From: a virus
Lineage: Duplodnaviria > Heunggongvirae > Uroviricota > Caudoviricetes
Reading direction: 5' to 3' (one strand)
DNA length: 64,000 nucleotides
IMG/VR virus record: IMGVR_UViG_3300021426_000007
Span: 1 to 64,000 of that record
Shown here: positions 1 to 64,000 of the stretch, one piece after another
How the letters are laid out: every line of letters starts with the position of its first letter
Numbering within the stretch: position 1 is the first letter of the stretch
Translations under genes and position numbers: made by a program
Notes under the pieces: generated by a model
The model's database searches: none
What the model was told of the DNA's origin: nothing
The model's input: the letters and a program-made list of their open reading frames with translations, nothing else

Positions 1-127
1 ACTGCCATGTCTTCGGTATAGAACCTAGGGTAGTCATCCATGTACATAGCCATCGCTACCCACTCCGGACCGAAGCCGTATTCCACCGGATTATCTCCAT
101 TGTGCTTTTCGTACAGCTTCAGATCTT
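1..127 (-). CDS. hypothetical protein, N-terminal fragment (gene continues past window start)
   Basis: ATG at 127-125 (MKDLKLYEKHNGDNP...), open reading frame runs off the 5' edge of the window. Confidence 0.35.
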
Positions 128-502
128 TCATTTGTCCACCTGCGTCATAAGCTTGATAAGGTTATCCTGCATCTTCTGGATCTCATCCCGCATGTCAATC
201 CAGCTACCAGAACGCTCATCATACTGGAGGCAGCCCCCGGGAACAAAGTAGCCTGGTGTATCATAGCCACCTTCCCTCTGTACATATTCAAAGTACTTCT
301 CCGCTCTATCCGGATCACGAATGAACATATAGGAGGCATGTTCAAACGCTTCGATTCCACCCTGACCTGTGCAGTTTTCAAAAGTGTAGGTAAACAACTC
401 CACGCCGTCGATGGATTTCATCTGCTCCTCATAAGCGAGGCATTCCTCTTCGTCTTCAAATTCTTCACCGTCATCCGCGATATAAATGTTTTTAATCTCC
501 AT
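128..502 (-). CDS. hypothetical protein (124 aa, acidic)
   Basis: ORF track; start overlaps stop of upstream helicase by 11 nt (operon packing). Confidence 0.5.
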   Translation of the reverse strand: MEIKNIYIADDGEEFEDEEECLAYEEQMKSIDGVELFTYTFENCTGQGGIEAFEHASYMFIRDPDRAEKYFEYVQREGGYDTPGYFVPGGCLQYDERSGSWIDMRDEIQKMQDNLIKLMTQVDK

Positions 503-1874
503 GCTTTATGTATCCTTTCAATGCATCCAATAAGCTCTTCTGGGTGGCGTCCTTACTTTGTAATGCTCTCAATACTTTTTCATCCAGTGTGTTCTCACAG
601 ATGATGTGATGGCAGATCACCGGATGTTCCTGCCCCTGCCTGTGCAGACGGCCTAAACTTTGCTGATACAATTCCAAGCTCCACGGCAGACCAAACCACA
701 CCATGATGTGTGACCCTTCCTGTAGATTGATCCCATACCCGGCTGAGGCTGGATGACAAAGAAGCATTGGTATCTCACCGTTGTTCCACTGCTCGATATC
801 CGCGCTGCCTTTCAACACTACTGCCTCCGGATGCCGTTTCAAAATCCGTTCCAGGTCGTGCTTGTAGGAATAGAACACCAGTAATGGCTGGCCCTGTGAA
901 GCCTCTACGATTTCGTCAAGTGCATCAAGCTTCTGATCGTGGAGCCAGAACACTCCTCCGCTGTCGTCGTAGACCGCTCCGTTTGCCATCTGTAACAACT
1001 TTCCGGAAAGTACTGCGGCGGTTTCTCCGATAACAGCGGAGTCCATGGTATCAATTGACCCCAGCTTGTTCTCGAGAAGAGGCAGGACTTCATCATTTTT
1101 AAACTGCTCATATACTTTTCTTTCTTTAGCTGTCATCCTCACCCTTACCTCATTAAAGGTAATAGGCGGCAGGCTCAGCCAATCTGCTTTACTCATTGAT
1201 AAACAGGTAGAGGAGAGACGAGAATCTATATTCGCTTTTGCTCCCGGCTTAAGTAGATACTCGTAAACGATGTGTCCCTTATGCGCACCCACATTAAAAT
1301 ACTTGCTACGATATTGGCCGATCGTTTTACCGAGCGCCTCTCCTCCATCTATTAGAAACATCTCAGCCCAAAGGTCCATGTACCCATTCGCCGCAGGGGT
1401 TCCTGTCAGACCCCAAACGTAATCGGATAACTTAATCACTGTACGAAGCCTCCGAAACCGCTTGGCTTGCGCAGACTTGAAGCTGGACAATTCATCTATA
1501 ATCACCAAGTCGAATGGCCATCTGCCGGACAGGCTTTCAACAAGCCATTGGACATTCTCCCGGTTTATGACATAGATATCTGCGTCTCGCTTGAGGGCGG
1601 CTGTTCGTTCTTTGGCAGAGCCTAAGACCTTTTCGATTCTCAGGCTTTGGAGGTGATCCCACTTAGCGCATTCTCTAGACCAAGTATCTTCTGCCACGCG
1701 TTTGGGAGCAATCACCAAAACCTTTTCGACTTTGAAATCGTCAAGCAATTCCTTTGCCACGGTCAGTGCTGTCACCGTTTTCCCGAGACCCATATCAAGG
1801 AACAGAGCACACCTTTTATGGGCCCGCAAGAAATCTAGGGCGATAGTCTGATGTGGTTTAGGCTCGAACTTCAT
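492..1874 (-). CDS. SNF2-family DNA helicase
   Basis: motif I LDMGLGKTVTAL, motif II-like VIIDELSSFK, motif III LTGTPAANGYMDLW, C-terminal helicase motifs (LHRQGQ). Confidence 0.85.
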   Translation of the reverse strand: MKFEPKPHQTIALDFLRAHKRCALFLDMGLGKTVTALTVAKELLDDFKVEKVLVIAPKRVAEDTWSRECAKWDHLQSLRIEKVLGSAKERTAALKRDADIYVINRENVQWLVESLSGRWPFDLVIIDELSSFKSAQAKRFRRLRTVIKLSDYVWGLTGTPAANGYMDLWAEMFLIDGGEALGKTIGQYRSKYFNVGAHKGHIVYEYLLKPGAKANIDSRLSSTCLSMSKADWLSLPPITFNEVRVRMTAKERKVYEQFKNDEVLPLLENKLGSIDTMDSAVIGETAAVLSGKLLQMANGAVYDDSGGVFWLHDQKLDALDEIVEASQGQPLLVFYSYKHDLERILKRHPEAVVLKGSADIEQWNNGEIPMLLCHPASAGYGINLQEGSHIMVWFGLPWSLELYQQSLGRLHRQGQEHPVICHHIICENTLDEKVLRALQSKDATQKSLLDALKGYIKHGD

Positions 1875-2124
1875 GCGCTACGATCTCTCTGTATCGGGCC
1901 TCGAGGTTTTCTTTTCTTGACTTCCGGTTCTCTTTCCGCTCCTCGCGCTTAGACCAGAAGGTGTGATCCTCACATCGTTGCAAAGCATCGCAATGATAGA
2001 CGAGACATTTGCGACGTTTCATTTGCTTCGGTGTTAGGTACAACCGATGCTTCCAACAAAAGGCACACACATTATTACTATCCGAATACCAGAACGTACG
2101 TTTCATAGTATCTTGCTCATCCAT
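1858..2124 (-). CDS. small Cys/His-rich protein (88 aa)
   Basis: ORF track; CxxC...CDALQRCEDH cluster; basic C-terminus. Confidence 0.4.
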   Translation of the reverse strand: MDEQDTMKRTFWYSDSNNVCAFCWKHRLYLTPKQMKRRKCLVYHCDALQRCEDHTFWSKREERKENRKSRKENLEARYREIVAHEVRA

Positions 2125-2483
2125 GGTTCTACTAGCTCCCTTCTTTTTTCTTGAGATATAAGCTTTATAGCCGGAAGGCCAAGACCTTTTCGTATAGACA
2201 TAACACGGGAAGCACTTCGCCCGATCTTCACAGCGATATCCGAATCCTGGAAAACATCGTCGTCCGCGTAGTGAGCGATAACCAGCTTGTCCATCCGGCT
2301 TAACCTCTTATCGTAATTCGCTTTATATTCGTTATCTTTTCTCTTGGGGAGAGGTTCGTCCGGTGATATAGCTTCAAGGCAGTTAAAGCATTCACCGTAC
2401 GGACAGCTCAAGCAATACTGGATTCGATCAATAGAGTCACCGTACTGATCTCGATTCTCGATCGCCTTTCCTTTAACCCCCAC
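2103..2483 (-). CDS. Zn-ribbon + HTH DNA-binding protein, paralog A
   Basis: CLSCPYGECFNCL zinc-ribbon-like motif followed by helix-turn-helix-like segment (SRVMSIRKGLGLPAIK); paralog of 2506..2874. Confidence 0.5.
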   Translation of the reverse strand: MGVKGKAIENRDQYGDSIDRIQYCLSCPYGECFNCLEAISPDEPLPKRKDNEYKANYDKRLSRMDKLVIAHYADDDVFQDSDIAVKIGRSASRVMSIRKGLGLPAIKLISQEKRRELVEPWMSKIL

Positions 2484-2505
2484 TTAATCATCTCCTCTGT
2501 CTCCC

Positions 2506-2874
2506 TCAACTGCCGTACAGCTTATCCATTCTTGCCTTTACTTCCGCCGCCATTTGCTTTCGTATGTCTGGAGGATTGCGTCGTAAAGGCGGAAGGCCGA
2601 GATTTAATCTCGCCTGAGTCACAGAGCCAACCCTGAATTTTGAATGACTTGCCATGTCCTTATCATCAACCGACGTTGCATAGTACTGGAGTACTAACTG
2701 CTCCACCGGAGATATGCCTTTCTTCGGTCGGCCACCGTGGGTCCGTCTCATCGTCCTCTTACCACTCGGAGTTCCATGCTTGCTCCTAACGTCAAGGCAA
2801 TTCACGCATTTAGGGAGCGGACAGTTCAGACACATGTTGATCATCTCGGTATTATCGCCAACAATAAATGCCAT
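2506..2874 (-). CDS. Zn-ribbon + HTH DNA-binding protein, paralog B
   Basis: CLNCPLPKCVNCL motif and VTQARLNLGLPPL segment; same architecture as 2103..2483. Confidence 0.5.
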   Translation of the reverse strand: MAFIVGDNTEMINMCLNCPLPKCVNCLDVRSKHGTPSGKRTMRRTHGGRPKKGISPVEQLVLQYYATSVDDKDMASHSKFRVGSVTQARLNLGLPPLRRNPPDIRKQMAAEVKARMDKLYGS

Positions 2875-3047
2875 TTAATATTCTCCCATTACCTTATAAT
2901 CCTTCATCGCATACAACAGACAAAGATCGGAGCAATAATAAACATTGTTATCCATCTCATAATAATCATCGTAGGACCAGATCTCCTGGCCACATACGTC
3001 GCAGTGCCCTACCAGATAGGGGCCTTCCGGATCTATTGTCATAGTTG

Positions 3048-5012
3048 TCAATCCTTTCTATAACTGGAACAGTAGTAGCCATCCGCATTGAGCGGGAGTC
3101 CTTCCATCCACGGAGCACCTTTGCACATAAGCTGGATAGCTTCTTCCAGAGTTCCATGGTCAAAGGGATCCGTGATAATAACTTCATCGTGAACCGTGGC
3201 CCGGACATCGTATCCGGCTTTGTCCAGATTAAAGAGTGCTTCTTTGAGGCAGTCTCTTGCGGTTGCCTGGATGAGATTTTCTGTCAGCTTCCCGCCGAAT
3301 GTCTCTGTACGCTCCCACTTACGTGTCGTCTGGTTCATACTCATGTAGGTCATCGACGGACGGCCCCATCTGTCCTGGCCCATAGCCGCGCCCCAATAGG
3401 CAATCCGTCTTCCGGAAGGAAGAGACATCCACATCACTCCATCCTCCAAGTCAAAACGGATATGGCCTACTGTCGAGATCGTAGGCTTACCTCTCTTGAT
3501 ACACCTAATAGCTGCATCCTCCAGAGACTTCCACAAAGCTACGATGTGAGGGGAGGCCTCTCTCCACTTAGCTACCAGGTCGGACATCTCATCTTCCTTC
3601 ATGCCCATCTTGTCAGCGCCGAAGTTCTTCATTGCACCGACACCCCCGCCATATCCGCAGGCGAGTTCGATGATCTTTCCTTTCGCTCTGAGCTCTCCGT
3701 TCACACCGTGCTTCACGACTGGAACTTTAAAGGCTCGGCTGGCAGATGCGCAGTAGATATCCTCGCCCTCGGAGAAAGCTTTGATTCGCCACTCCTCATT
3801 AGCTATCCACGCAATAACTCGCGCTTCTATTGCGGAGAAGTCTGCCACGATCAAGCGACTGTTTTCCTCGGGTATAATCATCGTCCTAATCAATGCCGAC
3901 AAAGCCGTTTGTACTCTAGGGTAGAAGCATTCGAAGTCTTCTTCGTCTCCGAGTAAAGCCAAATCCCTGGCCTCGTCCAGATCTGGAAGAGAATCATGGG
4001 GGAGGTTCTGCAACTGTACTAACCGCCCAGCCCAGCGTCCGGTCGAAGCACCATAGAATTGAAAAGTTCCACGGACATGATCGTCCTTGCAGCAGGAGCG
4101 GAGGAAAGCTTCGTACTTTTTATTAGAGCTCTTGGAAAACTCCTCTCTCAGCTTGAGTACTTCCTTAGTCTGGTCTTCAGATAGGGACGCATACACATCA
4201 GCAATGGCTTTCTTATTTAAGGATAGAACTTCTATGCCTTCCTGTTCTTCCAGCCACGTTTTGATCTGCGCAGTGGAGTTAGGGTTATCCAGTCCGGTCA
4301 GTTGTTTGCAATGTTCAATCAACTCACCCCGGTACTGGTTGCCGATCTTGATAGCGTTCTCGGCCAGCCGCGGTTCGATACGGACACCCTTGTCGTTCAT
4401 CCGCTGATCGAGACACCAGAGCTTTTGTTCCGAGAAATCCGGCCTCCACTTCAGCAAACGCTGGCGGATCGTATTCTCTGTCTCCACGTCCCTCCGGTTA
4501 TACTCAATGAATGTAGCCCACTTCTCCGGAGCATCCTCCGGTCGATTCCGTGTTCTCCCACCATTAGCTTTAGTAGGCTTGCACGGCTGACAGAAGTACC
4601 GGATAAGCTCTTTGCCTTCCTTCATCTTCGCTTTGTCTTCCGGCAGCTCCAGTGCTGCACCGACACTTGTAAGAGAGAGGGGAAGACCACAGGATGCGGA
4701 GAGAATCATGGTACAACTCCATTGCTCCGGTTCGCAGTACCGACCGAACCACTTAGTCAGACATGTCCGTTCGAAGGCTGCGTTGAAGGCAGTCTTCTCG
4801 ACAGTAGGATCGTAAAGCCAATCAACTATCTCAGTAGGGACTCCATCATTCCTGGTCATATCAATCACTGTGACAGGACCATAGTCACAGGAGTAAGCAA
4901 AGAGCAGGATCTCAAAGTCATCAGACTCGACGTAACGATGTGCACCACACTTGCCAATATCCACAGACGAATAAGTTTCCAAATCGCAACTGAGTGTCCG
5001 TGGCTTATTCAT
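3048..5012 (-). CDS. DNA polymerase, family A (PolI/T7-like) with 3'-5' exonuclease domain
   Basis: N-terminal exo motif SCDLETYS; polymerase motifs KGKIIELACGYGGGVGAMKNFG (motif B-like) and VHDEVII (motif C HDE). Confidence 0.9.
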   Translation of the reverse strand: MNKPRTLSCDLETYSSVDIGKCGAHRYVESDDFEILLFAYSCDYGPVTVIDMTRNDGVPTEIVDWLYDPTVEKTAFNAAFERTCLTKWFGRYCEPEQWSCTMILSASCGLPLSLTSVGAALELPEDKAKMKEGKELIRYFCQPCKPTKANGGRTRNRPEDAPEKWATFIEYNRRDVETENTIRQRLLKWRPDFSEQKLWCLDQRMNDKGVRIEPRLAENAIKIGNQYRGELIEHCKQLTGLDNPNSTAQIKTWLEEQEGIEVLSLNKKAIADVYASLSEDQTKEVLKLREEFSKSSNKKYEAFLRSCCKDDHVRGTFQFYGASTGRWAGRLVQLQNLPHDSLPDLDEARDLALLGDEEDFECFYPRVQTALSALIRTMIIPEENSRLIVADFSAIEARVIAWIANEEWRIKAFSEGEDIYCASASRAFKVPVVKHGVNGELRAKGKIIELACGYGGGVGAMKNFGADKMGMKEDEMSDLVAKWREASPHIVALWKSLEDAAIRCIKRGKPTISTVGHIRFDLEDGVMWMSLPSGRRIAYWGAAMGQDRWGRPSMTYMSMNQTTRKWERTETFGGKLTENLIQATARDCLKEALFNLDKAGYDVRATVHDEVIITDPFDHGTLEEAIQLMCKGAPWMEGLPLNADGYYCSSYRKD

Positions 5013-5311
5013 ATGGCCTCTGCTTTCTCGAACACCTTCAGCATCTTAGGGAATTGCATTGCATACCAATCAATGCCTTGCTCGCAATGACCGTAGGTCG
5101 AGTGGTACATGTTCTGTGCCAGACCAGATTCATAAAGGAAAGCATGGATGATTTCATGACGCTTAACCTCTTTGAGATAAGCGTCGTAATTCTTCAGGTC
5201 ATCAATCTCTCCGAAAGAATCATCCGGAATATATATCGTCTTAGTACTACGGTCTGTATAACCATCAACAGATTCAAACATCGGATCGTCTGCTCTGGAG
5301 AGGATCTTCAT
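5009..5311 (-). CDS. SprT-like zinc metallopeptidase-domain protein
   Basis: HEIIHAFLYESGLAQNMYHSTYGH (HExxH + downstream His). Start taken at internal ATG 5311 because the 5431 TTG extension is antisense to the next gene. Confidence 0.4.
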   Translation of the reverse strand: MKILSRADDPMFESVDGYTDRSTKTIYIPDDSFGEIDDLKNYDAYLKEVKRHEIIHAFLYESGLAQNMYHSTYGHCEQGIDWYAMQFPKMLKVFEKAEAI

Positions 5312-5333
5312 CTTCCATCGGCTACCCAGTATA

Positions 5334-5519
5334 TTAAGATTGTAAGTCTTCAAGTTCTTCTTCCTCCACGTCGAAGCTGATATAGTATTCGATCTGCGCC
5401 CCGCAATTAGCACAGTGGCAGAAGTGCACAAGACCTTCTCCCTCCATGCCTACATCAGAGAAATCAAAGTCGCTGTCCCAGATAACTGCGCGGGCTAAGC
5501 AATGAAAGCATTCATACAT
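5334..5519 (-). CDS. small zinc-ribbon protein (61 aa)
   Basis: CFHC...CHCANC four-Cys arrangement. Confidence 0.4.
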   Translation of the reverse strand: MYECFHCLARAVIWDSDFDFSDVGMEGEGLVHFCHCANCGAQIEYYISFDVEEEELEDLQS

Positions 5520-5521
5520 TC

Positions 5522-5680
5522 CTATATCTTTTCCTCCGGATGAGTTCTGAGATAGTACTCGACAGCTTTGGTTTCATCCATCTTCCTAGGAATCATAACG
5601 ATGTTGAATTTCTTATACTGTTTCTGCCTCCACTCGTTCTTCCGTTGGGCATCACGATCTCTGTACTTCTTTTTCATTTC
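5522..5680 (-). CDS. small basic protein (about 53 aa)
   Basis: ORF track 5522..5731; internal ATG at 5680 preferred because the upstream part overlaps tRNA-Leu. Confidence 0.3.
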   Translation of the reverse strand, partial: EMKKKYRDRDAQRKNEWRQKQYKKFNIVMIPRKMDETKAVEYYLRTHPEEKI

Positions 5681-5704
5681 ATCCCTACCTTTTAAATAGA
5701 GTAA

Positions 5705-5786
5705 TGCCGGAGAGGGGACTCGAACCCCCACGGATTTCTCCTTCAGATTTTAAGTCTGACGCGCCTGCCAATTACGCCACTCCGGC
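5705..5786 (-). tRNA. tRNA-Leu (anticodon TAA), long variable arm
   Basis: Manual fold of the reverse complement: acceptor GCCGGAG/CTCCGGC, anticodon stem-loop TCAGA-CTTAAAA-TCTGA, T-loop GGTTCGAGTCC, extended variable arm. Confidence 0.75.
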
Positions 5787-5976
5787 TTGTGCGCTTGCCG
5801 CTTAGATTGTCACTCCGTTCAACTCTACGGTTGCGTCCAATCCAGGGTTGGTTACCATCTACCACCATTACGTTGTCCCCATATCGCCGGACCTACCTGG
5901 CAGTTTTCAGCGACCATTATCATTCTCTGTGAGGTGCTGCGCTAACGCTCACATCATCCGGGCGCGACCCGGCCTC

Positions 5977-6071
5977 TGGCGGAGTGACTGAGACTCGAAC
6001 TCAGACACGGATGTTCCTCCGTTACTCCTCGATTAGCAATCGAGTGCCTTACCAATTAGGCTTACCACTCC
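5977..6071 (-). tRNA. tRNA-Ser (anticodon GCT), long variable arm
   Basis: Manual fold: anticodon stem-loop CTCGA-TTGCTAA-TCGAG, T-arm CTGAG-TTCGAGT-CTCAG, 3' CCA encoded. Confidence 0.7.
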
Positions 6072-6078
6072 ATATAAA

Positions 6079-6152
6079 TGCTGTCGGTTGGACTCGAACC
6101 AACGATCGCCCGATTATAAGTCAGGAGCTCAAACCATCTGAGCTGCGACAGC
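6079..6152 (-). tRNA. tRNA with anticodon TAT (Ile, AUA-reading)
   Basis: Canonical cloverleaf: acceptor GCTGTCG/CGACAGC, D GCTC/GAGC, anticodon stem CCTGA/TCGGG loop CTTATAA, T GTTGG-TTCGAGT-CCAAC. Confidence 0.7.
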
Positions 6153-6449
6153 ATGTAATACTCCGGGGAAGACTCGACTCGTTCCACTGCCGCCAGAAGC
6201 GACTACTCTACCATTTAAGCTACCGGAGTATACGTGTGTGGGATTTCGGACATACCTTCACCCACGCGGCTTTGTTGTTTCATCCCGCGACTCTACTGGG
6301 AGCCAGCTGCCATGGGGCCGAAAGGAGGTGGGGGTTCGCGTACCCACCAGCGAAAAGAACAGAGCCAGTTATTACTTCTCGCTACCATGATTACCAAAAA
6401 TACCTGACTGCCATTGGACTTCGCGACAAGTCCGGCGATGACACATAAA

Positions 6450-6521
6450 CAGAGCCGACAGGATTCGAACCTGTGATGGAGGAGTCAAAGTCCTCTGTGT
6501 TACCGACTACACCACGGCTCT
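6450..6521 (-). tRNA. tRNA-Gln (anticodon TTG)
   Basis: Acceptor AGAGCCG/CGGCTCT, anticodon stem GAGGA/TCCTC loop CTTTGAC, T-arm ACAGG-TTCGAAT-CCTGT. Confidence 0.7.
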
Positions 6522-6526
6522 AGATA

Positions 6527-6545
6527 CGGGTGGGATATCCCACCC
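6527..6545 (-). terminator. hairpin GGGTGGGATATCCCACCC downstream of gene 6553..6798
   Basis: Perfect 7-bp stem inverted repeat between gene end and tRNA cluster. Confidence 0.4.
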
Positions 6546-6552
6546 ATGGAGC

Positions 6553-6798
6553 TTAGATATCGATGACTACATTCTCGAACTTCTTATATGCGTCGAGGTA
6601 CGCTCTGTGCTTATCCCCATCGTAAGTAAGCTCGTAGTACATACCATCGTGAAGATCAGTACTCAATAAGTACTTGTAGTTCTGTAGAACCTTGCACTTC
6701 CACACGATGTAGACATGGTAGTACGGAGCTGGATCCGATGCGTCAAGATGCTTATCCACATACTCCCGGACAATCAGCTTTGCTTCAAAATCATTCAT
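6553..6798 (-). CDS. hypothetical protein (81 aa)
   Basis: ORF track; 4-nt overlap with upstream gene. Confidence 0.5.
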   Translation of the reverse strand: MNDFEAKLIVREYVDKHLDASDPAPYYHVYIVWKCKVLQNYKYLLSTDLHDGMYYELTYDGDKHRAYLDAYKKFENVVIDI

Positions 6799-7376
6799 TC
6801 GAGATCACCGAAGGACGCATCAGCAGACTGAGCAGCACCACCAAGAGACTCGCCATCCCTGGTCTTAATCACATTACCAAGGCTGACACCGATGCCCTTG
6901 TTCCCATTCTTGTTATACGGGAAGAAGTTCAGACACACTGCGCCATAGCAGCCGGAATAGAACTTCTCCTCATCAGCCGGATACATCAGGCTGTCCTCCA
7001 GGTACATAACCTTCGGGGCATAGGTGTTGCTTGCGTTGAGGAACATTGAATCCTCATAGGCCGGATCACCTTCACGGTCGATGTCGCCATCGTGCAGAGG
7101 GTTCTTAAACTTCGGAGGAAGTTTATTTGCTGGCCAGAATCCCTTCTCAACACCCTTTGCAATGGCAGCATCAATACCAGCATTGACAAGCTTGAGGGAC
7201 TCTTTGTTATCGTTAGGAATGATAATCGAGGCGGAGTACTTTGCTACCTCGCTACCTTCCTGCTGATACGGTTCGAAGACTCTGGCAAAAGAAAACCGGA
7301 TCTCACCGATTCTGATCTGCGTACCGTCCGCATTAAATACTTTGTTGTAGTTCATAATGTTTAATACCTCATACAA
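6795..7376 (-). CDS. putative ssDNA-binding protein (DUF2815-like)
   Basis: IRFSFARVFEP-type motif and its position next to the PD-(D/E)xK exonuclease, the typical phage DUF2815/DUF2800 pairing. Confidence 0.45.
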   Translation of the reverse strand: MYEVLNIMNYNKVFNADGTQIRIGEIRFSFARVFEPYQQEGSEVAKYSASIIIPNDNKESLKLVNAGIDAAIAKGVEKGFWPANKLPPKFKNPLHDGDIDREGDPAYEDSMFLNASNTYAPKVMYLEDSLMYPADEEKFYSGCYGAVCLNFFPYNKNGNKGIGVSLGNVIKTRDGESLGGAAQSADASFGDLE

Positions 7377-7378
7377 AT

Positions 7379-8593
7379 TCAGTCATCTTGTTTAGAATTA
7401 TTGACGTTATCTATATCAGCGGAGTCCTCTACTAGATCTCCGAATGACAGTTCAGCGGGTGAGTACTCTTCTCTCTTGTCCGACTCTGGTACTAGCGAAA
7501 GCGAACCCTCACCCTGGAAGACGAACTTTCCAACCAGCGCATCGAACGCTGACTTCTTTAGTGTCTTCTCCAATTCTGCTACGCTCTTCAACTTCGGAGC
7601 AGTGAAGTACTGCTCCTCTGTGTACCCTGCCCTTGAAAGCTGATTGATTACTTCCTCTTCGTTCCGCCACACTCGGCCAGGGCGCTTACCTCTTACCAGT
7701 TTGTATCCTCTCCATCGCTCTCCATCCATGGCTCTGGAGTACACATAGGCCTTAACATTTTTTATCCAGTCCTCAGCTTGGTCTAGGTAGGGGAGCATGT
7801 CGTTTATTCGATCATCGGATATCACATCCGGTGAGTCGAACATGTTCTCCAGTACCTTCAGAGAGGTGAGAACATTCTCTCGGCAGATAGCTTTGACATT
7901 ACAGAACCTGCACCAGTCTCCGCTGTGGAACTCTCCCTCACCCTTCCATGCTAGCTGAGCGGCTGGCTTTATAACCTCATTCGCCCAGCAGAGCAGGTCC
8001 TCGATCTGAAGAATCTCCTCCGTAATGGAATCCAGGCGTGGCTGAATGATTACCTCTTTGACCTGACGGATATCATACAGATCCCGCACGGCAGCATACG
8101 CACCAAGCGCATAGAGCCTAGCCTGGTAGTTCTCTACTGCCGAAACAGGTACGCCCTTGCCATGTTTATAGTCTAGTACGATCAATCCGCCTTCGAACAC
8201 GATCATGGCATCCGATGTACCGAAGCACTCTGGCACCCACTCCGACATATCCAGTCGTTGCTCGATATAAAGCTGGGCTGAGGGATCAATCTTCCTTGCC
8301 GCGAACAGTTCCGTAAGAACAACATCGACATAATCGTCTGTCGCCCTGTCCATCTCACTTGGAATATCGCCGAGAGCTTTGAGCTGTTCCTTGTAGTTGA
8401 AGTCATTAATCTCTCCGTTCTCATGACGGAGTTTTAACTCTGCAACAGAATGGGCGAGGGTACCTTCTGTGGCATACTCAGAACCCTTGTCTCCAAACAG
8501 AGCACTGTACTTCTGATTCAACCTGCCGGATGGAGTACAGGCCACCCACCTTTTAGCTGCGGAAGGGGGGAGTGGCGCATGCTGGGATGGCAT
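7379..8593 (-). CDS. PD-(D/E)xK nuclease, Cas4/RecB-like phage exonuclease (DUF2800-like)
   Basis: D..E-GGLIVLDYKHGKG nuclease core and C-terminal CRFCNVKAIC cysteine cluster. Confidence 0.65.
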   Translation of the reverse strand: MPSQHAPLPPSAAKRWVACTPSGRLNQKYSALFGDKGSEYATEGTLAHSVAELKLRHENGEINDFNYKEQLKALGDIPSEMDRATDDYVDVVLTELFAARKIDPSAQLYIEQRLDMSEWVPECFGTSDAMIVFEGGLIVLDYKHGKGVPVSAVENYQARLYALGAYAAVRDLYDIRQVKEVIIQPRLDSITEEILQIEDLLCWANEVIKPAAQLAWKGEGEFHSGDWCRFCNVKAICRENVLTSLKVLENMFDSPDVISDDRINDMLPYLDQAEDWIKNVKAYVYSRAMDGERWRGYKLVRGKRPGRVWRNEEEVINQLSRAGYTEEQYFTAPKLKSVAELEKTLKKSAFDALVGKFVFQGEGSLSLVPESDKREEYSPAELSFGDLVEDSADIDNVNNSKQDD

Positions 8594-9090
8594 TATCCAA
8601 GCTCCTTCAGCTTCTGCATAACCTCGCCGTATCTGCTGGCAGGGATAGCGGAGAATCCATCGACATCAAAGTTCTCTTTAATCCATTCCTTCGCGGAAGA
8701 GATCTTCCCATCCATCCGAGCTTTTTGAATAGCCTTCTTTACGTCAGCCATCTCATACTTGGATTCCTCCACTTTTGTTTCCTCTTCCACCACTGGGGCG
8801 GGATCCTGCACCACGGACTCCGGTTCCTCGAACTTCTCATCCTCAGCTACTGGAGGGTTGAACTGCACGATCTCTGTGGGCTGGGTTATAATGGACGTTA
8901 CGTCCTCACCGAGCACACCCTGTATCTCTGCGATAACATTAGCGAAGTAGAGGAACCGCTCGATGCTCATAAGAAGTGTTCCGTATTCATTCGACCGAGG
9001 ATCCGTCTCCGGAATAAGATGAATGAGACGTTCGAACTCAGCCATGTTGAACTTCGTCGCTCTGATTTGTTCTACCTGTTCTTGATCCAT
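8593..9090 (-). CDS. hypothetical protein (165 aa, acidic)
   Basis: ORF track; start codon overlaps stop of the upstream gene. Confidence 0.5.
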   Translation of the reverse strand: MDQEQVEQIRATKFNMAEFERLIHLIPETDPRSNEYGTLLMSIERFLYFANVIAEIQGVLGEDVTSIITQPTEIVQFNPPVAEDEKFEEPESVVQDPAPVVEEETKVEESKYEMADVKKAIQKARMDGKISSAKEWIKENFDVDGFSAIPASRYGEVMQKLKELG

Positions 9091-9105
9091 ATCTTTTCTC
9101 CTAAA

Positions 9106-10218
9106 TCATTCTCCGTAGTGTATGAGGAAGTCCGGGTCAACAGCCTTAAAGGACTGCGTACCGTCCAGGCTTCTGCATACTAAGCCTTCTCTATTAATAT
9201 CTGCCAGTCTGCTGGGACCATGCGCGAGGGTGATCATCTCTTCCACAGTCTTCGGAAGATATCCTGTCCCAATAATCGGAACCCAGGTAAGACCAAGCGG
9301 TTCAAGGAGGAGCTTCCCATCTGCCGATGCCCACCTTCCATCTCGGCTCGAGATGAAGTTGAACACGTACAGCTCCGGTTCGGTTCTCTTGTACTTGTTG
9401 CCTTGAATACCTGGCCCGATGACCTCACCCTGGATGCAGACCCAGTCACTCTGAAGGGAATTGCACAGGCCGATGAGTATCTGCTCCAGACCATACTTCT
9501 TCCACACTCTCCAGTAGGAACTGTTGTCCGGTTTACTCAGCCGGATATTCCGAGAGCAGACAAATGTTTCGAACTTCGGACCCCACACTTTATTGGTACG
9601 CTTCACGGCAAAGGTTCCGCTCTGGCCGTCAACCTTCTCAGTCATACACCATTGCTGGTCCTTATCCAGATACCACGGAGCATTCTGAATCCGGGTCTCA
9701 TCTGTCTTACTTACGAATTCCGGAAAGCATTTCCGTACTTTCTTAGGAAGCAGCCATTTGCCTAGCCACCCACGGAAGAATGGCTTCCTCAGTAGCCGGA
9801 GCAGCCATGCCGGATACTTCTTACTCGGTTTCTTAGACAGCAGATCTTCAACACAGTCTGTAGCATCCGGTCTTTCCCACTTTGTAATGCCGAGAATCTC
9901 TGTAACATCATCACCTTCAGATACCTTGGTTCCTACAGGAAGAATCGAGAGGGGGAAGGCAATACCCTGACTCAGACATCCGGCCATCTTCATTGTCTTG
10001 ATGCGTTTGTCTTTCAGGAAAGAACACCACTCAGCATCCGGAAGGATCGAGTCAATTTCACAGAAGACAACCAGATCGCCCGCATGGATGTCAGACTTCT
10101 GAACAATAACTGTCCACCCATCTATGTGGGCCAGTGCAATACGATCCCTGTTATGGATGTCATCCACCTTGCTAACTCGTCTGATTGTCGCCAGTTTTCT
10201 CTCAGCCATTGCCTTCAC
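9106..10218 (-). CDS. ATP-dependent RNA (or DNA) ligase, KxDG nucleotidyltransferase
   Basis: Motif I MTEKVDGQSGTF (KxDG) plus Rnl-like N-terminal region. Confidence 0.55.
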   Translation of the reverse strand: MKAMAERKLATIRRVSKVDDIHNRDRIALAHIDGWTVIVQKSDIHAGDLVVFCEIDSILPDAEWCSFLKDKRIKTMKMAGCLSQGIAFPLSILPVGTKVSEGDDVTEILGITKWERPDATDCVEDLLSKKPSKKYPAWLLRLLRKPFFRGWLGKWLLPKKVRKCFPEFVSKTDETRIQNAPWYLDKDQQWCMTEKVDGQSGTFAVKRTNKVWGPKFETFVCSRNIRLSKPDNSSYWRVWKKYGLEQILIGLCNSLQSDWVCIQGEVIGPGIQGNKYKRTEPELYVFNFISSRDGRWASADGKLLLEPLGLTWVPIIGTGYLPKTVEEMITLAHGPSRLADINREGLVCRSLDGTQSFKAVDPDFLIHYGE

Positions 10219-11125
10219 CCTTAATCAGTCCGGAAATATCCAGCATCGTGCCGTTCGAATTGCCGAGTGTGGTAGTTGGTAACTTGCCATCCCAGGCATG
10301 TACATATTCATAGTCGATCAGTTCCTGTGTTAAGGACTCGGAGATCTTCTTGTTAGAATCTGCTTCAGCCTCTGCTGCTACACGAACTGCATCGGCCTGT
10401 GCCTTTGCCTCGATCAGCTGCGTTTCAGCATTGATACGCGCCACTTCTTTATCCTTCTCGGCCTGGATCTTTGCTGTCTGTGCTTCGATGTTTGCCAGCT
10501 CCAGTTCCTGTTGTGCAGTAACCTTCTTCTGGATTGCTGCTGCCGTCTCATCGTCCACGCTGATGTCTGTGAAGTTAACTGTGTCAATAATGATCCCGTA
10601 CTTATCGAACTTGACCTTCAGATACTCATCCAGTTTTGCGTTAATATCCGTACGCTTGTCACCGAAGATATCGGTTACCGGATAATTCGCAGATACTTCC
10701 TGTGTCCATGCAACGATCTTGGGTTTAATGAAAGTATCCTTAATAACTTCGCCGGACTTTCCTTTAAATTTAATGAAGGTATCCGCGACTCTTGCCTCGT
10801 CGAACCGATAAGAGAACTCGAGATTCACTCGCACAGTCTTACCATCTGAAGTAGGAATGCTGAAGCTCTCATCGTTCTTCGAGTCTCCCTTTGACGCCGA
10901 TGTTAGGTACGACTGCTCGATACCAATGGAGTAGGTAGTAACCTTCTTAGTAGGCGACACCACATGCCAGCCCTGCGTAAGGATCTCTCCATCAACACCG
11001 CCGTTCATGTTGTAGACAACACCTACATAACCAGCAGGTACTCTCTCCAGACAGATAACCGCGCAGAGTAAAGCCATTACTAAGACTAACCCCAGCGCGA
11101 TCCCACCAATAAAACCTTTGCTCAT
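10202..11125 (-). CDS. SPFH/band-7 (HflK/C, prohibitin-like) membrane protein
   Basis: N-terminal TM helix, SPFH core (VPAGYVGVVYNMNGG...), long Ala/Glu/Gln coiled-coil C-terminus. Confidence 0.8.
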   Translation of the reverse strand: MSKGFIGGIALGLVLVMALLCAVICLERVPAGYVGVVYNMNGGVDGEILTQGWHVVSPTKKVTTYSIGIEQSYLTSASKGDSKNDESFSIPTSDGKTVRVNLEFSYRFDEARVADTFIKFKGKSGEVIKDTFIKPKIVAWTQEVSANYPVTDIFGDKRTDINAKLDEYLKVKFDKYGIIIDTVNFTDISVDDETAAAIQKKVTAQQELELANIEAQTAKIQAEKDKEVARINAETQLIEAKAQADAVRVAAEAEADSNKKISESLTQELIDYEYVHAWDGKLPTTTLGNSNGTMLDISGLIKGEGNG

Positions 11126-11328
11126 TCTTTTTCCTCCGTAAGATATTCTGATCTGTCATCTTCCAGATCTGTTTTCACGTTGTGCTTTACAAAGCTGATC
11201 TTATTTCCTACGTGATTGAAGTACGGACTCAGTGCCAACCACACAACCACGAGGACAAGAACAACAAAGAGCCAGAACACAATATTCATAGCTTCACTCC
11301 TAAATAACTGAGGATCATACAGCCCCAC
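11122..11328 (-). CDS. small membrane protein (possible NfeD-like partner of SPFH)
   Basis: One strong TM helix; overlaps the SPFH start by 4 nt. Confidence 0.4.
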   Translation of the reverse strand: MGLYDPQLFRSEAMNIVFWLFVVLVLVVVWLALSPYFNHVGNKISFVKHNVKTDLEDDRSEYLTEEKE

Positions 11329-11477
11329 GCTACGGTGATAAGGATCGATGCCCAGACCAGACCTTCAATTCTAAGAAACCCATCCGGCGAACTGAGAGAC
11401 CTACTAAGGACAATCGCCGTGCCGACAACTGCTGCAAGGCCGATGACCATCAGAGAAATTGATAACCAAAAACTCAT
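11286..11477 (-). CDS. small membrane protein (63 aa, two TM helices)
   Basis: ORF track; hydrophobic. Confidence 0.35.
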   Translation of the reverse strand: MSFWLSISLMVIGLAAVVGTAIVLSRSLSSPDGFLRIEGLVWASILITVAWGCMILSYLGVKL

Positions 11478-11578
11478 ATCTTCTCCTGTCCAAAATCTTC
11501 TACTTTCCTAATAGGGAAGTGGGTATATACCGTACAACGGTACGCGCTTAATATACCCACACCCCCTATGGTCGAGAC

Positions 11579-12052
11579 TTAATCCTTAAGAGACTCTGCT
11601 GTCTTATCGATCGCATGGTCGATCAGCACATAGTGCGCACCGACATAGGTCTCGTTTCCTGCTTCATCGAATACTTCCTTGACTGCCTTGTTGTACTCAA
11701 GCACATCTGTAACACGAATCGGAATGTGCTCTTGCATGCAGATCGTGATCTTGCTGGATATCTTTCCGAGACTCACAATCTTATCGGCGAACTCTTCGCC
11801 CTTCTCATCGACAACTCTCTGACGTGATTTCTGGACATCGTCATGAAGTTGTTCACGAACATCCTTCTCGTTCTTCGAAATAACTTTCCAGTCATCGTCG
11901 CCATCGAGCGGGCAAAAGTCGTTTCCGCATTCTTCGCACTCGTTGCTACAGAAGATCTCTCCACAGTCGTCATCATCGACTGTCCGCTTGATGTGGATTT
12001 CGATCTCGTCGTCGCCTTCAGCAAAGGCCTCAATAAGTTTCTCAATGTTCAT
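11579..12052 (-). CDS. hypothetical acidic Cys-containing protein (157 aa)
   Basis: ORF track. Confidence 0.4.
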   Translation of the reverse strand: MNIEKLIEAFAEGDDEIEIHIKRTVDDDDCGEIFCSNECEECGNDFCPLDGDDDWKVISKNEKDVREQLHDDVQKSRQRVVDEKGEEFADKIVSLGKISSKITICMQEHIPIRVTDVLEYNKAVKEVFDEAGNETYVGAHYVLIDHAIDKTAESLKD

Positions 12053-12066
12053 AAGAATAAATCCTC

Positions 12067-12357
12067 CTATATATCTACATCGGAGTTGAGATCTCCGGAG
12101 TAGTCAAATTCTTTCGCGTCGAAACTCTCGCACCACCAGTGCTTACACCAGTCATGATTGTTGATGTGGTCTATCTTGTGCCCATCGTACAGGCACCTAC
12201 CGCACTCCCATTCATTCCTGTCGTGCATCATCTTGTTGCAGTCAAGGCAGATCCGTACTCGTTCGCGCTTCTTCTTAATCATGCCGCACTCCCTCATATG
12301 GCTCGTAGAACTCATCAATCGGAACGTGCGATCCGAGTATCTCTCCTGCGCACTCAT
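12067..12357 (-). CDS. Cys/His-rich zinc-binding protein (96 aa)
   Basis: CLDC...CGRC...HDWCKHWWC. Confidence 0.4.
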   Translation of the reverse strand: MSAQERYSDRTFRLMSSTSHMRECGMIKKKRERVRICLDCNKMMHDRNEWECGRCLYDGHKIDHINNHDWCKHWWCESFDAKEFDYSGDLNSDVDI

Positions 12358-12865
12358 CGCACCACGGGCAGAACCATCCGGTACTTACTACAGTAGCTGG
12401 CTTGCCACACCCAATGCACGTCCGCCGAGATATGTCCTCGTACTTCGGAATGATCACATTGATAATCCGATCAGTTGCGCCCATACAATAGAAGCGGAGG
12501 ACTGCATACTTCTCTTTGATCTGCGTAATCCAGAAGTCATCGACACAGTCATTAGCTACAAGGTCATTCATGATCTCCTGCATCATGTCCTCACCGAAAG
12601 CGATTCGCCAACCATCCGGCATGTCATCGAGTTCGGTATACTCGAAGTCATACTCCGGGTGCTCTTCCGATGTACCGGGCCAGTAACCTTCCTCTCCATT
12701 CGGACCGCAGCAGTCGGTGATCTTCTTACCGGAAAACCTGTTGCGCGGAATCAAGAAGGGGAATCTCTCGCAGAGCTCTCTGTTCCTCTGCTTGGTTTCT
12801 TCATCTGTGAGAACATCCACATCATTGATGCGCGAGTTCTCCATGTCTGAATACATTCCCATCAC
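12275..12865 (-). CDS. hypothetical protein (196 aa) with CxxC...CPWCDEC cluster
   Basis: ORF track. Confidence 0.45.
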   Translation of the reverse strand: MMGMYSDMENSRINDVDVLTDEETKQRNRELCERFPFLIPRNRFSGKKITDCCGPNGEEGYWPGTSEEHPEYDFEYTELDDMPDGWRIAFGEDMMQEIMNDLVANDCVDDFWITQIKEKYAVLRFYCMGATDRIINVIIPKYEDISRRTCIGCGKPATVVSTGWFCPWCDECAGEILGSHVPIDEFYEPYEGVRHD

Positions 12866-13107
12866 GCCACCCCCGCATTCTCTGGATGGGCGAAGAACAC
12901 AGCAGTGAAGTCGAGGTCAAGGACTCTGCATACGCGGTATGCTTCCAACACAGACCAGTCACCATTCGCAAGGCGATTCATAACTGTGTGTCTGCTGACT
13001 CCGATCACATCCGCTAAGTCCGGAAGAGTCATGTGCTTCTCAGTCAGACGACTTCTGATCCTTGGTGTGTCCACCATCTGATTTGGATTACTACAATATC
13101 TAGCCAT
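12862..13107 (-). CDS. HTH DNA-binding protein
   Basis: TLPDLADVIGVSRHTVMNRL helix-turn-helix. Confidence 0.55.
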   Translation of the reverse strand: MARYCSNPNQMVDTPRIRSRLTEKHMTLPDLADVIGVSRHTVMNRLANGDWSVLEAYRVCRVLDLDFTAVFFAHPENAGVA

Positions 13108-13435
13108 TGGTTTTGCTCCTCCTAAATCGTATTCATTATGATGTATATTTATGCATAAACTGTATATTGCTTTCGGGATATCTGCGCTCCCGATAGGGTA
13201 TAACTTTTATTTCAAGACTCTTGCTAAAGGCCGATGCCCTGTCCCTTATCGCTGCCCTCCGGTAATATCTTTTCAAGGAGAGGAGGGCTAAGTAAGCGAG
13301 CTTCAGTAATCTATAAAGAAAGGAGGGTAGGGAGTTAAGTGCAATCAGCTAATCGAACTATCGAACTGCGGAGGGCAGGGATAAGAGACAGTTCATACGG
13401 CCTTCGGCAGTAGAGTCTTTTGGAGGATCGTACTC

Positions 13436-13849
13436 TCAGAATTCCGGAGCGGCTGGAATCTCCGCCCACCACCGGACTGTACTGGTATCTACTACATACG
13501 GACCGGATCGCCCTGTGTCGATTGACCAAGTCCCGTACGATACGTCGTAGTGCAGAACCGCATAAGTGTAAGGGCCTCGCACTGACGATCTGTACGCACA
13601 CAGGTAGTCGCCTGTTTCTCTTGGCTTGCTCAGCCTGGCCTGTACATAAGGATGATCGAAACCACGGAGAGCATCCACGCTCACACCCAGAGCCTTCGCA
13701 AGTCTCTCACCTGCTGCCTCAGTCGGCTGTTTCCCTGTCTTCTCTAACTCGCAGATAGTAGACGGGCTCACACCGGACATCTGGGACAGCTGCTTCATGG
13801 TGTATCCGCTCTTGATTCTGAGCTGCTTCAGATGGTTAGGCATCAGCAT
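13436..13849 (-). CDS. XRE-family repressor-like protein (CI-like candidate)
   Basis: LKQLRIKSGYTMKQLSQMSGVSPSTICELE HTH_XRE at N-terminus plus C-terminal extension; divergent from Cro-like gene. Confidence 0.65.
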   Translation of the reverse strand: MLMPNHLKQLRIKSGYTMKQLSQMSGVSPSTICELEKTGKQPTEAAGERLAKALGVSVDALRGFDHPYVQARLSKPRETGDYLCAYRSSVRGPYTYAVLHYDVSYGTWSIDTGRSGPYVVDTSTVRWWAEIPAAPEF

Positions 13850-14058
13850 TCGGTCTCGCCCCTCTCTATAATCTCAATCGGTGTCTGCGGTCTGAACAAC
13901 CGCTCGTCACTCATCTCATCTTCCAAAGGAAAGAAGTCTCTTCCTTCGTAATACTCTTCCGCTGTCATTCGGTGTACGATGATCGGATACATCCGCACAC
14001 AGATCGCCGCGCCAAAGAGGATGAGGAACCCATAGAATAGAATCTGTAGGATTATCAT
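13843..14058 (-). CDS. small membrane protein (71 aa)
   Basis: ORF track; N-terminal hydrophobic helix. Confidence 0.3.
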   Translation of the reverse strand: MIILQILFYGFLILFGAAICVRMYPIIVHRMTAEEYYEGRDFFPLEDEMSDERLFRPQTPIEIIERGETEC

Positions 14059-14239
14059 AAGCTGTTCTCCTTTTCTTTATGCTGCTTTGATTTGTCCAGT
14101 TAACTTCGCATGCCCTTGTCAACGTGGCTTTACTATAACGCAAATTGTCTAATACGTCAAGTAGAAATTTGTCTACCTAGCTTTACAAAACGGAGTGTAA
14201 TAATGCGTCAAAGTTTTTTACTATTTCGTAATAAATGTC

Positions 14240-14293
14240 TTGACAAATGTAAAGTTTCGTGGTATCTTAAATGTAGAATTAACTTTACATTTT
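14240..14293 (+). promoter_or_regulatory. sigma70-like promoter TTGACA-17-TATCTT with flanking inverted-repeat operators AAATGTAAAGTT / AACTTTACATTT
   Basis: TTGACA 14240-14245, TATCTT 14263-14268; operator half-sites 14245-14256 and 14281-14292 (exact inverted repeat), extra AAATGTA at 14269. Confidence 0.5.
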
Positions 14294-14299
14294 TAAACT

Positions 14300-14659
14300 T
14301 TGAGAAAGGGGGACGCCGCTGTGCCCGAGTTATCTGAATTGTTGGTTCGAAGAAGAAAAGATCTACACTTGACGCAGGAAGAAGCCTGCAAAAAACTAGG
14401 TATATCAAGAGCCTCTCTCGCTAACTATGAGTGCGGGAAGTTCAAACCAAAAGCACAGAATGCACGTCGTATCTCAGAAGTCTACGGCATCCCTCTCGAA
14501 ACCATCATTCGCAGTGATGATCTAGACGACGAAGATAGTACGTCATCTAATATGCAGGTTCTCTTTAACGAATTAAAGGGAGCTTCGGAAGAGGACATTC
14601 AGAAGGTAATCGAAATCGCCAGAGTCATCCGCAGATCGAGCGGAGGCAGAGAGTGGTAA
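14300..14659 (+). CDS. XRE-family HTH protein (Cro-like candidate)
   Basis: LTQEEACKKLGISRASLANYECGK HTH; probable true start GTG 14321 behind AAAGGGGGA RBS. Confidence 0.65.
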   Translation: MRKGDAAVPELSELLVRRRKDLHLTQEEACKKLGISRASLANYECGKFKPKAQNARRISEVYGIPLETIIRSDDLDDEDSTSSNMQVLFNELKGASEEDIQKVIEIARVIRRSSGGREW

Positions 14660-14790
14660 GATATCCGCGCCTCAGTACGACCTTTCTGCTGCTGTTTAGA
14701 TGTAAGCATTGATTGCTTAGAACTTGAACAGAATATACCACAGGGGATGCTTAGAACTCAACAACAATTTGCTTACATCTTGAACTTATT

Positions 14791-15171
14791 TTGGAAACAA
14801 GGCTGGTGAAATTAATGGCTCTCGATAAAGTTTTAACTGGAGACACCATAGGCGAAAGACTTATTAATGCCAGAGAAGAATGGGGCTATACGCAGCAGGA
14901 TGTCGAGAACGGAACTGGTGTTAAAAGAAGTACGCTGTCAAACTACGAAGCAAACAGGAGCGTACCAAGAGCTAAACAATTAAACGAACTCTGTAAATTC
15001 TATGTCGTTTCTCCAGAATGGATACTGTATGGAACTCCACAGGAGGATGATTCAGAAATATCTCCGCAAACAATCCGGCTAATGAACGCAGTTAAGGGAA
15101 TGAGCGAGCGTACTATAGAAGTCGTCGCCATCGTTGCAGAATCGCTGAAGGATCTCGATAAGCAAAAATAA
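14791..15171 (+). CDS. XRE-family HTH regulator (ImmR-like)
   Basis: GYTQQDVENGTGVKRSTLSNYEANRSVP HTH_XRE; followed by ImmA-like gene. Confidence 0.65.
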   Translation: METRLVKLMALDKVLTGDTIGERLINAREEWGYTQQDVENGTGVKRSTLSNYEANRSVPRAKQLNELCKFYVVSPEWILYGTPQEDDSEISPQTIRLMNAVKGMSERTIEVVAIVAESLKDLDKQK

Positions 15172-15195
15172 TACCAAGAAGGAGGACGACCAGCC

Positions 15196-15492
15196 ATGAC
15201 AATCTGTTCTTTAGTCTGGGGCAGAGATTACTTTGTCCGCTATGTAGACCTCGGAGTGGACCGGATCGGAGGTTACTGCGATTCGAATCATGACGGAACA
15301 TATAATATCTACGTCAACTCCCGACTCCCTGCATGGCAGGTCTGGCCTTCCTTCCTCCATGAACTCGCTCACTGTGCTCTGGGCCACCTAGATGAACGTT
15401 CGTATCTAAGCCATGACGAGAAGGAAAGGGAAGCCGAAGAGTATAAGTATAAAGTTCCGGTCATCATTCCTGTCGATGCGGCTGGAGGTTGA
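15196..15492 (+). CDS. ImmA/IrrE-family zinc metallopeptidase
   Basis: LHELAHCALGHLDE HExxH signature typical of ImmA/IrrE; paired with the upstream XRE gene. Confidence 0.7.
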   Translation: MTICSLVWGRDYFVRYVDLGVDRIGGYCDSNHDGTYNIYVNSRLPAWQVWPSFLHELAHCALGHLDERSYLSHDEKEREAEEYKYKVPVIIPVDAAGG

Positions 15493-15556
15493 CAGGTGCG
15501 TCCGTCTGTCGTATAGTATGTAGTGTCATAAGACTTCCTCCTATTAAACAAAAAAA

Positions 15557-15600
15557 GGCCCGTGGTAATTTACTAAATTACCACGGGCCGATCGTTTATT
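15557..15600 (+). terminator. rho-independent terminator
   Basis: GGCCCGTGGTAATT-TAC-TAAATTACCACGGGCC 14-bp stem followed by TTTATTTGGTATTTTT. Confidence 0.65.
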
Positions 15601-15671
15601 TGGTATTTTTGAGGCGTTTCATTTTGTGTTTTTGGGGAAAATTTACTCGTTCACAATTTCGTAACAACATA

Positions 15672-16114
15672 GGTTGACACAGTCGACATGGTCGACACAG
15701 TCGACACTACTTAGAAAAGACTAACTTGAGTTAGCCAAAACTAGTGCATAGTTGTGGCCAAAAAGTGTCGACCTAAAGTAGACAAGTGCCAACCTTGAGA
15801 GGCCAAGGTCGACACTAAAATACTAGACTGTGGTTGCGTAAGTGGGGTGTGTCGACCTGAAAAATGTGTGTGTGTAAAAACAGGTCGACATGGTCGACAC
15901 AGTCGACACTAAGTGATCAAAACCATATGAAAATATATATATTTATGTACTTTTAGTATAGTATTCTATAGATAAATAGTGTCGACCTTGGAGTTATAAG
16001 GTCGACACTGGAGGGCTCAGGTCGACACTGAAGAGAGCACTTTAGTGATTTAAAGTGTCAGGGTGTCGACTGTGTCAACCTATATTATACACAGAAAAAA
16101 CGGTAGGTCGACAC
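15672..16114. repeat. iteron array: about 16 copies of 9-bp (G/A)GTCGACA(C/T) in both orientations, plus AT-rich stretch at 15930-15978
   Basis: Forward copies at 15672, 15681, 15690, 15699, 15807, 15883, 15892, 15901, 16000, 16020, 16106; reverse (GTGTCGACC) at 15765, 15849, 15979, 16063, 16072. The array is bounded by mirror-image tandem blocks; (TG)6 at 15865. Confidence 0.85.
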
Positions 16115-16497
16115 TGATTTTAGGGGGTGTTAAGATTTCTTTACATGTACGTGAACGTGACGTTGAATCACGTCTGACTTCTTCTCTAGAGCGGATTGGC
16201 GTTCCGTGTATCAAGTTCAGTCCGGAGCACAAGGTCGGTATGCCGGACAGACTGATTCTCCTCCCTGGGGGGAAGTGCATATGGGTAGAGCTGAAGACAC
16301 AGGGTGGTCACCTCGCCGAGATCCAGAAGCTTCAGCACCGTAGGCTAGTGGATGCCGGACAAAGAGTTGAGGTCCTGTGGAATAAGAAGGATGTTGATAA
16401 TCTAGTGGCCGAGGTGAAGAGGGAAATCAGTATCCCTCGTGTAAATCAGTATCCCTTGCTCCTAGACATGATCCTGTTGAATGCAGCTTCGGCATAG
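16063..16497 (+). CDS. VRR-NUC domain nuclease (PD-(D/E)xK)
   Basis: GMPDRLILLPGGKCIWVELKTQGGHLAEIQKLQHRRL, the VRR-NUC hallmark. The listed GTG start lies inside the last iteron, so the true start is uncertain. Confidence 0.65.
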   Translation: MSTVSTYIIHRKNGRSTLILGGVKISLHVRERDVESRLTSSLERIGVPCIKFSPEHKVGMPDRLILLPGGKCIWVELKTQGGHLAEIQKLQHRRLVDAGQRVEVLWNKKDVDNLVAEVKREISIPRVNQYPLLLDMILLNAASA

Positions 16498-16709
16498 GCT
16501 TCCGGATCTATCTCCATCAGCTCTTCGTATTCTCTTTCCATCCGTGCTTCCTTGAATGCGTCGGAGGCTATCTTCTCTCGGATGGCTTCCTTGACAAATC
16601 GGTTGATCGATCCTTCCGGAAGCATGGCGAGAGCGTTGAAGATGTCTTGGTCTTTCCGGTGGCTGAGTCGCAGGGTTAAGTTGCTGGAGCTTTTCTTGTC
16701 GTGTACCAT
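16446..16709 (-). CDS. small ribbon-helix-helix-like protein, paralog 1
   Basis: SNLTLRLSHRKDQDIFNALAMLPEG resembles an RHH beta-strand/helix; paralog of the next gene. Confidence 0.4.
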   Translation of the reverse strand: MVHDKKSSSNLTLRLSHRKDQDIFNALAMLPEGSINRFVKEAIREKIASDAFKEARMEREYEELMEIDPEAYAEAAFNRIMSRSKGY

Positions 16710-16969
16710 TACTCGGCCTCCTGTTCGGAAGGTGTGTACACAAAGCCTTCCTCTGCCATACGAGCTCGGAGCAGCTCCTTTATGAGGCCTTGTTTGTTGT
16801 CTACGTTTTCGAGGTAGGCAAGGATGTCTGCGTCTGTACGATGGTTGAGGTTGACTCGTACTCGAGTGGTGTTCTCTGCTATGTAAGCAGTATTGTAGGC
16901 GCTCTTCCGTTTCTTCTTTTCTTCTTTTGTTTCTATCGTGATTGTAATAGGCATAGCAATATTCTCCAT
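16709..16969 (-). CDS. small ribbon-helix-helix-like protein, paralog 2
   Basis: TTRVRVNLNHRTDADILAYLENVDNKQG, same pattern as 16446..16709. Confidence 0.4.
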   Translation of the reverse strand: MENIAMPITITIETKEEKKKRKSAYNTAYIAENTTRVRVNLNHRTDADILAYLENVDNKQGLIKELLRARMAEEGFVYTPSEQEAE

Positions 16970-16990
16970 AGTTCTTTTAGAAAAATAAAG

Positions 16991-17036
16991 GCACAGGGCT
17001 CAGCAGTTATTGTATCATCCTGCCGAGTCCTGTGTC
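16991..17036 (-). terminator. hairpin terminator after gene 17039..17290
   Basis: GCACAGGGCTCAGCAG/CTGCCGAGTCCTGTGTC imperfect 15-bp stem; T-run on the minus-sense side. Confidence 0.45.
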
Positions 17037-17038
17037 AA

Positions 17039-17290
17039 TTAGTTCTTCTTTTCCTCCCATCTTTCGTGTAGTTGCCTCTCTGTTTCTTTTCCGATTGAAG
17101 CGGAGAGGCTCATGTATTTTTCTGACATCTGCTGTAGTTTCCATTTGCTTGTGTTGTCCTTCTGTAAAGGGATCTGTTCTTCAGCTGACTGCTTAGCTCT
17201 CATGAGAGCTATGCGCAGCAGGTATACTTCTTCAAGGGAGAGGGTAAGGTCTATTGTTACTGGTGTTTTATTCATCATCGTCTGCTCCAT
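17039..17290 (-). CDS. hypothetical early protein (83 aa)
   Basis: ORF track. Confidence 0.5.
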   Translation of the reverse strand: MEQTMMNKTPVTIDLTLSLEEVYLLRIALMRAKQSAEEQIPLQKDNTSKWKLQQMSEKYMSLSASIGKETERQLHERWEEKKN

Positions 17291-17358
17291 AGTCTCTGAT
17301 TATTTCTTCTGCAATAAGGTCGAGCCATTCATCTGCTGTCATTATATCATGTCCTCCA

Positions 17359-17664
17359 TTAATCTGTCACGTGGAAGTAGAAGTCCAGTGCTTCTCCCTC
17401 CAGGTTGTCGTATGCCCATTCGTTTGTGTCGATGTAAAGATCTGAGTAGAGTTCCGAGAGTCCGGTGTTTCCTTTGCTGTAGTGGTCCCAGCACTTGTGG
17501 TTGAGTACCATCACCAGTTCGGTGAGATACTTGTAGTCAGACCGCCATTCTTTGAAGGCGCGGTTATAGGTGTCAAGTACTGCCTTCGGTCCGAATGCAT
17601 CAGCGATGGAGAAGTCGTTCCAGAAGGTGGTGGTCACTCTCATGGTTTCGTATTCTGGGTACAT
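17359..17664 (-). CDS. hypothetical early protein (101 aa)
   Basis: ORF track; start preceded by AAGGAGGAC. Confidence 0.5.
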   Translation of the reverse strand: MYPEYETMRVTTTFWNDFSIADAFGPKAVLDTYNRAFKEWRSDYKYLTELVMVLNHKCWDHYSKGNTGLSELYSDLYIDTNEWAYDNLEGEALDFYFHVTD

Positions 17665-17671
17665 TGTTTAG

Positions 17672-17845
17672 TCCTCCTTTAATGTGAGCGTTAAGGTGTA
17701 GTTGTTTTCGAGATTGCATTTCCTGTTGAGCCCGCAAAGCAGCTCGTCTAGGTGGCTGTACTTTTCGCAGGGGATGTTTGCGTCAGTGCAGACGAGGGCG
17801 AGAATGAGATACTGGATGTCCTCTGTTGTCAGTTTGATTTCCATG
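17672..17845 (-). CDS. small early protein (57 aa), not in ORF track
   Basis: ATG at 17845 behind AGGAGGAC; reads MEIKLTTEDIQYLILALVCTDANIPCEKYS...LKED*; stop embedded in the next gene's RBS. Confidence 0.4.
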
Positions 17846-17847
17846 GT

Positions 17848-18075
17848 TCAGTCCTCCTTATTATATACAAGTTTAAGGTCATCATAGTAGGCTCCGGTCG
17901 GATGCCATACCTGCTCGAGGATCTCTCCGTCCTCATCGATTCTTAATCCGACAAGTGAGAGTGCCTCGTCGATTGTCATGCTGTGGTTCGTGTTGATGCT
18001 TGCGAGCTCGATATTCGCCTTGGTGTCTTTGAGATGAATAAGCATTGGTTTAGTCCTCCTTAATAATTTCGGCAT
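17848..18075 (-). CDS. hypothetical early protein (75 aa)
   Basis: ORF track; ends ...NKED* inside the next RBS. Confidence 0.5.
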   Translation of the reverse strand: MPKLLRRTKPMLIHLKDTKANIELASINTNHSMTIDEALSLVGLRIDEDGEILEQVWHPTGAYYDDLKLVYNKED

Positions 18076-18712
18076 CGATGAGCAGTTTCTTGTAGTCTTC
18101 CCAAGGCATCCAACCTACGGACTCTTCGTCTTCGTAGGTTGGTTCCCACACCGTTTCATACTCGTCTGTCGAGGGATCGTATTCTCTCACTTCCACTGAG
18201 CAGTTGTAGATCATGTAATCCCATGACTCGATCTGTTCTTCTGTTGGATTCATTCCTTGCCAGTCATGCGTCTCCTGCACTTCCCATTCGATAAGTGTGT
18301 CGAGCGCATCGTTCTTTGCAGCTTCGAAGGAATCAAAGTCGATTCCATCTACGCAATCGCCCGTGTCAAACAACATCTGGAAGGGCGCTCTTTCGATAGG
18401 TCTTGCCCTGCTGAAGGACAGGATGGCATTGGCGACATCCACATAGGGGAAGTCCATTCCATCAGGGTATGCTTCCTTCAGATCATCCAGCACATGCTTC
18501 GACCACTCTCCGCCATAGGTGTACTCGTCGCATCCGTGATCGGCGAGAATCTTTTTTGCGTATTCAATAACTGTCATTGTATTATTCCTCCTCATTAAGT
18601 TTAGCTTTAAGCTGTTCATATTCTTCCTTGGTAATCTCTTCTCCGTAGCAATCGAATCCATCGAACCAGTAGGCGAACCACTCGTCGAAGTTCTTTGGCA
18701 TTCCATCCTCAT
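18050..18712 (-). CDS. hypothetical acidic protein (220 aa)
   Basis: ORF track. Confidence 0.5.
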   Translation of the reverse strand: MRMECQRTSTSGSPTGSMDSIATEKRLPRKNMNSLKLNLMRRNNTMTVIEYAKKILADHGCDEYTYGGEWSKHVLDDLKEAYPDGMDFPYVDVANAILSFSRARPIERAPFQMLFDTGDCVDGIDFDSFEAAKNDALDTLIEWEVQETHDWQGMNPTEEQIESWDYMIYNCSVEVREYDPSTDEYETVWEPTYEDEESVGWMPWEDYKKLLIDAEIIKED

Positions 18713-18830
18713 TGAGATGATCTCTGTATTCCTTTTTCCATTCGTTGTATTCGTACATCATCTCTTCCAAGGTCAGTGCGTATTCTCCATCGCCTTCGCA
18801 GGAGTTGATGTGAAAGTATCTGTCTTTCAT
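18582..18830 (-). CDS. hypothetical early protein (82 aa)
   Basis: ORF track. Confidence 0.45.
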   Translation of the reverse strand: MKDRYFHINSCEGDGEYALTLEEMMYEYNEWKKEYRDHLNEDGMPKNFDEWFAYWFDGFDCYGEEITKEEYEQLKAKLNEEE

Positions 18831-19150
18831 TTAGGCATCCTCCTATTCGGTGTTGCTGTCTTGGCCTTTGGTTCTTTCTGTTCTTCCTCGATGTCTCTGA
18901 TCATCTTGTACATGATATCGTTAAGGCAATCCTCAGCGATCTGCATGTCGATCATCTCTACTCCGTCATCATTCTCTGAGAGGTACAGCCATTCGTTGTC
19001 AGCGAATTCCTGCATGATCTCGTCCGTGCTTATCTCTACTCCGGTCTGGTATTCGATCTCTCCGGCAGCGGTTGCTATCCACCAGTTGATCGTGTCTTCT
19101 GCATCAGATGCAGGGATGGGTGCGTCAAAGATTGTATCAAAGTATATCAT
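18827..19150 (-). CDS. hypothetical early protein (107 aa)
   Basis: ORF track. Confidence 0.5.
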   Translation of the reverse strand: MIYFDTIFDAPIPASDAEDTINWWIATAAGEIEYQTGVEISTDEIMQEFADNEWLYLSENDDGVEMIDMQIAEDCLNDIMYKMIRDIEEEQKEPKAKTATPNRRMPK

Positions 19151-19165
19151 TGGTAGTTCCTCCTG

Positions 19166-19501
19166 TTAGTAGTTTTTGGGGTCGAGTTCGTGTAGTCTTT
19201 CTTCCAGTTTGTTCACGATTGGCTCAAAGAGGTCATGCATATCTGTGTCTTCCAATGCAGCCAGTGCTACATCCTCTGCTTCTTTGAGCTGCTCTTTGGT
19301 ATAGTCGCTTCTGAACTTTCTGCCGTAGTGTTCATGGAGGTAGTTCCATAGCACTGTGTCGAACAAGGAACTACGCAGGTTTAAGTATCTTGCTGTCAGT
19401 CTATCTGTTTTCAGAGGGACGACGGTCATTGCTATTGCGTAGGGGTAGAGAGTCTTCTCGTCGATTGCTTTACGTGCTCTTTCCATATAGTCGTTGTTCA
19501 T
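19166..19501 (-). CDS. hypothetical early protein (111 aa)
   Basis: ORF track. Confidence 0.5.
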   Translation of the reverse strand: MNNDYMERARKAIDEKTLYPYAIAMTVVPLKTDRLTARYLNLRSSLFDTVLWNYLHEHYGRKFRSDYTKEQLKEAEDVALAALEDTDMHDLFEPIVNKLEERLHELDPKNY

Positions 19502-19514
19502 TTCGATATCCTCC

Positions 19515-19910
19515 TTATCTGTTGTACCTAGTCATGAATGATCTTGCGGTCTGGTCGAGGTGACACATGTGCATTGTGGTTGTGATGCCCCAGCGTCTAC
19601 TTGATTCCGCATCCCATGAGTCCTTTATTCCTTTCGCCCACTCGGCTGCCTTGGGGGAGATGCGTCCATCCCATGCGCTCTGATTGACAAGGGAAGCGAT
19701 GATGATTTCCGCAAAGCTTTCGCCGCACATTTCTGCGAAGGCATCCACGACAGACTCCGGTGTATCGTTGTCGTAGACGGCATCTGCATGAAGCTTGTCG
19801 AGCAGGGCGCAGGCATCACGGCATTTCTTTCTGTACTCACGATAGATATCCGCACCGATATCCTGTACCTTCTGCAGGGTTTCTATTGTTCTCATTTCTA
19901 TATCCTCCAT
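19515..19910 (-). CDS. hypothetical early protein (131 aa)
   Basis: ORF track. Confidence 0.5.
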   Translation of the reverse strand: MEDIEMRTIETLQKVQDIGADIYREYRKKCRDACALLDKLHADAVYDNDTPESVVDAFAEMCGESFAEIIIASLVNQSAWDGRISPKAAEWAKGIKDSWDAESSRRWGITTTMHMCHLDQTARSFMTRYNR

Positions 19911-20012
19911 TAATAAATTTCTTTTGAGACCGGACAGGATGTCGAGTCCTGCCCACGCACCATGCCTGACTCCTGTTTATACTCGCATGGTCGAGTGTGT
20001 TATCAATCCTCC

Positions 20013-20462
20013 TTAACAATATGCAACTAGGTCCGGTCTTCCGTTTCTGATGCATGCGTCCTGCCGGTGCAGGATAGCAAGCTCGGATAGTTCTTTTGCT
20101 TCTTTCCATTCTTCCCAAGGTAGCCAAGCTACAGGCAATGGGAGGCCGAAGAATTCGTCAGCCTTGGTTTTCATCTCATCAAGACGGTCGTATTCTTTTT
20201 CATCGTAGGGGATTTCTCCGATGTCCATGTCGTCCATGGTGTTGAAGCAGACATTTCGTATCAGTTTAAAGTTGTGCTGGTTCTTGTAGGTGTTGAAGGG
20301 GTACAGCTTCTTGATGCTGACTATGCGGTAGTTCCGGTCCTTACATTTCTGTATGTTCTCCGCCCTCTTCTCTTCAGATTTCGGATAGCATACTTTGATG
20401 GTCTCATTGCCGTCCTCCGTAGGTACGGCATACTTGAATTCCCATTTCTGTTCTTTCTGCAT
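20013..20462 (-). CDS. hypothetical early protein (149 aa)
   Basis: ORF track. Confidence 0.5.
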   Translation of the reverse strand: MQKEQKWEFKYAVPTEDGNETIKVCYPKSEEKRAENIQKCKDRNYRIVSIKKLYPFNTYKNQHNFKLIRNVCFNTMDDMDIGEIPYDEKEYDRLDEMKTKADEFFGLPLPVAWLPWEEWKEAKELSELAILHRQDACIRNGRPDLVAYC

Positions 20463-20476
20463 TGTTCAATCCTCCA

Positions 20477-20914
20477 TTAATTAAATTCGACGTAGCTACG
20501 TCCGTGTCTGATGATGTTCTCCGGTAAAGCCATGGGGTTGCATGCTTCAGCGTCGCTCAGATAGTACAGCCACTTTCCTTTTTCGGTGCAGTCATATCTG
20601 TCGCCCTTCTCTATCATGGTGTACTTCCGGAAGCGACGGTCGAACAAGTCCTTGCCGACATGCAGCGCGCTTGTGATGGTCACGTACCCTACAATGAGAG
20701 GTGGATGGTTACCTGTTGCAATGACTGCCACACGTTCACCGACTAGCTTGCCGAGCATGTTCTTGTTGCGTGTTTCGATTTCCTTAAGGCCGGATACTAT
20801 CCATCCGGCCCAAGGTGTACGACGTTCGTTGCTTACATAGATTCCATATCGAATGTTGTTTTCCATTAATATCCTTCCTTTCTGATGCGAGCCTCGCATC
20901 TTTCCATCAGCCAT
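20477..20914 (-). CDS. ASCH-domain-like protein
   Basis: SGLKEIETRNKN fits the ASCH GxKxxExR motif; size 145 aa. Confidence 0.35.
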   Translation of the reverse strand: MADGKMRGSHQKGRILMENNIRYGIYVSNERRTPWAGWIVSGLKEIETRNKNMLGKLVGERVAVIATGNHPPLIVGYVTITSALHVGKDLFDRRFRKYTMIEKGDRYDCTEKGKWLYYLSDAEACNPMALPENIIRHGRSYVEFN

Positions 20915-21189
20915 TCCTTTCCGCAGAAGCGGACGTCTTTGAGGTAGCTCTTGGCAGCTTGGTTGAAGCAGCAGCTGCCGTCGTCATATACGTCTGTCGT
21001 TGCCATGCTATAGAGCTCTGCCACAAGGCCGTCGTGATTGGCAAGCGTGGCCTTTGCTCTTTCGTATTCTTCCGAACCTTCCGGATTGTCGAGCATTGTA
21101 TTCTCGAGTCCGCCTAAGAGCCAGCGGCTGGCATAAAGGATGTTCTTGAAGGCCTTCTTTTGACGTGGGGTGCAATCGCTGTATTTCAT
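20866..21189 (-). CDS. hypothetical early protein (107 aa)
   Basis: ORF track. Confidence 0.45.
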   Translation of the reverse strand: MKYSDCTPRQKKAFKNILYASRWLLGGLENTMLDNPEGSEEYERAKATLANHDGLVAELYSMATTDVYDDGSCCFNQAAKSYLKDVRFCGKEWLMERCEARIRKEGY

Positions 21190-21192
21190 TGT

Positions 21193-21360
21193 TCAATCCT
21201 CCGTTTCAAATTCTTTAGGGTTTCGGATGTATTCCTTTACCAGTACACATGCGGTGTATCTATCCATGCCCGCTCTTTCAAGCAGGTGTAGGTGATACTC
21301 TGCTGTCTTTTTATCCTTTGCCTTGACCGCTTCGGCAATCGCTTTAATGTGGTCGTACAT
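21193..21360 (-). CDS. small early protein (about 55 aa)
   Basis: Internal ATG 21360 behind AGGAGGG chosen over the 21510 extension, which would overlap 21375..21575. Confidence 0.4.
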   Translation of the reverse strand: MYDHIKAIAEAVKAKDKKTAEYHLHLLERAGMDRYTACVLVKEYIRNPKEFETED

Positions 21361-21374
21361 GTCATACCCTCCTG

Positions 21375-21575
21375 TTAGATGTAGTTCTTTACGACACGTT
21401 CCTTGTTGTCGCTGTCGTAGCGTGTAATGTAGAGGTACTCTATATCCTGTGGCCTGTGACTTCTGTAGATATCGTTTGCAATGAACACGGCTTGATCTAT
21501 GTTGTAGCATGCCTGCCGTACCTCTTTATATCCGTTCACATGTTTGAAGTGTACGTATCTGAGACTGCTTTCCAT
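21375..21575 (-). CDS. small early protein (66 aa)
   Basis: ORF track; conserved GGAGGATTGAATAATG initiation region. Confidence 0.5.
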   Translation of the reverse strand: MESSLRYVHFKHVNGYKEVRQACYNIDQAVFIANDIYRSHRPQDIEYLYITRYDSDNKERVVKNYI

Positions 21576-21590
21576 TATTCAATCCTCCTG

Positions 21591-21848
21591 TTATCGTGTG
21601 TATTCTACAAGATACTTTCCGTGTTCACGGAATCCAAAACGCTGGTGCTGTGCTGTTTCGTATGCCGTGTTGTATTGATCAATTTCATACACTCTCCACC
21701 TGTCTTCTGGAGAATCCCACTTGTACATTTCACGGTTCAGAATCTCTGCAATCTGTTCGGCCTTGACTCGTCTCTGTGGTACTCTATGCGCATGCTTTAT
21801 GCTGAACATGAAGTCTTTCCCAAATCTTGTTTTAGATACGATAAGCAT
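21591..21848 (-). CDS. small early protein (85 aa)
   Basis: ORF track; conserved initiation region. Confidence 0.5.
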   Translation of the reverse strand: MLIVSKTRFGKDFMFSIKHAHRVPQRRVKAEQIAEILNREMYKWDSPEDRWRVYEIDQYNTAYETAQHQRFGFREHGKYLVEYTR

Positions 21849-21866
21849 TATTCAATCCTCCTGTTA

Positions 21867-22178
21867 TTATCCGTATATTCGGATGAATCTGTTTGTCAGT
21901 CTGGTAACTTCTCTTTTCGTTTTTGTCCAAGCTTCTTTCGACGTTCTTCCTTTATATACTTTCGTTTCTTGTGCTCCGGTGATACAGTTTAGAAATTCCG
22001 TTTCGACTGCATAGTATCCATCTGCTGTTCTGTATTCTTTGTATTTCATTTCAAGAAGTTTTCTAAGCATTGCTTTATCCTCCATCATATTTCTTTCGGC
22101 ATGCATGCCGTGTAATTGTTTCGCTTCTGTTGTGGCTTTTCTTCCGGTGTGGCATATCCGATTAAGGACATGCCACAC
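21867..22178 (-). CDS. hypothetical early protein (103 aa or less)
   Basis: ORF track; real start may be the internal MMEDKAML. Confidence 0.4.
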   Translation of the reverse strand: MWHVLNRICHTGRKATTEAKQLHGMHAERNMMEDKAMLRKLLEMKYKEYRTADGYYAVETEFLNCITGAQETKVYKGRTSKEAWTKTKREVTRLTNRFIRIYG

Positions 22179-22215
22179 ATTACGATTCCAATTGTCAGTG
22201 CTAGGATTCCTATTG

Positions 22216-23025
22216 TCATCTCAGCACCTCTGCAATGTTGTTGCTGTCATGTGTACCGAGGTAGCATTTCCATCCGCAATCATCACACTTCTTACCATTG
22301 CATTCACTTGCGCCATTGGCGATTGCTTCTAATGTACTAGCTTCGTCTTTGTATACGGTGAAGACATAGTTGAAATACTTTGCTTTCTTTGCGGTGAAAC
22401 CAATGATGTAAGAGGATTGCACCAGTATGAGATTTTCCGGTTTGCCAAGCTTGTCGCATGCTCTGATTACAGCAGATACATTCTTTGCCCAGTATCCAAT
22501 CTTTGCCCAAGGGAAAGCATATGCAATCTTGATCATGTTTTCTGCATATGTCTGATTCGGTGTATCACCGGAAGAATTGACTCTTGTGATTTGCGTAATG
22601 GTTAACGTCTTCAATTCATCAATTGAGAATTCAACATGCATCATAATCAGCATGTTCAACGTGTGGCGATTGAGAACGTCAATCCATCTTTTCTCTTGCT
22701 TCATGTCGTAGCAGTGAAGGCATATGCAATCGGGATTGTCTTTGTTAGCTTCACGGATTTGCTTGCAGAATTCACAATTGCCCGCCGTAGAGTCAAGAGA
22801 TGTTGCGCCCTCTATCTTTCCGGAATCGTGAAACGCTGGGCGATAAAGCTTGAGCAATTCCAGACGGTCGTCATGTGTGAGATTTTCAAATCCCTTGCTG
22901 AAGATTTCCTGCACTCTTGCAAGCTCTTTTTCAAACTTGCCTGCGTTAACTTTCACATAGAATTTACAGCCCATGAAAGAAATCTCTTTTCTTTCCGTCT
23001 TGACTTTTGTTGCTTTCTTTGTCAT
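22216..23025 (-). CDS. first gene of the early leftward operon, Cys-rich protein (269 aa)
   Basis: ORF track; CEFC...CICLHC...CNGKKCDDCGWKC clusters; lies directly after the 1.5-kb control region. Confidence 0.55.
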   Translation of the reverse strand: MTKKATKVKTERKEISFMGCKFYVKVNAGKFEKELARVQEIFSKGFENLTHDDRLELLKLYRPAFHDSGKIEGATSLDSTAGNCEFCKQIREANKDNPDCICLHCYDMKQEKRWIDVLNRHTLNMLIMMHVEFSIDELKTLTITQITRVNSSGDTPNQTYAENMIKIAYAFPWAKIGYWAKNVSAVIRACDKLGKPENLILVQSSYIIGFTAKKAKYFNYVFTVYKDEASTLEAIANGASECNGKKCDDCGWKCYLGTHDSNNIAEVLR

Positions 23026-23076
23026 AATAGATGTACCATCCTTTCAGATTTTTGTAGGTTTGTTAGCTTGGTGTTT

Positions 23077-23171
23077 CCGGTTAACGTCTCGCACACGTTA
23101 ACCGGATTTATTAAGTAGTTGACTACTACTTTGAAAACCGATTCTTTTCGAATCAGCTTTCAAAGTAGTAG
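23077..23171. promoter_or_regulatory. palindromic operator/hairpin elements upstream of early operon
   Basis: CCGGTTAACGT-8nt-ACGTTAACCGG (23077-23105) and 49-bp near-perfect palindrome CTACTACTTTGAAA...TTTCAAAGTAGTAG (23123-23171). Confidence 0.5.
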
Positions 23172-23503
23172 GAAAGGAAAATCTTTTCTTTTGATTTGAT
23201 TCTTTCATCAAAGTTTATCAAATCTGTTTTGGTTTTCTTTTCTCTACTCTTTTTTTAAGTAGATAGTTTCCGCAATGTCACGGCGACAATAAATTGTCTT
23301 GCGGTCTTTTCCCGTCATGTCGTGATTTTCTTACCATGGAAGTTAATCCGTACAAGCGCCACATTTTTTTGGTTTTGCTTTGCAAGCTAATGCGGGGAAA
23401 CTTGCCTCTCTATTCAATTATCAAAGTGCCCTCCGGCGATTGTCTCTTTCCATACGTTCTGCACTTCCTACTTGCCGTCTGTTTTTCACTTCCTTTCTTA
23501 GCG

Positions 23504-23523
23504 TTTCAAACCATGGTTTGAAA
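23504..23523. promoter_or_regulatory. 20-bp perfect palindrome TTTCAAACCATGGTTTGAAA
   Basis: seen directly. Confidence 0.4.
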
Positions 23524-23832
23524 TTTCCGCTTCGGCTTTTGGCGCTACTTGTATTCAGTTTCCTTAGGAAAGTTTCAATCGGTTTATCCGGTCATGCTTT
23601 AGCTTTTCGCTTGTGCTCTCACACTTGCCCTTGCGAATTTTGGTGGGCGCATGTGCTTTGCTAGGGACGTCTTAGATTGTGGTGGGCAAAGCGGAAAGGA
23701 AAAGCATATCAATCAGCTTTGGCCCTTGTTCGATTGTGGCCATAGTATAGCGCATACTTTGGCCCTTGTCAATAGGAAATTTTTGTGTTTACAAATAATT
23801 CATAAATCAACAGAAGTATATTATCTTTCATA

Positions 23833-23873
23833 TCATATGAGCAATCATTCATATGAATACCTATTCATATGAA
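23833..23873. promoter_or_regulatory. three copies of palindromic TTCATATGAA within 41 bp
   Basis: 23833-23840, 23848-23857, 23864-23873. Confidence 0.45.
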
Positions 23874-24209
23874 AAAAGAATGTCAAGGCATTCCAAAATT
23901 TCCGTATTCATGTATCCATATATACAGCACTACACATGTATGAATGTATACAAGAATACAGAAGCGATAGACTACAATCGTAGTCGTGACAAGCGCGTGA
24001 CATTCTGGAATGTATAGAGGAAAGAAAGCCCGTCGCGCTTTACCTCTTTGCCTGTTTAGGTATACGGTTTACTAGGCCGATTGTTTTTACTTGGCGCCCC
24101 ACTATTAAAGGAAACTGAAAATTTTTTAACACACTCTCCGCTAGGTAGGGCGCATCGTGTTGCCTATTAAAGGAAAGAGGGCTCGGATTTAGCACTTTAA
24201 ATCGGTAAA

Positions 24210-24270
24210 GACCCCCCATGCCTCCGAACGGGGGTGGGGGGTCTGCATATATTATATATATAAAACTTTT
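24210..24270 (+). terminator. GC-rich hairpin GACCCCCCA...TGGGGGGTC (terminator-family copy 1)
   Basis: stem 24210-24218/24235-24243, T6 run at 24265. Confidence 0.4.
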
Positions 24271-24424
24271 TTCGCATATTACTTCCCTCCAAAAATCCAA
24301 ATTCAGCTTTTTCCGAACTTAAATTCTGAATCACGATTTCACTCGGGTTTGTTCATAATTTAGAAATATCTTAAATTGTGATTATTATACTAGAAGATAT
24401 CAAAAAAGTTGATAACTTATTTAC

Positions 24425-24470
24425 GACCCCCTATGCCCTGGAAACGGGTGTAGGGGGTCTTTTATTATTT
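24425..24470 (+). terminator. rho-independent terminator (family copy 2)
   Basis: GACCCCCTATGCCC-TGGAAAC-GGGTGTAGGGGGTC followed by TTTTATTATTT. Confidence 0.6.
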
Positions 24471-24544
24471 CCGGACCTCGCTGCCTATATTTTTCCAAAA
24501 TCCTAATTATGAACTTTCTGTTAACGATTATGAAGTCAGACCCT

Positions 24545-24572
24545 TGTTTTGCAGTTAACTGTGTCATATAAT
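24545..24572 (+). promoter_or_regulatory. candidate late promoter TTGTTT-16-TATAAT
   Basis: TTGTTT 24545-24550, TATAAT 24567-24572, about 35 nt upstream of the first late gene. Confidence 0.35.
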
Positions 24573-24606
24573 ATAGGGTAGTGAATTTATAGATTGAGGT
24601 GATCCG

Positions 24607-25056
24607 ATGGCTTTAACCAAGGAGGAACGCCTGGCCAGGTTGAATTCACCGGAAGCCAAGGCGAAGATGAAGGAGACGATTAACTCTCCCGAGTATCAGG
24701 AACAGCGTAGAGAAAAGAGAGAGCGGATAAAGAACTTCAACAAGCTGGCTCGATATATGATGGAAGCGGAGATTCCGGATGGCGATGCAGCCCTGGACGA
24801 ACTCCACGCTCATGGTTTTTACCAGGGCGATTATCAATCTGCTGTATTTCTTGGCCAGTTGAAGAGAGCTATGAACGGTGATCCGGAGTCTGCGAAGTTC
24901 TGTAGAGACACAGCCGGATACAAACCGACAGAGACGCTGAATCTTGGTAATGCGGACGATAAACCTTTTGAAGCGATTGATTTGTCGAAGCTTTCGACAG
25001 AAGAGCTCAAGAAGATGGTGATGGCCCGCCAGCCTCTGTATACGACAGAAGAATAA
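24607..25056 (+). CDS. putative terminase small subunit / DNA-packaging protein
   Basis: First gene of rightward operon, immediately upstream of terminase large subunit; 149 aa, basic/helical N-terminus. Positional call only. Confidence 0.35.
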   Translation: MALTKEERLARLNSPEAKAKMKETINSPEYQEQRREKRERIKNFNKLARYMMEAEIPDGDAALDELHAHGFYQGDYQSAVFLGQLKRAMNGDPESAKFCRDTAGYKPTETLNLGNADDKPFEAIDLSKLSTEELKKMVMARQPLYTTEE

Positions 25057-25065
25057 AAGAGAAGA

Positions 25066-25104
25066 CCCCTATACCTGTTAAACGGGCATAGGGGTTTTGT
25101 TATG
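25066..25104 (+). terminator. rho-independent terminator/attenuator (family copy 3)
   Basis: ACCCCTATACC-TGTTAAAC-GGGCATAGGGGTT + TTTGTT. Confidence 0.55.
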
Positions 25105-25125
25105 CGCTTTTGAGGTTACTGCCTA

Positions 25126-25245
25126 TGTGGATTGTTGCTCTGGCTGGTGGTGTTGTGTTCGGACTCGGAGTTGGGATACTGTACCTCGCTCTGGTTGACT
25201 CTGCTGATGATGGCAGTGATAGCGAAGCGGGAAGATATTGAAAAA
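25126..25245 (+). CDS. small hydrophobic peptide (39 aa), not in ORF track
   Basis: GAGGT RBS, MWIVALAGGVVFGLGVGILYLALVDSADDGSDSEAGRY*. Confidence 0.25.
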
Positions 25246-25277
25246 TAAGATTAACCACAGAAAGGGTGAGATAGACT

Positions 25278-25688
25278 ATGCCTTACGTATGGATGGACGA
25301 CGTTCCAAGAGTACAGACTGTTGGAGCTGGCGGTATTGGTGTGAGCCCCGCAATTCCTGTTACGGAGCTTGATAAAGTCTCGGCGGACGGCAGAGAGGTT
25401 GTAAAGATCGCGAAAGAAAACTACATCCCTAATCCCGGTATTACTACAAGCGGACGGGTTCTGAAAGTAGCGTCCGGTAAATGGGCGGCGGGTACAGATT
25501 CTTCTACGGATAGTCGTTTACCTAATGCCACTGGTACAGACGGCCAGATTCTTACAGTATCGAACGGTGCATGGGTGGTCGCGGATAATGTTGAAGGACT
25601 GCCTGATGCTACTGAACTCGTAGATGATACCACGCTTCTTGTTGCGAATGGGGAGTGGACTGTTTCTGAGCAGCCAGAAGGTGAGTAA
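25278..25688 (+). CDS. hypothetical protein with three G-x-W repeats (136 aa)
   Basis: ORF track; ASGKWAAGTD / SNGAWVVADN / ANGEWTVSEQ. Confidence 0.45.
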   Translation: MPYVWMDDVPRVQTVGAGGIGVSPAIPVTELDKVSADGREVVKIAKENYIPNPGITTSGRVLKVASGKWAAGTDSSTDSRLPNATGTDGQILTVSNGAWVVADNVEGLPDATELVDDTTLLVANGEWTVSEQPEGE

Positions 25689-25726
25689 CTGAAACTAGCG
25701 CCGGGTTATGAGGCGCGATTATCTTT

Positions 25727-27241
25727 ATGAATTCTGAACTAACTAACTTATATGCGGAACTGGCGCAGCGCGAACTGACGAAGAGATCGTTTGCGGATTA
25801 TCTGGCCATGGCTCAGGGACCGACTTGGAAGCGGACGCGGCTGAGTGAGTACCTTGCTAATGAGGTACAGAGGTTCGTTGAGACGCCGACGGAGAACGCG
25901 TACGACATCCTGGTGGTGGAGTGTCCTCCGCAGCACGGGAAAAGTACGACGATCACAGAGTCGTTCCCAAGCTGGTATCTCGGGAAGTATCCGACGAACA
26001 ACGTGATTATCGCATGCTACAACAAGGACTTCGCTGAGAGGTTCTGCCGTAGGAATAAAGAGAAGATCCGGGCGCTGGGCACGGACATCTTTGGAATAAA
26101 CATCGGGTCGATAGACAGAGCCGATGAGTTCGAGCTGGACAATGCTAAAGGGAGACTGATCTCCCGTGGTATCATGTCCGGCATTACCGGTAACCCGGCC
26201 AACCTGATCATCATCGATGACCCGGTTAAGAACATGCAGGAGGCCGACTCTCCTACGTACAGATCGAATGTATGGGAAGAGTGGCAGGCATCACTGAAGA
26301 CCCGTCTTGCGGCTAAGGCGAAGGTTGTTATCATCATGACGCCATGGCATGCGGACGATCTTGCTGCCAGAGTCCTTGCGAATGAACCAAACAGTAGACT
26401 GGTCCGTATTCCGGTTGAAGCGGAAGAGGATGACCTGCTTGGTCGTGAGGTAGGGGATGCGCTCTGCCCGGAGTTGGGTAAGGACAAGAAATGGATGCTG
26501 GACTTCAAGGAGTCCTACATCCATGACCCTCAGGGCGGTATGCGTTCATGGACAGCTCTTTATCAGTGCTCGCCTCGTATAGAGGAAGGTAATCTGGTCC
26601 AGAGAGACTGGTGGCGGTTCTACGATCCTGATGATAAGGAAATTATGTTCGGCTCCGAGATCATCTCTGTTGACGCGGCGTTTAAGTCAGCAGATACAAA
26701 TGACTATGTCGCTATTCAGGTATGGGGCAAACGAAGAAATGATTATTACCTGAGAGCGAGTTTTAATAAACACCTCGACTTCCCCCAGACTGTACAGATG
26801 CTCCGTACAGTCAAGGCGATGTATCCGAATGCTAGAGTGATACTGATCGAGGATAAGGCGAACGGTCCCGCGATTATCTCTACGCTACAGAGAGATCCGG
26901 ACATGTTCGTAATACCGGTTAATCCTTCCGGTGGTAAGGTCGCCCGTGTGAATGCGGTGAGTGCGGCCATCGAATCTGGTCACGTGTTTCTTCCTACACC
27001 TGAGAAAGCGTCGTGGGTGAACGAGTTTATCGACCAGTTTACATCATTCCCGAATGGGGCGCACGACGATATGGTTGACGCAGCGTCCCAGGCGTTACAT
27101 AGGATGATCTACTTCCGGGGCGAGTACGAAGAGTACAAACCCACGGAATACGAGATCGCGGCGAAGAAGGAAGAGACGGATTTCAATGATCCGGATGTGT
27201 TGTTTAATCCGTATGGAACTACGGACCAATTTTTCAGTTAA
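25727..27241 (+). CDS. terL: terminase large subunit
   Basis: Walker A CPPQHGKST, Walker B LIIIDD, C-terminal nuclease motifs DAAFK...GAHDDMVDAASQAL. Confidence 0.9.
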   Translation: MNSELTNLYAELAQRELTKRSFADYLAMAQGPTWKRTRLSEYLANEVQRFVETPTENAYDILVVECPPQHGKSTTITESFPSWYLGKYPTNNVIIACYNKDFAERFCRRNKEKIRALGTDIFGINIGSIDRADEFELDNAKGRLISRGIMSGITGNPANLIIIDDPVKNMQEADSPTYRSNVWEEWQASLKTRLAAKAKVVIIMTPWHADDLAARVLANEPNSRLVRIPVEAEEDDLLGREVGDALCPELGKDKKWMLDFKESYIHDPQGGMRSWTALYQCSPRIEEGNLVQRDWWRFYDPDDKEIMFGSEIISVDAAFKSADTNDYVAIQVWGKRRNDYYLRASFNKHLDFPQTVQMLRTVKAMYPNARVILIEDKANGPAIISTLQRDPDMFVIPVNPSGGKVARVNAVSAAIESGHVFLPTPEKASWVNEFIDQFTSFPNGAHDDMVDAASQALHRMIYFRGEYEEYKPTEYEIAAKKEETDFNDPDVLFNPYGTTDQFFS

Positions 27242-27255
27242 GGAGATTTACCGCT

Positions 27256-27846
27256 ATGGATGAAGAGAACAAGGGATTCGCAATCCCGTCGAATAGATCT
27301 ATGTTTGGTGAAGGAGATGTTTCCATTGAAGCTAGACCCCTTCCGCAGTCTGACGTATTTATGGCTTTTGGCAATGATGCCGGTGACAAGGCTGTGTTAC
27401 TTACCGCCGTAGAGACGGTCGGTGACGAAGTGCTTGAACGCCACGGCAGAACCGAAATGGAGAACTACGCCAAGACACTGATGGATACAGGGGAAGATCC
27501 GATGGAACTCCAGATCGGTAATACCTATGAAGGTGAGAACGCCCTGGCTGATGCAGAGGCTGAGGCTTTCAGACTGGATGAGGAATTCAATCCGGGTGAA
27601 GGAGCGTCTGACGGTGAGCTTGCAATGGCTGTTGACGCTGCCAAAGCTGACGTTAGCGGAGGTGCTGCTTCGGCTCCGGAAGAGCCTCCCTTTCCTGACG
27701 AGGGTGTGGGCGCAGACGAAGCTCTCGATGTACCGGATGTGGGCGCTGATGACGAAGCTGAAGATGAGGAACCTGAGGATCTCGGAGAACTCGAAGGTGA
27801 GCCGATGCTCGATCAGCTGAACACAAGGAAGAGACCGAGGGCATAA
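27256..27846 (+). CDS. acidic hypothetical protein (196 aa)
   Basis: ORF track; D/E-rich C-terminus. Confidence 0.45.
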   Translation: MDEENKGFAIPSNRSMFGEGDVSIEARPLPQSDVFMAFGNDAGDKAVLLTAVETVGDEVLERHGRTEMENYAKTLMDTGEDPMELQIGNTYEGENALADAEAEAFRLDEEFNPGEGASDGELAMAVDAAKADVSGGAASAPEEPPFPDEGVGADEALDVPDVGADDEAEDEEPEDLGELEGEPMLDQLNTRKRPRA

Positions 27847-28091
27847 TGGAACTAATAACCGGTTTGCTCGGCGCTGTTATCGGCGTCGGGCTTTTTATAT
27901 CAGGCTTCTGGTTCGGCAAGACAGTGTTCGAAACGAAGAAGCAGGTGGCATCCGTCTCTGAAGCGACAGAGGAAGAGATGGCCCAGATTCGTGAAGAGCG
28001 TGAGAAACTGATCTCTGACCAGAAAGCTTTCCGTGAGCTGATGTCCTATAACCCGGATATGGCTTACGGGCTGGTGGATAACAAGGAGTAG
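27846..28091 (+). CDS. small TM + coiled-coil protein (81 aa)
   Basis: ORF track; start overlaps preceding stop. Confidence 0.4.
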   Translation: MELITGLLGAVIGVGLFISGFWFGKTVFETKKQVASVSEATEEEMAQIREEREKLISDQKAFRELMSYNPDMAYGLVDNKE

Positions 28092-28102
28092 GTGATGACT
28101 GA

Positions 28103-30211
28103 TTGAGAGACGAGAAGAACAATATAACTGATCTCTGGAAGTACTATGAATCGGGCAGGTCCTATAACAATCAGCTCGTCCCTAACCAGTACCACCTGGT
28201 CAATACCAATACCGAGTTCTTCGCCGGTAACCAGTGGCTGCATATCAATGAGACGCCAGCGATGCAGCGCCTGGCTAGACCTACTTTCAATATCATAAAG
28301 CGTGTTACCAGTCTGTTCGTAGCTTCCCTGACGAGCTCGAATACGACCATTGCATTCGAGCCGTTGTCCTACTATGACGGCGACAATATGAAGGATCCTC
28401 AGAACAATGCAGCCGTGATTGCAACGGCTGAGGTACGGAACCTCTTTGAGAAATTCAAGATGGAGTACCGTATCCGTGAGGCACTGTTCGATGGCGCGGT
28501 AACTGGTGACTACTGTGCGCATTTCTATTGGAACCCCGATGCCATTCCTTACGGAGGGGCGTTCGGCTTACATAAGGGCGAGATCGAAATGGAACTGGTG
28601 GACGGCATCAACGTGATGTTCGGTAATCCGAATACACCGGATGTTGAGAGCCAGCCGTACATTCTGATCTTAGGAAGAGATACTGTCGAGAGTCTGAAAT
28701 GGGAGGCCAAGCAGTTCGCCAAGTCCGGCGAGAAGCGTGGCGGTAAGTCCGAGGACGATATCGTTATTGACAGTATGCTATCCGACTCTGAGTTCCAGTG
28801 GCAGATTGGTGTTGGCGGACGGACTGAGATCTCCCGTACTGACGATAAGACAGGGAAGGCTTTGTATGGAATTCTCTACACCAAGGTTACGGAAGAGAAG
28901 CCGGTCATTAATGAGGAGACCGGACTACAGGAGCAGGTTCAGGTACTGGATGAAAACGGTGATCCAATTCCCGATACGCTGGAGGACGGAACGCCAATTC
29001 TGACTCCGGAGGGTGAGCCTGTCTACAAGATGAAGGGCGCTACTAAGTTAGTTACGTCAGTCCACGTAACGAAGGCTACTAAGACGCGGATCATCTACGA
29101 GGATGTGGACACAGGCTTATCCAGGTATCCTATCGCGTGGGGGAACTGGGAGAAGCAGAAGAACCAGTATCACGGCAGAGCTCTGGTAACGGGCATTGTT
29201 CCCAACCAGATCTTCATTAACTCCATGATGGCTATGATCTTCCGGCACCTCCAGTTACAGAGCTTTCCGAAGACGATCTACAATGCGGATCTGATTGGTA
29301 ACTGGAATAACGAAGTAGGCGCGGCTATCGGTGTTCACAACATCCAGCCAGGTGCAGGGTTAAAGGACGTTGCTACAACCTTGCAGCCTGCGGACATGTC
29401 GAACCAGATCGTGATGTGTATTGACCGGGTTATGCAGTATACGAGGGATTGCCTCGGTGCTACGGACGCCCAGATGGGCAATGTCCGTCCGGATAATACG
29501 TCAGCGTTGATGGTTCTGCAATCGTCCGCAGAAGTGCCGTTAGAGAATACGAGGGCCGGTCTTCATGAGTGGATTGAGGACATAGGCGCGATTTTGCTGG
29601 ACATGATGGCTACTTACTACGGTAAGCGTCCCCTTGTCCGTGAGCGTTCCTTCGATGATCTGCCTACAGGGGCTGATGGGGCTCCGATGATCGATCCGAC
29701 GACCGGGCAGATGATGGTCCAGCAGGTGACCAGACGTGTTGTGGAAGAGTTCGATTTCACGCAGCTGAAGCGCCTGTGGTTTAACATTGATGCTCAGGTT
29801 GGTGCTACTACTTACTATTCCGAGATCGCTATGGTCCAGACGCTGGATAACCTCCGTCGTGACGGTACGCTGGAGATTATTGATTATCTGGAGCGTATTC
29901 CGGATAAGCTGATTCCTAGAAAGCAGGAGCTCATCGAGGCTATTAAGAAGCGTACAGCAGAAGTTGCCCAGCAGACAGCGGCTATGCAGCAGGCGGATCT
30001 TGCTCAGCAGGGTGGGATGATGCCAGGGCAGCAGGGGCCGCAGGTATCAAAGACGCCTCCGGTAGAGCTTCAGAACGCAGGCTTCCCGGCTATGGGTGGC
30101 CAAGTATCCGCCGAGAGGGCAATAAGTAATATGCCGACAAGTATTCAGGCTAAATACAACGACCTTCCGAGATCAGCGCAGAAAGCGTTAGTCCAGAAGG
30201 GTTCCATGTAG
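28103..30211 (+). CDS. portal protein (putative)
   Basis: 702-aa protein immediately after TerL and before scaffold/capsid genes; size and position typical of portal. Confidence 0.55.
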   Translation: MRDEKNNITDLWKYYESGRSYNNQLVPNQYHLVNTNTEFFAGNQWLHINETPAMQRLARPTFNIIKRVTSLFVASLTSSNTTIAFEPLSYYDGDNMKDPQNNAAVIATAEVRNLFEKFKMEYRIREALFDGAVTGDYCAHFYWNPDAIPYGGAFGLHKGEIEMELVDGINVMFGNPNTPDVESQPYILILGRDTVESLKWEAKQFAKSGEKRGGKSEDDIVIDSMLSDSEFQWQIGVGGRTEISRTDDKTGKALYGILYTKVTEEKPVINEETGLQEQVQVLDENGDPIPDTLEDGTPILTPEGEPVYKMKGATKLVTSVHVTKATKTRIIYEDVDTGLSRYPIAWGNWEKQKNQYHGRALVTGIVPNQIFINSMMAMIFRHLQLQSFPKTIYNADLIGNWNNEVGAAIGVHNIQPGAGLKDVATTLQPADMSNQIVMCIDRVMQYTRDCLGATDAQMGNVRPDNTSALMVLQSSAEVPLENTRAGLHEWIEDIGAILLDMMATYYGKRPLVRERSFDDLPTGADGAPMIDPTTGQMMVQQVTRRVVEEFDFTQLKRLWFNIDAQVGATTYYSEIAMVQTLDNLRRDGTLEIIDYLERIPDKLIPRKQELIEAIKKRTAEVAQQTAAMQQADLAQQGGMMPGQQGPQVSKTPPVELQNAGFPAMGGQVSAERAISNMPTSIQAKYNDLPRSAQKALVQKGSM

Positions 30212-30221
30212 GAGGATAAAT

Positions 30222-30383
30222 ATGGCCAGGAAAAAGAAAGTAGAAGAACCCGTAGAGGAAATCATCCAGCAGGATATCGCTGCTGAGGAAGCACCAGCTG
30301 AAGAGGTCGAGGTTGAGATCGGCCATTGGGTTGACAGTGTCGGCCCCTTCGGTAGGATCCAGGTCTTTGTAAAAGACAACTGA
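30222..30383 (+). CDS. small acidic protein (53 aa), not in ORF track
   Basis: GGAGGATAAAT-ATG; MARKKKVEEPVEEIIQQDIAAEEAPAEEVEVEIGHW... Confidence 0.3.
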   Translation: MARKKKVEEPVEEIIQQDIAAEEAPAEEVEVEIGHWVDSVGPFGRIQVFVKDN

Positions 30384-30421
30384 GATCGATTAAGGGGAAG
30401 TCCCCCTTTCGATAAATTAAT

Positions 30422-30455
30422 AAGGCAGTGAGTGGCAACCAACTCACTGCCTTAC
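30422..30455 (+). terminator. hairpin AAGGCAGTGAGT-TGGCAACCA-ACTCACTGCCTT
   Basis: 12-bp stem; follows portal + small ORF. Confidence 0.5.
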
Positions 30456-30688
30456 TTATTGCGGAATAGAGGAGTCAGTCAATCTCGCCAGTCTCATAAA
30501 CTGGAGTGCGTCGGGGCAGAGCCGACTTCCGCAACCAAATAGAAACTGCGACAGGTCAGTTGTAAGGGCCGGTCTACTCATCTGTAGTGCTGGCTCTAGT
30601 TATAACTGTTATTTAAAGCTATATCTCGGCTCACCATGCCGATAAAGATATAAATATCTCTTTCTCACCATGAAAGGAAAATTCATTT

Positions 30689-31654
30689 ATGGAAAATGAA
30701 AACGATCAGGTTCAATCCACGACTACTCAAGAAGATGCGATCCTTCCTGACGGCTGGGATGGTTCAACAGACTTCTTTGCTTGGGCGGCTGAAGGACAGA
30801 CGGCTGACGAGTCGTTAGAAGCAGCGTTCAACACGGAGGAAAGCGGAACGGAAGAATCAGAGGAGGCCCCCACCACGGGCGATGAGGCTGAAGAGAACGT
30901 AGAATCTGAGGCTGCAACGGAAGAGACTCCCACCACGGAGGAACAACCGGAGCCACAGCCTACCAAGATACGATTCGATGCGAACATCAATCATAAGGTG
31001 CAGAGCGTTGAAATCGATCAATCACAACTGCCGGAGATATACCAGAAGGCATATGCAGCGGATAAGTACCGGAACAAGCTCAACGCTAAGAACAAGACGA
31101 TGGACCATGCCGAAGTTGTTTCCAGAATTCTTGGATACGACAGCGTGGAGGCCATGCTTGATGCGGCAGAGAAGAGCTACGAGGACACAGAGATCCAAAG
31201 GCTTACGAATGAAAAGGTTCATCCGGATATTGCGAAGGACACTGTATCCCGAAAGATCCGAGAGATCAGGGACAATGTCGAGAAGAACCGGAAGCCAGCA
31301 CAGCCGGAACAGACTGAGGAAGCTACGCCTCAGCCGAATCCAGCTACTCGTGATTTTACGCCGGAGGTTCTTGAGTTACTCGAAGTGTATCCGGAAATGA
31401 AAAATCAGAGACTTCCTGACGAAGTTGTAGAGGCCGCCCACAGAGGCGAACGGGTACTCGCTGCGTATACGAAGTATGTCAAGAAGCAGGCTAAAGCCGA
31501 CACTGACCGACTCCAGAAGGAGAACAAAGTTTTAAAACAAAATGCGGAGGCGGCCAAACGCGCACCTGTCAGAGGCGTCGCGAAAGGCGGCGCAACGGAT
31601 GTAGGACCGGACGATCCCTTTATGAGAGGGTTTAATTCCTACAACTCAAAATAA
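30689..31654 (+). CDS. capsid scaffolding protein (putative)
   Basis: Acidic N-terminal half, helical/coiled-coil basic C-terminal half, directly upstream of major capsid gene. Confidence 0.5.
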   Translation: MENENDQVQSTTTQEDAILPDGWDGSTDFFAWAAEGQTADESLEAAFNTEESGTEESEEAPTTGDEAEENVESEAATEETPTTEEQPEPQPTKIRFDANINHKVQSVEIDQSQLPEIYQKAYAADKYRNKLNAKNKTMDHAEVVSRILGYDSVEAMLDAAEKSYEDTEIQRLTNEKVHPDIAKDTVSRKIREIRDNVEKNRKPAQPEQTEEATPQPNPATRDFTPEVLELLEVYPEMKNQRLPDEVVEAAHRGERVLAAYTKYVKKQAKADTDRLQKENKVLKQNAEAAKRAPVRGVAKGGATDVGPDDPFMRGFNSYNSK

Positions 31655-31711
31655 GTTCTGACAGTCGCGTGACTGTCGCTACCGCAGGACATAATAAAGG
31701 AGATTAACAAT

Positions 31712-32452
31712 ATGCCCGGTGGTATTAATTTAGCGAGCAAATATAGTCCTATCGTAGACGAAAGATGGACTTTTGATAGCCAAGCACAGCTCGCACTTGG
31801 CGCAAAATACGATTTTACTGGTGAAAAAACTGTCAAGGTGTACAGCATTCCTATTGCTGTGATGCACGACTACGTTCGTGGTGGCATGACTCGTTATGGC
31901 ACTCCGGATGATCTCACCAGAAATGTTCAGACCCTTACGGTGACTAATGACCGTTCCTTTACGTTCATCATCGATAAGGGCGATAAGCTGCAAAGCGAAA
32001 TGGTAAGCGATGCCGGTCAATCTTTGGCCCGCCAGCTCAAGGAAGTTGTTGTCCCTGAGTTCGATACCTATTGCTTTAAGGTTCTTGCCGAAGCCGCTCA
32101 GGCAGCTGGTGGCTATGCAACTACCGCAATCACTAAGGCTAATGCTTACGAGATGTTCCTCGCAGGTCAGGAGTACCTTGGTGAACACAATGTCCCCGAC
32201 GCAGGTCGTGTGGCATTCTGCACCTACAAATTCGCCAACTTCATGATGCAGGATCCTGCTTTTGTCAAGTATTCTGACAAGTCCCAGGATATGGTCATCA
32301 AGGGTATCCTTGGCGAAATCGATGGGTGCAAAATCGTTAAGGTTCCGTCCAACAGACTCCCGGCTGGTGCTGCATTCCTTATTGCACACTCCGATGCTGC
32401 TGTCGGCCCGAAACAGCTCGAGGATAGACACGATTGTCCTCTCGCGGCGTGA
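31712..32452 (+). CDS. major capsid protein, 5' exon (P22-coat-like), interrupted
   Basis: Only 246 aa before stop; continuation in another frame 1 kb downstream after a GIY-YIG gene; exact splice point not determined. Confidence 0.5.
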   Translation: MPGGINLASKYSPIVDERWTFDSQAQLALGAKYDFTGEKTVKVYSIPIAVMHDYVRGGMTRYGTPDDLTRNVQTLTVTNDRSFTFIIDKGDKLQSEMVSDAGQSLARQLKEVVVPEFDTYCFKVLAEAAQAAGGYATTAITKANAYEMFLAGQEYLGEHNVPDAGRVAFCTYKFANFMMQDPAFVKYSDKSQDMVIKGILGEIDGCKIVKVPSNRLPAGAAFLIAHSDAAVGPKQLEDRHDCPLAA

Positions 32453-33417
32453 TCCGCGATAAATAAACCGGGTAAAATCGGTAAAGGCTAAACTGCTTTA
32501 TAATTAATAGGAGACAGCTAATTGTATACAGTATATTGCCATACAAACAAGGTTAATGGGAAAAAGTATTTTGGAATAACTAATAGGACTCCGGAGAAGA
32601 GATGGGGTCCGAAAGGACATAGGTATTTAAAAAAGGCAAAGGGCCAATATGTTCATGCGGCCTTTGCAAATGCTATTCTGAAATACGGTTGGGATTCGTT
32701 CGAACACGAGATTCTTTTTGAGGGTTTATCTCTTGAGGAAGCTAACCAGAAGGAAATTGAATTGATCGCTCAGTATAAGACAAACATCGTCCGGTATGGA
32801 AATGACTACGGCTATAACATGACGGATGGCGGAGATGGCTGTACGGGCGGTTTTCATTATTCCGGGAAAGAGCATCCTATGTATGGAAAGCACCAGAGTG
32901 ATGAGGCTCGTAAAAAAATGCATGAGCACTGGAAAGAGTTCTACTCTGATCCTACACATTTCACTCACAAGGGCGAGAATGCTACTTTTTATGGGAAGCA
33001 TCACACAGAGGAGTCGAAGAAAAAGATAGGCGCGGCTAATAGTGGGGCGAACCACGGCTTAGCTAGAAGTGTCTTGTGTGTAGAAACAGGAGAGGTTTTC
33101 CCAACATTAAAGGCAGCGGCTGATGCCTGCGGCGGCTTTCCTTCCAATATAGGAAATGTGTGCCGTGGCAAACGACCGACGATGTATGGGTATCACTGGC
33201 GATATGCTGACGAAAAAGCAGCAAGCTAATACCGAGGTAAGCATAGGAATTAAATCGCCTATGACACCGTAACGCGTACCAGGTGGAACTACGAAAGTAG
33301 ATGGATAACCCTGGCAAGAGTATCCGGCTTCCTACTATTTATAGAGGAAGATGATGTACGCTGAACTTATGGGAAACCATAAGAGCTACAGGATAAAAAG
33401 CCTGTAGGATAACAATA
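32453..33417 (+). mobile_element. putative group I intron carrying a homing endonuclease gene
   Basis: Non-coding flanks with hairpins (CCAGG..CTACGAAAGTAG..CCTGG, CTACAGG-ATAAAAAGC-CTGTAG); frame changes between the capsid segments; boundaries approximate. Confidence 0.5.
32522..33229 (+). CDS. GIY-YIG homing endonuclease with NUMOD3 repeats
   Basis: VYCHTNKVNGKKYFGIT GIY-YIG core; two NUMOD3-like motifs HPMYGKHQSDEARKKM and TFYGKHHTEESKKKIG; own RBS TAGGAGA. Confidence 0.85.
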   Translation: MYTVYCHTNKVNGKKYFGITNRTPEKRWGPKGHRYLKKAKGQYVHAAFANAILKYGWDSFEHEILFEGLSLEEANQKEIELIAQYKTNIVRYGNDYGYNMTDGGDGCTGGFHYSGKEHPMYGKHQSDEARKKMHEHWKEFYSDPTHFTHKGENATFYGKHHTEESKKKIGAANSGANHGLARSVLCVETGEVFPTLKAAADACGGFPSNIGNVCRGKRPTMYGYHWRYADEKAAS

Positions 33418-33855
33418 TTGTATCGTATTCATGACGATCCCCCCGGAATCTCCGGTTGGCTCGTGGAAGGACGCACCATTTATGATTGCTTCGTTCTTAA
33501 CGAAAAGCGTCATGCTCTGTACTTCCATGGCGGACAGTCTGTATTTAAGACCCTCGAAGCCATGTCTGCTGCAACTGCCGTTGGTAAGACCACTCTTATT
33601 GTTAACGGCCGGCTGAATGCAACCGGCAACAAGTGGTACTACATGACCGCTGCTGCTGCATCCGGTCTGACCGCAATCACCTACGGCACTGCAATTACTA
33701 CCAGTGCATGGACCGAGATGAAGGACGCTTCCAACAACCCGATCAACTATGTCGAGATTACTCCGACCTCTGGTCATACTGTGGCCCGTATCGTCGAAGT
33801 CGATTCTGCCGACAAGCCGGTCGGCTTTGCGGATGTCATCCTGAACATCGGCTGA
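33418..33855 (+). CDS. major capsid protein, 3' exon
   Basis: Frame open from 33397; C-terminal capsid-like segment ...YVEITPTSGHTVARIVEVDSADKPVGFADVILNIG; listed TTG start is an ORF-finder artefact if spliced. Confidence 0.5.
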   Translation: MYRIHDDPPGISGWLVEGRTIYDCFVLNEKRHALYFHGGQSVFKTLEAMSAATAVGKTTLIVNGRLNATGNKWYYMTAAAASGLTAITYGTAITTSAWTEMKDASNNPINYVEITPTSGHTVARIVEVDSADKPVGFADVILNIG

Positions 33856-33918
33856 TAACCAAACTTATAGCGGGGATGTCAATAGCGGCATTCCCGCTAA
33901 TCTTTTAGTAGAGGAGAA

Positions 33919-34566
33919 GTGCAAATGACTTATGGTGAATTAAAGAGGAGAGTCCTCAATCTGATCTTCTCCTATTCAATAGCTGGGGACGAAATCGAAT
34001 TAACATATAACAACCAGGAAGACTACGTCAATCAGATACCGGGACTGCTGAATACCTGCCAGTCTTATATCTATCAGGTGAAGCATATTGAGGATTCCAT
34101 TAAACTGGAAGACCTTCAGATGGAAGAGCTGGATAATGACACTGTCCTGTACCATCTTCCGGACGACTGCCTAAAAGTTGTGCCTGGTTTAATTATACCC
34201 CGAGGACGGAGTCACGGAGATATCTTCCATCGCTTTACACGGTATAAGCTGTTTGGCGGTAATAAGATGCTGTGTCCGAAGGGACTTCCGGAAGGTACTA
34301 TACTGGAGTACCAGAAGAGAAGTGTTCCTGTTCCAGAGGGGGTCAAGGATAATTTCGTGCTGAAGAATCCGGATGAAGTGAATGATATCATTCCTTTCTA
34401 TATTGCAGCGTTTGTTGTGCTGTACGATGATCCGTTCCGGTACTCGGCACTTTACAATGAATTTGAAACTAGATTACAAAGGCTTATGCTGAATCCTGCA
34501 TACGTCGAGGATAACCATATTCAGGATGTGTACGGTGGATTCAGGGAGGGCTGGTGGTGGTACTAA
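33919..34566 (+). CDS. hypothetical virion protein (215 aa)
   Basis: ORF track; position after capsid gene. Confidence 0.45.
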   Translation: MQMTYGELKRRVLNLIFSYSIAGDEIELTYNNQEDYVNQIPGLLNTCQSYIYQVKHIEDSIKLEDLQMEELDNDTVLYHLPDDCLKVVPGLIIPRGRSHGDIFHRFTRYKLFGGNKMLCPKGLPEGTILEYQKRSVPVPEGVKDNFVLKNPDEVNDIIPFYIAAFVVLYDDPFRYSALYNEFETRLQRLMLNPAYVEDNHIQDVYGGFREGWWWY

Positions 34567-36864
34567 ATGGCGGGATACGTTAGTCTTGGTAGCATGCCGA
34601 CTCCCAACCGGGAGTATGTTGTCAACTTCGAGAATCTCAAAGGCGGCCTTAATCTGTATGAACTGGACTATAGAATAGACAACGATGAGAGCCCGGAGAT
34701 GAAGAATCTCTGGTGGCGTGATGGTGTCCTTACATGCAGAGATGGCCAGGAGTTCGTTAACAATCTTGTTTACGGTTCCCTGCACGCGGTGTATGAGAGA
34801 CTGTGGAACGGACATATGTTTGTCCATACCGACACCAAGATCTTTGTTGTCGATCCGGAGGACGGTACCAGGCAGGTCCTTTACAACGGTGGGGAAGACA
34901 TGACGGTAAGAGGAAAGTTCTTCCCTTATAACGAGAAGCTGTATTACAAGACGACCGGATATTATATAGTGATATCCTATGATGAGGAGGATGATTCGTT
35001 TTCCGCCACGGATGCGGAAGGGTATACTCCGGTAACCTACATCAACTGTTCGTATGTTAACGGCTCAGGATATGCTTACCAGCCGGAGAATAGACTCAGT
35101 CCTTACAAGACGCTGTGGTATAACTCCGCCTATACGCTGACAAATACTGTGACTGGCAGCCTCAGTGTGTCCGTAGAGGAGTCGTACTTCCGGATGAGGA
35201 TAAATGTACCGGGGAGTTACACGTTCACTTACAACAACGGATGGACGCTGAATGGAGTGAGTGTTGATCCGTTGGACTACGGAATCAGGGTTGGCGGTAC
35301 TCCGGTTAATGGAAATACTATTGTAGTAAAGCTCGCATTTGTCAATGAGTACTATCTCCCTGTTGATGCTTCTGACGTTACGAAAGTAGAAGTGGACGGT
35401 GTAGAGCTCACAACCGAGAAGATTACTGCATCGAGTAATCCGGCATCTTTGAAGCCAGCGGTTAATGCGGAGAACTGGAGAGCAGCAGTAAGTTCCTCCG
35501 GTACTTACCGATTTACCTACGATGGATCCTCTTCCACATGGAGGTTAGCAGGTACCGCCGTTAGCTTGAGTAACTACGGTATCTCGATTACCGGAACGCC
35601 GAGTGCGGATAACACGATTACTGTTGTGTATACGAGAGGCGGCTACTGGTACGATGAAGGGAGCGGCGTTGTAGGATTCTTCGATCCGCCCACTGTGTAT
35701 TACCCAGAGATCAATAACACGGTCCGGATAACGTATAAGCAGGATAACGAGGTAGCGTACAACAACATCATGGACTGCTCTATCGCTGAAGTGTACGGCG
35801 GTACAGGAGCCTTGTGTGTGGTTATGGCAGGAAGTAAGACCCAGCCTAACGCATACTTCTGGAACGGGCAGAACTCCGTGGCTATGGACCCGACTTACTT
35901 CCCAATGACACAGTACCAGCTCGCCGGTGATATGGTTGACCCGATCACCGGGTTCGGTAAGCAGCAGGGTTATCTGATCGTATTTAAGGAAAGATCTGTT
36001 GGCAGAACATCTCTTGAGACTCAGACGGTCGATGAGAGACTGACAATCGATCTGGCGTATGTAGCTATCAACTCTAAGATAGGCTGTGATCTTCCGTACA
36101 CCATTCAGCTGATCGAGAACAACCTGGTCTGGTGCAATCGGTCTCAGGGCGTTCATTTCCTGGCTAATACTTCGGCAGCGTATGAAAACAATGTCGTGTG
36201 TATCAGTAAGAAGATAAACCGATCACAGGCAGACTGGTCCAAGGGTTTGATCCCGGATCTGGAGAGAACCGATACAGTTAATATCATATCCCACGATGAC
36301 GATATGCGCTACTGGCTGGTGGTTGGCACTGATGTCTGGCTATGGGACTACACGATCAGCACTTACACAAAGCCTTCGTGGTTTTACTTTGAAAATATAA
36401 TGGCGAGAGGATTCGTTCAGGACGGCAACACTTTATGGCATTTCGACCGGGTAAGCCGCTTGACTATTTTTAAACGAGTCTTCCATGACTATAACCAGGC
36501 GATTGATAAGGTTTATAAGTTCGCCGTACAGTACTTCGGTACGTATGATAACAAGAAGAACATAAACTCCATCATCGTGAATACCATATCTACCACCAGT
36601 ACGGTGATAGATGTAACGTACCATACAGAGTACGAAACCAGAAAGGACCTGACGCCTTTGGTGGTTGACGCGTGGAAGCTGATACCTCGTGATCTGTCAT
36701 TCCGGAATTTAAGGGGCGGTGGATTTGCAAGAGTATTCCGACGGAAGCCTCACTGCCGAAGGGTGCAATACTTTACTTTTAAGCTGGAGAATCACGATCC
36801 GAAGAAGGATCTTACGATTGTCTCAGCTCAGATATATTACAATTATCAAGGGAGGCACAGATAA
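34567..36864 (+). CDS. large structural protein (765 aa) with internal ~45-aa repeats
   Basis: ATG overlaps preceding stop (TAAATGG); repeats GSYTFTYNNGWTLNGVSVDPLDYGIRVGGTP and GTYRFTYDGSSSTWRLAGTAVSLSNYGISITGTP. Confidence 0.5.
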   Translation: MAGYVSLGSMPTPNREYVVNFENLKGGLNLYELDYRIDNDESPEMKNLWWRDGVLTCRDGQEFVNNLVYGSLHAVYERLWNGHMFVHTDTKIFVVDPEDGTRQVLYNGGEDMTVRGKFFPYNEKLYYKTTGYYIVISYDEEDDSFSATDAEGYTPVTYINCSYVNGSGYAYQPENRLSPYKTLWYNSAYTLTNTVTGSLSVSVEESYFRMRINVPGSYTFTYNNGWTLNGVSVDPLDYGIRVGGTPVNGNTIVVKLAFVNEYYLPVDASDVTKVEVDGVELTTEKITASSNPASLKPAVNAENWRAAVSSSGTYRFTYDGSSSTWRLAGTAVSLSNYGISITGTPSADNTITVVYTRGGYWYDEGSGVVGFFDPPTVYYPEINNTVRITYKQDNEVAYNNIMDCSIAEVYGGTGALCVVMAGSKTQPNAYFWNGQNSVAMDPTYFPMTQYQLAGDMVDPITGFGKQQGYLIVFKERSVGRTSLETQTVDERLTIDLAYVAINSKIGCDLPYTIQLIENNLVWCNRSQGVHFLANTSAAYENNVVCISKKINRSQADWSKGLIPDLERTDTVNIISHDDDMRYWLVVGTDVWLWDYTISTYTKPSWFYFENIMARGFVQDGNTLWHFDRVSRLTIFKRVFHDYNQAIDKVYKFAVQYFGTYDNKKNINSIIVNTISTTSTVIDVTYHTEYETRKDLTPLVVDAWKLIPRDLSFRNLRGGGFARVFRRKPHCRRVQYFTFKLENHDPKKDLTIVSAQIYYNYQGRHR

Positions 36865-37901
36865 TGAGTGTTTCTCAAATGACATTCGATAGAGTCTGGA
36901 CGAGCGCAACAGACTTCCCGACATATGTTGCTCAGGAAGAAACCGTTCGTGCGGACATGCAGTATTTGTTCGACTTCATAAAGAACCACTTCAATAACTT
37001 CGTAACGAACGAGCTGCTGGCGGAGAACATTCCATTCAGTCCTACACCGGGTGCTATCGAGGCGGTTGATCTTCAGTCTGCCATTGAAGCGGTACACCAG
37101 GAAGTGGTTGACGTTACGCAGGACTCCGTTGCTGACGGTTCGATTACATTAGCGAAACTCTGTCAGGTGAGCGGGTCTGAAGCGGTTGATACGGATGCAA
37201 TCCGGGATGGCGCGATTATCAGTTCCAAGATAGCTGACGGTACGATCACTGCTGCGAAACTGGCAAGTGGTGCAATATCCGGTGGTTCTCTTGCAGCAGG
37301 AAGTGTTACAGGAACGCAGCTCGCGAATGGGGCTGTATCCACTGACAAGCTTGGTGCTAATGTCGTAACAAGGGCGAAACTCGGTAATGCAGCTGTAGGT
37401 TCGGACCAGATTGCGGATGCTGCGGTTACTACAGCGAAGCTTGGGTCTAAGGCTGTTGCTACCGGGAATATTGCTGATGGGGCAGTTGGTACGAACCAGC
37501 TTGCGAACTCGGCTGTTACTTCGGCTAAGCTGGGGGCAGGGTCTGTTATTACGGCTAAGCTTTCGGATGGAGCGGTTACGAATGCCAAGATCCAGGACGG
37601 TACAATCAGCTACTCTAAGACCGACGGAACTACTATTCAGAAGAAACATGCCGGTCCTATCGCTGTGACGATTGCTGTTGCGGACTGGAACTCGTCTCTT
37701 CAGGCGACTAAGACCGTGAGCGGTATTAAGACTGATAACTCTCAGTTTGTAACATGGACTCCGGCAGATGCTTCGTATGCGCTCTGTGCTAACAATGGTG
37801 TTCGTAGTCTGATTACTCCGCCTGCCGCGAACCAGGTGAAGTTCCAGTGCGATACGAAACCGACGAGCGCAATTACGGTTTACTTTACTATATTTGATTA
37901 A
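36864..37901 (+). CDS. tail-fibre protein with tandem 11-residue repeats
   Basis: More than 12 repeats of xGAVTxAKLxx (DGAIISSKIADGTITAAKLASGAISGGSLAAGSVTGTQLANGAVSTDKLG...). Confidence 0.65.
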   Translation: MSVSQMTFDRVWTSATDFPTYVAQEETVRADMQYLFDFIKNHFNNFVTNELLAENIPFSPTPGAIEAVDLQSAIEAVHQEVVDVTQDSVADGSITLAKLCQVSGSEAVDTDAIRDGAIISSKIADGTITAAKLASGAISGGSLAAGSVTGTQLANGAVSTDKLGANVVTRAKLGNAAVGSDQIADAAVTTAKLGSKAVATGNIADGAVGTNQLANSAVTSAKLGAGSVITAKLSDGAVTNAKIQDGTISYSKTDGTTIQKKHAGPIAVTIAVADWNSSLQATKTVSGIKTDNSQFVTWTPADASYALCANNGVRSLITPPAANQVKFQCDTKPTSAITVYFTIFD

Positions 37902-37915
37902 CAGGGGGCAGGTAT

Positions 37916-39646
37916 ATGGCACATTTTCAATTCGCGGTATCGGGTCATGTACTTGACCTTCTTTCCCCAACCAGGGGAGTAGCGGATGGCTTGCATGTCA
38001 ACTCCGCTGAATTTGAGTTCCGGTCAGCTGACTGGGACGGAATGGTTAAGTGGGCGCATTTTTCCAATCCGGAATACAAGGACGGTGAGCAGCAGGACTT
38101 CCTGCTGGAGGGCGATGAGATTTCTTCCGCTCGTGGTTTGAATCTCCCCTCCGGCATCTGGGAAGTATACCTCACCGGCTATCTGATATCTAATGACGAG
38201 ATTATTCGAAGGAACCTTACAGAGTCTCAGCTGATCATGATTGTTCCTTCCGGATTTGAGGATAACGCGGCCATTTCGATGGTTGAGCCTACATTTGCTG
38301 AACAAGTAATAGCCAGAGCGGAATCAGCCTATGCGGATCGAATAACGAACGCGACAGTAACTGTAGGGGACAGCGTAGGCACTCCTACTGCTGAGGTAGT
38401 GATCTCCGGTCAGTCAGGGACGAAGAGCCTAGACTTCCATTTCGATAATCTGCTTTCTAACGGCATTGCATCATTCGAAGTGAGCGAAACCGGTTATGTT
38501 ACTATCACTCTGAACGATGGTACGGTAACTGAGTACGACGGTATTGAACGAGCTCTTGAAGAGATCAATGACCTGATCGTAGGCAGCGCACAGGCTGAAG
38601 AGGCCAGACAGTTTGCTGAGGCTGGTCGTGTTGAAGCTGAAAGCCTACGTGTCGCAGCAGAAGAGGCAAGAGCCGCTGAGTTCAATACCTGGGGCGATAT
38701 CCAGTATACAGCAGAGGCTTGGGCGGTTGGTCAAAGGGCTGGTGTCGATGTAGATCCGACTGATGTTACTTATGAGAACAACGCCAAGTACTGGGCTGAG
38801 TATGCTGAAGAGCATGCGGACCAGAACCAGGATGCGTTCTCCTATGTGCAGGTTGGCAACACTACGATTGCTGCCGATCTTCCTCAGGACACCCTGACCC
38901 TGATCGCTGGAGACAACGTAACGCTTACTCCTAACGCAGATAACGACAGCATTACGATTGAGGCATCCGGTGCAGTACGTGGGGTTAAAGGTAACGCCGA
39001 GTCCACATACAGGACCGGAGAGATTAATCTTACTCCGGCTGATATCGGTGCAGCTCCGCAGGGTACGGTCGATGATATTGTTGTTATGAGCAGCACCCAG
39101 CCGACCTCTCCGAATAACCGGATCTGGATTAAACCTGGTACAACGATCTCCGTCCCCACGATGGATGATATCACGGCAGCGGTTGAAGCTCTCGGTACTG
39201 ACGACATTGATAACGAGTCCACGGTAACCGGAACAACCACCACGGCTGCTCTGAATACTCTGAAGACCGGGATCGATACATTAGGTAATACAGTAGCTGG
39301 TCTGGGCAGCGACGATATCGCTAATGACTCTACAGTCACAGGTACTACGGTATCCGATGCGCTTGGATCGTTACAGGGTTCTTTAAACACCGTGTGCCTT
39401 CGTGCGGCAGCGATAACAATAAGCGCAAATGGTACATCTTCCAACACTCTGACAGGACTTACCGCTGACCATGTTGTAGGGAACTGGGGTATGTTTTCTG
39501 ATGCAAATTGCACTACTCCTATTCCAGAAAATTCACCGCCCTGTGATATCACAATCACCACGGCGGCAAACTCATGGTCAGTCACCATAGCAAACTTTTC
39601 TTCGACCTTCTACCTCAGACCGACATTTATTCTCAAACAAAATTAG
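37916..39646 (+). CDS. tail fibre / receptor-binding protein 1
   Basis: 576 aa; internal duplicated DDI-N-STVTGTT...AL-x-L hinge; shares the GSLNT module with fibre 2. Confidence 0.55.
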   Translation: MAHFQFAVSGHVLDLLSPTRGVADGLHVNSAEFEFRSADWDGMVKWAHFSNPEYKDGEQQDFLLEGDEISSARGLNLPSGIWEVYLTGYLISNDEIIRRNLTESQLIMIVPSGFEDNAAISMVEPTFAEQVIARAESAYADRITNATVTVGDSVGTPTAEVVISGQSGTKSLDFHFDNLLSNGIASFEVSETGYVTITLNDGTVTEYDGIERALEEINDLIVGSAQAEEARQFAEAGRVEAESLRVAAEEARAAEFNTWGDIQYTAEAWAVGQRAGVDVDPTDVTYENNAKYWAEYAEEHADQNQDAFSYVQVGNTTIAADLPQDTLTLIAGDNVTLTPNADNDSITIEASGAVRGVKGNAESTYRTGEINLTPADIGAAPQGTVDDIVVMSSTQPTSPNNRIWIKPGTTISVPTMDDITAAVEALGTDDIDNESTVTGTTTTAALNTLKTGIDTLGNTVAGLGSDDIANDSTVTGTTVSDALGSLQGSLNTVCLRAAAITISANGTSSNTLTGLTADHVVGNWGMFSDANCTTPIPENSPPCDITITTAANSWSVTIANFSSTFYLRPTFILKQN

Positions 39647-39659
39647 GGGGATATAACAC

Positions 39660-39902
39660 ATGGACAACATTAAGTATTTCGTAGCAACCATCCACAAAGT
39701 GGGAGACACTTACACCAAGGGCATTGCCATCCACGATACACTGGATGCTGCTGAACAGGCATTTCATAATGAGTTTGTTGCATGGGCATACGGCAAGCAG
39801 ACAGGCTGTAATTATGTCTGTGCCTACATCAACGACAGCAACGGTGCGGTGGTTCGTCCTCCCGAAGTATGGCAGAAAGCCGAGGAACAGACAAATGAAT
39901 AA
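39660..39902 (+). CDS. small fibre-associated protein (possible assembly chaperone), paralog of 43266..43487
   Basis: Shared pattern A-AYG...FV...N.G.V...E.W; both follow a fibre gene. Confidence 0.45.
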   Translation: MDNIKYFVATIHKVGDTYTKGIAIHDTLDAAEQAFHNEFVAWAYGKQTGCNYVCAYINDSNGAVVRPPEVWQKAEEQTNE

Positions 39903-39914
39903 CGAAATTTCCAT

Positions 39915-39931
39915 TCTCTCTCTCTCTCTCT
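39915..39931. repeat. (TC)8 dinucleotide microsatellite
   Basis: tctctctctctctctct. Confidence 0.9.
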
Positions 39932-40036
39932 GCGAACATATTCACAAGAGAGGAGGGCAAGCTGGGTTAAGTCTGCTTGCCACTCCAAGACTTCCGAAAG
40001 GAGGTCTGAGGCGGTCTGACAATAGTCAGATGCTGA

Positions 40037-40438
40037 TTGATTTGCGGGGTGATTCCCGTGGCTAATGGCAAAATCTCTGCAACTGTATCACAACAAGTAA
40101 CAACGTACCAACAGGCAGTTGAAGTGAGTGATACAATGACGCAAATCACTCCATACATAACTGTACCAAGAAGTGGCCTATATTTTGTAATTTTTGCAAT
40201 TTCTGGTGCGGATATGACTAAACGAAGAGCAATTCAAGTATGGGACAATCGTGATTCATCAACTGATGGCTCGCATATCATTATTGGTGGGTACTCAGGA
40301 TATAAGAACTATTGCATAAAAGTTTTAAATCTTACAGCAGGGACTCAGTTGCGAGGAATGGTGCGAGAACTTGATAGTGCAAATCAGTATTACGCCGCAC
40401 CAAATTATAATTATTTGCAAATCGTTAGTCTGACATAA
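40037..40438 (+). CDS. C1q/TNF-like domain protein (putative receptor-binding tip)
   Basis: PRSGLYFVIFAISG matches the C1q hallmark (PGLYYF...); low-GC gene. Confidence 0.5.
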   Translation: MICGVIPVANGKISATVSQQVTTYQQAVEVSDTMTQITPYITVPRSGLYFVIFAISGADMTKRRAIQVWDNRDSSTDGSHIIIGGYSGYKNYCIKVLNLTAGTQLRGMVRELDSANQYYAAPNYNYLQIVSLT

Positions 40439-40461
40439 TCAATCAGCAGCCGAGATAATCG

Positions 40462-40761
40462 GTGGCAAGTGGGAAAATAGCATGGAACGCAAAATATGTT
40501 GGTGGTATAGGATATTCTGTAAACACCGTACCAACAAAGCAAGAAGCATTATCCAGATTATTTGACGATATACCCGTCACAGATGAAACATTTATCGGTA
40601 ATTTTTCGTATAGTGGAAATGCAATCATCTTTGGATACAAATATGCAGGTGGGCAATACGGTATGCTTCTTGCGTGGTGGTACAACGAGGTTGGTATATT
40701 GCATCTGATGAATGTTGTTGACGGAACCAGATTCCATAGAACACTAACAGGCGTTTCTTAA
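40462..40761 (+). CDS. hypothetical protein (99 aa)
   Basis: ORF track. Confidence 0.4.
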   Translation: MASGKIAWNAKYVGGIGYSVNTVPTKQEALSRLFDDIPVTDETFIGNFSYSGNAIIFGYKYAGGQYGMLLAWWYNEVGILHLMNVVDGTRFHRTLTGVS

Positions 40762-41118
40762 ATTAAAACCCAGCCATGTATATGCAGATGGTGTTAAACC
40801 GCTGTATAGAAGTAACTATAAAGACCTGTGGGATCTTCATAGGTAGATTATGGTAATAGTTAGTCCAATGGACGTTCCCATCATGAAACCGAACTTCGCA
40901 AACACAGGCATTTAAAGTGAAACACAATTCTGTGGCGGAATAGGTAGACGTATAACGGCCAGTAAAGTTGGGAGAATACCCCATTACCATTTGAGTAACA
41001 GACAGAACTAACCAATCTGGATGTGATGAAAATGGTGAAGACAGGTTTGACTGTGGTGGTCATGTGTGGTGCAAATCCACACCAGAATTGTAACCTGTTA
41101 GAGAGTTAGAGCAAGGAT

Positions 41119-41283
41119 ATGAAAAAATCAATTTTATGCTGCATCGGAATTCACAAACCATGCAAGTGCAAAGAAATTATCTTTTACGGAAAATGGTTTC
41201 AAGAGTGTGAAAGATGCGGAAAACTGCTTGATACTATCAAGGTAGAAAACAATTGTTCCTGTAGTTTTAGAGAGTTAAAGTGA
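41119..41283 (+). CDS. small Cys-rich peptide (54 aa), not in ORF track
   Basis: MKKSILCCIGIHKPCKCKE...CERCGKL...CSCSF; weak RBS. Confidence 0.25.
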   Translation: MKKSILCCIGIHKPCKCKEIIFYGKWFQECERCGKLLDTIKVENNCSCSFRELK

Positions 41284-41290
41284 TATTTGT

Positions 41291-41533
41291 ATGAAACATG
41301 TATGCCAATACTGTGAGCATTGCATTTTTGTAGAGGAATGGGAAGAAGGCTATGGATTCACAGATTATAACCACTGCGAAATGGCAACAGAGCGGAATAA
41401 ACGAATAGACGAAATCCCAAAAAAAGAATTGCACATTTTACGAGAATGCGATGACTACGTTTTAGCTCCGTGGTGCGATGAAGAATTCGTTGCAAGCGTT
41501 GAAGAAATATGCAGTGATCGAGGTTTAAAGTAA
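41291..41533 (+). CDS. small Cys-rich protein (80 aa)
   Basis: CQYCEHC...HCE...ECDDY...WCDEE. Confidence 0.35.
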   Translation: MKHVCQYCEHCIFVEEWEEGYGFTDYNHCEMATERNKRIDEIPKKELHILRECDDYVLAPWCDEEFVASVEEICSDRGLK

Positions 41534-42245
41534 TCATAATGCAATTATAGGAGTGCCGGAGTGCCTGTGTATGTACGGTACAAGAGGGGTTGACTTGCGC
41601 CCGTCAAAAGGCAAGCTACAGAATATACATTGCATTAAAGTAATCATTGGGGACTCCAGCCCGTGTCATAATCACGGTGACAATTTTTGGGCGACTGGGG
41701 CAGTACGTTGGAGTTGGGGTAGACGTAATCTTATTGTAATCATTGTACATCAATGTACATTGATAGACATTGATAATGCGGAGGAAAATATGAAAGACTG
41801 AGATATTTATTACAACATTGTTTTTGGCGATCTGTGGATAGCAAGCGGAGACAAACTCATTAAGATCAATGATGGATACTATGTTGACGCAGATGAAGTA
41901 GAGGGGTTTATCAAAGTCGGTCATGCTAATGTGATTACTCCAGAAATCTAACTGTGCAGCTTGCCTGCAATAGAGAAATGTATTGAAACTTAGCCCAAGC
42001 TGTTGAAGTTATAGGCGGCAATGATTAAGCGGGTCATTGTTGCCGAGTTATAGACAGCACCGCTTAAAAGAGGGATATCGTGGACGATGACAAAAAATGG
42101 CGATGGTTTGTTAATGGATTGTATGGGGCTTTATGTGATGAAGGCGAGTGCATCCCATTGACAGAGGCAGAGCTGCAACAGTTATGCGAGGAAGTAAAAA
42201 GAATGAGGGGTACTGGTTCAGTACCCTTATACTATTAAAGGAGGC

Positions 42246-43247
42246 ATGATAATGCCCGTAACAATGAAAACAGGGGCGGTCAATGTCAAGAACTTAGATA
42301 CCAATCTGTATGAGAATATGGATATCAATATAAGTGAAGACTTCGCTCCGATTAATTCCCCGGCATTTACCGGGACGCCGACAGCTCCGACTCAGGCAGC
42401 TTCGGATGACAGTACAAAAATTGCGACTACTGCATTCGTCCACGATCTGGTGGATCCAAAGGCCGGCGGGTATGGAACATGCTCCACGGCTTCCGGTACA
42501 ACCGCCAAGGTTGTGGCGATGGATAATTACGAACTCGTCAAGGGCGGTCAGGTAGTAATCAAGTTCACTTATGCCGTACCTGCGAACGCCACTTTGAACA
42601 TTAACTCGCAGGGAGCAAAAGCTATCTACTTTAAAGAGAGCATCATGGGATCAAGCACAGCGATTGATGGTTCTACTATCAGGGCTGGCGACATCTGTAC
42701 GTTTGTTTATGATGGAACTCACTATGTTCTTACTAACATTGACCGGTGGGGTCTTCCAGCAACACCCAGCCGCAGCGGCTTGATGAGCGCGGATGATAAG
42801 TCTAAACTGAACAATCTCGACAGCTCCGACATTATGGACGATTCAGACGTGGGCGGGGCAACGGCTAAAGAATCTTTAAACATATTAAAGGGTTCTTTAA
42901 ACACGTTAGAAAACAGTCTTAACATAACATCCACAAGAATTTTAACATCCTCAAACATTGCAGTGAGCGGGGATACTGACTGGCACTTTTCGCATAATTC
43001 GTTTACATTTGGTACAGATGCAAAATATATATTGATGAAATGTGGACAGCATGGCGCATTACAAAATTCGATAGTAATCCCATATAGCGTATTATCACAC
43101 ACCACATCAGCTTATAAATTTTCAGTAAATACATATTGGAATAGTGAAAACCTCGGCGTTTTAGAGTTAGATAGAAACGGTGTTCTTACCGCCTCGGCAA
43201 AAACAAAAGGTCTCGCATTTGATTTTGAAGTGCATGAAGTATATTAA
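42246..43247 (+). CDS. tail fibre protein 2
   Basis: Conserved fibre N-terminal motif SPAFTGTPTAPTQAASDDSTKIATTAFV; shares DS-V-G-T...L-GSLNT hinge with fibre 1. Confidence 0.7.
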   Translation: MIMPVTMKTGAVNVKNLDTNLYENMDINISEDFAPINSPAFTGTPTAPTQAASDDSTKIATTAFVHDLVDPKAGGYGTCSTASGTTAKVVAMDNYELVKGGQVVIKFTYAVPANATLNINSQGAKAIYFKESIMGSSTAIDGSTIRAGDICTFVYDGTHYVLTNIDRWGLPATPSRSGLMSADDKSKLNNLDSSDIMDDSDVGGATAKESLNILKGSLNTLENSLNITSTRILTSSNIAVSGDTDWHFSHNSFTFGTDAKYILMKCGQHGALQNSIVIPYSVLSHTTSAYKFSVNTYWNSENLGVLELDRNGVLTASAKTKGLAFDFEVHEVY

Positions 43248-43265
43248 ATTGGAGGTATAAATAAA

Positions 43266-43487
43266 ATGGAAAATGCTTTTTTTCTTCACGAAATCAAACG
43301 CACAAATAATATCATAGAAAAAGGAATTGTTGTAAAAGAGACATATAACGGAGCAAAGCAGGGTTACCATGCTTACCTTGGTGCATATGCCTATGGCAAC
43401 AACGCCGAAACTGATTTTGTATCTTGCATGATTACTAACATATACGGTCAAGTGCTTATGACTGAAACATGGAATAAAGAAGTGTAA
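43266..43487 (+). CDS. small fibre-associated protein, paralog of 39660..39902
   Basis: see 39660..39902. Confidence 0.45.
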   Translation: MENAFFLHEIKRTNNIIEKGIVVKETYNGAKQGYHAYLGAYAYGNNAETDFVSCMITNIYGQVLMTETWNKEV

Positions 43488-43579
43488 AGTAATCTTTTAT
43501 TCGCACTTTGGAATACTCGGTGATACCTCGCAATACCAGCACAAAACGGATATAATACAAGAAAAGAGAGGGGTCACCC

Positions 43580-43780
43580 TCAGTAATCCCTCTCTTTGAG
43601 CCAAGCATCCACGGCTCGCTTGATGACGAAAGACCGATCACGTTCCTCGTCACCGCAGTATTTGTCGAGACGTTCCAGAATGTCCTGTGGCAAGCTGATG
43701 CCTATCTTGGCATAGGGTGGACGTTTCTCGCTGCCGTACCGTGGTCTGCCACGCTCAGTGGTCTTGTATTCCACAAGCAT
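43580..43780 (-). CDS. ribbon-helix-helix (CopG/Arc-like) DNA-binding protein, antisense to late operon
   Basis: YAKIGISLPQDILERLDKYCGDEERDRSFVIKRAVDAWLKER; start uncertain (ORF open to 43963). Confidence 0.5.
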   Translation of the reverse strand: MLVEYKTTERGRPRYGSEKRPPYAKIGISLPQDILERLDKYCGDEERDRSFVIKRAVDAWLKERDY

Positions 43781-43840
43781 CACCTCAAAGAGTAATGATA
43801 CCACAGGCAGAGTGATCTGTCGAGAAGGAGTTTTTAAAGT

Positions 43841-44011
43841 ATGCAGAAAGGACGTTATCGCAAACTGCATAAAGGGATATGCGATGGATGTGATCATCCT
43901 GCGTATGCACCGAGCAAGAATGTAAATCCAAATACTGCTTGCAAAAAGTGTTGGAAGAATCAAACCAAACGGAACAAGCGTGTGGATGAAGATGAGTATG
44001 AAAAATTTTGA
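43841..44011 (+). CDS. small zinc-ribbon protein (56 aa), not in ORF track
   Basis: AAGGAG RBS 43823; CDGCDH-x16-CKKCW. Confidence 0.4.
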   Translation: MQKGRYRKLHKGICDGCDHPAYAPSKNVNPNTACKKCWKNQTKRNKRVDEDEYEKF

Positions 44012-44196
44012 TTTTCAAAGTTTTGTATTAGGTATGTTATTTATGGCTTGCCTTGTTGTCGCCATGATAGCATTCACACCATGAGAGTTAAAGTGGTGTT
44101 GCGGAATATTCCGTTTCAATGCCTCAGATTACCAGTAATTACTGGGTGTTTCAGAGTGTGATATTTTTAACGTAATCTAAAACGATCCATGTTTCC

Positions 44197-44250
44197 GACA
44201 TTTCTGTCGGTGACTTATATGGACAAATCGGACATGTGTCCGACATGACA
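44197..44250. promoter_or_regulatory. paired palindromes sharing half-site CGGACA/TGTCCG
   Basis: CCGACATTTCTGTCGG and CGGACATGTGTCCG within 55 bp. Confidence 0.4.
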
Positions 44251-44430
44251 TTAAACTGCTGCTCACATAGTCCATGTGGAGCTTAATTGAGAAGAGGACA
44301 AACAGACATCGCTTCATAGTTAATACTATGAAGCGATCATTATTAATGAGGTAACATAATATGTTAGACAGAGACGAATTAGAACAGATCATCACAGCAC
44401 AGATTGATAACAAGTGGAAGTGAATAACGC

Positions 44431-45924
44431 ATGATCTACAATGACATGAAGAGGTATGTCGGAGCTGTTACCGGGACTGTTATCGTAACGATCACTGGTA
44501 AGAACGCGACATACACCTATGACGGAAGCTCGCACAGTGCGACTTCCTATACAGTGAGTATAAGTAACAGCGATTACAAGACTTCTGACTTCACGTTCTC
44601 CGGGTCCGCCTCTGTCTCAAGAACAGCGGCTGGAACATCATACATGGGTCTGTCAGCATCGCAGTTTACGAACACAAATGCAAAGTTTAAGGACGTCAGA
44701 TTCGTAGTAACAGACGGATATATCACAATTAATAAGAAGGCTGTTACGGTTACCATCAAAGGCAACAACGCTTCCTATACGTACAGCGGTGGTTCCAGAA
44801 GCCTCTCCGGATATACGGCCACATCCGACAGCTCTTTGTATACGGCCTCAGATTATACGGTGGGTGGTACGTCCTCTGTATCCGGTACGAATGCCGGTAC
44901 GTATAAGCAGGCACTTACTGCTACGAATAAGAACAGCAACTTCAATGTTACGTTCAATATTACCCAGGGCGTACTTACGATTAACAAGCTGGCGGTAACG
45001 GTATCGATTGCTGGTAGCGGAACGTCTACCTACACTTACGATGGGGCGGCGCATACGATCCAGTCCTATACGTTCTCCAGTAATAATAATCTGTACACGG
45101 CATCACTTTGTACGATATCTAAGGTATCCAGGACAGTGGTTGGTACTACTGCTAATGCAATCACAGCGGTCAATAACAGCGGCAACTTCACGGTTACGTT
45201 CAATATTACGAACGCCACGTTGACGATTAATAAGGCTGCTGCTAGTGCCTTGGGATTAAGCGTAACGAGTTATACCGGAGAAGCAGATGGATCAGCCCAC
45301 ACGATTACGGCTACAGTATCTGTTACTTCCGGGACTACGATTCAGTACAGTACTGACAACAGTACTTGGTCCACGACGAAACCGACTCGAACAGCTATTG
45401 GTACTACTACAGTATATGTCAGAGCGGTGAACAGTAACTATGAAACGGCTACTGCTACGGCGACGATTACGATAAGCACTGCTAAATTCTATTTCTTTAA
45501 ACGAGGCTCTGGAATCATGCTACCTGGGGTTAATTCGACTAATCTTGTGGTGTCGAACGAAGGTGCTGTTCTCCCGGTTGGGCAGAAATCCGGCGCTTTA
45601 TACAGTACTACATCTTACACGATTCCAGAAAAAGTGTACTCTAAAATGGTCGTTGAATATGAGTATGTTAATCCGTCAACCGGAACGTATCGTTGCCTTG
45701 AAGTAAGTGGTAGACTTGATAATTCTAGTGGATATTACTTTGCGGGTGGGAGCGTAGACTTACTTGACCCTGCTCCTACCGTAGTATCTGCGACTCTTGA
45801 AGGTCCCGTCGACTATCCTTCTAGTGGTAGACAGGCCTGTGCGAGTGTATACTGGCCGCAGCTTGCGTTAAATCAAACAACTACGGGCATGACAATCACA
45901 ATCAGAAACTGGTGGTTAGAATGA
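44431..45924 (+). CDS. tail/virion protein with three or four MBG-like repeats
   Basis: ~95-aa tandem repeats each with ...YTYDG...H... (KNATYTYDGSSHSAT, NNASYTYSGGSRSLS, TSTYTYDGAAHTIQ, EADGSAHTITA). Confidence 0.55.
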   Translation: MIYNDMKRYVGAVTGTVIVTITGKNATYTYDGSSHSATSYTVSISNSDYKTSDFTFSGSASVSRTAAGTSYMGLSASQFTNTNAKFKDVRFVVTDGYITINKKAVTVTIKGNNASYTYSGGSRSLSGYTATSDSSLYTASDYTVGGTSSVSGTNAGTYKQALTATNKNSNFNVTFNITQGVLTINKLAVTVSIAGSGTSTYTYDGAAHTIQSYTFSSNNNLYTASLCTISKVSRTVVGTTANAITAVNNSGNFTVTFNITNATLTINKAAASALGLSVTSYTGEADGSAHTITATVSVTSGTTIQYSTDNSTWSTTKPTRTAIGTTTVYVRAVNSNYETATATATITISTAKFYFFKRGSGIMLPGVNSTNLVVSNEGAVLPVGQKSGALYSTTSYTIPEKVYSKMVVEYEYVNPSTGTYRCLEVSGRLDNSSGYYFAGGSVDLLDPAPTVVSATLEGPVDYPSSGRQACASVYWPQLALNQTTTGMTITIRNWWLE

Positions 45925-47027
45925 GTATTATAATTAACGGCCCAGCCGAAACTTTAACATGTAAGTACTGCGGGAGAGACTATCTCTCCCGTGGTAAAAA
46001 AGATCCCGGCTACTGTAAGGAATGCGAAGCCAAGATGAAAGGCGATACGGCCACGATCTCCGGTGGTGACGATGGATTTGATAAGGTAGAGAACTATGTG
46101 CAGATGGCTATCAATATTGCAAATAACAATCAGCACGGCTACTCTCAGGCGAATCGTGATGGGTATCCGGACTATGACTGTTCCTCTCTGGTTTGCAATG
46201 TGGTCCAGCGTTCCGGTATCCCGGTGATGGATAACGGCGCTTCCTATACCGGTAACATGAGAGCTGCGTTCATCAAATCCGGATTCCTTCCTGTCTCCGT
46301 CAACCTCGCCAATTGCGCAGGAATGGAGCGAGGAGACATTCTGCTGAACGATCAGTCTCATACTGCTATTTATATAGGTAATGGTCAAATCGTTCAGGCG
46401 GGCGGGTCTGACGGCCATCCTGAGCCCGGTGATCAGACCGGCCGAGAGATTCAGGTCATGCGGTATTATAACTTCCCTTGGTCTGTTGTTCTTAGGTATC
46501 CGCATAACGCTAAGACTACAGATGGCGCGGATGTCCAGCCTGATCTTCTACCTTATGAAGATCCTACACATCAGAACCACGATGACTATCCTTATATTAT
46601 GAGGTATGGTGACTGGGGTGAGGAAGTACTGGACATCCAGAAGAAACTCAAAACTCTTGGGTACTACAAGCAGGATCTCGATGGTAAGTTTGGAGACCAG
46701 ACATTGGCAGCTGTGATGAAGTTCCAGGAGAAGAACAGACTGGTCATGGACGGTGAGGTTGGTCCTTTAACTCTAGCCGCTCTTAATGAACGGTATGAGG
46801 AAGTAGGGGATAAATCAGTCGGAGTCCTTGAGCTCGGCCAGGTTGTTCGCTTCCTTGGTGGAAAGGCGCGGATATCTGCCAATACGGATCTAGGTCCGAA
46901 GTTCGAACCTGGGGAAGGTAAGATCACGGCGGTGCGCCTAGGGTCTAAGTTTCCATACCATCTTGCTCCGGTAGGAGATAGCAACGTGTACGGATGGGTG
47001 TCATCCGATCAGATCAAAGGAGATTAA
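45912..47027 (+). CDS. endolysin: NlpC/P60-type peptidase + PG_binding_1 domain
   Basis: Catalytic Cys in YPDYDCSSLVCN with downstream SHTAIYIGNG His; peptidoglycan-binding repeat WGEEVLDIQKKLKTLGYYKQDLDGKFGDQTLAAVMKFQ. Confidence 0.8.
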   Translation: MVRMSIIINGPAETLTCKYCGRDYLSRGKKDPGYCKECEAKMKGDTATISGGDDGFDKVENYVQMAINIANNNQHGYSQANRDGYPDYDCSSLVCNVVQRSGIPVMDNGASYTGNMRAAFIKSGFLPVSVNLANCAGMERGDILLNDQSHTAIYIGNGQIVQAGGSDGHPEPGDQTGREIQVMRYYNFPWSVVLRYPHNAKTTDGADVQPDLLPYEDPTHQNHDDYPYIMRYGDWGEEVLDIQKKLKTLGYYKQDLDGKFGDQTLAAVMKFQEKNRLVMDGEVGPLTLAALNERYEEVGDKSVGVLELGQVVRFLGGKARISANTDLGPKFEPGEGKITAVRLGSKFPYHLAPVGDSNVYGWVSSDQIKGD

Positions 47028-47031
47028 AATA

Positions 47032-47205
47032 ATGTTTACCAGCATTTGTTTTGGAATTGCAATAGTGCTTCTCGCTATCAGTTCTTATTTCAATTTCGTG
47101 AAGATAAAAGAAACAAAGGGAATCGTCGACGCCCACTGGGCAGCCATTCAGCACGAGTGTAATGCAATCTGGGGGCAGCTCCATGACAGAGACGACGGAG
47201 AATAA
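47032..47205 (+). CDS. small membrane protein (57 aa; holin/antiholin candidate), not in ORF track
   Basis: AAAGGAGAT RBS; MFTSICFGIAIVLLAISSYFNFVK... one TM helix. Confidence 0.35.
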   Translation: MFTSICFGIAIVLLAISSYFNFVKIKETKGIVDAHWAAIQHECNAIWGQLHDRDDGE

Positions 47206-47356
47206 TCTGCCTAAGTGCAGAAAATGCGGACAGCCAGTACCGGCAGGGAAGGATCTCTGCTGGTGCTGTGAGCATGAGCCGAAGCTAGGGCTCAATAAAA
47301 AGGATCACACCTGCGGGGTTGACAGTTGTGAGATAGATTTTACTCAGAAAGGGTGA
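47162..47356 (+). CDS. small zinc-ribbon protein
   Basis: CRKCGQPVPAGKDLCWCC. Confidence 0.35.
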   Translation: MQSGGSSMTETTENNLPKCRKCGQPVPAGKDLCWCCEHEPKLGLNKKDHTCGVDSCEIDFTQKG

Positions 47357-47362
47357 TCAATC

Positions 47363-47791
47363 ATGGCAAATCTGATCGCCTTCATCCAAGTGTTGGCTCC
47401 GATCCTTGTGGCTCTGGTTGGAATTATTCCTACGATTATATCCAACAGAAAGAAGACCGAGGCCAGTCTCGCTGCGCTTGGGGAAAAGGTGGACGGTCTG
47501 GACAAGAAGCTGGACAAGCACATCAAGGAAAACGAGTTTGACAACGCGAAGCAGGTACGAATCCGAATACTGAGATTCTACGATGAATTGTGTCGGGCGA
47601 TGTCTAATGGGGAGATCCCATGCTCAGAGAGTCATTTCGAAGACATCCTAGACGACATCAGCTACTATAAACATTTCGTGAAAGTGAATCCCGATTTTGA
47701 AAACAATCGCGGAGAACTGGCAATGGAGTATATCGAAAAGACATATCACGAACTGAAGACAACCGGTGGATTCCTGGTGCATGCGACATGA
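47363..47791 (+). CDS. TM + coiled-coil protein (142 aa)
   Basis: N-terminal TM helix (LIAFIQVLAPILVALVGIIPTII) then charged helix. Confidence 0.4.
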   Translation: MANLIAFIQVLAPILVALVGIIPTIISNRKKTEASLAALGEKVDGLDKKLDKHIKENEFDNAKQVRIRILRFYDELCRAMSNGEIPCSESHFEDILDDISYYKHFVKVNPDFENNRGELAMEYIEKTYHELKTTGGFLVHAT

Positions 47792-47885
47792 TGGAAAACA
47801 CACTGGCTTTTATTGTCTTCGCTCTGTTTATCACTTATGCCTGTATCGTCAGTAACGAAGACCATCACAGGAAACCGTAAGGAGG

Positions 47886-48197
47886 ATGATACATATGGAC
47901 GCAGAAACCAAAAAGAATCTTGTAAGAAAACTTACCTCCCGTAAATTCTGGGCGGCAGTAGTATCCTTCGTCACCTGCATCGGCGTATTCCTCGGCGGGT
48001 CTTCCGCCACGCTGGAACGGGTGGCGTCTCTCATCATGGCCGGTGGTACGATCATCGCCTATATCATCGGTGAGGGTCTCGCTGACAGCTCCCCGAAAGA
48101 ATACAACTACTACTACCAAGGCAACGGAGAGGTGCAGTATGGGGATTATGAGACTTATGAGCCTTATAAGACTGATTCAAATTACACAATACAGTAA
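47886..48197 (+). CDS. holin (two TM helices)
   Basis: FWAAVVSFVTCIGVFLGG...LIMAGGTIIAYIIGEGL; next to the endolysin. Confidence 0.55.
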   Translation: MIHMDAETKKNLVRKLTSRKFWAAVVSFVTCIGVFLGGSSATLERVASLIMAGGTIIAYIIGEGLADSSPKEYNYYYQGNGEVQYGDYETYEPYKTDSNYTIQ

Positions 48198-48268
48198 TAC
48201 ACTAGATAGGGGATTGACTTCGGGGAATGAGTCATCCCCTTTATTCGTATATAAGGAGATGATGTGAT

Positions 48269-50707
48269 ATGGCGAATATACCAGTCAATGCCCCTGACTC
48301 TGCCAAGATTGCAATGACAAAGGGAGTAGGCTCGGTTGGCGGATCGCTTAATATGGTATCTGGTTCTAATTCTGGAGGTAGTGTTAGCCCGCTAGTGCAG
48401 AACTATACAAGCTATTTAACCAGTAAGCCTTTTGACAATCAGAAGAATTATACTTCTAAGCCTGTTACTATGGCAACGACAGCTACGGGTATTAACTATG
48501 GTACACCGATTGGGCCGGTTAAGCCGAGTACTACTACGAGTTCTTCGGGGCAGACAAGTGGTACTACGAAGCCTGCGAGTAGCTCTGGCAGTGGGGTAGA
48601 TTACAATAAACTAAGGCAGCAATTAGTCGATTCGGGAATAACGGATAATAAATCCTTGAATGCTGCCCTCGCACAACAGGGTCTTGCCCCTGTAAATGAT
48701 ACAACAAAAGCGACGCCGCTTCCAAGCGGTAGCCTAGCAGGGACGGTATCAAACCCTGTATATAACTTACTAAAAGGATATGGCGCTGGTGTTCAGGCAG
48801 CGGGTCCGGGCAAGGCGTCGCTTATCGGCCCTACTGGAGAAGTACGTGCGGTGGACGCGAACGGTAACGTCGTTGGCCCCGGCAATACTGTGAATATGAC
48901 GCCCCCAGGTCAGACTCCTCAAGGTCAGACTCCTCAAGGTGAAACTCCTAATGATGGCTCCGGTGGGGGCGGTTCTGGTGGAGGAGGCGGGGGAGGATAC
49001 TCTGCCGCTGCCTTACTAGGTCAGCTCGGCGCAGGCACCGGACTAACCCCGTTAGGAACCGGTACGGGTACAGGAACTCCATATGTCCCTATTAGCACAT
49101 CAGCCGTTAATTCCGCTGATGCGGCAGCGGCTTACGCTCAGTTACTGAAGCAGTCCGGGTATGATCTGAACCAACCGCTTTCTAATATTGCTCTTCCAAA
49201 CAGAGTTGATCTTCCGAAGGAGGTTGCCTTACCAGAAGGGTTTAATTTCCAGGATGCATGGGATCGTGCAGCTGATGTGGATATCGGGCGTGTGGATCGT
49301 GTTACTACCCATCCGGAAGAGGAGATGCTCGGACAGATCCGTGATCTCCAGAGTCAGCAGGCTATTTTGTCTGCGGACAATACTGTTAACAACGGCATCG
49401 CTGAACTCCAGAGAGTAATGCAGGACGCTCAGAAGCAGTATCAGGACCAGAGAAATCAGATTGCAATGGACGAGCAGAGAGCTCTGGATAATCAGGCTCT
49501 TTACAGTGAGGCTCGTGGTGACCGTGGTGGTATAGGACAGGCTCAGTACAATACAATTCAGAATACCGCTGCTACAAATAGAATGACTGTTCAGCAGGAA
49601 CAGACTCAGCTGGCTACGGATACGGCAAGGCAGATTGCGGATCTCCGTTCTCAGGGCGAGTTTGAGAAAGCCAATCAACTTCTTAACATCTCTCAGAAGT
49701 ATCTGTCTGAACTTATGGATCTTTACCAGTGGGCAAAAGAGACGAACGTCAGTATTGATGAGTTCAATCTCCAGGTTGCTCAGTGGGAAGAGAACTTCAA
49801 GCTCAGTCTGGTTGGTGCAGAGCTGGATGCTGATGCGTTCAATCTGAATGTGGCCAATGCCATGATCGACCAGCAGAATAATCTGTTCAATGCGAGATTC
49901 AACCAGGAGAACAGCCTGTTCGATGCAAGACTCAATGCGGCGAAACTCCAGAATGATGAAGCGGCTGCTCGGCTCAATGCCCAGCTTAACGCAGCTAATG
50001 CTGTTGGTGCATTCGCTAACGGTACACCGACATATGCAGCACAACAAGACGCTATTGCCAACCAGCTTAAAGAGAGACAGCTTCTGGCGGACGTCGGTAC
50101 CACACTTATTAAGGAAGGTATTCAGCCCTCGGCTGCGCTCCTTAACGCAATGGGTATGGGCGGTATGGCGGCATCTGCGGATACTACCGGTACGCTTAAT
50201 AATGTTCTATCCCAGCTCGGATATTCCGACGCCTCTTCTGCTCTAAGAGCAATGGGTGTTGGTAATGCCGGTTTTGCTGGACTCTCGGCAGCGGGGATTA
50301 CTCCGGAGCAGTATCTCGCAGAAGCGTTCGGGGTTCCGACTTCCGGACTTCCTACGCTGAATACGGGTCTTGCCGCATCTGGCGGTGATGCGATGCTGTC
50401 TCAGCTTAACGGCTCGTATCAGGAACCGAGTATTCTTGACCAGTTGGGGCTGACGAATTCCGCCAGTGAGGTAGCGGCATATAGCCAGCCGACGGTACAG
50501 CAGCAAAGCCCCGGATTACTTGATCAGCTTGGTTTGTCTGAATACAGTCAGCAGCCAACATATACAGATGCTAATGTCTATGCCGCATTCGGAGCCGATC
50601 CTGAGACTGTTCTTCGGTCCATGGGTGTAGGCGCAGATGGTATGGCCGGTCTTGCATATCTTGGATTATCCCCAGCACAATTTATAGGACAGGCATTTGG
50701 TTTATAA
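48269..50707 (+). CDS. large Gly-rich/coiled-coil virion protein (812 aa; ejection or tape-measure-like)
   Basis: GQTPQGQTPQGETP, GGGGSGGGGGGG linker, long Q/N/A-rich coiled coil, three C-terminal LRxMGVGxxGxAGL...P.Q...AFG repeats. Confidence 0.55.
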   Translation: MANIPVNAPDSAKIAMTKGVGSVGGSLNMVSGSNSGGSVSPLVQNYTSYLTSKPFDNQKNYTSKPVTMATTATGINYGTPIGPVKPSTTTSSSGQTSGTTKPASSSGSGVDYNKLRQQLVDSGITDNKSLNAALAQQGLAPVNDTTKATPLPSGSLAGTVSNPVYNLLKGYGAGVQAAGPGKASLIGPTGEVRAVDANGNVVGPGNTVNMTPPGQTPQGQTPQGETPNDGSGGGGSGGGGGGGYSAAALLGQLGAGTGLTPLGTGTGTGTPYVPISTSAVNSADAAAAYAQLLKQSGYDLNQPLSNIALPNRVDLPKEVALPEGFNFQDAWDRAADVDIGRVDRVTTHPEEEMLGQIRDLQSQQAILSADNTVNNGIAELQRVMQDAQKQYQDQRNQIAMDEQRALDNQALYSEARGDRGGIGQAQYNTIQNTAATNRMTVQQEQTQLATDTARQIADLRSQGEFEKANQLLNISQKYLSELMDLYQWAKETNVSIDEFNLQVAQWEENFKLSLVGAELDADAFNLNVANAMIDQQNNLFNARFNQENSLFDARLNAAKLQNDEAAARLNAQLNAANAVGAFANGTPTYAAQQDAIANQLKERQLLADVGTTLIKEGIQPSAALLNAMGMGGMAASADTTGTLNNVLSQLGYSDASSALRAMGVGNAGFAGLSAAGITPEQYLAEAFGVPTSGLPTLNTGLAASGGDAMLSQLNGSYQEPSILDQLGLTNSASEVAAYSQPTVQQQSPGLLDQLGLSEYSQQPTYTDANVYAAFGADPETVLRSMGVGADGMAGLAYLGLSPAQFIGQAFGL

Positions 50708-50722
50708 AGGAGAGAATAGCTT

Positions 50723-53700
50723 ATGGCTAATACAAAAAAGCCCGATGAAAATCAGGTAACACAGACTGATCTTGCGTCAATTCTTGCACCTCCTTCTTGG
50801 TCGCAAGCCGCAGAGACGTGGACTCCGAAAACAAATGAAGAGATAAAGACAATTGTTTCTGAGGCCGAGCAAAAAGGCCAGATAGCAAGAAACGATTCCG
50901 GCGCATTTGAGGCTACGCCTAAGCTGCAAGAAGAGGCTGATATAATTAGGGAGAGAAATAGAGAAAATGACATTTCTTCTATTCTAGCCTCTGCTCCAAC
51001 ACCGAAAGACACTTTGTCGATTGCTAAAGCGTATCAGGACTCTGGTCGTGATATAAATACGGCTAAAGAAGAACTGAAGAGTGTGACTCAAAAGGCCGAG
51101 GAGAGAGCCTCTAACACTTCTGATATCAAACGCCAGAACAAAACTTTCGAACGAGATAAGACTGCCTGGAGAGATACGGAAGGAACTACGGGTTCCAAGC
51201 GTAATGAAGTAAATAAAGACGACGGCTCTTACCACTGGGAGGGGCACGTGGACGAGGATGGTAACTGGGTCTCTGGTCTGGCTGAGTGGGCCCAAGATAA
51301 CGAGGGAAGAATCTTTTCCGAAATTGACGCTTATGATACGAATGACGGAAAAACATTCCTTACAGAAGAGGAGATCCAGGCGCATCAGCAAGAAACGGCT
51401 AACCTTTATTATGACTGTGGGGAGCTGGCGGAATATACCCAGAAGGTTGTTGATGACTTAAAAGCCAAATACGCAACTGCTTCGGATGCGGATAAGGAAG
51501 CCCTCGATGCAGAGATCAAAAGACACGAGAGCAACATTGAGACGTATAAGGGCTGGCAGAATGCCGCGAAAGAGATATACGACGGATGGAGTTCGAGGAA
51601 TGATTACTTCGATTCCATGGATGACAACAAAAAGAAAAACGTCAATGACCCGGCTCAGTATAAGTCCTATGGCGGCGACACCCCGGAGAATATTCAGAAG
51701 GCCATAGACAACTATGAGTATGCTATTAAACAGCAGCAGGATTATATTGACACGAATGCCGGATATGTGACCGACCCTATGAGCGAGGCTACAATAGGAG
51801 CTGAGATAGATAAGCGAAGAGCAGATATCGTAGAGTATAAGGCTCGTAGGGACGAACTTCTGGATAACCTGGCCCTGGCTGAGGCGCATAAACTTGAACT
51901 CGAACAGCAGAATGCCGATCTTGAACTTAGACGTAAGTACGCACTTATTACCGGACAGGACGAAAGTGGTAAGAACAGCGTAATCCATGCTCCTAAGGCG
52001 GATGATTGGAAGAGTATATCCGTTGAGCTGAATACGCAACTTTCGAATGCCATAAAGGCAGGTAACGAAGCTGAGGTGGCTAGTCTCACTAATGAGCTTC
52101 GTTTTGTAGATCAGCAGTTTGAGGAGTTTACAAAATCTGATCTACAACAAAAGTACATAAGTGTCAGTGACGAAGAGCTCGATAAGGCTATTGCCAAGTT
52201 CACTTCCGCCACGGAAGAAAAGCAGGGCAAGGAAGCCGGAAACCAAGAGAAGGCAAGTACTGTTCCTGTTCGTACGGCGGATGATATTAAAGCGGAGATA
52301 GCAAAGCTTCATCCGGAAAAGGACCGAGACAAGTACACCGCTCTGGTTAATGAGCTTAACAGCCTCGGTAATCCCTCAGATACTGTTACAGAAGTTGCTA
52401 CCACTGAAGAGACTCCTGCTGAGGAGAAAGAGCTTACGGATGCGGAGAAGTGGGAGCTTGATATCCTACTTCAGGAAAAAGAACGCCGTGAGATGGAAAA
52501 GCTTTTCCAGACGGAGTATGTAGCGAAATATGACGATCAAGCGGCTTTGAAGTGGTACGAAGAAGCGACAGCAAAAAAAGACGCTGCACTCAATGATCTG
52601 TACAAAGCCCTTAATTCTGCCAACCCACAGGCCGGTAGAATTAGGGCCGCGAATCTGGAAGGCATTGCGGATGATGCAGCAAAAGAGGCTGCTTATGCAA
52701 GGATTAAGTACGAGGAAAGTCTTCTGTCCAGCCCGAGTATTAATACGGACGTAGCAAAAGGGATGGCGCTTGCCCCTAGCATCGGTGATCTTCAGACCGC
52801 GTTTGGGTCGATAGTTCCGTCCGATAAGGGTGGGGCTCGTAACAGGGGAATTCTAGCAGGGCTTAATATTACCGGGGAAGATGCCGACAGTATTATTTCT
52901 ATGCTGAATTCAATCGGTGTAAGTGCTAAAGACTTTGTACCGAGAGTAGAGGAGACGACAGAGGGAGAAAACCCGACCAGCATATACGCCCGTGGCAAAA
53001 CAGCTAGAAACTGGACGCAGTCAGAGCTTGACATTTATTATTCCTTATGGGCGAAGGAAGGTGCTGCTGCGGCTGCGAAATATGCTTTTGAGGTAAACTC
53101 TGTTATTGGGCGCAATTATCACGACCAGATCCTCAAGACGATGATTGACGTAAAAACATATGACGCTGAGCATCGTACTGGGGAATTTGTGACTGAAGCC
53201 CTGCTTGCACCGTGGGTGACCAATCCTCTTAATATAACCGCACTCGCTGACTTTGCTGCTACAACTAGCCAGGTACGGAGAATAGGGACTGCGATGACGA
53301 GTCCTACTAGCTTCACACCTAGTGAGCTTGGGAATATGCTAACGACGGCGCATTCCACTGCGATTCAGGAAACTGCGACTTACCCGCAGCTTGCGTCTCT
53401 GTTATATAACTCCTATAACTCCGCAGTTGGTAGTGTTGAAAGCGCAGCAATTGGTAACGCTATAGGAAGTGGTCTTTCCGCAGCATTAGGTCTCGGACCG
53501 GACGCTCTTGCAGTTACGCTCGGGTCTAAGACATTCCATCTTAAAGATAACGCTGCTCAAGCTATTGCTAGAAGCTACACACAATTATCATTCTTCGGAA
53601 GTGCAGCCGCTCGGTCCTATGATGATTTCATTAAGCGCGGAGTAGAGCCGGGTAAAGCGTGGGGTGCTGCTCTCGCGGCTGGTATGGCCGAAGCTTTCTT

Positions 53701-56700
53701 TGAAGACTTCTCGTTTGATAAAGTCTACGATGCTATTAAGACCGGCCATATTATCGATACGGCTGGGGCTTTCTGGGGTAACCTCGCCGCAAGCTCCGGT
53801 ATAGAAATGTCTGAAGAAGTCTTCACCGAGATGTCTAACTTTATTACCGAGAATATGATTCTCGATAAGAACAGTTCCTTCTGGGTTGCTGTTAATAACT
53901 ATCACGGCTATGGTGGAATGAGCTATGCGGAAGCACTGAAGCAGGCATTAAAGGACGAGAGTGAAGAGATCGGTATGGCTGCCGCATCCGCCATTATCTC
54001 CTCGATGGGTTCAGTAGGTATTCCTTCTGGTATAAGCTACGTAGAGTTCCAGAAGCAGACAGCGCAACAGGCAAAAACACTTGGCGAACGTATTGTCAAC
54101 GGTACCGAAACAGCTAAGGACCTCGGTAAGAAACTCGGAGAGTTCTATTCTACCTTTACACTCGTAGAGGCAGGACAGGAAAATACTCTTACTAAAGGCC
54201 AGAAGCAGGACCTCGATACACTCCACGGTCTGGCAGAGAAGGCTAAAGAAGGCACCGCTACAGCAGAAGAACTCGGTCAGTTGGCACTTCTTGCAAAGCG
54301 TCTGGATAAAGGTTCTTACTATGCCTTTGTTCGGGATAACAAGGACGCATGGAACTACATCTCCAATGGCGATGCTTCTGCTGCACAGATAGACTACCTC
54401 GCTTCTCTCATTGGTGAAGAGAACGTGAATAAGTTTATCCAGGCCAGCCTGGAGAACCCGGATGCATTTATTGCGGACGATTTCGTTGCCGGACTTCGTG
54501 AGGCTACTGGTGTTACAACCGAGGAAGCCCTGAAGATTGAGAATGCTCTCGGCCTTGTAGTGGCTGGAACAAAGACACGTTCGGAAGCCCAGATCCGTAA
54601 GGCTCTGAATGAAGCTTTCAAGAGCGACGCTGCAAAGACCTACGCTCTGAACTACATCTCGGATAAAGTCCAGCAGTTCAACCAACAGAAGGGAACTAGA
54701 CAATATACTCTTGCCTCTGCAAATTCTGAGTCTGCGATTAGCCCGTGGCTGTATACTGTAAATAGCGAAACCGTTACTTCTGACTTTGAGCAGACAATGG
54801 TTAACGTGTGGTCCGGTGTACAGAGAGCAAACGAGACTCTTAACCTTGCAAACCAGGCACGGGCATTAGAACAGTTCAACGCCAAGAAGAGTGCTACTTC
54901 TGAGAGCGTAATTCGTCAGGCCAGAACACAGACCGACGGTATAGAGAACTTCCGTGACGACTCCGATATGGTTCGACTCAACGGGAAGGAATATATTAGA
55001 AAAGATTTTCTGGAGTCCATCGGAAAGGGCATTAACCCGATAACCGGGGAGTCCTTCAAGAACGGTACACCTACGCAGGATCAGGCAAATATCTACTTTG
55101 ACAATCTTCTGCGCAATGCCCTGACAAACGATGCATTCATTAATATAGTAGATGCGTCAGGTACGATGAAGAACTACGATGCCTGGCAGGAAAGTTTAAA
55201 TACAGGAGATATAGAAAATGGACGAGCAAGCGTACGTGTTAGTGAAAATGCCGGACGGAACGAAACTGCGGGTCAAAGCAGAGTCGGCGGACCAGTGGCT
55301 GGATCTGAAACCGGAGGAGTGGGAACAGCACAACCAGTTCATACAGAAGGATCTGGAGAAGCTGGAGGATCTGCTCAAGAAGTAAAGTTAGCCACCTTCG
55401 ATAAAAACGGCGAGCACGACATTACCATAAAAGGTGAGATAACGCTCGATACCGCTGGTATGACCGAGGAAGAAGTTGAGGCACTTGACAATCTCGACTC
55501 CGGTCTGAAAGTTGCAATTACTCAGGCGATGGCCGCTGGTGTCGATAGGATCATGATTGTTAACGGCAGCATGACGAACTCGAACGGCAGAGTCATTGAC
55601 GGCTTCTTCGGCAATACAAAAGTCGAAGGAAAGAGGAAGTATACGATTGTCGTGTCTTCTACCGGGGATCAAGCAGGTCTTACCAGTACTTTCCGTCACG
55701 AATTAATGCACCGCCTTATCAGCGGAATGAACGCTAAAACGAAGAGAGCTTTTCTCAATACGATTCTGGAGACGGCTTTTGCCGGGCGTTCTGAATTGTA
55801 CGAGACGATCTTCGATATATATGTCAAGTACGCATATGGCCGAGAGTATGGTGCGGCCAATATTAAGGACGGTATTCTTTCCTTAAATAAAGAGATCGTC
55901 GAAGACATCGACGAGGAAATGGTGTGCGATCTCTTTGGTGGTATAATGACCTGGGCTCGTCGGTCTCAGGATTCCGCCATCGGTGAGTTCTACCGTGAAG
56001 CCTACAACAGAATCGAGAGATTGGTTGCAGATACCGGACTGTTCGATTATGTCAGAAGCAACTGGGGTAAATCCGAGCGGAACCAGAAAGGTACGCTCGA
56101 TATCTCCGAATTCAAGGGAACGCAGGCCAACGCATTTGGTAAGAGATGGAACGGACGTAAGGTAGAGATACCGTACTCCCGTACAGAAATTAGTAGGCTT
56201 ATGTCCGAGCTCCGTAAGGACTTCAGACATATGAGTGACGAAGAGTTTGCGAAGTTCGAGCAGCGGGTCAACGGTATGGAGACTCAGCCGGGTACTAGAC
56301 AGAACCAGCTCTATACGGCGGCAGCTATGGAAATAATTGCCGAGCATGAACGCCGTGCAGCTGAATCCCGGACAGAGGAGCCTACGGATACCCAGACCGA
56401 AGAAGAGACTACAGAGGCTGCTGAGGAAACTGCGGAGACTACGGAAGAAACAACTGAGGCTACAGAAGAGACCGAGGAGGTACCGGAGGAGAAACCCGCA
56501 GAACGTCTGGCAAATAACAATATGACCGCCGAGACGGATGAGGACTTTGATGCTATTCGGAATACTCTGATGAAACTGAAGAACAAAGAGTCCTTCTACT
56601 TTAACTATAAGGATCGTCAGTTCGTTATCACTGTAGACGAGTCCACTGACTGGGGCTCGGTATATAAGATCGCTCTGACCAACAACGGCCAGCTGTGGAT

Positions 56701-59700
56701 AAAGGTACCTATCGGGGACGCTTCTTCCGCACAGGAAGCTATTGACTTCATCCGCGCACGGATGGACGATACAGAAGAGACGACCCAGGAAGCAACGGAA
56801 ACTGAGCTTGACAAAGGCCAGCAGTATCTGAACTTCCTCCGCACAATGTCCGAGCAGTCTGGTGAAATGAACGAGGATGACTTCGATGCGATGTTTGGCA
56901 GTGCTACCGACGAGATCCTTCGTGGTATTGTCGGAAGAGAAGCCACAGATGACTTCGAACGTAGAGCTATCGAAGCTGCTCAGAAAGAGATCGATAGACG
57001 CGCAGCAGAAGATAAGGCCATTGCTGAACAGGATAGTGTACAGGAAGAAGTCGCAGAAGAGGCTCCGGCTACTGAGGAAGCAGCTCAGGTGGAGGAACCG
57101 GCGACTGAAGAGAAACCCGCACCGAAGAAACGCGGCAGAAAAAAGAAAGAGCCTGCTGCGGAGAACGGCATACAGACAAAAGAAAATCTTCGCGCCAGCG
57201 AAGAAAAAGGTAGGTTTGTTAACAAGCGGAAATGGACCGACAAGACTACCAGCCCGACTGATGGAGAGACGATTACCCGGACACAGTTTGTGGAGCGTAT
57301 GACGACCACCGGCTGGGACGAACTTGACGACTTCGGCTATCCTACTCACATGACTATGGCGGAAGCTCAGGACATGTTCGACGAGTGGCTGATGGAAGAT
57401 AGAGACGGTGGCGGAGAGACAATGTACAGCATCACTGCTGACGAAGCCTTCGACGCGCTTATGCCTACTCCTATTGAAGAAGAGACTATTGAAACGAAAT
57501 TCAGTATGCTCGACGAGCAGCACAACGAGTGGGCTCCGGTGTTCTACAGTAAGATGCAGAACGTCATCGAAGACTGGACAGCCAATAGCGGCAAGAAGAT
57601 GCCCGAACGCATGGGCGCTGGCAGTGTCGTGTCTTGGCTGAAAGGCAAAGGCGTAAAGGACGAAGAGATCAAGTGGTCCGGTATCGTACCTTACCTTGAA
57701 GGAAAGAAGTCCGTTAGTAGAGACGAGCTGCTTCAGGTCATGACTGAGAACCAGTTCGAGATAGAGACAAAGGTTCTTGGTAATGACTTCCTTGGAATAG
57801 AAATTACTAATCCAATAACAGGAGAAACTTCTCTAGAGTATGACCTCGATGCGGCATATACGCAAGCGCGTTCAATAGCGGATGCCCTTGGCTATAACCA
57901 GGATACAGTTGAATACCGACCGGAAGACGATGTATTTGCTGCGGCCAGATCCTGGGGGGACGAATACGAAGTATTTCTCGATGCCAAGTCTGTGTTTGAT
58001 AGAAGCAGAGAAGGTGAACCGCAGTGGGCGCAGTATACACTCCCTGGCGGAGAGGATTATAGGGAAATCCTGTTTAAAGCCCCGAATTCCGACTACACTA
58101 ATCAAGCGATGAGGAACCATTGGGGGAGAGACGCCAAAGGAATTCTGGCTTTTGCTCGTGTGGATGACAGAGTTACGAAAGACGGCAGTAAAGTTCTTTT
58201 CGTAGAAGAGATTCAAAGCGACTGGCATAACGCCGGAGCGAAGAATGGTTTTGACGCTGGCCGGAGGATATTCGAACTCGAGGGTGAATACACTCGTCTA
58301 AAAGATAGGTGGGAGAGCCTAGATAGGGATATATTCAGAAACAGCCCATACCAACATGAGTTGCGTACGGCTATGAGAAAATTGCTGGATTTCGATAATG
58401 CTCTTCGTATCCGTCGTTTTGTTGATTCTACAAATTCTCCGACTGTTAACTCCGTTTCTAATTGGATAAAGGACGCGTCGTACAAAGTCATACCTGGAGC
58501 AGAAACCACCCCAGAACTTAATAGCTATATATTTGAATTCCTGTCTGATACCGAGAGAGAAGCTATAAATGAGCTTCGCGAAAGATACCAAGAGGTAAAG
58601 CAAGCTAAAGCTGACGCTGATAACTTTTTAAAAGAAAACAAGGTGACAGAAGAGCAGCTTAACAGGGCCAAATTAGAGTTCCCGGACGATGTTCCTTTTG
58701 CCGGTACCTCTGATACCTACCACGAATACGTGATGAAGCACCTGCTCCGTATGGCAGCAGAAGGCAACTACGACAAGATCGGCTGGACCACAGCACAGCA
58801 ACAGTCAGATCGTTGGAGCGATGACTACGCAGAAGGCTACCGTATCGAATACGACCAGAACATCCCGAAGTTCATGCGCAAGTACGGCAAGCAGTGGGGT
58901 GCTACTGTAGGCTCTACTGTTCTGGAGAATGGCGAGGAAGTCTGGAGTGTGGATATCACACCCGAGATGAAGGAAGATGTCCTGTATAAAGGGCAGACTA
59001 AGTTCTCCATTACAAGCGATCTGTATAACGAGTATGGTGTAGACATCGATACTGCTGAAGATTCAGAGCTCGAATCCTTATCTGATCAGATTACTAAAGC
59101 ATACGACGAAGCTAAAAAAGAGCAGGCTGATATCCAAAGCACTTGGAATTCGAACGACTATGCTTCCTTGAGTGCGGATGAATACTGGGCTCGTCATCAT
59201 GAGTGGAGTGAACAGTCCGGTATCGATGCTGTAAAACGGCGCGTCGATAAACTTGGCTCTTATAACCGTGCCATTACAAAAGAAAAAGCCTGGAGAGCGA
59301 TTGACCCCGAGGCTCTTATTCAAAAGGCAAAAGATATCTACGGAACCACTGATGACTTCCGGAAATCTGGATACATCCTACCGGATGGAACGATGTTGGA
59401 TATGTCTCAGGGGGCCAACAAGCGGACTCTGTTCCACCATGAGACCGCGCAAGAAGTTCTGTTCGCTTTGAAATATCCGGCTTCAGACGCAATTGAAAAA
59501 TTCGTAGGTCGTGGTGGGGCCATCAGAATCGATGTAGACTCCGATGGTATTGATATTCCGCAAAGTGGTATGACCCCGGCTCAGTACGAAACCCTGCGCG
59601 ACTTTCTTTCTGACTTCATAGCTACTGAAGACTACGATAGAGCAGCATTCTATGTATCTACTTTTGGTAAGAACATAGGAACGTCAGAGAGATTTAATCC

Positions 59701-62700
59701 TTCCAATACCACACAGATCTTAAACGCAATCCGCCAGTACTATGATACTGGGTCTTTCCCGAAGCAATCAACAACACAACAGTTCTACGGCAGGTTCAGC
59801 ATGGTTGATACCGAGGCTGTAACACTGGATGAACTTCAGACGGCTCGTGATGAGATGCTTGATCTGCGTCAGCAGCTCAGAGATCGTAAGGCTGATGTCG
59901 ATGAGTGGAGCCGTAGAATTATGGCTGGTGAAGCTGAGATCGACGACTACAATAGGTGGCTGTCCGATAGCGGTTACAACAGACTCTACATGCAGGAACG
60001 TGAGGCAAGCAAACGGTATAACGACCTCAACCGCGCTTATGACGAGCAGCAGGAGAGAGCGAATGCCGAAGCCGAGCAGAATGCAATAGAGCAGTCCGGC
60101 TTATCTGAAGCAGATTACTTTGGCAAAGAAGCCGTAAAGGTATTCGGTTATACACCGTACTTCTACGACGCTGGGTACATTACTCCGAACGGACGGATGC
60201 TGAACTTCTCTGGTGAGAAGGGTAAGCACTATGGCTCTCGTGGTCAGGATCATCGGAGCATAGGCCAGATCTTTGCAGTGACTTCCGGCACAGAAGCCAT
60301 GAATAGGTTTATCAACTACGGTAATATCCGTATTATGGCAGAGGCTCCAGGTTTGGATATCAGCGCGGATATCGAGCCGACAGCAGAGCAGTACTCCAGG
60401 ATCCGTGACTTCGCAAGGAGCGCACGAGATGAGGACTACTTCAGCATCGATATCACGGACGAGGATGGTAGGGTCATTGATACAATCGAGTACGATAGCG
60501 TCAACCCGACGAAGATAGTAAATGACCTGAAGAACTATTACCGTACTGGCGAAGTTCCGCAGCAGTCTATAACAGAGCAGTTCCATAGTAAATATGCTAT
60601 TCTGCATGACGTGGTAGATGAAAATGGGCGGACCTACGACAATGTCGTAATGGTTGACAAGACCTTGCCTAGTAGTATCATCGACAATAACAGGGAGTTC
60701 AATAAATTTGTTAAGGCTAATTTCGCGGGCCTTACCCTTGGAACGGTTGATGACTATGGTATACCAGAGACAATTCAGTTCGCCAGCAAGAGGGACAGAG
60801 TACGCAGAAACGGTAATTCTAGAAATGCGATTACAGAACTGGCCTATGGGCGTGGACGCGACAGAACCGTCCGTCTCGTGTACCTTAACGCAGACGAGAT
60901 TGTACAGACGTCAACTTTCTGGAACTATTCAGAGCAGAACCCAAATCCGAACGAGAACCATCAGGGCTTTGATCAGAACGGCTGGGAATACAGGCGAGCA
61001 TATCTTCTCTCAGGCAATACCATCTACCCTGTAACGTTGAACATTGCCCAGACAGACGATGGGCGCAGTGTTCTTTACTTCGCACGGGTAGAAAAAAATA
61101 AAGCCGTTGGTGTCGAATACGAGGCCACAAGCAGGAATAATCCTGGAGTGGACCTCAACAGAGCTCCAGAAGTACTGGGCTCTATCAACACCTCAACGGC
61201 TGAGTCTATTATAGATGAGGCCGACGAAGATGTCAAGTCGCAAGATGTGGACGAAGAACCGCTTCTCGACGACTATGATACGGATGTTAAGTACTCTATT
61301 GCTGTCTCCGATCCCGATACACTGGCTTTCCTTAATGACCAACTGGAAAGCGGCGAGGTAACTCATACATACAAAACTTTCCTTGAAATTGTTGATGAGG
61401 ACGGCAATGTAAATCTTTACCCGCCAATGGCCTCCATGCAGAAGGTCGAAGTACAAACAAAGAGCGGTAAGACCAAGACCCAGAAGCAAATGGCCAATGC
61501 TATGCACGTCGGCGTCTGGGAAGAGTCTGTTGGTAATCCGAACTCGAAAAATATTATCCCGGATGTGTACGATAAGGGCCCGAATAAGGGCGAGCAGAAA
61601 GTAGACGAGCACGGTAATAAAAAATGGCAGTATAAACTTCAGAAAGAAGATCCGGATCTTTCAGATGTGAATGCGGCCTATGATCCATATCAGCACTCGA
61701 GCAATGTCGTTTTGAATGATCAGTTTGAGTCAGCATGGAAGCGCCCTGGGCTAGTAACTTACGAATGTGTTATTCCAAACAGCGAATTAACAAGCGACTA
61801 TTGGTACGGAGTAACAGATCCTGACAGGGCAAGAAGGGCCGACGGAGAAGTGATAACTGCGGCTTTACCAGTTGGCATGCATGAGTGGCACAAAGGCGTT
61901 ATTGCGGGAGGGCTAAAAAATACAGACCGTCAGGTCTATATGACCAGATGGCTTATGCCAATCCGAAGAATGGACAACAGCGAAGTCGCGAGGATGTACA
62001 AGGAAATTCTTGATGCTGAGTCTGAACCGATCTCTGTTCCGTATAATGTCGTGCCGCCCGGGTTGCAAGAAGAGCTGGAAAAGATTGGCGTTCCTATTAA
62101 CTACGAAGGCACTGCTGGGTTTCAATCTCTCCGTGGAAGATATGGCGAAGAGGATTATCCAATAGGAAAAAGAATCGCGGAAGAGTCAGATACAAGGTTC
62201 TCTGCTCTGTCTATTGACCCGGCTTCCACTTACGACGCATTCGGTGATGAAGTTGAAGTTTCCAACATCAACCCGACAGTTACACAGTCCATGCTCTCTG
62301 ATCAGCTCTTCTACTCCGAAGACGGTAATACGGCGTATTACCAGCTCGACACTGGCGAAACCGTAGTATTAGATAATGTAGGAGAAGACTCTCCCGAAGC
62401 ACGATACATTAATTACTTGGAGGCAATGAACAATGCCAACAGTTCTAACAATACCACAGCGCAACCTTATACAATACCTCCTGCAACTCGGAATGCCTCT
62501 GATGGATATAATCTCGGTGAATCGAATGATGGCTTACGACGAGGAACGGAAGAAGTTCCTGCGCCGGATCAAGAAGGAGCACTTCGACGCACAGGAAGCA
62601 CTACAGAACGCAATGGCCAGAGTGAACCGCAGAGTAAGGAGACGGAAGGTGTAGACAGCAAGTTCGCAGTTTCTGTCAGCGAGGTCTTTGAAAACGACAA

Positions 62701-64000
62701 AGGCGATCCGGACAGAAATATCTACGACGAAGACGGTAACTTAATTACCACTGCCAGCACATACCCGCTTGGCTCTGACGAGCTGTTCTTCTTCGACGCA
62801 ATGGAACGCGGCGACTTCTCTGATATGGAAAAGCTTGTCCAGGAATACCGGGATAAAGGCTACACCGTCAGCGAGTCTACCTTCGATCTGTTGTCCAGAA
62901 TGGTTGAACAGAACGACAACATGACTCCGGAACAGCAGGAAGCTATGCAGAGAGCTGTTGGCGAAGCCAGAGCGAAGTACGGAACACTCAGAGGCAACGA
63001 CGTCGGTAAAGTGGAAAGCACTATTCCGGCAAGGACTAACGCGGATACCAAGACCAGAAGACACGTCGGAACGGTAGCTATCAATACCAACCAGGCGATG
63101 AACGATGCTCTTACCAACGAGACCATGGTGAATGAGATCCTCGGTTATACACCGCAGTCGAATCCTGAAACCCTCGAAAAAGCAAGAGCACTTCTCCGGT
63201 CTCAGTATGACGGCGATATCGATAAGGCTATCAACCACATCGCAGACCTGGTGAACAGCGGCACGATGCCGACAGCAGCTGACGTAGCACTGGCAGAGAT
63301 CGTTATCACCGAGCTGGCAAATGACGCGAGCGACCCGCTTCGCCTGAACAAGGCAGTTAAGGTCACCGCAGATCTGGCAGTACTCGGAACGAACTTAGGC
63401 CAGGCTGTACAGGCAATGTCCCTTATTCGGAAGCTTACTCCACGCGGACAGATGTATTATCTGAACGGTGTCGTTAAGCAACTGAATAGACAATACGCTA
63501 CCCAGATCCGGAATGGTAAGATGCAACCCGTTCGTATAAACGACGCGCTTCTTGCCCAGCTCTTCGCAGCTACCGATAGGGAAGGGATCAACACGGCTAT
63601 AGAGGCTATAAAAGACAACCTTGCTGAGCAGATCCCGGTAACTCTGTGGGATAGATGGAATGCCTGGAGATATCTCGCTATGCTGGGCAATCCCAGAACC
63701 CACATCCGTAACCTTCTTGGTAACGCTGCCTTTGCGCCTGCTGTATTTATGAAGGACATGATCCTGAGGCAGTTACAGCAGAACACCAAATGGGTAGATC
63801 CGAGTGCCAGAACAATGGGCAAGGCGGATCTCTCCGGATGGCTTAATAAGAAAGGTAGTTCGAACCCGTATGTAGACTATGCGATTAAGGACTTCGGCCT
63901 GATGTCCGATGTGGCGAAGGGAAAGAAAGTCGGGAACAAGTACGCAGATATCAACGACATTCTCAGCAGACGTAAGATGTTCCCACTCGAAGGACTTAAC
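50723..64000 (+). CDS. giant multidomain protein, at least 4,426 codons, 3' end beyond window (candidate virion-packaged polyvalent/injected protein)
   Basis: AAAGGAGAG RBS + ATG 50723. No stop in this frame to position 64000: the ORF track lists no frame-2 plus-strand ORF after 50707, and manual translation is continuous. Includes HExxH (FRHELMH 55691-55711), AT-hook-like PKKRGRKKK (~57122), acidic TEE repeats (~56380-56520), duplicated GYI-P-G-ML-S-G segment (~59369 and ~60173). Confidence 0.75.
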   Translation, partial: MANTKKPDENQVTQTDLASILAPPSWSQAAETWTPKTNEEIKTIVSEAEQKGQIARNDSGAFEATPKLQEEADIIRERNRENDISSILASAPTPKDTLSIAKAYQDSGRDINTAKEELKSVTQKAEERASNTSDIKRQNKTFERDKTAWRDTEGTTGSKRNEVNKDDGSYHWEGHVDEDGNWVSGLAEWAQDNEGRIFSEIDAYDTNDGKTFLTEEEIQAHQQETANLYYDCGELAEYTQKVVDDLKAKYATASDADKEALDAEIKRHESNIETYKGWQNAAKEIYDGWSSRNDYFDSMDDNKKKNVNDPAQYKSYGGDTPENIQKAIDNYEYAIKQQQDYIDTNAGYVTDPMSEATIGAEIDKRRADIVEYKARRDELLDNLALAEAHKLELEQQNADLELRRKYALITGQDESGKNSVIHAPKADDWKSISVELNTQLSNAIKAGNEAEVASLTNELRFVDQQFEEFTKSDLQQKYISVSDEELDKAIAKFTSATEEKQGKEAGNQEKASTVPVRTADDIKAEIAKLHPEKDRDKYTALVNELNSLGNPSDTVTEVATTEETPAEEKELTDAEKWELDILLQEKERREMEKLFQTEYVAKYDDQAALKWYEEATAKKDAALNDLYKALNSANPQAGRIRAANLEGIADDAAKEAAYARIKYEESLLSSPSINTDVAKGMALAPSIGDLQTAFGSIVPSDKGGARNRGILAGLNITGEDADSIISMLNSIGVSAKDFVPRVEETTEGENPTSIYARGKTARNWTQSELDIYYSLWAKEGAAAAAKYAFEVNSVIGRNYHDQILKTMIDVKTYDAEHRTGEFVTEALLAPWVTNPLNITALADFAATTSQVRRIGTAMTSPTSFTPSELGNMLTTAHSTAIQETATYPQLASLLYNSYNSAVGSVESAAIGNAIGSGLSAALGLGPDALAVTLGSKTFHLKDNAAQAIARSYTQLSFFGSAAARSYDDFIKRGVEPGKAWGAALAAGMAEAFFEDFSFDKVYDAIKTGHIIDTAGAFWGNLAASSGIEMSEEVFTEMSNFITENMILDKNSSFWVAVNNYHGYGGMSYAEALKQALKDESEEIGMAAASAIISSMGSVGIPSGISYVEFQKQTAQQAKTLGERIVNGTETAKDLGKKLGEFYSTFTLVEAGQENTLTKGQKQDLDTLHGLAEKAKEGTATAEELGQLALLAKRLDKGSYYAFVRDNKDAWNYISNGDASAAQIDYLASLIGEENVNKFIQASLENPDAFIADDFVAGLREATGVTTEEALKIENALGLVVAGTKTRSEAQIRKALNEAFKSDAAKTYALNYISDKVQQFNQQKGTRQYTLASANSESAISPWLYTVNSETVTSDFEQTMVNVWSGVQRANETLNLANQARALEQFNAKKSATSESVIRQARTQTDGIENFRDDSDMVRLNGKEYIRKDFLESIGKGINPITGESFKNGTPTQDQANIYFDNLLRNALTNDAFINIVDASGTMKNYDAWQESLNTGDIENGRASVRVSENAGRNETAGQSRVGGPVAGSETGGVGTAQPVHTEGSGEAGGSAQEVKLATFDKNGEHDITIKGEITLDTAGMTEEEVEALDNLDSGLKVAITQAMAAGVDRIMIVNGSMTNSNGRVIDGFFGNTKVEGKRKYTIVVSSTGDQAGLTSTFRHELMHRLISGMNAKTKRAFLNTILETAFAGRSELYETIFDIYVKYAYGREYGAANIKDGILSLNKEIVEDIDEEMVCDLFGGIMTWARRSQDSAIGEFYREAYNRIERLVADTGLFDYVRSNWGKSERNQKGTLDISEFKGTQANAFGKRWNGRKVEIPYSRTEISRLMSELRKDFRHMSDEEFAKFEQRVNGMETQPGTRQNQLYTAAAMEIIAEHERRAAESRTEEPTDTQTEEETTEAAEETAETTEETTEATEETEEVPEEKPAERLANNNMTAETDEDFDAIRNTLMKLKNKESFYFNYKDRQFVITVDESTDWGSVYKIALTNNGQLWIKVPIGDASSAQEAIDFIRARMDDTEETTQEATETELDKGQQYLNFLRTMSEQSGEMNEDDFDAMFGSATDEILRGIVGREATDDFERRAIEAAQKEIDRRAAEDKAIAEQDSVQEEVAEEAPATEEAAQVEEPATEEKPAPKKRGRKKKEPAAENGIQTKENLRASEEKGRFVNKRKWTDKTTSPTDGETITRTQFVERMTTTGWDELDDFGYPTHMTMAEAQDMFDEWLMEDRDGGGETMYSITADEAFDALMPTPIEEETIETKFSMLDEQHNEWAPVFYSKMQNVIEDWTANSGKKMPERMGAGSVVSWLKGKGVKDEEIKWSGIVPYLEGKKSVSRDELLQVMTENQFEIETKVLGNDFLGIEITNPITGETSLEYDLDAAYTQARSIADALGYNQDTVEYRPEDDVFAAARSWGDEYEVFLDAKSVFDRSREGEPQWAQYTLPGGEDYREILFKAPNSDYTNQAMRNHWGRDAKGILAFARVDDRVTKDGSKVLFVEEIQSDWHNAGAKNGFDAGRRIFELEGEYTRLKDRWESLDRDIFRNSPYQHELRTAMRKLLDFDNALRIRRFVDSTNSPTVNSVSNWIKDASYKVIPGAETTPELNSYIFEFLSDTEREAINELRERYQEVKQAKADADNFLKENKVTEEQLNRAKLEFPDDVPFAGTSDTYHEYVMKHLLRMAAEGNYDKIGWTTAQQQSDRWSDDYAEGYRIEYDQNIPKFMRKYGKQWGATVGSTVLENGEEVWSVDITPEMKEDVLYKGQTKFSITSDLYNEYGVDIDTAEDSELESLSDQITKAYDEAKKEQADIQSTWNSNDYASLSADEYWARHHEWSEQSGIDAVKRRVDKLGSYNRAITKEKAWRAIDPEALIQKAKDIYGTTDDFRKSGYILPDGTMLDMSQGANKRTLFHHETAQEVLFALKYPASDAIEKFVGRGGAIRIDVDSDGIDIPQSGMTPAQYETLRDFLSDFIATEDYDRAAFYVSTFGKNIGTSERFNPSNTTQILNAIRQYYDTGSFPKQSTTQQFYGRFSMVDTEAVTLDELQTARDEMLDLRQQLRDRKADVDEWSRRIMAGEAEIDDYNRWLSDSGYNRLYMQEREASKRYNDLNRAYDEQQERANAEAEQNAIEQSGLSEADYFGKEAVKVFGYTPYFYDAGYITPNGRMLNFSGEKGKHYGSRGQDHRSIGQIFAVTSGTEAMNRFINYGNIRIMAEAPGLDISADIEPTAEQYSRIRDFARSARDEDYFSIDITDEDGRVIDTIEYDSVNPTKIVNDLKNYYRTGEVPQQSITEQFHSKYAILHDVVDENGRTYDNVVMVDKTLPSSIIDNNREFNKFVKANFAGLTLGTVDDYGIPETIQFASKRDRVRRNGNSRNAITELAYGRGRDRTVRLVYLNADEIVQTSTFWNYSEQNPNPNENHQGFDQNGWEYRRAYLLSGNTIYPVTLNIAQTDDGRSVLYFARVEKNKAVGVEYEATSRNNPGVDLNRAPEVLGSINTSTAESIIDEADEDVKSQDVDEEPLLDDYDTDVKYSIAVSDPDTLAFLNDQLESGEVTHTYKTFLEIVDEDGNVNLYPPMASMQKVEVQTKSGKTKTQKQMANAMHVGVWEESVGNPNSKNIIPDVYDKGPNKGEQKVDEHGNKKWQYKLQKEDPDLSDVNAAYDPYQHSSNVVLNDQFESAWKRPGLVTYECVIPNSELTSDYWYGVTDPDRARRADGEVITAALPVGMHEWHKGVIAGGLKNTDRQVYMTRWLMPIRRMDNSEVARMYKEILDAESEPISVPYNVVPPGLQEELEKIGVPINYEGTAGFQSLRGRYGEEDYPIGKRIAEESDTRFSALSIDPASTYDAFGDEVEVSNINPTVTQSMLSDQLFYSEDGNTAYYQLDTGETVVLDNVGEDSPEARYINYLEAMNNANSSNNTTAQPYTIPPATRNASDGYNLGESNDGLRRGTEEVPAPDQEGALRRTGSTTERNGQSEPQSKETEGVDSKFAVSVSEVFENDKGDPDRNIYDEDGNLITTASTYPLGSDELFFFDAMERGDFSDMEKLVQEYRDKGYTVSESTFDLLSRMVEQNDNMTPEQQEAMQRAVGEARAKYGTLRGNDVGKVESTIPARTNADTKTRRHVGTVAINTNQAMNDALTNETMVNEILGYTPQSNPETLEKARALLRSQYDGDIDKAINHIADLVNSGTMPTAADVALAEIVITELANDASDPLRLNKAVKVTADLAVLGTNLGQAVQAMSLIRKLTPRGQMYYLNGVVKQLNRQYATQIRNGKMQPVRINDALLAQLFAATDREGINTAIEAIKDNLAEQIPVTLWDRWNAWRYLAMLGNPRTHIRNLLGNAAFAPAVFMKDMILRQLQQNTKWVDPSARTMGKADLSGWLNKKGSSNPYVDYAIKDFGLMSDVAKGKKVGNKYADINDILSRRKMFPLEGLN

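Follow-up and report, generated by a model that had tools for sequence, protein, structure and literature searches.

Two questions are raised by a short region of this phage DNA, in which four tRNA genes lie a few genes away from an RNA ligase gene: do the tRNAs and the ligase work together, and what occupies the spacers between the tRNAs? The window (the whole stretch of 64,000 nucleotides that was analysed) carries the following features, all on the minus strand; an element was accepted as a tRNA if its cloverleaf scored at least 29 bits (the Rfam RF00005 gathering score) and ARAGORN also called it.

5705–5786 (−), tRNA-Leu(UAA); ARAGORN call, Rfam 61.4 bits; CCA not encoded
5787–5976 (−), pseudoknotted “tRNA-trailer” RNA, 190 nt; covariance model R1 88.9 bits, family alignment A2, covariation
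5977–6071 (−), tRNA-Ser(GCU); ARAGORN call, Rfam 52.0 bits; CCA encoded at 5977–5979
6078–6153 (−), tRNA-Ile(UAU); ARAGORN call, Rfam 59.3 bits; CCA not encoded
6159–6229 (−), degenerate tRNA-like element; Rfam 26.6 bits, below 29; no ARAGORN call
6230–6448 (−), spacer, 219 nt; about 80% identity to L002 6353–6557 (blastn, alignment)
6449–6522 (−), tRNA-Gln(UUG); ARAGORN call, Rfam 68.1 bits; CCA not encoded
9106–10218 (−), Rnl5/DRB0094-type RNA ligase, within the replication module; motif MTEKVDGQSG

All four tRNAs that the initial annotation had picked out by eye are thus confirmed by both measures (52.0–68.1 bits), including the one with the UAU anticodon, which ARAGORN calls as Ile(tat). 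They look functional and the cluster is ordinary, a small tRNA cassette carried within the early/replication operon of a tailed phage that probably infects gut or rumen Clostridia; tRNA-Ser(GCU) is the only one of the four with an encoded CCA. The gaps had also been thought to contain degenerate tRNA-like fragments, and this proved correct for the acceptor-like ends at 6158–6233, which belong to the element at 6159–6229, but not for the gap at 5787–5976, which has no such fragments and holds a complete conserved structured RNA instead. In the 6159–6229 element the anticodon loop is 5 nt long and the T arm is disrupted; given its score of less than 29 bits, it is not filed here as a fifth tRNA. 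Its homologue in the close relative L002 is a good tRNA(UAU), with which its acceptor and D arms align, and it is probably a decayed tRNA; allowing an anticodon stem of 4 bp, it could also be taken for Arg-UCU. The adjoining 219-nt spacer is conserved with the nearest relatives only: it has no match in Rfam, and a 16-nt pattern taken from it found, among the viral contigs scanned, L002's contig and chance matches.

A structured RNA between tRNA-Ser and tRNA-Leu

The entire tRNA-Ser–tRNA-Leu spacer is taken up by the trailer RNA, whose first nucleotide (G+1) is position 5976, directly after the tRNA-Ser CCA. Its parts, in 5′ to 3′ order, are as follows:

5957–5973 (−), P1 hairpin, GCCGGG / loop UCGCG / CCCGGA, starting 3 nt past the CCA; 6/6 pairs changed on both sides in A2
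5928–5953 (−), P2 hairpin, UGUGAG...CUCACA, enclosing a small hairpin; covariation, RNAalifold
5939–5942 (−), pseudoknot 5′ strand GCGC, inside P2; pseudoknot test
5915–5927 (−), J2/3 single strand GAGAAUGAUAAUG; largely invariant columns in A2
5910–5914 (−), P3 5′ strand GUCGC, partner of 5797–5801; covariation, RNAalifold
5903–5909 (−), J3/4 UGAAAAC; invariant in A2
5812–5902 (−), P4 insert, variable, branched in the window; 10–91 nt in the family
5802–5811 (−), J4/3 GACAAUCUAA; near-invariant in A2
5797–5801 (−), P3 3′ strand GCGGC; covariation, RNAalifold
5787–5796 (−), AAG, pseudoknot 3′ strand (GCGC at 5791–5794) and a 4-nt linker to tRNA-Leu G1

Scanning viral contigs with two independent patterns, where each scan yields a lower bound, gave at least 100 distinct sequences of this type, 111–190 nt long and mostly from gut and rumen phage contigs; complete copies are also present in small contigs with an assignment to Oscillospiraceae, Lachnospiraceae, Lawsonibacter or Ructibacterium. 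The layout common to the family is CCA/G-NN-P1-linker-P2-AGAAUGAMAAUG-P3(5′)-UGAAAAC-P4(variable)-GACAAUCUAA-P3(3′)-AAG-pseudoknot strand (the J2/3 consensus in A2 being AGAAUGA[C/A]AAUG), where the final strand pairs back into the P2 loop. About 35 unpaired bases are invariant across the family, among them a GC in the P1 loop, and P4 can contain an optional conserved sub-domain, CGUAAUGGUG. A search of the window with R1 finds a single copy at 88.9 bits, the window sequence being one of the R1 seeds, and the model recovers non-seed copies at L002 (59.1 and 58.5 bits), L005 (45.5 bits) and L384 (60.4 bits).

The helices are supported by covariation. In A2 94.5% of helix cells are paired, compared with 31–44% when the partners are slid, and 12 of the 17 pairs in the three helices have changed on both sides, values that were reached by none of 500 shuffles. 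The long-range helix P3 is paired in 98% of cells and has double changes at 3 pairs, and RNAalifold independently recovers P1, P2 and P3. Cognate pseudoknot strands form duplexes of −8.4 kcal/mol, against −4.8 kcal/mol for non-cognate ones (0 of 5000 permutations did as well), and the window's own duplex has −8.1 kcal/mol. The single-sequence folding energy of the window copy is unremarkable (z = +0.53). No description of the trailer RNA was found in the literature searched, and the 5787–5976 spacer is a member of a widespread structured RNA family not yet described.

The position of the family relative to its neighbours is strict on the upstream side. In 61 of the 100 distinct instances listed, an ARAGORN tRNA ends 48–62 nt (most often 53–56 nt) before the AAUGA signature, so the trailer RNA starts 1–3 nt past the tRNA 3′ end; the junction among the instances listed is CCA/G in at least 59 and CAA/G in 20, and CCA is encoded by 29 of 30 preceding tRNAs. 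The few exceptions come after tRNAs that lack CCA (L214, L261) or after RNAs of other kinds. Downstream, 17 of 94 instances have a tRNA that starts 7–10 nt past the AA(G/C), and 11 of the 94 are followed by a ribosome-binding site and ORF. The compact copy at L218 (111 nt) exactly bridges the CCA of a tRNA-Met and G1 of a tRNA-Leu.

The RNA ligase and the supply of tRNAs

The ORF containing MTEKVDGQSG at 9106–10218 (−) is real, and calling it an RNA rather than a DNA ligase, which the initial annotation had made dependent on its profile matches, was borne out. Its Pfam domains are PF21189 (OB, 4.9e-23) and PF09414 (RNA_ligase, 9.5e-17), and its best solved relative is the Naegleria gruberi RNA ligase NgrRnl (E = 1.5e-40, both domains covered); together these rule out a DNA ligase. 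Like the other Rnl5 enzymes, Deinococcus DraRnl and NgrRnl, it has an N-terminal OB module, an adenylyltransferase domain and the KxDG motif (EKVDGQS), and it falls in this nick-sealing clade and is not of the T4 Rnl1 type. It scores 122.4 bits against TIGR02306 (RNA_lig_DRB0094), below the equivalog cut-off of 151.15, and we assign it to the family, on its domain architecture, as a divergent member. The gene belongs to the DNA replication/recombination module.

The pairing of tRNAs with a ligase had been put forward as a countermeasure to host anticodon nucleases, of the kind in which the ligase reseals cleaved tRNAs and phage tRNAs replace depleted ones. The resemblance to T4 Pnkp + Rnl1 consists in a phage having both tRNAs and a genuine RNA ligase. 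Anticodon nucleases leave cyclic phosphate and 5′-OH ends. Rnl5 ligases, in contrast, seal nicks in duplexes and need 3′-OH/5′-PO4 ends (PMC1807946, PMC5397189), and no end-healing enzyme (a Pnkp-like kinase-phosphatase or other) was recognised with Pfam/NCBIfam among the window's roughly 40 ORFs, a search that small or novel ORFs could escape. Nor is the linkage conserved. Of 14 viral loci with the ligase, 10 lack tRNAs in the flanks examined (up to 10 kb); L037 and L051 have the homologue in the same replication module, beside DUF6275, and no tRNA; the ligase is absent from the flanks of all 140 motif-bearing trailer RNA loci listed; and the close relative L002 has kept the tRNAs but has no ligase within 6 kb on either side. 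For gut phages with tRNA-linked theta ribozymes, a 140-fold enrichment of the DRB0094 family is reported (PMC10879173), and the co-occurrence in this window of such a ligase with a tRNA-linked structured RNA fits a T4-like defence; nonetheless, with a ligase of a different clade, no healing partner found and relatives that lack the synteny, we regard that defence as very unlikely. Because ligase loci without tRNAs (L037, L051 and the 10 of 14) and the ligase-less L002 both occur, functional coupling of the tRNAs and the ligase is not supported, and the two are probably independent.

Codon-usage adaptation by the AUA-reading tRNA had also been suggested. Between early and late genes the share of AUA among Ile codons goes from 13% to 18%, and that of UUA among Leu codons from 6% to 14%; judged from these codon counts, supplementation by the phage tRNAs is plausible, but the case is weak.

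Relationship to known RNA classes and a possible role in tRNA 3′ end formation

The trailer RNA has no match in Rfam 15 at E ≤ 10, HDV-family models included. The closest parallel in position is with theta ribozymes, minimal HDV-like RNAs at tRNA 3′ ends in gut Caudoviricetes, whose self-cleavage has been demonstrated in vitro (PMC10879173). Both start, in the same orientation, within a few nucleotides of where a phage tRNA ends, in gut-associated phages of which some have Bacillota hosts (the ±5 nt limit used for theta also holds for the trailer RNA in the window and in the 61 of 100 instances listed), and a ligase of the DRB0094 family, enriched in theta-carrying phages, is present here as well. 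The RNAs themselves differ: theta is about 55 nt long with P1, P2, P3 and P1.1, whereas the trailer RNA has 111–190 nt, two local hairpins, the long-range P3 and a loop-to-3′-tail pseudoknot. The stretch that follows G+1 folds on itself into a hairpin with 5 nt in its loop, as covariation proves, and leaves no room for theta P2/P3; the nested double pseudoknot of theta/HDV-like RNAs (P1-P2-P3-P1.1-P4), in which P1 begins at G1 and pairs with a strand 3′ of P3, is not present. By eye, A2 does not match the strings conserved in the theta descriptor examples, ACC-U-CC-NCGY-GGU with a later GG (L3/P1.1) and CUAA with the catalytic C of J4/2, and 1.4 Mb of theta supplementary data contain none of the trailer RNA signature strings. 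CCA is encoded by 4.5% of theta-linked tRNAs (PMC10879173), in contrast to the 29 of 30 that precede the trailer RNA.

Hatchet ribozymes (RF02678; PMC4604424, PMC6561176) offer a structural parallel. They cleave at their extreme 5′ edge, at the base of a P1 hairpin that has either 3 or 6 bp; the trailer RNA has at the corresponding edge a P1 of 5–6 bp (6 in the window), beginning 3 nt past the CCA. In both, the 3′ end closes a 5-bp helix around an internal loop and a variable hairpin. Short strings resemble those of the Ht-1 hatchet construct: UGACAA precedes the helix, UG follows it and an A-rich ...UAA(AA) comes ahead of the 3′ strand. RF02678 has no match at E ≤ 10, however, in window 5780–5990 or in the compact L218 copy. 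Three conserved hatchet bases, CAA, join P1 directly to P2, whereas in the trailer RNA P1 is followed by a different linker, and the extra P2 hairpin, the pseudoknot and about 9 nt lie between P1 and the CAA-like bases; this triplet (C/A/U-A-A) comes about 45 nt further along, and of the strings conserved in hatchet L2 (UGGG, GCAG and AAA) UGGG and GCAG are absent from A2. The hatchet resemblance may serve as a lead only. Drum RNA (RF02958), like the trailer RNA, is an orphan structured RNA within phage tRNA clusters; its consensus and structure are unrelated, and Rfam detects it in the tRNA cluster of L389 but not in the window element.

Our preferred, though tentative, reading (probability about 0.4) is that the trailer RNA is a cis-acting former of the tRNA 3′ end, possibly a self-cleaving ribozyme of a new class. 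It would fold immediately on synthesis and act in cis on its own transcript, most probably cleaving itself at the A/G junction, which would leave the preceding tRNA ending precisely with its encoded CCA. A cut by RNase P of the host where the following tRNA begins would next free the trailer RNA. An endonucleolytic cut at the junction is suggested because the stable hairpin 3 nt past the CCA would be expected to block 3′ exonucleolytic trimming, and theta (HDV-like) and hatchet ribozymes likewise cleave at their own 5′ edge. Theta is, moreover, a precedent at exactly this position (PMC10879173). Self-cleaving RNAs are already in use in these phages, since Rfam finds one pistol ribozyme in the window and three at L384, which also counts for a ribozyme. 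Several observations count against it: no known self-cleaving class is matched, and with its four helices, its pseudoknot and its roughly 35 invariant bases the trailer RNA is larger and more conserved than hatchet or theta, which might suit an RNA that binds a protein or ligand or acts in trans. The instances after CCA-less tRNAs or non-tRNA RNAs and the unremarkable folding energy (above) also weigh against the reading, as does the precise adjoining of the trailer RNA 3′ end to the following tRNA, which 3′ end formation upstream does not require.

That both ends abut tRNA ends would be expected of a stable trans-acting small RNA or RNP component released by the tRNA processing machinery, with RNase P at the next tRNA making its 3′ end and a host 3′-end nuclease at the upstream tRNA its 5′ end, and with a role elsewhere (e.g., in host takeover, or in binding a phage or host protein or metabolite). 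The invariant unpaired bases, the pseudoknot and the CGUAAUGGUG sub-domain recall larger functional RNAs; drum RNA in L389 is another orphan RNA of phage tRNA clusters, and the T4 tRNA cluster contains small stable RNAs. The association is asymmetric, however, with a tRNA or CCA-ended RNA almost always before the trailer RNA and a tRNA after it in just 17 of 94 instances, and a clean RNase Z cut directly after the CCA of CCA-encoding bacterial tRNAs is not normal; we consider this alternative somewhat unlikely. Less probable still is a cis-regulatory or protective role, in which the trailer RNA, once separated from the tRNA, would be the structured leader of the new 5′ end and would stabilise what follows (a tRNA, a tRNA-like RNA or an mRNA) or gate its expression, perhaps on binding a ligand. 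Its invariant junctions are as elaborate as those of an aptamer, and in the 11 instances that immediately precede a Shine-Dalgarno sequence with its start codon the pseudoknot strand is about 10 nt away; but no terminator or sequestering alternative structure is present, the downstream partners are heterogeneous, and the strict registration is with the upstream CCA and not with any downstream feature.

The chemistry of the proposed self-cleavage also counts against it: the cut would leave a 2′,3′-cyclic phosphate on the CCA that would have to be removed before the tRNA could be charged, and no enzyme that removes a cyclic phosphate was recognised in the window.

The tRNA genes and their surroundings

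ARAGORN and Rfam both bear out the four minus-strand tRNA genes of the initial annotation, which score 52–68 bits against the Rfam gathering score of 29, and a fifth match comes up in Rfam under permissive settings:

5705–5786, minus strand, tRNA-Leu(taa), ARAGORN
5977–6071, minus strand, tRNA-Ser(gct), ARAGORN
6078–6153, minus strand, tRNA-Ile(tat), ARAGORN
6449–6522, minus strand, tRNA-Gln(ttg), ARAGORN
6159–6229, tRNA-like match of 26.6 bits, under threshold

The last of these is read as a decaying tRNA gene because its anticodon loop has 5 nt and its T stem is bulged, and because its acceptor and D arms are shared with a good tRNA(UAU) in the related viral locus L002. Another possible reading of the anticodon loop is UCU, on a stem of 4 bp; the commonest Arg codon of the phage is AGA. 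Counting the decayed gene, tRNA-Ser alone among the five in the window has an encoded CCA. On its own such a cluster is routine for a phage. AUA accounts for 13% of the Ile codons of early genes and 18% of those of late genes, and UUA for 6% and 14% of their Leu codons, respectively; these figures are compatible with tRNA supplementation of late-gene translation, a small effect with no host for comparison.

tRNA-Gln and the decayed tRNA are separated by a 219-nt spacer (6230–6448, minus strand) that is ~80% identical to L002 6353–6557 and has no Rfam match; a pattern scan for it gave only L002, a close relative, and chance matches. The spacer contains several GC-rich hairpins, for example GGACUU-GUCGCG-AAGUCC, whose loop is similar to that of P1 in the trailer RNA (below). 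A perfect hairpin with no U tract, GGGUGGGAUAUCCCACCC at 6527–6545, stands between tRNA-Gln and the stop codon of DUF6275 and may act in processing or pausing; a hairpin akin to it is found at the equivalent place in L002 (6255–6273).

The genes flanking the cluster form a replication/recombination module, after which the terminase and portal genes come next on the plus strand:

minus strand, SNF2 helicase
minus strand, family A DNA polymerase
minus strand, DUF6275
minus strand, Enc34-type ssDNA-binding protein
minus strand, DUF2800/PD-(D/E)XK nuclease
minus strand, RNA ligase
minus strand, SPFH protein

No DNA-level similarity to any deposited phage genome was found, and relatives were gathered via DUF6275 (80 viral loci) and via the ligase (14 loci). 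Two of the DUF6275-related loci carry phage-borne tmRNA genes (L017 222–565 and L040 2427–2755), and L040 carries, in addition, a UUA-anticodon tRNA that ARAGORN labels "Stop" (suppressor-like). A pistol self-cleaving ribozyme (RF02679, 51.5 bits; gathering score 34.5) sits at 19925–19996 on the minus strand of the window, in the intergenic gap between ORFs 19515–19910 and 20013–20462, and three pistols lie at 1654–2656 in L384, the closest relative.

A conserved RNA between tRNA-Ser and tRNA-Leu

The gap at 5787–5976, where the initial annotation had seen degenerate tRNA fragments, is filled not by tRNA debris but by a member of a conserved family of structured RNAs that it had overlooked, which we call the trailer RNA. 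When the cluster was compared with its relatives by blastn, the 65 nt after tRNA-Ser were found twice in L002, each time directly behind a tRNA, and a phage scaffold from human faeces contained them once. IMG/VR was scanned with two independent patterns, the first hairpin and the strings AAUGAMAAYG...GCUGAAAAC, and these scans gave at least ~100 distinct instances, in which a second conserved block, GACAAUCUAAGC...AAG, lies downstream beyond a variable insert of 10–91 nt. The element is 190 nt long in the window (5976 to 5787) and 111 nt in the compact copy of viral locus L218, where it is the entire space from the CCA of tRNA-Met to G1 of tRNA-Leu. A MAFFT alignment of 31 representatives (≤90% similar, variable insert trimmed) suggests three helices:

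P1, hairpin that begins 3 nt past the CCA
P2, second hairpin
P3, long-range helix, NNNGC with GCNNN

Cells of these helices are paired in 94.5% of cases, against 31–44% when the partners are slid by 1–3 columns; both sides change in 12 of 17 pairs, and none of 500 shuffles reaches the observed values. Unguided RNAalifold gives P1, P2 and P3 again, with P2 and P3 lengthened. P3 is followed by AA(G/C), and the bases past it can pair with the 3′ part of the P2 loop in a pseudoknot whose pairs are lineage-specific (GCGC/GCGC, UCGGCUU/AAGCCGA, CCGUCU/AGACGG, GAGCAG/CUGCUC, AUCAGCU/AGCUGAU and CGCGG/CCGCG); in an alignment-free test the mean duplex energy was −8.4 kcal/mol for cognate and −4.8 kcal/mol for non-cognate partners, and 0 of 5000 permutations were as good. 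About 35 unpaired bases between the helices are invariant or nearly so in the alignment. Folding-stability z-scores of the two gaps in the cluster (+0.53 and −0.55) were uninformative. The two L002 copies (6629–6759 and 6834–6971) are a subtype that retains P1, P2, the strand between P2 and P3 and the pseudoknot, and whose P3 (CCGAG/CUCGG) encloses another domain of 45–55 nt in place of the UGAAAAC / GACAAUCUAA loop. An optional conserved sub-motif, CGUAAUGGUG, occurs inside the variable insert (P4) of one subgroup, namely the window (5812–5902, minus strand) and loci L084, L135, L209 and L210.

A covariance model built from the alignment finds one copy in the window, at 88.9 bits (the window was itself a seed), and no further copies there; its non-seed copies in L002, L005 and L384 score 45–60 bits. 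Among the 80 DUF6275-related loci only L002 (two copies) and L005 carry the element. A scan of genome contigs gave mostly chance matches, with the full motif in 8 of 120 stretches; full copies lie in small contigs assigned to Oscillospiraceae, Lachnospiraceae, Lawsonibacter, Ructibacterium and Eubacteriales, and also in two Bacteroidales bins. The taxonomic assignment of these contigs points to phages of gut Clostridia as the carriers.

No Rfam 15 match at E ≤ 10 was obtained for the window element or the compact L218 copy. Fits by hand to an HDV-like fold, the hammerhead core, C/D-box/k-turn and the conserved regions of RNase P (AGAUGAAUGAC / ACAGAAC) all failed: P1 has been proven to be a local hairpin, core strings are different and there is no Rfam hit. 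The drum RNA that lies in the tRNA cluster of viral locus L389 is also unrelated; there, at 17770–17918, a drum RNA (91 bits) is followed at once by an abiF RNA (52.7 bits) and then by tRNA-Tyr, in a phage with a ligase homologue. Theta ribozymes, which are HDV-like, follow the tRNAs of gut phages and have been shown to self-cleave in vitro (PMC10879173). The trailer RNA occupies the same position but does not fit the theta descriptor (P1/J/P2/ACC/U/CC/NCGY/GGU/P1′/GG/L4/CUAA/P2′) because the bases past its first G form the proven local hairpin; it is positioned like a theta ribozyme and is unrelated to it. Its motif strings were found neither in the theta supplementary data nor in the searched part of the files of a human-microbiome RNA catalogue, and a keyword search of the literature found no such motif. 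Judged against Rfam 15 and the searchable literature, it is an undescribed, widespread and well-supported structured RNA.

The hatchet ribozyme (RF02678) starts with a hairpin and cleaves at its base, and the trailer RNA also starts with a hairpin. The hatchet Ht-1 construct shares with it UGACAA ahead of a 5-bp helix, UG behind that helix and an A-rich strand ahead of the closing strand; however, the hatchet covariance model is silent, the trailer RNA has an additional hairpin and a pseudoknot in between, and it lacks the hatchet-conserved UGGG and GCAG. The resemblance is a lead only.

The RNA ligase

The predicted ligase ORF with MTEKVDGQSG is present at 9106–10218 on the minus strand. Its N-terminal OB (PF21189) and RNA_ligase (PF09414) domains, its match to the Naegleria gruberi RNA ligase across both domains (E = 1.5e-40) and its TIGR02306 (DRB0094) score of 122 bits, which is below the equivalog cut-off of 151, identify it by sequence as an Rnl5-type enzyme. 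Enzymes of this clade seal nicks in duplexes with 3′-OH/5′-PO4 ends (PMC1807946, PMC5397189). The T4-style tRNA repair that had been proposed for the tRNAs and ligase together is not supported, because no end-healing enzyme was recognised among the window ORFs scanned, because 10 of the 14 ligase loci have no tRNA within their flanks (up to 10 kb), because L037 and L051 have ligase homologues beside DUF6275 in loci without tRNAs, and because L002 has tRNAs and no ligase within its flanks. No ligase lies within the flanks of any of the 140 trailer-motif loci listed. It is at least equally likely that the ligase serves the replication/repair module, and "tRNAs plus RNA ligase" should not be taken for T4-style repair where the ligase is Rnl5-type and is found among replication genes. 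Since ligase and a tRNA-linked RNA are both present in the window, it is worth noting that a 140-fold enrichment of this ligase family is reported for phages that carry ribozymes linked to tRNAs (PMC10879173).

Position of the trailer RNA and a possible role in tRNA maturation

An ARAGORN tRNA ends 48–62 nt (mostly 53–56 nt) ahead of the AAUGA signature in 61 of the 100 distinct instances listed, and the element therefore starts 1–3 nt after the tRNA. Among the matches listed the junction is CCA/G in at least 59 and CAA/G in 20, and most remaining instances are preceded by non-tRNA RNAs that likewise end in an acceptor-like stem and ACCA. In many loci, among them L100, L107 and L254 (downstream of 7285), the trailer RNA stands in arrays in which it alternates with RNAs of ~95–110 nt (GCGGCAUAGGUGCCCCGUAAGGGG...GCAGGGCAGGACUGCAAUGCCGCACCA); these have a tRNA-like acceptor stem and ACCA end, lack a canonical T loop and escape ARAGORN. 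CCA is encoded in 29 of 30 preceding tRNAs and in 152 of 192 motif-free tRNAs of these phages (Fisher p = 0.02); an encoded CCA is specific to motif-linked tRNAs within the window and L002, yet is common generally. In L384, whose ligase is 91% identical to that of the window, and in L002 the cassette runs Gln, spacer, tRNA(UAU)-CCA plus element and, further on, Leu, whereas the corresponding tRNA(UAU) of the window is decayed and no longer has its CCA, and a different tRNA-Ile(UAU) and then tRNA-Ser-CCA now stand ahead of the element. These differences suggest that tRNAs were swapped at the CCA/element junction.

Registration is looser downstream than upstream: of 94 instances, 17 have a tRNA that begins 7–10 nt past the AA(G/C), 11 have a Shine-Dalgarno sequence next, and most of the rest are followed by another structured RNA. 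The tight 3′ registration where a tRNA does follow, together with the unusually large conserved core, favors the main rival explanation, a trans-acting RNA that uses tRNA processing merely for its own release, which we consider rather unlikely. A leader or stability element is a third reading, and an improbable one.

The trailer RNA exists, is conserved and folded, and has its 5′ edge registered to the CCA end. We put at roughly 0.4 the probability that it works in cis to create the CCA end of the upstream tRNA, with a self-cleaving RNA as the simplest source of a putative cleavage. RNase Z is not normally a cutter behind an encoded CCA, and a stable hairpin 3 nt past the CCA would obstruct exonucleolytic trimming, so that an endonucleolytic A/G cut would be the simplest route to mature tRNA-Ser; the simplest source of that cut would be a self-cleaving RNA, and the element would be freed when RNase P processes the next tRNA. 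Pistol ribozymes are already present in this phage lineage, and unrelated gut phages may meet the same problem with theta ribozymes. More tentatively, the 111–190-nt element is a candidate new structural class of self-cleaving ribozyme that would cut exactly behind the encoded CCA of phage tRNAs and tRNA-like RNAs, as a second, independently evolved counterpart of theta, and may also position the next tRNA for 5′ processing.

To our knowledge, natural self-cleaving ribozyme classes are few and most want a clear biological role; tRNA 3′-end formation by theta in gut phages is among the few roles proposed. The main value of the present finding is an overlooked spacer RNA with a directly testable function, and the compact 111-nt L218 form is a candidate that could be assayed in vitro within a day. 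Even without cleavage, the element would stand as an orphan RNA, widespread and highly conserved, in the tRNA arrays of gut phages, with ends set by tRNA processing. If it does cleave, a second RNA, unrelated to theta and far more elaborate, would hold the theta position, and phages would have repeatedly recruited structured RNAs for maturing their own tRNAs.

Follow-up and report, generated by a model that had tools for sequence, protein, structure and literature searches.

In the genome of a phage of the class Caudoviricetes, a 570-bp gap between an XRE/XRE/ImmA operon and the gene for a VRR-NUC nuclease holds an array of 9-bp repeats spanning ~440 bp (443 bp), and the question raised by this locus is what such an array does for the phage that carries it. 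The locus lies within a 64,000-bp stretch of one virus record (IMG/VR record IMGVR_UViG_3300021426_000007), hereafter the window, to which all positions refer. We propose, with a probability of roughly 70%, that the array is the phage's iteron-type replication origin, in which clustered binding sites would be combined with a DNA-unwinding element. This was already the first choice of the first-pass annotation of the window, and the comparative evidence gathered here favors it. The proposal, drawn from comparisons of sequence across loci, rests on a layout that is conserved while the repeat itself changes, on the adjacency of primase-helicase genes to similar arrays elsewhere, and on the match to SaPI origins. 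Against it stands the distance of ~20 kb between the array and the presumed initiator gene, unlike the arrangement in SaPI origins and in distant relatives.

Architecture of the repeat array

A scan for the unit GGTCGACAC at up to two mismatches recovered 17 copies between positions 15672 and 16114, against an expectation of 1.1 per 600 bp derived from the rest of the window, which bears out the approximately 16 nine-bp units described in the first-pass annotation. The exact word GTCGACAC, searched on both strands of the 64-kb window, occurs 12 times, always inside 15691–16114. Plus-strand units start at 15672, 15681, 15690, 15699, 15807, 15883, 15892, 15901, 16000, 16020, and 16106, and minus-strand units at 15765, 15786 (degenerate), 15849, 15979, 16063, and 16072. 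The units had been described as GTCGAC-centered, and 14 of the 16 GTCGAC hexamers of the window do fall within the array; however, the palindrome is incidental, because most units of the related loci described below are non-palindromic. We also considered the scarcity of GTCGAC outside the array (2 found versus 9.1 expected) as an array-specific signal and rejected it, as other palindromic hexamers are also rare (CTGCAG: 1 found versus 16.4 expected), indicating a general avoidance of palindromes.

From left to right, the array opens with a terminal block of four head-to-tail iterons on the plus strand, GGTTGACAC, AGTCGACAT, GGTCGACAC, and AGTCGACAC (15672–15707), followed across 15765–15857 by four dispersed iterons at 15765–15773 (minus), 15786–15794 (minus; the degenerate GGTTGGCAC), 15807–15815 (plus), and 15849–15857 (minus), with an inverted pair bearing 14-bp arms at 15785–15816. 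An inner tandem block of three plus-strand iterons (15883–15909) is directed at the AT-rich core, and the period in both tandem blocks is exactly 9 bp, in agreement with the 3–4-unit head-to-tail tandems initially claimed at these positions. The right arm (15979–16028) carries iterons at 15979–15987 (minus), which abuts the AT-rich core and is convergent with the left block, 16000–16008 (plus), and 16020–16028 (plus). Further right, two tandem minus-strand iterons (16063–16080) mirror 15672–15689, the two segments being reverse complements at 17 of 18 bases. The inverted blocks behind the earlier description of mirror-image ends are therefore real, but the array does not end there, since an extra plus-strand iteron follows at 16106–16114, 8 bp 5′ of the ribosome-binding site of VRR-NUC.

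The AT-rich core itself (15919–15978; 85% A+T) exceeds every other 60-mer of the 64-kb window in A+T content, which upholds the claim of an AT-rich block inside the array and makes this segment a putative DNA-unwinding element. The motif at its right edge, ATGTACTTTTAG in the window, is common to several relatives. Two further palindromes occupy spacers, GACTAACTTGAGTTAGCC at 15719–15736 and CACTTTAGTGATTTAAAGTG at 16038–16057. Both are kept in the related locus L022, the former as CTAACTATAGTTAG, and a CAACT..AGTTG palindrome resembling it is present in loci L007 and L035; it may be the site for a second factor. A supposed (TG)6 tract proved to be (TG)5T (15865–15875), which among the arrays read is shared only by the near-identical locus L016.

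On its left side, the intergenic region is bounded by a 15-pair hairpin flanked on either side by T-runs (15557–15589), recovered as a bidirectional terminator in a scan of both strands, which closes the XRE/XRE/ImmA operon. On its right side lies VRR-NUC (16135–16497, plus; 120 aa), whose inferred ATT start at 16135 stands behind a ribosome-binding site, GGGGGTG, at 16123–16129. The first-pass annotation had placed the start of this gene inside the last iteron, which does not hold: the homologue N-terminus MSIKVRE aligns with ISLHVRE from the ATT at 16135, so that the gene starts after the array, and the GTG at 16063 is merely the first start codon of the long open reading frame. An Rfam search of the array returned no RNA family. 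GC skew, which had been put forward as a means of mapping the origin, gave the array no distinct signal; the cumulative curve has two near-equal minima, at ~14 kb (−948) and 23.6 kb (−963), both of which coincide with switches in the direction of transcription. The non-coding segment at 23.0–24.6 kb was also considered as a rival origin and rejected; it contains three TCATATGA palindromes and hairpins, but not an iteron array around an AT-rich core.

Genomic context of the array

The operon to the left of the array comprises two plus-strand XRE-type HTH genes (14300–14659 and 14791–15171) and, as its third gene, a short ImmA/M78 peptidase gene (15196–15492, plus). A leftward early operon extends from ~14.1 kb down to 0.5 kb and encodes a 137-aa HTH protein, a 196-aa Zn-ribbon-like protein, SPFH, RNA ligase, and DUF2800 proteins, an Enc34-type ssDNA-binding protein, DNA polymerase A, and an SNF2 helicase. 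Just past VRR-NUC come two RHH-like genes; small leftward genes fill 16.4–23 kb, and terminase (genes at 24.6–27.2 kb), a P22-like portal, and an endolysin are encoded on the plus strand from 25.7 kb. The two RHH-like proteins, the 196-aa protein, and a 546-aa ORF matched no PHROGs or Pfam family.

The initial observation that no initiator gene adjoins the array stands within the window. A contig that is 100% identical to window positions 1–5627 and reaches further left (L029) adds a gene for a 657-aa primase-helicase (Pfam PriCT_1 and AAA_25), located 3.1–5.0 kb beyond the left window edge and thus ~19–21 kb from the array. One or two tyrosine integrases adjoin this gene; the integrase, whose N-terminal domain matches Phage_int_SAM_3, has its own ~500-bp non-coding flank and lies ~22 kb from the array. 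The longest contig carrying the primase-helicase measures 84 kb. The carrier of the array is most likely a temperate gut or rumen phage of ~84 kb, with Oscillospiraceae or other Clostridia probably serving as hosts; the best genome-assembly match of the VRR-NUC protein is to an Oscillospiraceae MAG. The phage has no close cultured relative: a blastn search of the region against the cultured phages of INPHARED gave no DNA match, and identity between its terminase and those of Staphylococcus epidermidis phages does not exceed 47%.

A conserved scaffold with a changing repeat

Related loci were retrieved through VRR-NUC homologues (50–72% identity) in IMG/VR, JGI, ENA, and Logan assemblies. Other routes were unproductive: the exact 17-mer of the window's repeat gave only chance double matches and no arrays in IMG/VR, the XRE126 protein as an IMG/VR query recovered no related loci, and a first scan of genome contigs with three VRR-NUC sequences produced no match. 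VRR-NUC lies directly 3′ of the array in all relatives examined, an association that follows from its use as the bait for finding the loci. Its identity among relatives is 60–71%, while neighboring genes are 90–97% identical.

Counting the window, 12 related loci were compiled, and all of them carry an array in the same gap before VRR-NUC. Tandem and inverted units follow one another in a similar order in each array, and each includes an AT-rich core. Most of these loci have XRE/ImmA genes ahead of the gap (L027 and L124 have no ImmA), and the terminator hairpin is visible ahead of the array in several. The repeat unit, 7–10 bp long, differs in each of the 12. In place of the window's GGTCGACAC, we found ACTGTACAC and CTGTCAC in L006/L018/L019; AGTCTTCAC, in eight tandem copies, in L007/L021; AGGGTGCAC in L022; ATCCGCCAT in L024; CCCCTCACC in L025; GGTTGTCAT in L026; AGGTGTCAGC in L027; GTTTGTCAC in L035; GGGGACACC in L036; GGTGAATAG in L123; and GTGACGATG in L124. 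The near-copies of the window, L016 and L017, keep its unit, and the first tandem block of L016 is shorter by one unit.

Among the relatives whose unit differs, L022 is the closest; its ImmA and DUF2800 proteins are 96% and 92% identical to those of the window. When the two arrays are aligned, the flanks, the spacers, the AT-rich core, and the two spacer palindromes are conserved, and the iteron cores alone are swapped, at each position, from AGG-TCGA-CACT in the window to AGG-GTG-CACT in L022. Across the set, the iterons beside the AT-rich core converge on it in 10 of 12 loci under strict matching, and the two exceptions have, as their nearest copy on the right, an inverted unit that is degenerate. 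A changing unit on a conserved scaffold is what would be expected of sites that co-evolve with one specific protein, and such a pattern suggests that the scaffold has a second job that is independent of the unit's sequence.

Arrays beside primase-helicase genes in distant phages and small elements

A broader VRR-NUC profile searched against IMG/VR recovered 581 relatives. In 54 of 79 newly fetched loci, as well as in L028 described below, a protein of at least 550 aa ends no more than 700 bp upstream of VRR-NUC, and the upstream proteins tested are primase-helicases of three types, namely VapE-like with DUF5906, DUF3987, and D5_N with PriCT_1. In the distant phages, the typical order is a gene for a 750–835-aa primase-helicase, a gap of ~140–350 bp, and VRR-NUC; in a substantial subset of these gaps, an AT-rich block is surrounded by 4–11 copies, in both orientations, of a 7-mer peculiar to the locus.

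The same arrangement is found in two small elements, one of which (L028) has a visible integrase. L028, a 5-kb element integrated in a bacterial chromosome, consists of an integrase, an HTH repressor, a VapE-like primase-helicase, a 530-bp gap, and VRR-NUC, with GTTAC/GTAAC units around an AT block in the gap. The other, L125, is a 3.8-kb contig of an Oscillospiraceae MAG that encodes the C-terminus of an L028-like VapE protein, followed by an array of GGTTCC units around an AT block and by VRR-NUC. High-copy arrays are limited to a subset of VRR-NUC loci, given that at least five repeat copies upstream of the gene were found in 4 of 75 genome-assembly loci versus 1 of 66 control windows. An initiator of the L028 VapE-like type was considered for the window's phage and dropped, as neither the window nor the related loci encode a homologue.

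Candidate proteins for iteron recognition

At about even odds, we regard the C-terminal domain of the phage's own primase-helicase as the likeliest binder of the iterons. The 657-aa protein is predicted to combine a PriCT_1 primase module, a helicase core resembling RSF1010 RepA, and a C-terminal winged-helix domain. In the family alignment, the last ~100 aa are the least conserved, with a mean column conservation of 0.41–0.45 versus 0.53–0.77 elsewhere. From an alignment of 37 sequences, AlphaFold2 modeled the final 110 aa with a classic winged-helix topology at a pLDDT of 88. The predicted fold is most like those of the iteron-binding initiators RepE and Pi, ORC/Cdc6, and the P4 origin-binding domain.

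The case for this domain is correlative. Arrays and primase-helicases could be paired through shared contigs in four instances (window/L029, L022/P0065, L007/L116, and L035/L117), and all available phage pairs differ in both the iteron and the C-terminal domain. Between L116 and L117, which belong with the different iterons of L007 and L035, the C-terminal region is 53–55% identical, against 88–99% over most of the remainder and 76% in a linker segment; C-termini, however, often vary anyway. Among the VapE-type loci, similar recognition regions accompany similar motifs, as in the GGnACAA group, and the C-terminal domain and the motif are related by a partial Mantel r of 0.19 (p about 0.03), a weak correlation that is confounded by relatedness.

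Several other proteins were examined as binders and set aside, most of them through their near-identity between phages with different iterons. ImmA is 96.8% identical between L007 and L035 and 96% identical between the window and L022; the equivalents of the 137-aa HTH protein are 96.9% identical between L007 and L035; the 86-aa RHH protein has the same β-strand, TTRVFVRLNN, in both of these loci; and the window and L022 share 91% identity in the 196-aa Zn-ribbon protein. The 81-aa HTH protein (HTH26_81) is not universal, as L007 and L035 lack a true homologue, and was dropped for this reason. CI- and Cro-type XRE proteins are unlikely binders because the iteron motif is missing from the lysis–lysogeny switch region, with its divergent promoters, in each of the nine loci inspected, apart from one hit with a single mismatch in L019. 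Possible alternatives are VRR-NUC itself and the 87-aa RHH-like protein, which is highly variable among relatives (29–41% identity) and differs by one residue in its DNA-reading β-strand between L007 and L035.

A proposed mechanism and its relation to known systems

Under the origin reading, the 9-bp units would be iterons bound by a phage-encoded initiator, probably with one protomer per unit. With iterons directed at the AT-rich core from both sides, assemblies of the initiator would load on each flank of this 60-bp segment and then melt it, and replication would start at the melted core. The 657-aa primase-helicase is the best candidate for the initiator and would work in the manner of the P4 alpha protein and the SaPI Rep proteins.

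The closest parallel to such an arrangement is provided by SaPI origins, in which 6–12 short iterons located just downstream of rep flank a central AT-rich region, with the iterons on each side oppositely oriented and bound by the C-terminal winged helix of Rep (PMC9371898). The present array shares with them the short, element-specific iterons in two sets of opposite orientation around a central AT-rich region, and its candidate initiator is, like Rep (PMC9371898), a helicase with a C-terminal winged helix, here a predicted one. In the distant VRR-NUC loci and in L028, the likeness extends to the placement of the array immediately after the primase-helicase gene. The differences are that the units are 9 bp long rather than 5–6 bp and number 17 rather than 6–12, that the array is ~440 bp long and lies ~20 kb from the candidate initiator gene, and that the helicase core of the candidate resembles RSF1010 RepA and not the Rep helicase class (PMC9371898). 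What is known from SaPIs is the type of layout; what appears particular to this phage, judging from its sequence, is the combination of 17 nine-bp units, swapped iteron cores, the ~20-kb separation, and a downstream VRR-NUC.

The succession of primase, helicase, and C-terminal winged helix is the organization of P4 alpha and of pRN1 ORF904 (PMC2777425). Compared with P4 ori/crr and alpha, the candidate initiator has the same domain organization but no sequence homology, with PriCT_1 and a RepA-like core here in place of the DnaG-like and SF3 domains of P4, and P4 has far fewer iterons. The iteron origins of plasmids (F RepE, R6K Pi, and pPS10 RepA) are built of 17–22-bp direct repeats beside rep, together with DnaA boxes. 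Unlike these, the present array consists of 9-bp units in mixed orientation, has a single DnaA box with one mismatch (16085), and is not adjacent to a rep gene. Arrays bound by RHH dimers, namely those of omega (pSM19035) and ParG (TP228), are promoters or centromeres without a central AT-rich core. They resemble the present array in their very short tandem and inverted units, and in a period below one helical turn, which would allow a protein to coat the DNA. They differ in that the conserved RHH protein of this phage does not covary with the repeat and that no partition ATPase was found.

Alternative explanations

The same data bear on three other roles for the array. It could be an operator or titration array whose repeats are coated by a small regulator (the 87-aa RHH-like protein, an XRE protein, or an unseen factor). 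Its purpose would then be to govern transcription, either of the single VRR-NUC gene or leftward into the terminator, or else to keep the regulator's level buffered, on the model of the omega and ParG repressors, which bind arrays of 7–8-bp units. VRR-NUC stands alone on the plus strand with a terminator ahead of it, which requires its promoter to be located within the array, and promoter-like hexamers overlap iterons at 16108–16136 (plus), 16111–16084 (minus), and 15985–15958 (minus), although the total of 10 promoter-like sites is not significantly above the 6.2 ± 2.3 expected. RHH proteins bind short tandem and inverted units, and this phage has two RHH-like genes just past VRR-NUC, the 87-aa product being highly variable. 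Yet the same architecture recurs after primase-helicase genes, within the replication operons of many phages, and in the 5-kb L028, which encodes just an integrase, an HTH protein, a VapE-like protein, and VRR-NUC. Moreover, the DNA-reading strand of the 86-aa RHH protein stays identical, and that of the 87-aa protein changes by one residue, where the iterons differ; the motif is missing from the switch region except for the L019 hit; and an operator has no need of a conserved 60-bp core of 85% A+T flanked by convergent iterons. We therefore consider this explanation unlikely. Titration of a regulator of the XRE, RHH, or Zn-ribbon type, an option raised in the first-pass annotation, is disfavored in particular by the near-identity of most of these proteins across phages with different repeats.

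A second option from that annotation, a partition site, would make the array a parS/parC-like centromere that a small centromere-binding protein occupies in a prophage maintained outside the chromosome. Centromeres of types Ib and II are indeed composed of short units, tandem and inverted, to which the array bears a resemblance, and RHH-like genes are nearby. However, none of the 36 ORFs matched the ParA, ParM, or TubZ families in Pfam or PHROGs, nor did the called genes of the flanks, which leave ~10 kb of the genome uncovered; one or two tyrosine integrases are carried; the same array type resides in the chromosome-integrated L028; and a centromere does not require a central AT-rich core. 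On this evidence, a centromere is very improbable. We attach still less probability to a recombination or packaging site, that is, an attP with arm-type integrase sites or a pac/cos site bound by the small terminase. The anatomy of attP regions, which span 250–450 bp and place several 9–11-bp arm sites in both orientations around an AT-rich core, is similar, and the integrase has the Phage_int_SAM_3 N-terminal domain. But the integrase gene is ~22 kb away with a non-coding flank of its own, and the integrated L028 contains an unbroken array with both arms, where integration would have split an attP; together, these observations exclude attP. Elsewhere, the array sits in the middle of a replication operon, and a pac/cos site would be expected near the terminase genes, which are 9–10 kb from the array.

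Association of the array with VRR-NUC

Beyond the origin reading itself, the constant presence of VRR-NUC after the array invites the idea that origin and nuclease form a functional unit rather than being accidental neighbors. VRR-NUC follows the array in every case across four unrelated types of primase-helicase, three of which (VapE-like, DUF3987, and D5-like) adjoin the array, whereas the PriCT_1/RepA-like type is encoded 20 kb away; in the window's phage family, array and VRR-NUC would have moved together away from the initiator gene. The divergence of VRR-NUC, set against the much higher identity of its neighboring genes, is a further point in favor. We regard the functional unit as a speculative and rather unlikely proposition. 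If it holds, one role for VRR-NUC could be at the origin itself, where cleavage of initiation bubbles or D-loops, for instance, might switch replication from the theta to the concatemer-forming mode; alternatively, expression of VRR-NUC could depend on occupancy of the last iterons by the initiator and on the weak ATT start. Compatible with a functional unit is the idea that the swapping of iteron cores is a way for co-infecting relatives or satellites to avoid competition for, or hijacking of, their initiators.

Implications

Should the origin reading be wrong, the array would still be an unusually large putative protein-binding platform. Few phages of anaerobic gut and rumen bacteria have mapped origins, and the array provides a precise candidate for a temperate lineage of ~84 kb. 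A simple criterion for searches results, namely an AT block flanked by a short repeat peculiar to the locus, immediately 5′ of VRR-NUC; by this criterion, further phage contigs and one or more small integrated elements contain likely origins. The natural variants of the iteron, at least 12 on one conserved scaffold and each accompanied by a variable winged-helix domain, offer material for deciphering a recognition code, and the same variants could yield orthogonal origin–initiator pairs for Clostridia. Another possible use is to learn how related phages and satellites evade, or take advantage of, one another's replication machinery.

Spacer palindromes and variant architectures of the array

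Comparison of the window's iteron array, a putative replication origin, with those of related loci in which an array with an AT core likewise precedes the VRR-NUC nuclease gene revealed small palindromes in the spacers that are retained whatever the sequence of the iterons themselves. In the window, these take the form CTAACT..AGTTAG (15719–15736) and CACTTTA..TAAAGTG (16038–16057), while CAACT..AGTTG occurs in both L007 (~5575–5590 and ~5868–5885) and L035 (~4592 and ~4897). The spacer palindromes may serve as sites of a second, conserved factor.

We also observed variation in the composition of the array itself. In L020 (4181–5240), one of the L006-type contigs, a 308-aa minus-strand gene stands in place of the left half of the array, with the AT core and right arm still present. 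Its product contains an RHH-like segment, and three ATACCCTTG repeats lie upstream of the gene. Among the more distant VapE-type loci, in which the array follows a primase–helicase gene, an extra GC-rich element consisting of ACGCCTAAT.. / CGCGCG runs adjoins the AT block and is conserved in the gap between the VapE-like gene and VRR-NUC (L037, L040, L041, L045–L047, and L068). The window family lacks this element.

The arrangement of VapE-like gene, array, and VRR-NUC also recurs in small elements. L028 (5109–10291) is a minimal integrated element of ~5 kb within a bacterial chromosome, encoding an integrase, an HTH repressor, a VapE-like primase–helicase, and VRR-NUC along with a putative iteron origin; it has a satellite-like appearance. 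A 3.8-kb contig of an Oscillospiraceae MAG, L125, carries at ~1000–2000 a VapE-like C-terminus related to that of L028, followed by an array and VRR-NUC. The two differ both in their iterons (GGTTAC in L028, GGTTCC in L125) and in the wing residues of the primase–helicase.

Probable non-ATG start codons of VRR-NUC

The VRR-NUC gene of the window has an inferred ATT start (16135). The start in L006 (~5998–6006) and L020 (~5470) is ACG, or a downstream ATT, at a position where relatives have ATG. These codons suggest that the gene is either translated weakly by design or decaying in these lineages.

Other features of the window

A mostly non-coding region of 1.5 kb (23030–24600) separates the leftward operon from the late genes, and L022 and L024 have a similar-sized gap at the equivalent position. 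It contains three TCATATGA palindromes (23833–23873), GC-rich hairpins (24207–24244 and 24425–24462), and very AT-rich stretches, and the cumulative GC skew of the window reaches its global minimum inside it, at 23630. One intergenic stretch of the leftward small-gene operon (19925–19996, minus strand) matches the self-cleaving ribozyme Pistol (RF02679) at 51.5 bits, where the gathering score is 34.5. Four tRNA genes (Leu-TAA, Ser-GCT, Ile-TAT, and Gln-TTG; 5705–6522, minus strand) are flanked by genes for DNA polymerase A and an ssDNA-binding protein.

At 50750–64000, the ORFs lie on the minus strand and the plus strand is rich in G and A (GC skew +0.09, AT skew +0.17), opposite to the GC skew of −0.14 across the minus-strand genes at 0.5–13.1 kb. 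Five large ORFs of this region had no match in Pfam, nor did its 546-aa ORF in PHROG. Across the whole window, several palindromic hexamers are strongly avoided, including CTGCAG (1 found versus 16.4 expected) and AGCGCT (0 versus 7.6), as is GTCGAC outside the array (2 versus 9.1). This depletion is consistent with restriction-site avoidance.

Follow-up and report, generated by a model that had tools for sequence, protein, structure and literature searches.

What does a phage keep in a long stretch of DNA that carries no gene, and from whose two sides early genes run leftward and late genes rightward? Such a gap occupies positions 23026-24606 of the 64,000-nt sequence analysed here (hereafter the window), which derives from an uncultured phage of ~80 kb found in rumen-type metagenomes. 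Taken as a whole, the gap is in our view best explained as a compound central control region, a reading in which our confidence is about evenly balanced, and both the early and the late blocks appear to be driven by clear sigma-70 promoters. The phage itself is isolated: a search for cultured relatives gave no nucleotide match to any phage record, a search of GTDB genomes for a prophage or host gave no match, and the large terminase shares no more than 47% identity with its counterparts in Staphylococcus and Bacillus phages. Among the phage's own gene products are a family A DNA polymerase and an SNF2 helicase. The features on which our argument draws are collected in Table 1.

Table 1. Mapped and predicted features of the control region and the adjoining late genes, in window coordinates
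Feature	Position	Strand	Details
P_as, sigma-70 promoter antisense to first early gene	23000..23028	+	TTGACT, 17 nt, TG-T-CATAAT
Predicted antisense RNA, ~80 nt	23035..23115	+	Ends in 12-bp hairpin 23076-23106 and TTTATT; start and end inferred
Untranslated leader of early operon, ~710 nt	23026..23737	-	No conserved ORF with ribosome-binding site
Two 13-nt operator-like direct repeats	23717-23729, 23757-23769	-	ACAAGGGCCAAAG on minus strand
P_left, early sigma-70 promoter	23744..23772	-	TTGACA (23772-23767), 17 nt, TATACT (23749-23744); score 11/12
Weak rightward promoter adjoining TCATATGA cluster	23807-23836	+	TCAACA, 18 nt, TATCAT
Three TCATATGA palindromes, candidate operators	23833..23873		16 nt apart
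Core, left edge	23970..24002	+	Palindrome GACTACAATCGTAGTC, then tandem GTGACA-N5-GTGACA
Three A(A/G)AGGAAA boxes	24016, 24107, 24169 (span 24016..24177)	+	Same orientation
Block A	within 24016..24177	+	Box, then GAAAATTTTTT (24117-24127), then ATCGTGT (24154-24160); fixed spacing ~50 nt
Hairpin 1, GC-rich	24210..24243	+	5' half CCCCCCATGCC(C/T)CC nearly invariant
(TA)n tract, candidate DNA-unwinding element	24247..24265		Kept in all aligned relatives
Core, right part (24272..24331): TCGCATATTAC	24272-24282	+	58-60 nt from hairpin 1, fixed
Core, right part: A-tract CCAAAAATCC	24289-24298	+	Fixed 19 nt from TCGCATATTAC
Core, right part: small inverted repeat	24301-24306, 24326-24331	+	ATTCAG/CTGAAT
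Variable spacer	24332..24424		Two 12-nt repeats CTTAAATT[CG]TGA at 24318 and 24370
Hairpin 2 and T-run, predicted intrinsic terminator	24425..24470	+	-24 to -28 kcal/mol, then TTTTATTATTT; ~75 nt upstream of P_late
Conserved block upstream of P_late	24501..24514		TCCTAATTATGAAC (consensus TTCCAAATTATGAAC)
P_late, sigma-70 promoter of late operon	24544..24572	+	TTGTTT, 17 nt, TATAAT; relatives TTGACT, 17 nt, TATAAT
First late gene, 149 aa	24607..25056	+	Small-terminase position; identity putative
Hairpin 3 and T-run, predicted terminator directly after first late gene	25064..25106	+	Then TTTTGTT; same hairpin family
Large terminase gene	25727-27241

The first-pass annotation described the region as a non-coding divergent early/late control region without a credible ORF, and this description has stood up well. 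The longest ORFs in the gap encode 94 aa (TTG start, plus strand) and 86 aa (TTG start, minus strand), and no long frame is opened when TAA, TAG or TGA is reassigned singly, as would be expected of a gene hidden by another genetic code. A gap without genes is found at the same position in 18/18 non-redundant relatives, where it measures ~950-1800 nt, and gene callers run on these relatives leave it empty. The concern that the hairpins might lie inside a missed, frameshifted gene can also be set aside, given that the open frames across hairpin 1 are inconsistent among relatives. A minus-strand ORF that covers block A and hairpin 1, and measures 86 aa in the window and 71-114 aa in relatives, changes its start from phage to phage; compared with a 90%-identical relative (L004), most of its substitutions alter the amino acid and an indel shifts the frame. 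A small peptide starting at the invariant ATG within hairpin 1 was likewise rejected; hand translation gives 12-34 aa or longer, with an end that is not conserved. The Rfam search that had been suggested as a check was run, and at the gathering threshold it matched no family anywhere in the region or in the corresponding gaps of relatives. The best result at the E-value threshold, the PyrG leader, scored 22.6 bits, where 65 are required for gathering, and the match is just a terminator. The region nevertheless is dense in symmetry: every repeat and hairpin originally listed is present, folding z-scores range from -5.3 to -6.6 on both strands, and 16 terminator-like sites occur between 20 and 28 kb where 7.2 are expected.

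The early side of the gap can be read in some detail. P_left, a promoter of host type, is predicted to fire leftward through a long untranslated leader into the early operon, with phage-specific operator-like repeats on both of its sides, and a minus-strand promoter scoring 11/12 occurs in the corresponding part of the gap in 17/18 relatives. The direct repeat reported at 23717 and 23757 is present, with CTTTGGCCCTTGT exact over 13 nt and the 14th base differing between copies; what had escaped mention is that the ACTTTGGCCCTTGT repeats flank a near-consensus promoter. The copy at 23757-23769 overlaps the -35 element and spacer of P_left, and the copy at 23717-23729 lies just downstream of the predicted start. 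In L004 another repeat, ACAAGGCGCACTG, is found twice at the same two positions, and the remaining relatives have their own repeats or inverted repeats there. Further upstream, the threefold repeat assigned to 23833-23873 survives as the 8-nt core TCATATGA, of which there are three copies (23833, 23849 and 23865), whereas the longer form TTCATATGAA is exact in only two (23848 and 23864). Four copies of TCATATGA occur in L050 and one each in L008 and L010, and other relatives carry different palindromes at this place.

The leader has the AT skew of the leftward genes, and by arithmetic from promoter positions it is ~370-720 nt long in relatives. Its sequence is conserved in the closest relatives only, and its palindromes are lineage-specific. 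We could verify both of those already described, namely the 49-bp palindrome at 23123-23171, whose 22-nt arms are 91% complementary, and the perfect 20-bp palindrome at 23504-23523; a third, of 13 bp, lies at 23559-23571. Read on the minus strand, the leader hairpins lack U-runs. As a separate observation, up to three pistol ribozymes per relative lie in the early operon fed by the control region; many pistol ribozymes were seen in relatives, and one frame that stays open for more than 4,400 codons was noted as well.

Where the leader meets the first early gene, a predicted short antisense RNA unit, composed of a promoter and a terminator, overlaps the translation start region of that gene. 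P_as is embedded in the first nine codons of its target, its -10 element includes the complement of the start codon, and it recurs with the same spacing in seven relatives at scores of 10-11/12, although part of this conservation could reflect the protein because the promoter lies inside coding sequence. The predicted transcript is complementary to the 5' UTR and Shine-Dalgarno sequence of the early gene, spanning CCATCCTTTC, which is the complement of the target Shine-Dalgarno GAAAGGATGG. The 11-bp inverted repeat of the first-pass annotation, confirmed with 12-nt arms at 23076-23087 and 23095-23106, is predicted to be the terminator of this conserved unit, a role that had been missed. Among the seven relatives the terminator is built from five unrelated stem sequences, and yet 77/77 stem cells are paired and a T-run follows in all; three G.U pairs are possible only in plus-strand RNA, and the window and L004 differ by compensatory changes. 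The same layout of promoter and terminator opposite the target, overlapping its translation start region, is found in the window and in all seven relatives. In one of these (L045) the downstream protein is a different one, a 551-aa Amidoligase_2, so that the cassette is common to a GP88-like protein and an amidoligase. We propose that the antisense RNA would pair with the early mRNA and thereby reduce its translation.

On the late side, the three related hairpins of the form ACCCC...GGGGT that had been described are indeed there (24210-24243, 24425-24459 and 25064-25096), and the 64 kb contain no others, whereas chance alone would yield 0.27 such sites. The proposal that hairpins 2 and 3 are plus-strand intrinsic terminators is borne out by their T-runs and by the pairing of hairpin 2 across 16 aligned relatives, in which 88.7% of 221 stem cells pair and a T-run mostly follows. 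G.U pairs are frequent at four stem positions of hairpin 2 and form on the plus strand only, and this strand folds more stably in most relatives, which argues for a plus-strand terminator; little covariation is seen, as the stem varies little in sequence. Hairpin 3 is present in L004, L016/L017 and L008, and the L016 clade has an additional hairpin of the same family between P_late and the start codon. Hairpin 1 does not qualify as an intrinsic terminator, since no T-run follows it in the window (CTGCATAT) and its inner 3' arm reads GCCCCC, not GGGGGC, in at least six relatives (L005, L016, L003, L012, L014 and L015), so that the inner stem is broken in them. In some relatives, such as L043 and L052, it does have a U-rich tail. 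Intrinsic-terminator stems normally drift, as that of the antisense terminator does, whereas the stem sequences of hairpins 1, 2 and 3 are kept across phages whose neighbouring proteins are 55-65% identical, which may point to their being read in a sequence-specific way, for instance by a nuclease or an antiterminator.

For the interval between hairpins 1 and 2, the first-pass annotation had proposed a short sRNA with its 3' end at ~24466 and a possible promoter at ~24357-24395, a candidate that we place at 24359-24388. That promoter scores only 9/12, lies in the least conserved segment, and has a -10 element, TATTAT, that becomes TAATTA in L004; no relative has a conserved sigma-70 promoter between the two hairpins. 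The sRNA is therefore not established. In relatives the spacer in which it would lie holds direct repeats, 3-7 in number and different from phage to phage, that recur every 20-43 nt; it is mostly C-rich and G-poor there and nearly missing in L015. A role as a C-rich Rho-loading site was considered, and it fits most relatives but not the window (C/G 0.9).

Downstream of the spacer, P_late, a host-type promoter that had also been overlooked, lies 35 nt upstream of the first late gene. Hairpin 2 would shield it from rightward read-through, and hairpin 3 follows the first late gene, such that late expression beyond this point may need read-through or antitermination. Two short contigs from other samples (L041 and L046) end within ~10 nt of the conserved block at 24501..24514. 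The product of the first late gene has no Pfam or PHROG match and a PDB profile search was uninformative; its AlphaFold2 model is all-helical (pLDDT 68.6), and Foldseek found no PDB fold match. We also considered an injected RNA polymerase of the N4 kind acting at hairpin promoters. N4 hairpin promoters have a short stem and a small loop, which the hairpins of this phage family do not, the giant ORF that might encode such an enzyme has no PHROG, Pfam or PDB match, and sigma-70 promoters appear to serve both blocks; this idea was rejected.

The most demanding part of the question concerns a family-conserved core of ~360 nt (23970-24331), best conserved around hairpin 1, that the first-pass annotation did not recognize. 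Nucleotide identity to relatives over 24201-24303 is 80-86%, compared with 71-79% for the adjacent gene, and the core does not change even between phages with only 55-65% identity in their neighbouring genes. It occurs once in the window, and in IMG/VR the motif in its full context is found solely in this phage family. The tandem (C)GTGACA recurs in most relatives ~100-160 nt upstream of block A, and one to five A(A/G)AGGAAA boxes are present in relatives, always on the plus strand. Of all 20-bp duplexes in the window, the (TA)n tract has the lowest stability, -16.9 kcal/mol against a mean of -27.5 (sd 2.5). RNAalifold applied to the core returned no consensus structure, recovering the outer stem of hairpin 1 alone. 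Judged by these comparisons, the core is apparently conserved as DNA sequence, and neither as RNA structure nor as coding sequence.

This pattern bears directly on whether ~23843-24466, or part of it, might instead specify a rightward functional non-coding RNA of ~200-620 nt, a new structured RNA ending at hairpin 2. Rumen metagenomes are where ROOL and other large RNAs first came to light, and the present phage family is rich in small ribozymes. The segment ends at a conserved plus-strand terminator, its sequence is conserved, and inserts of variable length form local hairpins, such as a 9-bp stem closing a TTCGG loop in L020. The small inverted repeat after the A-tract also varies compensatorily among relatives (AGTTAG/CTAACT, ATTAG/CTAAT and ATTCAG/CTGAAT), with G.U pairs on the plus strand. 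Against this reading, neither Rfam threshold gave a match and no consensus fold emerged, the candidate long-range T6-A6 pairings do not covary, the inner stem of hairpin 1 is broken as noted above, and z-scores that are equally low on both strands point to DNA palindromes. A conserved rightward promoter is also wanting in the relatives compared, and none was found near P_left; the best candidates score 8.5-10 at positions that are not conserved. Given these points, we consider a long functional RNA very doubtful. About as doubtful is the bolder notion that the core and spacer together (~23970-24466) constitute a new large structured phage RNA, or a new type of protein-independent origin recognized via GACCCC..ATGCC hairpins.

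The reading of the core that we tentatively favour, with somewhat less than even confidence, is that it is a replication origin at which the strands are opened. Its parts would be the tandem GTGACA, the oriented AAAGGAAA boxes, the A-tracts, the GC-rich hairpin 1, the (TA)n tract and TCGCATATTAC, and neighbouring transcription may help the opening, as it does in lactococcal phage c2. We count in favour of an origin the extreme instability of (TA)n, the unidirectional boxes, and the presence of a phage polymerase and helicase. The GC-skew minimum at ~24.2-24.5 kb is not independent evidence because the skew tracks the coding strand, for example at the plus-strand genes at 14-18 kb. The core does not qualify as an origin of the iteron type: an AT-rich element is present together with two 12-nt repeats, but no DnaA boxes were found in the region and no initiator protein was recognized among the neighbouring genes. 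Other observations weigh against our explanation of the region. The window has few iteron-like repeats and L015 has none, the AAAGGAAA boxes look like ribosome-binding sites and strings of similar sequence precede genes elsewhere, and no conserved rightward promoter was found that would account for what hairpin 2 terminates.

The core could, in principle, serve transcription alone. It would then be a control platform, with regulator sites that time the switch from early to late expression and with hairpins 1 and 2 as a tandem-terminator insulator, and it would have no part in replication or packaging. Its place between the early and late promoters agrees with this, as do the many phage-specific palindromes and repeats beside those promoters, the U-rich tail of hairpin 1 in L043 and L052, and a late unit in which promoter is followed by terminator as in lambda pR'-tR'. 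In lactococcal phage TP901-1, direct repeats upstream of the late promoter are activator sites. However, regulator sites normally co-vary with their regulator, as the operators at P_left do, and the core is invariant; this reading also leaves unexplained why so extreme a (TA)n tract next to a GC clamp is conserved. Control of transcription as the sole role is thus distinctly unlikely in our estimation.

Because the position of the core beside the terminase genes fits a packaging site equally well as an origin, we must also ask whether hairpin 1, (TA)n and their flanks form a terminase recognition or cleavage site, either pac or the boundary of a terminal repeat. The gene in the small-terminase position and the large terminase gene directly follow the core, the core is unique in the genome, it combines GC-rich symmetric and AT-rich sequence with A-tracts, and repeats adjoin it. 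The portal is of P22 type and the terminase of T4 type, which fits headful packaging, and contigs of 80.0-83.9 kb start at different points, as would be expected of permuted or repeat-collapsed genomes. The small-terminase identity of the 149-aa protein is itself putative, as both profile and structure searches gave no match. Small terminases usually bind DNA through their N-terminus, which in the 149-aa protein is the most variable part, yet the core is nearly invariant, so the co-variation expected of a pac site and its protein is not seen. Although the N-terminal region of the first late protein, which differs in other relatives, is almost the same in L001 and L002, these two have wholly different variable repeats. 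All five long contigs (80-84 kb) hold the region intact and internal, which argues against a cohesive-end break point, although assemblies can bridge concatemer ends or collapse terminal repeats. Contig termini were of no help in locating genome ends: those of the more distant relatives L030-L039 consist of low-complexity AT-rich sequence, with Nextera adapter sequence at the end of one of them, which marks them as assembly breaks and not as evidence of physical ends. We regard a packaging site as unlikely, and retain the origin as the preferred reading of the core.

It seems appropriate to question the value of mapping such a locus, since a control region is an ordinary kind of element. However, it is now mapped in useful detail, and for a family of ~80-kb phages without a cultured relative the switch region can be laid out with its promoters, operators, antisense RNA, terminators and likely origin. 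Once the host is known, this map shows where immunity or timing control, the origin and the packaging signal should be sought. Both the conserved core and the hairpin family, with its conserved sequence, can be put to concrete tests, and the wider locus offers a natural setting in which to study pistol ribozyme function.

Several known systems help to place these elements. P22 sar and lambda OOP are small cis-antisense RNAs from temperate phages, ~70-80 nt in length, that have their own sigma-70 promoter and intrinsic terminator and lie opposite a phage gene, and sar covers the ribosome-binding site of its target, the ant gene. The predicted antisense unit resembles both in its length of ~80 nt and its own promoter and terminator, and resembles sar in covering the target ribosome-binding site. 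In contrast to sar and OOP, with which it has no sequence relation, its promoter lies inside the first nine codons of the target, and this type of cassette is shared by different downstream proteins (GP88-like and amidoligase). The late unit recalls lambda pR'-6S RNA-tR' in that most of the late genes lie beyond an intrinsic terminator that follows a good, constitutive-looking sigma-70 promoter. The terminator is placed after the first late gene in the window and in the 5' UTR in the L016 clade, and the window differs from lambda in having the 149-aa gene between promoter and terminator. Whereas the Q antiterminator of lambda reads through tR', no Q-like protein or Q-binding element was found here.

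Lambda cosN-cosB and SPP1 pacL-pacC-pacR lie upstream of small-terminase genes, and our region is similar to cos and pac regions in that unique non-coding DNA precedes the packaging genes and carries bent A-tracts, direct repeats and a symmetric GC-rich element. It departs from them in that its repeats do not track the adjacent protein, contigs do not break here, and a terminator and a promoter stand between the element and the gene. The lactococcal sk1/c2 cos, with its R1-R4 repeats, provides the cos layout of c2 (PMC7150918).

The c2 phages (Ceduovirus) also supply the closest model for the putative origin, which in these phages lies in a non-coding region between divergent early and late blocks, specifically between two early promoters, PE1 and PE2. 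A non-coding transcript running in the early direction takes part in it (PMC7150918). In the window, no second early promoter scoring at least 9/12 was found just upstream of the first early gene, and the core, in the origin role we ascribe to it only putatively, sits on the late-gene side of P_left. As in c2, however, the gap separates divergent early and late blocks, several hundred nucleotides without an ORF or ribosome-binding site lie downstream of an early promoter, and the architecture is kept while the sequence differs between lineages (PMC7150918).

The window covers most of a phage genome of ~80 kb, and several relatives' contigs measure 80.0-83.9 kb. Its leftward genes include those for a family A DNA polymerase, an SNF2 helicase, a DUF2800 nuclease and an RNA ligase, and a P22-type portal gene is present in the homologous neighbourhoods of relatives. 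No nucleotide match to the window was found among deposited phages, and the large terminases of Staphylococcus and Bacillus phages reach no more than 47% identity to that of the window. Relatives were gathered with the 149-aa protein of the first late gene and then reduced to 18 non-redundant upstream regions; judged from the accession series, we infer that their metagenome assemblies come from rumen or gut samples. The end of one contig (L032, 1-46) is a Nextera adapter (GTCTCGTGGGCTCGGAGATGTGTATAAGAGACAG) joined to phage DNA, which is a contamination of the public IMG/VR record. Beyond the late genes of the window, one unbroken plus-strand frame spans 50720-64000 and extends past the end of the window, so that it counts at least 4,426 codons. 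Sequence searches of this frame against Pfam, PHROG and PDB gave no hit, tblastn against cultured phages gave one trivial hit only (3% coverage), and GC and AT skew agree on plus-strand coding. The frame would encode a putative giant orphan protein of virion type, which may be a more unusual find than the control region itself.

A gene-free gap separates the early from the late genes in all 18 relatives; it measures about 950-1800 nt, holds no gene calls except two isolated short ones, and is by this comparison of sequences a family trait. In the window (23026-24606) it is without a credible ORF, as the first-pass annotation had stated, and none is created by reassigning any stop codon. Every element listed in that annotation was found within a base or two of its position, and the ACCCC...GGGGT hairpin type it had recognized occurs at exactly three sites in 64 kb (0.27 expected). 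Its interpretation of the region as non-coding and bearing terminators stands, but the particular small RNA it proposed does not. The gap folds far better than shuffled sequence (z = -6.6, -6.0 and -5.3) and does so equally on both strands, which points to DNA palindromes rather than to one strand-specific RNA. As phage control regions go it is an ordinary one, with an antisense RNA unit that is well supported and a conserved core whose function is putative.

Features of the control region and its flanking genes, with the ribozymes of the family; L-numbers denote loci of relatives and their own positions
Feature	Position	Strand	Remarks
Pistol ribozyme	19925-19996	minus	One in the window
GP88-like gene	22216-23025	minus	Last of leftward block
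P_as (antisense RNA promoter)	23000-23028	plus	TTGACT-17-TG-T-CATAAT, extended -10; sigma-70 scan
P_left (early leftward promoter)	23772-23744	minus	TTGACA-17-TATACT; sigma-70 scan
Core block 1	23986, 23997		Tandem GTGACA
Core block 2		plus	AAAGGAAA boxes, 1-5 per phage, always this strand; three in window
Core block 3			Block A: box + GAAAATTTTTT + ATCGTGT, spacing fixed at 50 nt
Core block 4			Variable spacer between block A and hairpin 1
Core blocks 5-6			Hairpin 1 (24210-24243), then (TA)n tract
Core block 7			TCGCATATTAC, 58-60 nt from hairpin 1 start
Core block 8			A-tract, 19 nt beyond TCGCATATTAC
Core block 9			Small inverted repeat after A-tract
Hairpin 2	24425-24459
P_late (late rightward promoter)	24544-24572	plus	TTGTTT-17-TATAAT; TTGACT-17-TATAAT in most relatives
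First late gene	24607-25056	plus	149 aa; opens rightward block
Hairpin 3	25064-25096
Large terminase gene	25727-27241	plus	Downstream of 149-aa gene
Pistol ribozymes, L052	1847-1915, 2270-2339, 2645-2713	early-gene
Pistol ribozymes, L017	1448-1517, 1815-1881, 2381-2450	early-gene
Pistol ribozymes, other loci			L053, three; L008, two; L015, L014, L020 and L040, one each
Twister ribozyme, type-P5, L050	1438-1502	early-gene	Only one in family loci

The window and its relatives were scanned for strong sigma-70 promoters, and a minus-strand promoter scoring 11/12 lies in the same part of the gap as P_left in 17 of the 18 relatives. The ACTTTGGCCCTTGT repeats sit on P_left, one copy overlapping its -35 and spacer and the second just beyond the predicted start. 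L004, a relative 90% identical overall, has the segment 23593-23760 replaced and carries a different 13-mer, ACAAGGCGCACTG, at both positions, and in other relatives the place is taken by repeats peculiar to them. With position kept and sequence swapped, these repeats look like operators for a regulator specific to each phage. The same holds for the TTCATATGAA palindromes a short way upstream of P_left, likewise candidate operators: some relatives have them (four copies in L050), and others have different palindromes in their place.

The leader between P_left and the first early gene is about 710 nt long, has an A-rich sense strand that matches the early genes, and differs from that of L004 by two single-base indels; a conserved ORF with a ribosome-binding site was looked for in it and none was found. 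By arithmetic from promoter positions, relatives' leaders are ~370-720 nt, and their sequences are unrelated. The 49-bp and 20-bp palindromes fall within this lineage-specific leader and, because they have no U-runs on the minus strand, would not terminate the early transcript. Pistol ribozymes are numerous between small genes of the family's early operons, up to three per locus, and all of them, like the twister ribozyme, lie on the early-gene strand, which suggests that a polycistronic early RNA starting at P_left may be processed. Four tRNA genes (Leu-TAA, Ser-GCT, Ile-TAT and Gln-TTG) also lie among the early genes, at 5705-6522 on the minus strand. Inside an early gene, a 96-nt island (22001-22096) is 100% identical to 2841-2936 of L001. 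Recent recombination is suggested by its flanks, which either show ~85% identity or do not align.

What had been described as an 11-bp inverted repeat is present, but forms a hairpin of 12 bp, with TTTATT after it on the plus strand. P_as lies about 50 nt upstream, and its -10 takes in the start codon of the early gene in complementary form. Seven relatives have the same promoter-hairpin arrangement, with five unrelated stem sequences in which 77 of 77 stem cells are paired; three G.U pairs among them are formable only in plus-strand RNA, and a T-run follows each stem. Even where the cassette stands ahead of a different protein, a 551-aa amidoligase in L045, the first nine codons still provide the -35 at an unchanged distance. 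Since the cassette is kept across relatives, we predict an RNA of ~80 nt (23035-23115) whose sequence is complementary to the first early gene around its Shine-Dalgarno site. Such an antisense RNA at the first early gene would resemble the sar RNA of phage P22.

On the late side, 35 nt separate the end of the P_late -10 from the start codon of the first late gene, and hairpin 3 is directly 3' of that gene. Hairpin 2, about 75 nt upstream of P_late, can be accepted as the rightward terminator it was first taken for: it is conserved, better folded on the plus strand and rich in G.U pairs, and most relatives have a T-run after it. Hairpins 1 and 3 share its stem sequence, which has been conserved to a degree unusual among terminators. 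The promoter placed by the first-pass annotation in the spacer between core and hairpin 2 is not conserved, its -10 being already lost in L004, and a conserved promoter for a transcript stopped at hairpin 2 was sought in relatives and not found. This spacer is phage-specific, often with 3-7 direct repeats and usually C-rich and G-poor; the window has an AT-rich version in which the 12-nt repeats number only two. L015 nearly lacks a spacer altogether, so the segment is dispensable. The simplest role for hairpin 2 would be to insulate P_late from rightward read-through. L016, L017 and L008 carry one more GACCCC-type hairpin with a T-run, placed after P_late and ~60-100 nt ahead of the start codon; it is a predicted leader terminator of the sort known from late operons under antitermination control. 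Lambda pR'-tR' likewise has a good promoter and then a terminator ahead of structural genes, and this layout suggests that the late unit may be under read-through control; no antiterminator was identified.

In an alignment that covered 600 nt upstream of the late gene, the blocks of the core (23970-24331) are nearly invariant although the neighbouring proteins of the aligned relatives are only 55-65% identical, and nucleotide identity is 80-86% over 24201-24303 versus 71-79% in the adjacent gene. The core is unique within the window and, in IMG/VR, confined to this phage family. Hairpin 1 is not part of a missed gene, a possibility that had been raised earlier: the frames open across it differ from relative to relative, as do their starts, and core changes relative to L004 are mostly non-synonymous, a pattern by which the core is judged not coding. 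Neither does it look like structured RNA. RNAalifold recovered the outer stem of hairpin 1 only, the proposed Rfam search found no family in the window region or in relatives' gaps, and no covariation was found at T6/A6, the obvious pairing in the core. The inner 3' arm of hairpin 1 is GCCCCC rather than GGGGGC in at least six relatives (for example L016, L008, L014 and L015, against L054), with an invariant 5' half. This 6-nt micro-inversion destroys the inner stem, occurs in more than one clade, and may have arisen by repeated inversion or by recombination, or else be an error of assembly at G/C runs. The core is therefore conserved as DNA sequence.

Of all 20-bp duplexes in the 64-kb window, the (TA)n tract is the least stable, at more than 4 sd off the mean; the GC-rich hairpin clamps it, and on its flanks are A-tracts and boxes of a single orientation. 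A comparable AT-rich, easily melted intergenic spot (15926-15978) sits in a small plus-strand gene block (~14.3-17.5 kb) near an XRE-type helix-turn-helix gene (13436-13849), and may be a second control region. Because the core lies between the divergent early and late blocks, we tentatively prefer to regard it as a replication origin, a reading that might well prove wrong. DnaA boxes are absent from the region, no initiator was identified among the genes examined, and the skew minimum at the core mirrors only the change of coding strand. The same position would also suit a packaging site, which we consider unlikely: the N-terminus of the adjacent protein varies and the core does not, the adjacent repeats of L001 and L002 differ although the two proteins have almost the same N-terminal sequence, the region is intact and internal in long contigs, and the identity of the 149-aa protein as small terminase is not confirmed. 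The putative origin has a precedent in the lactococcal c2-type phages, which keep theirs in the region between divergent early and late blocks (PMC7150918); in those phages the origin is documented, whereas here we infer one for a core in the same setting.
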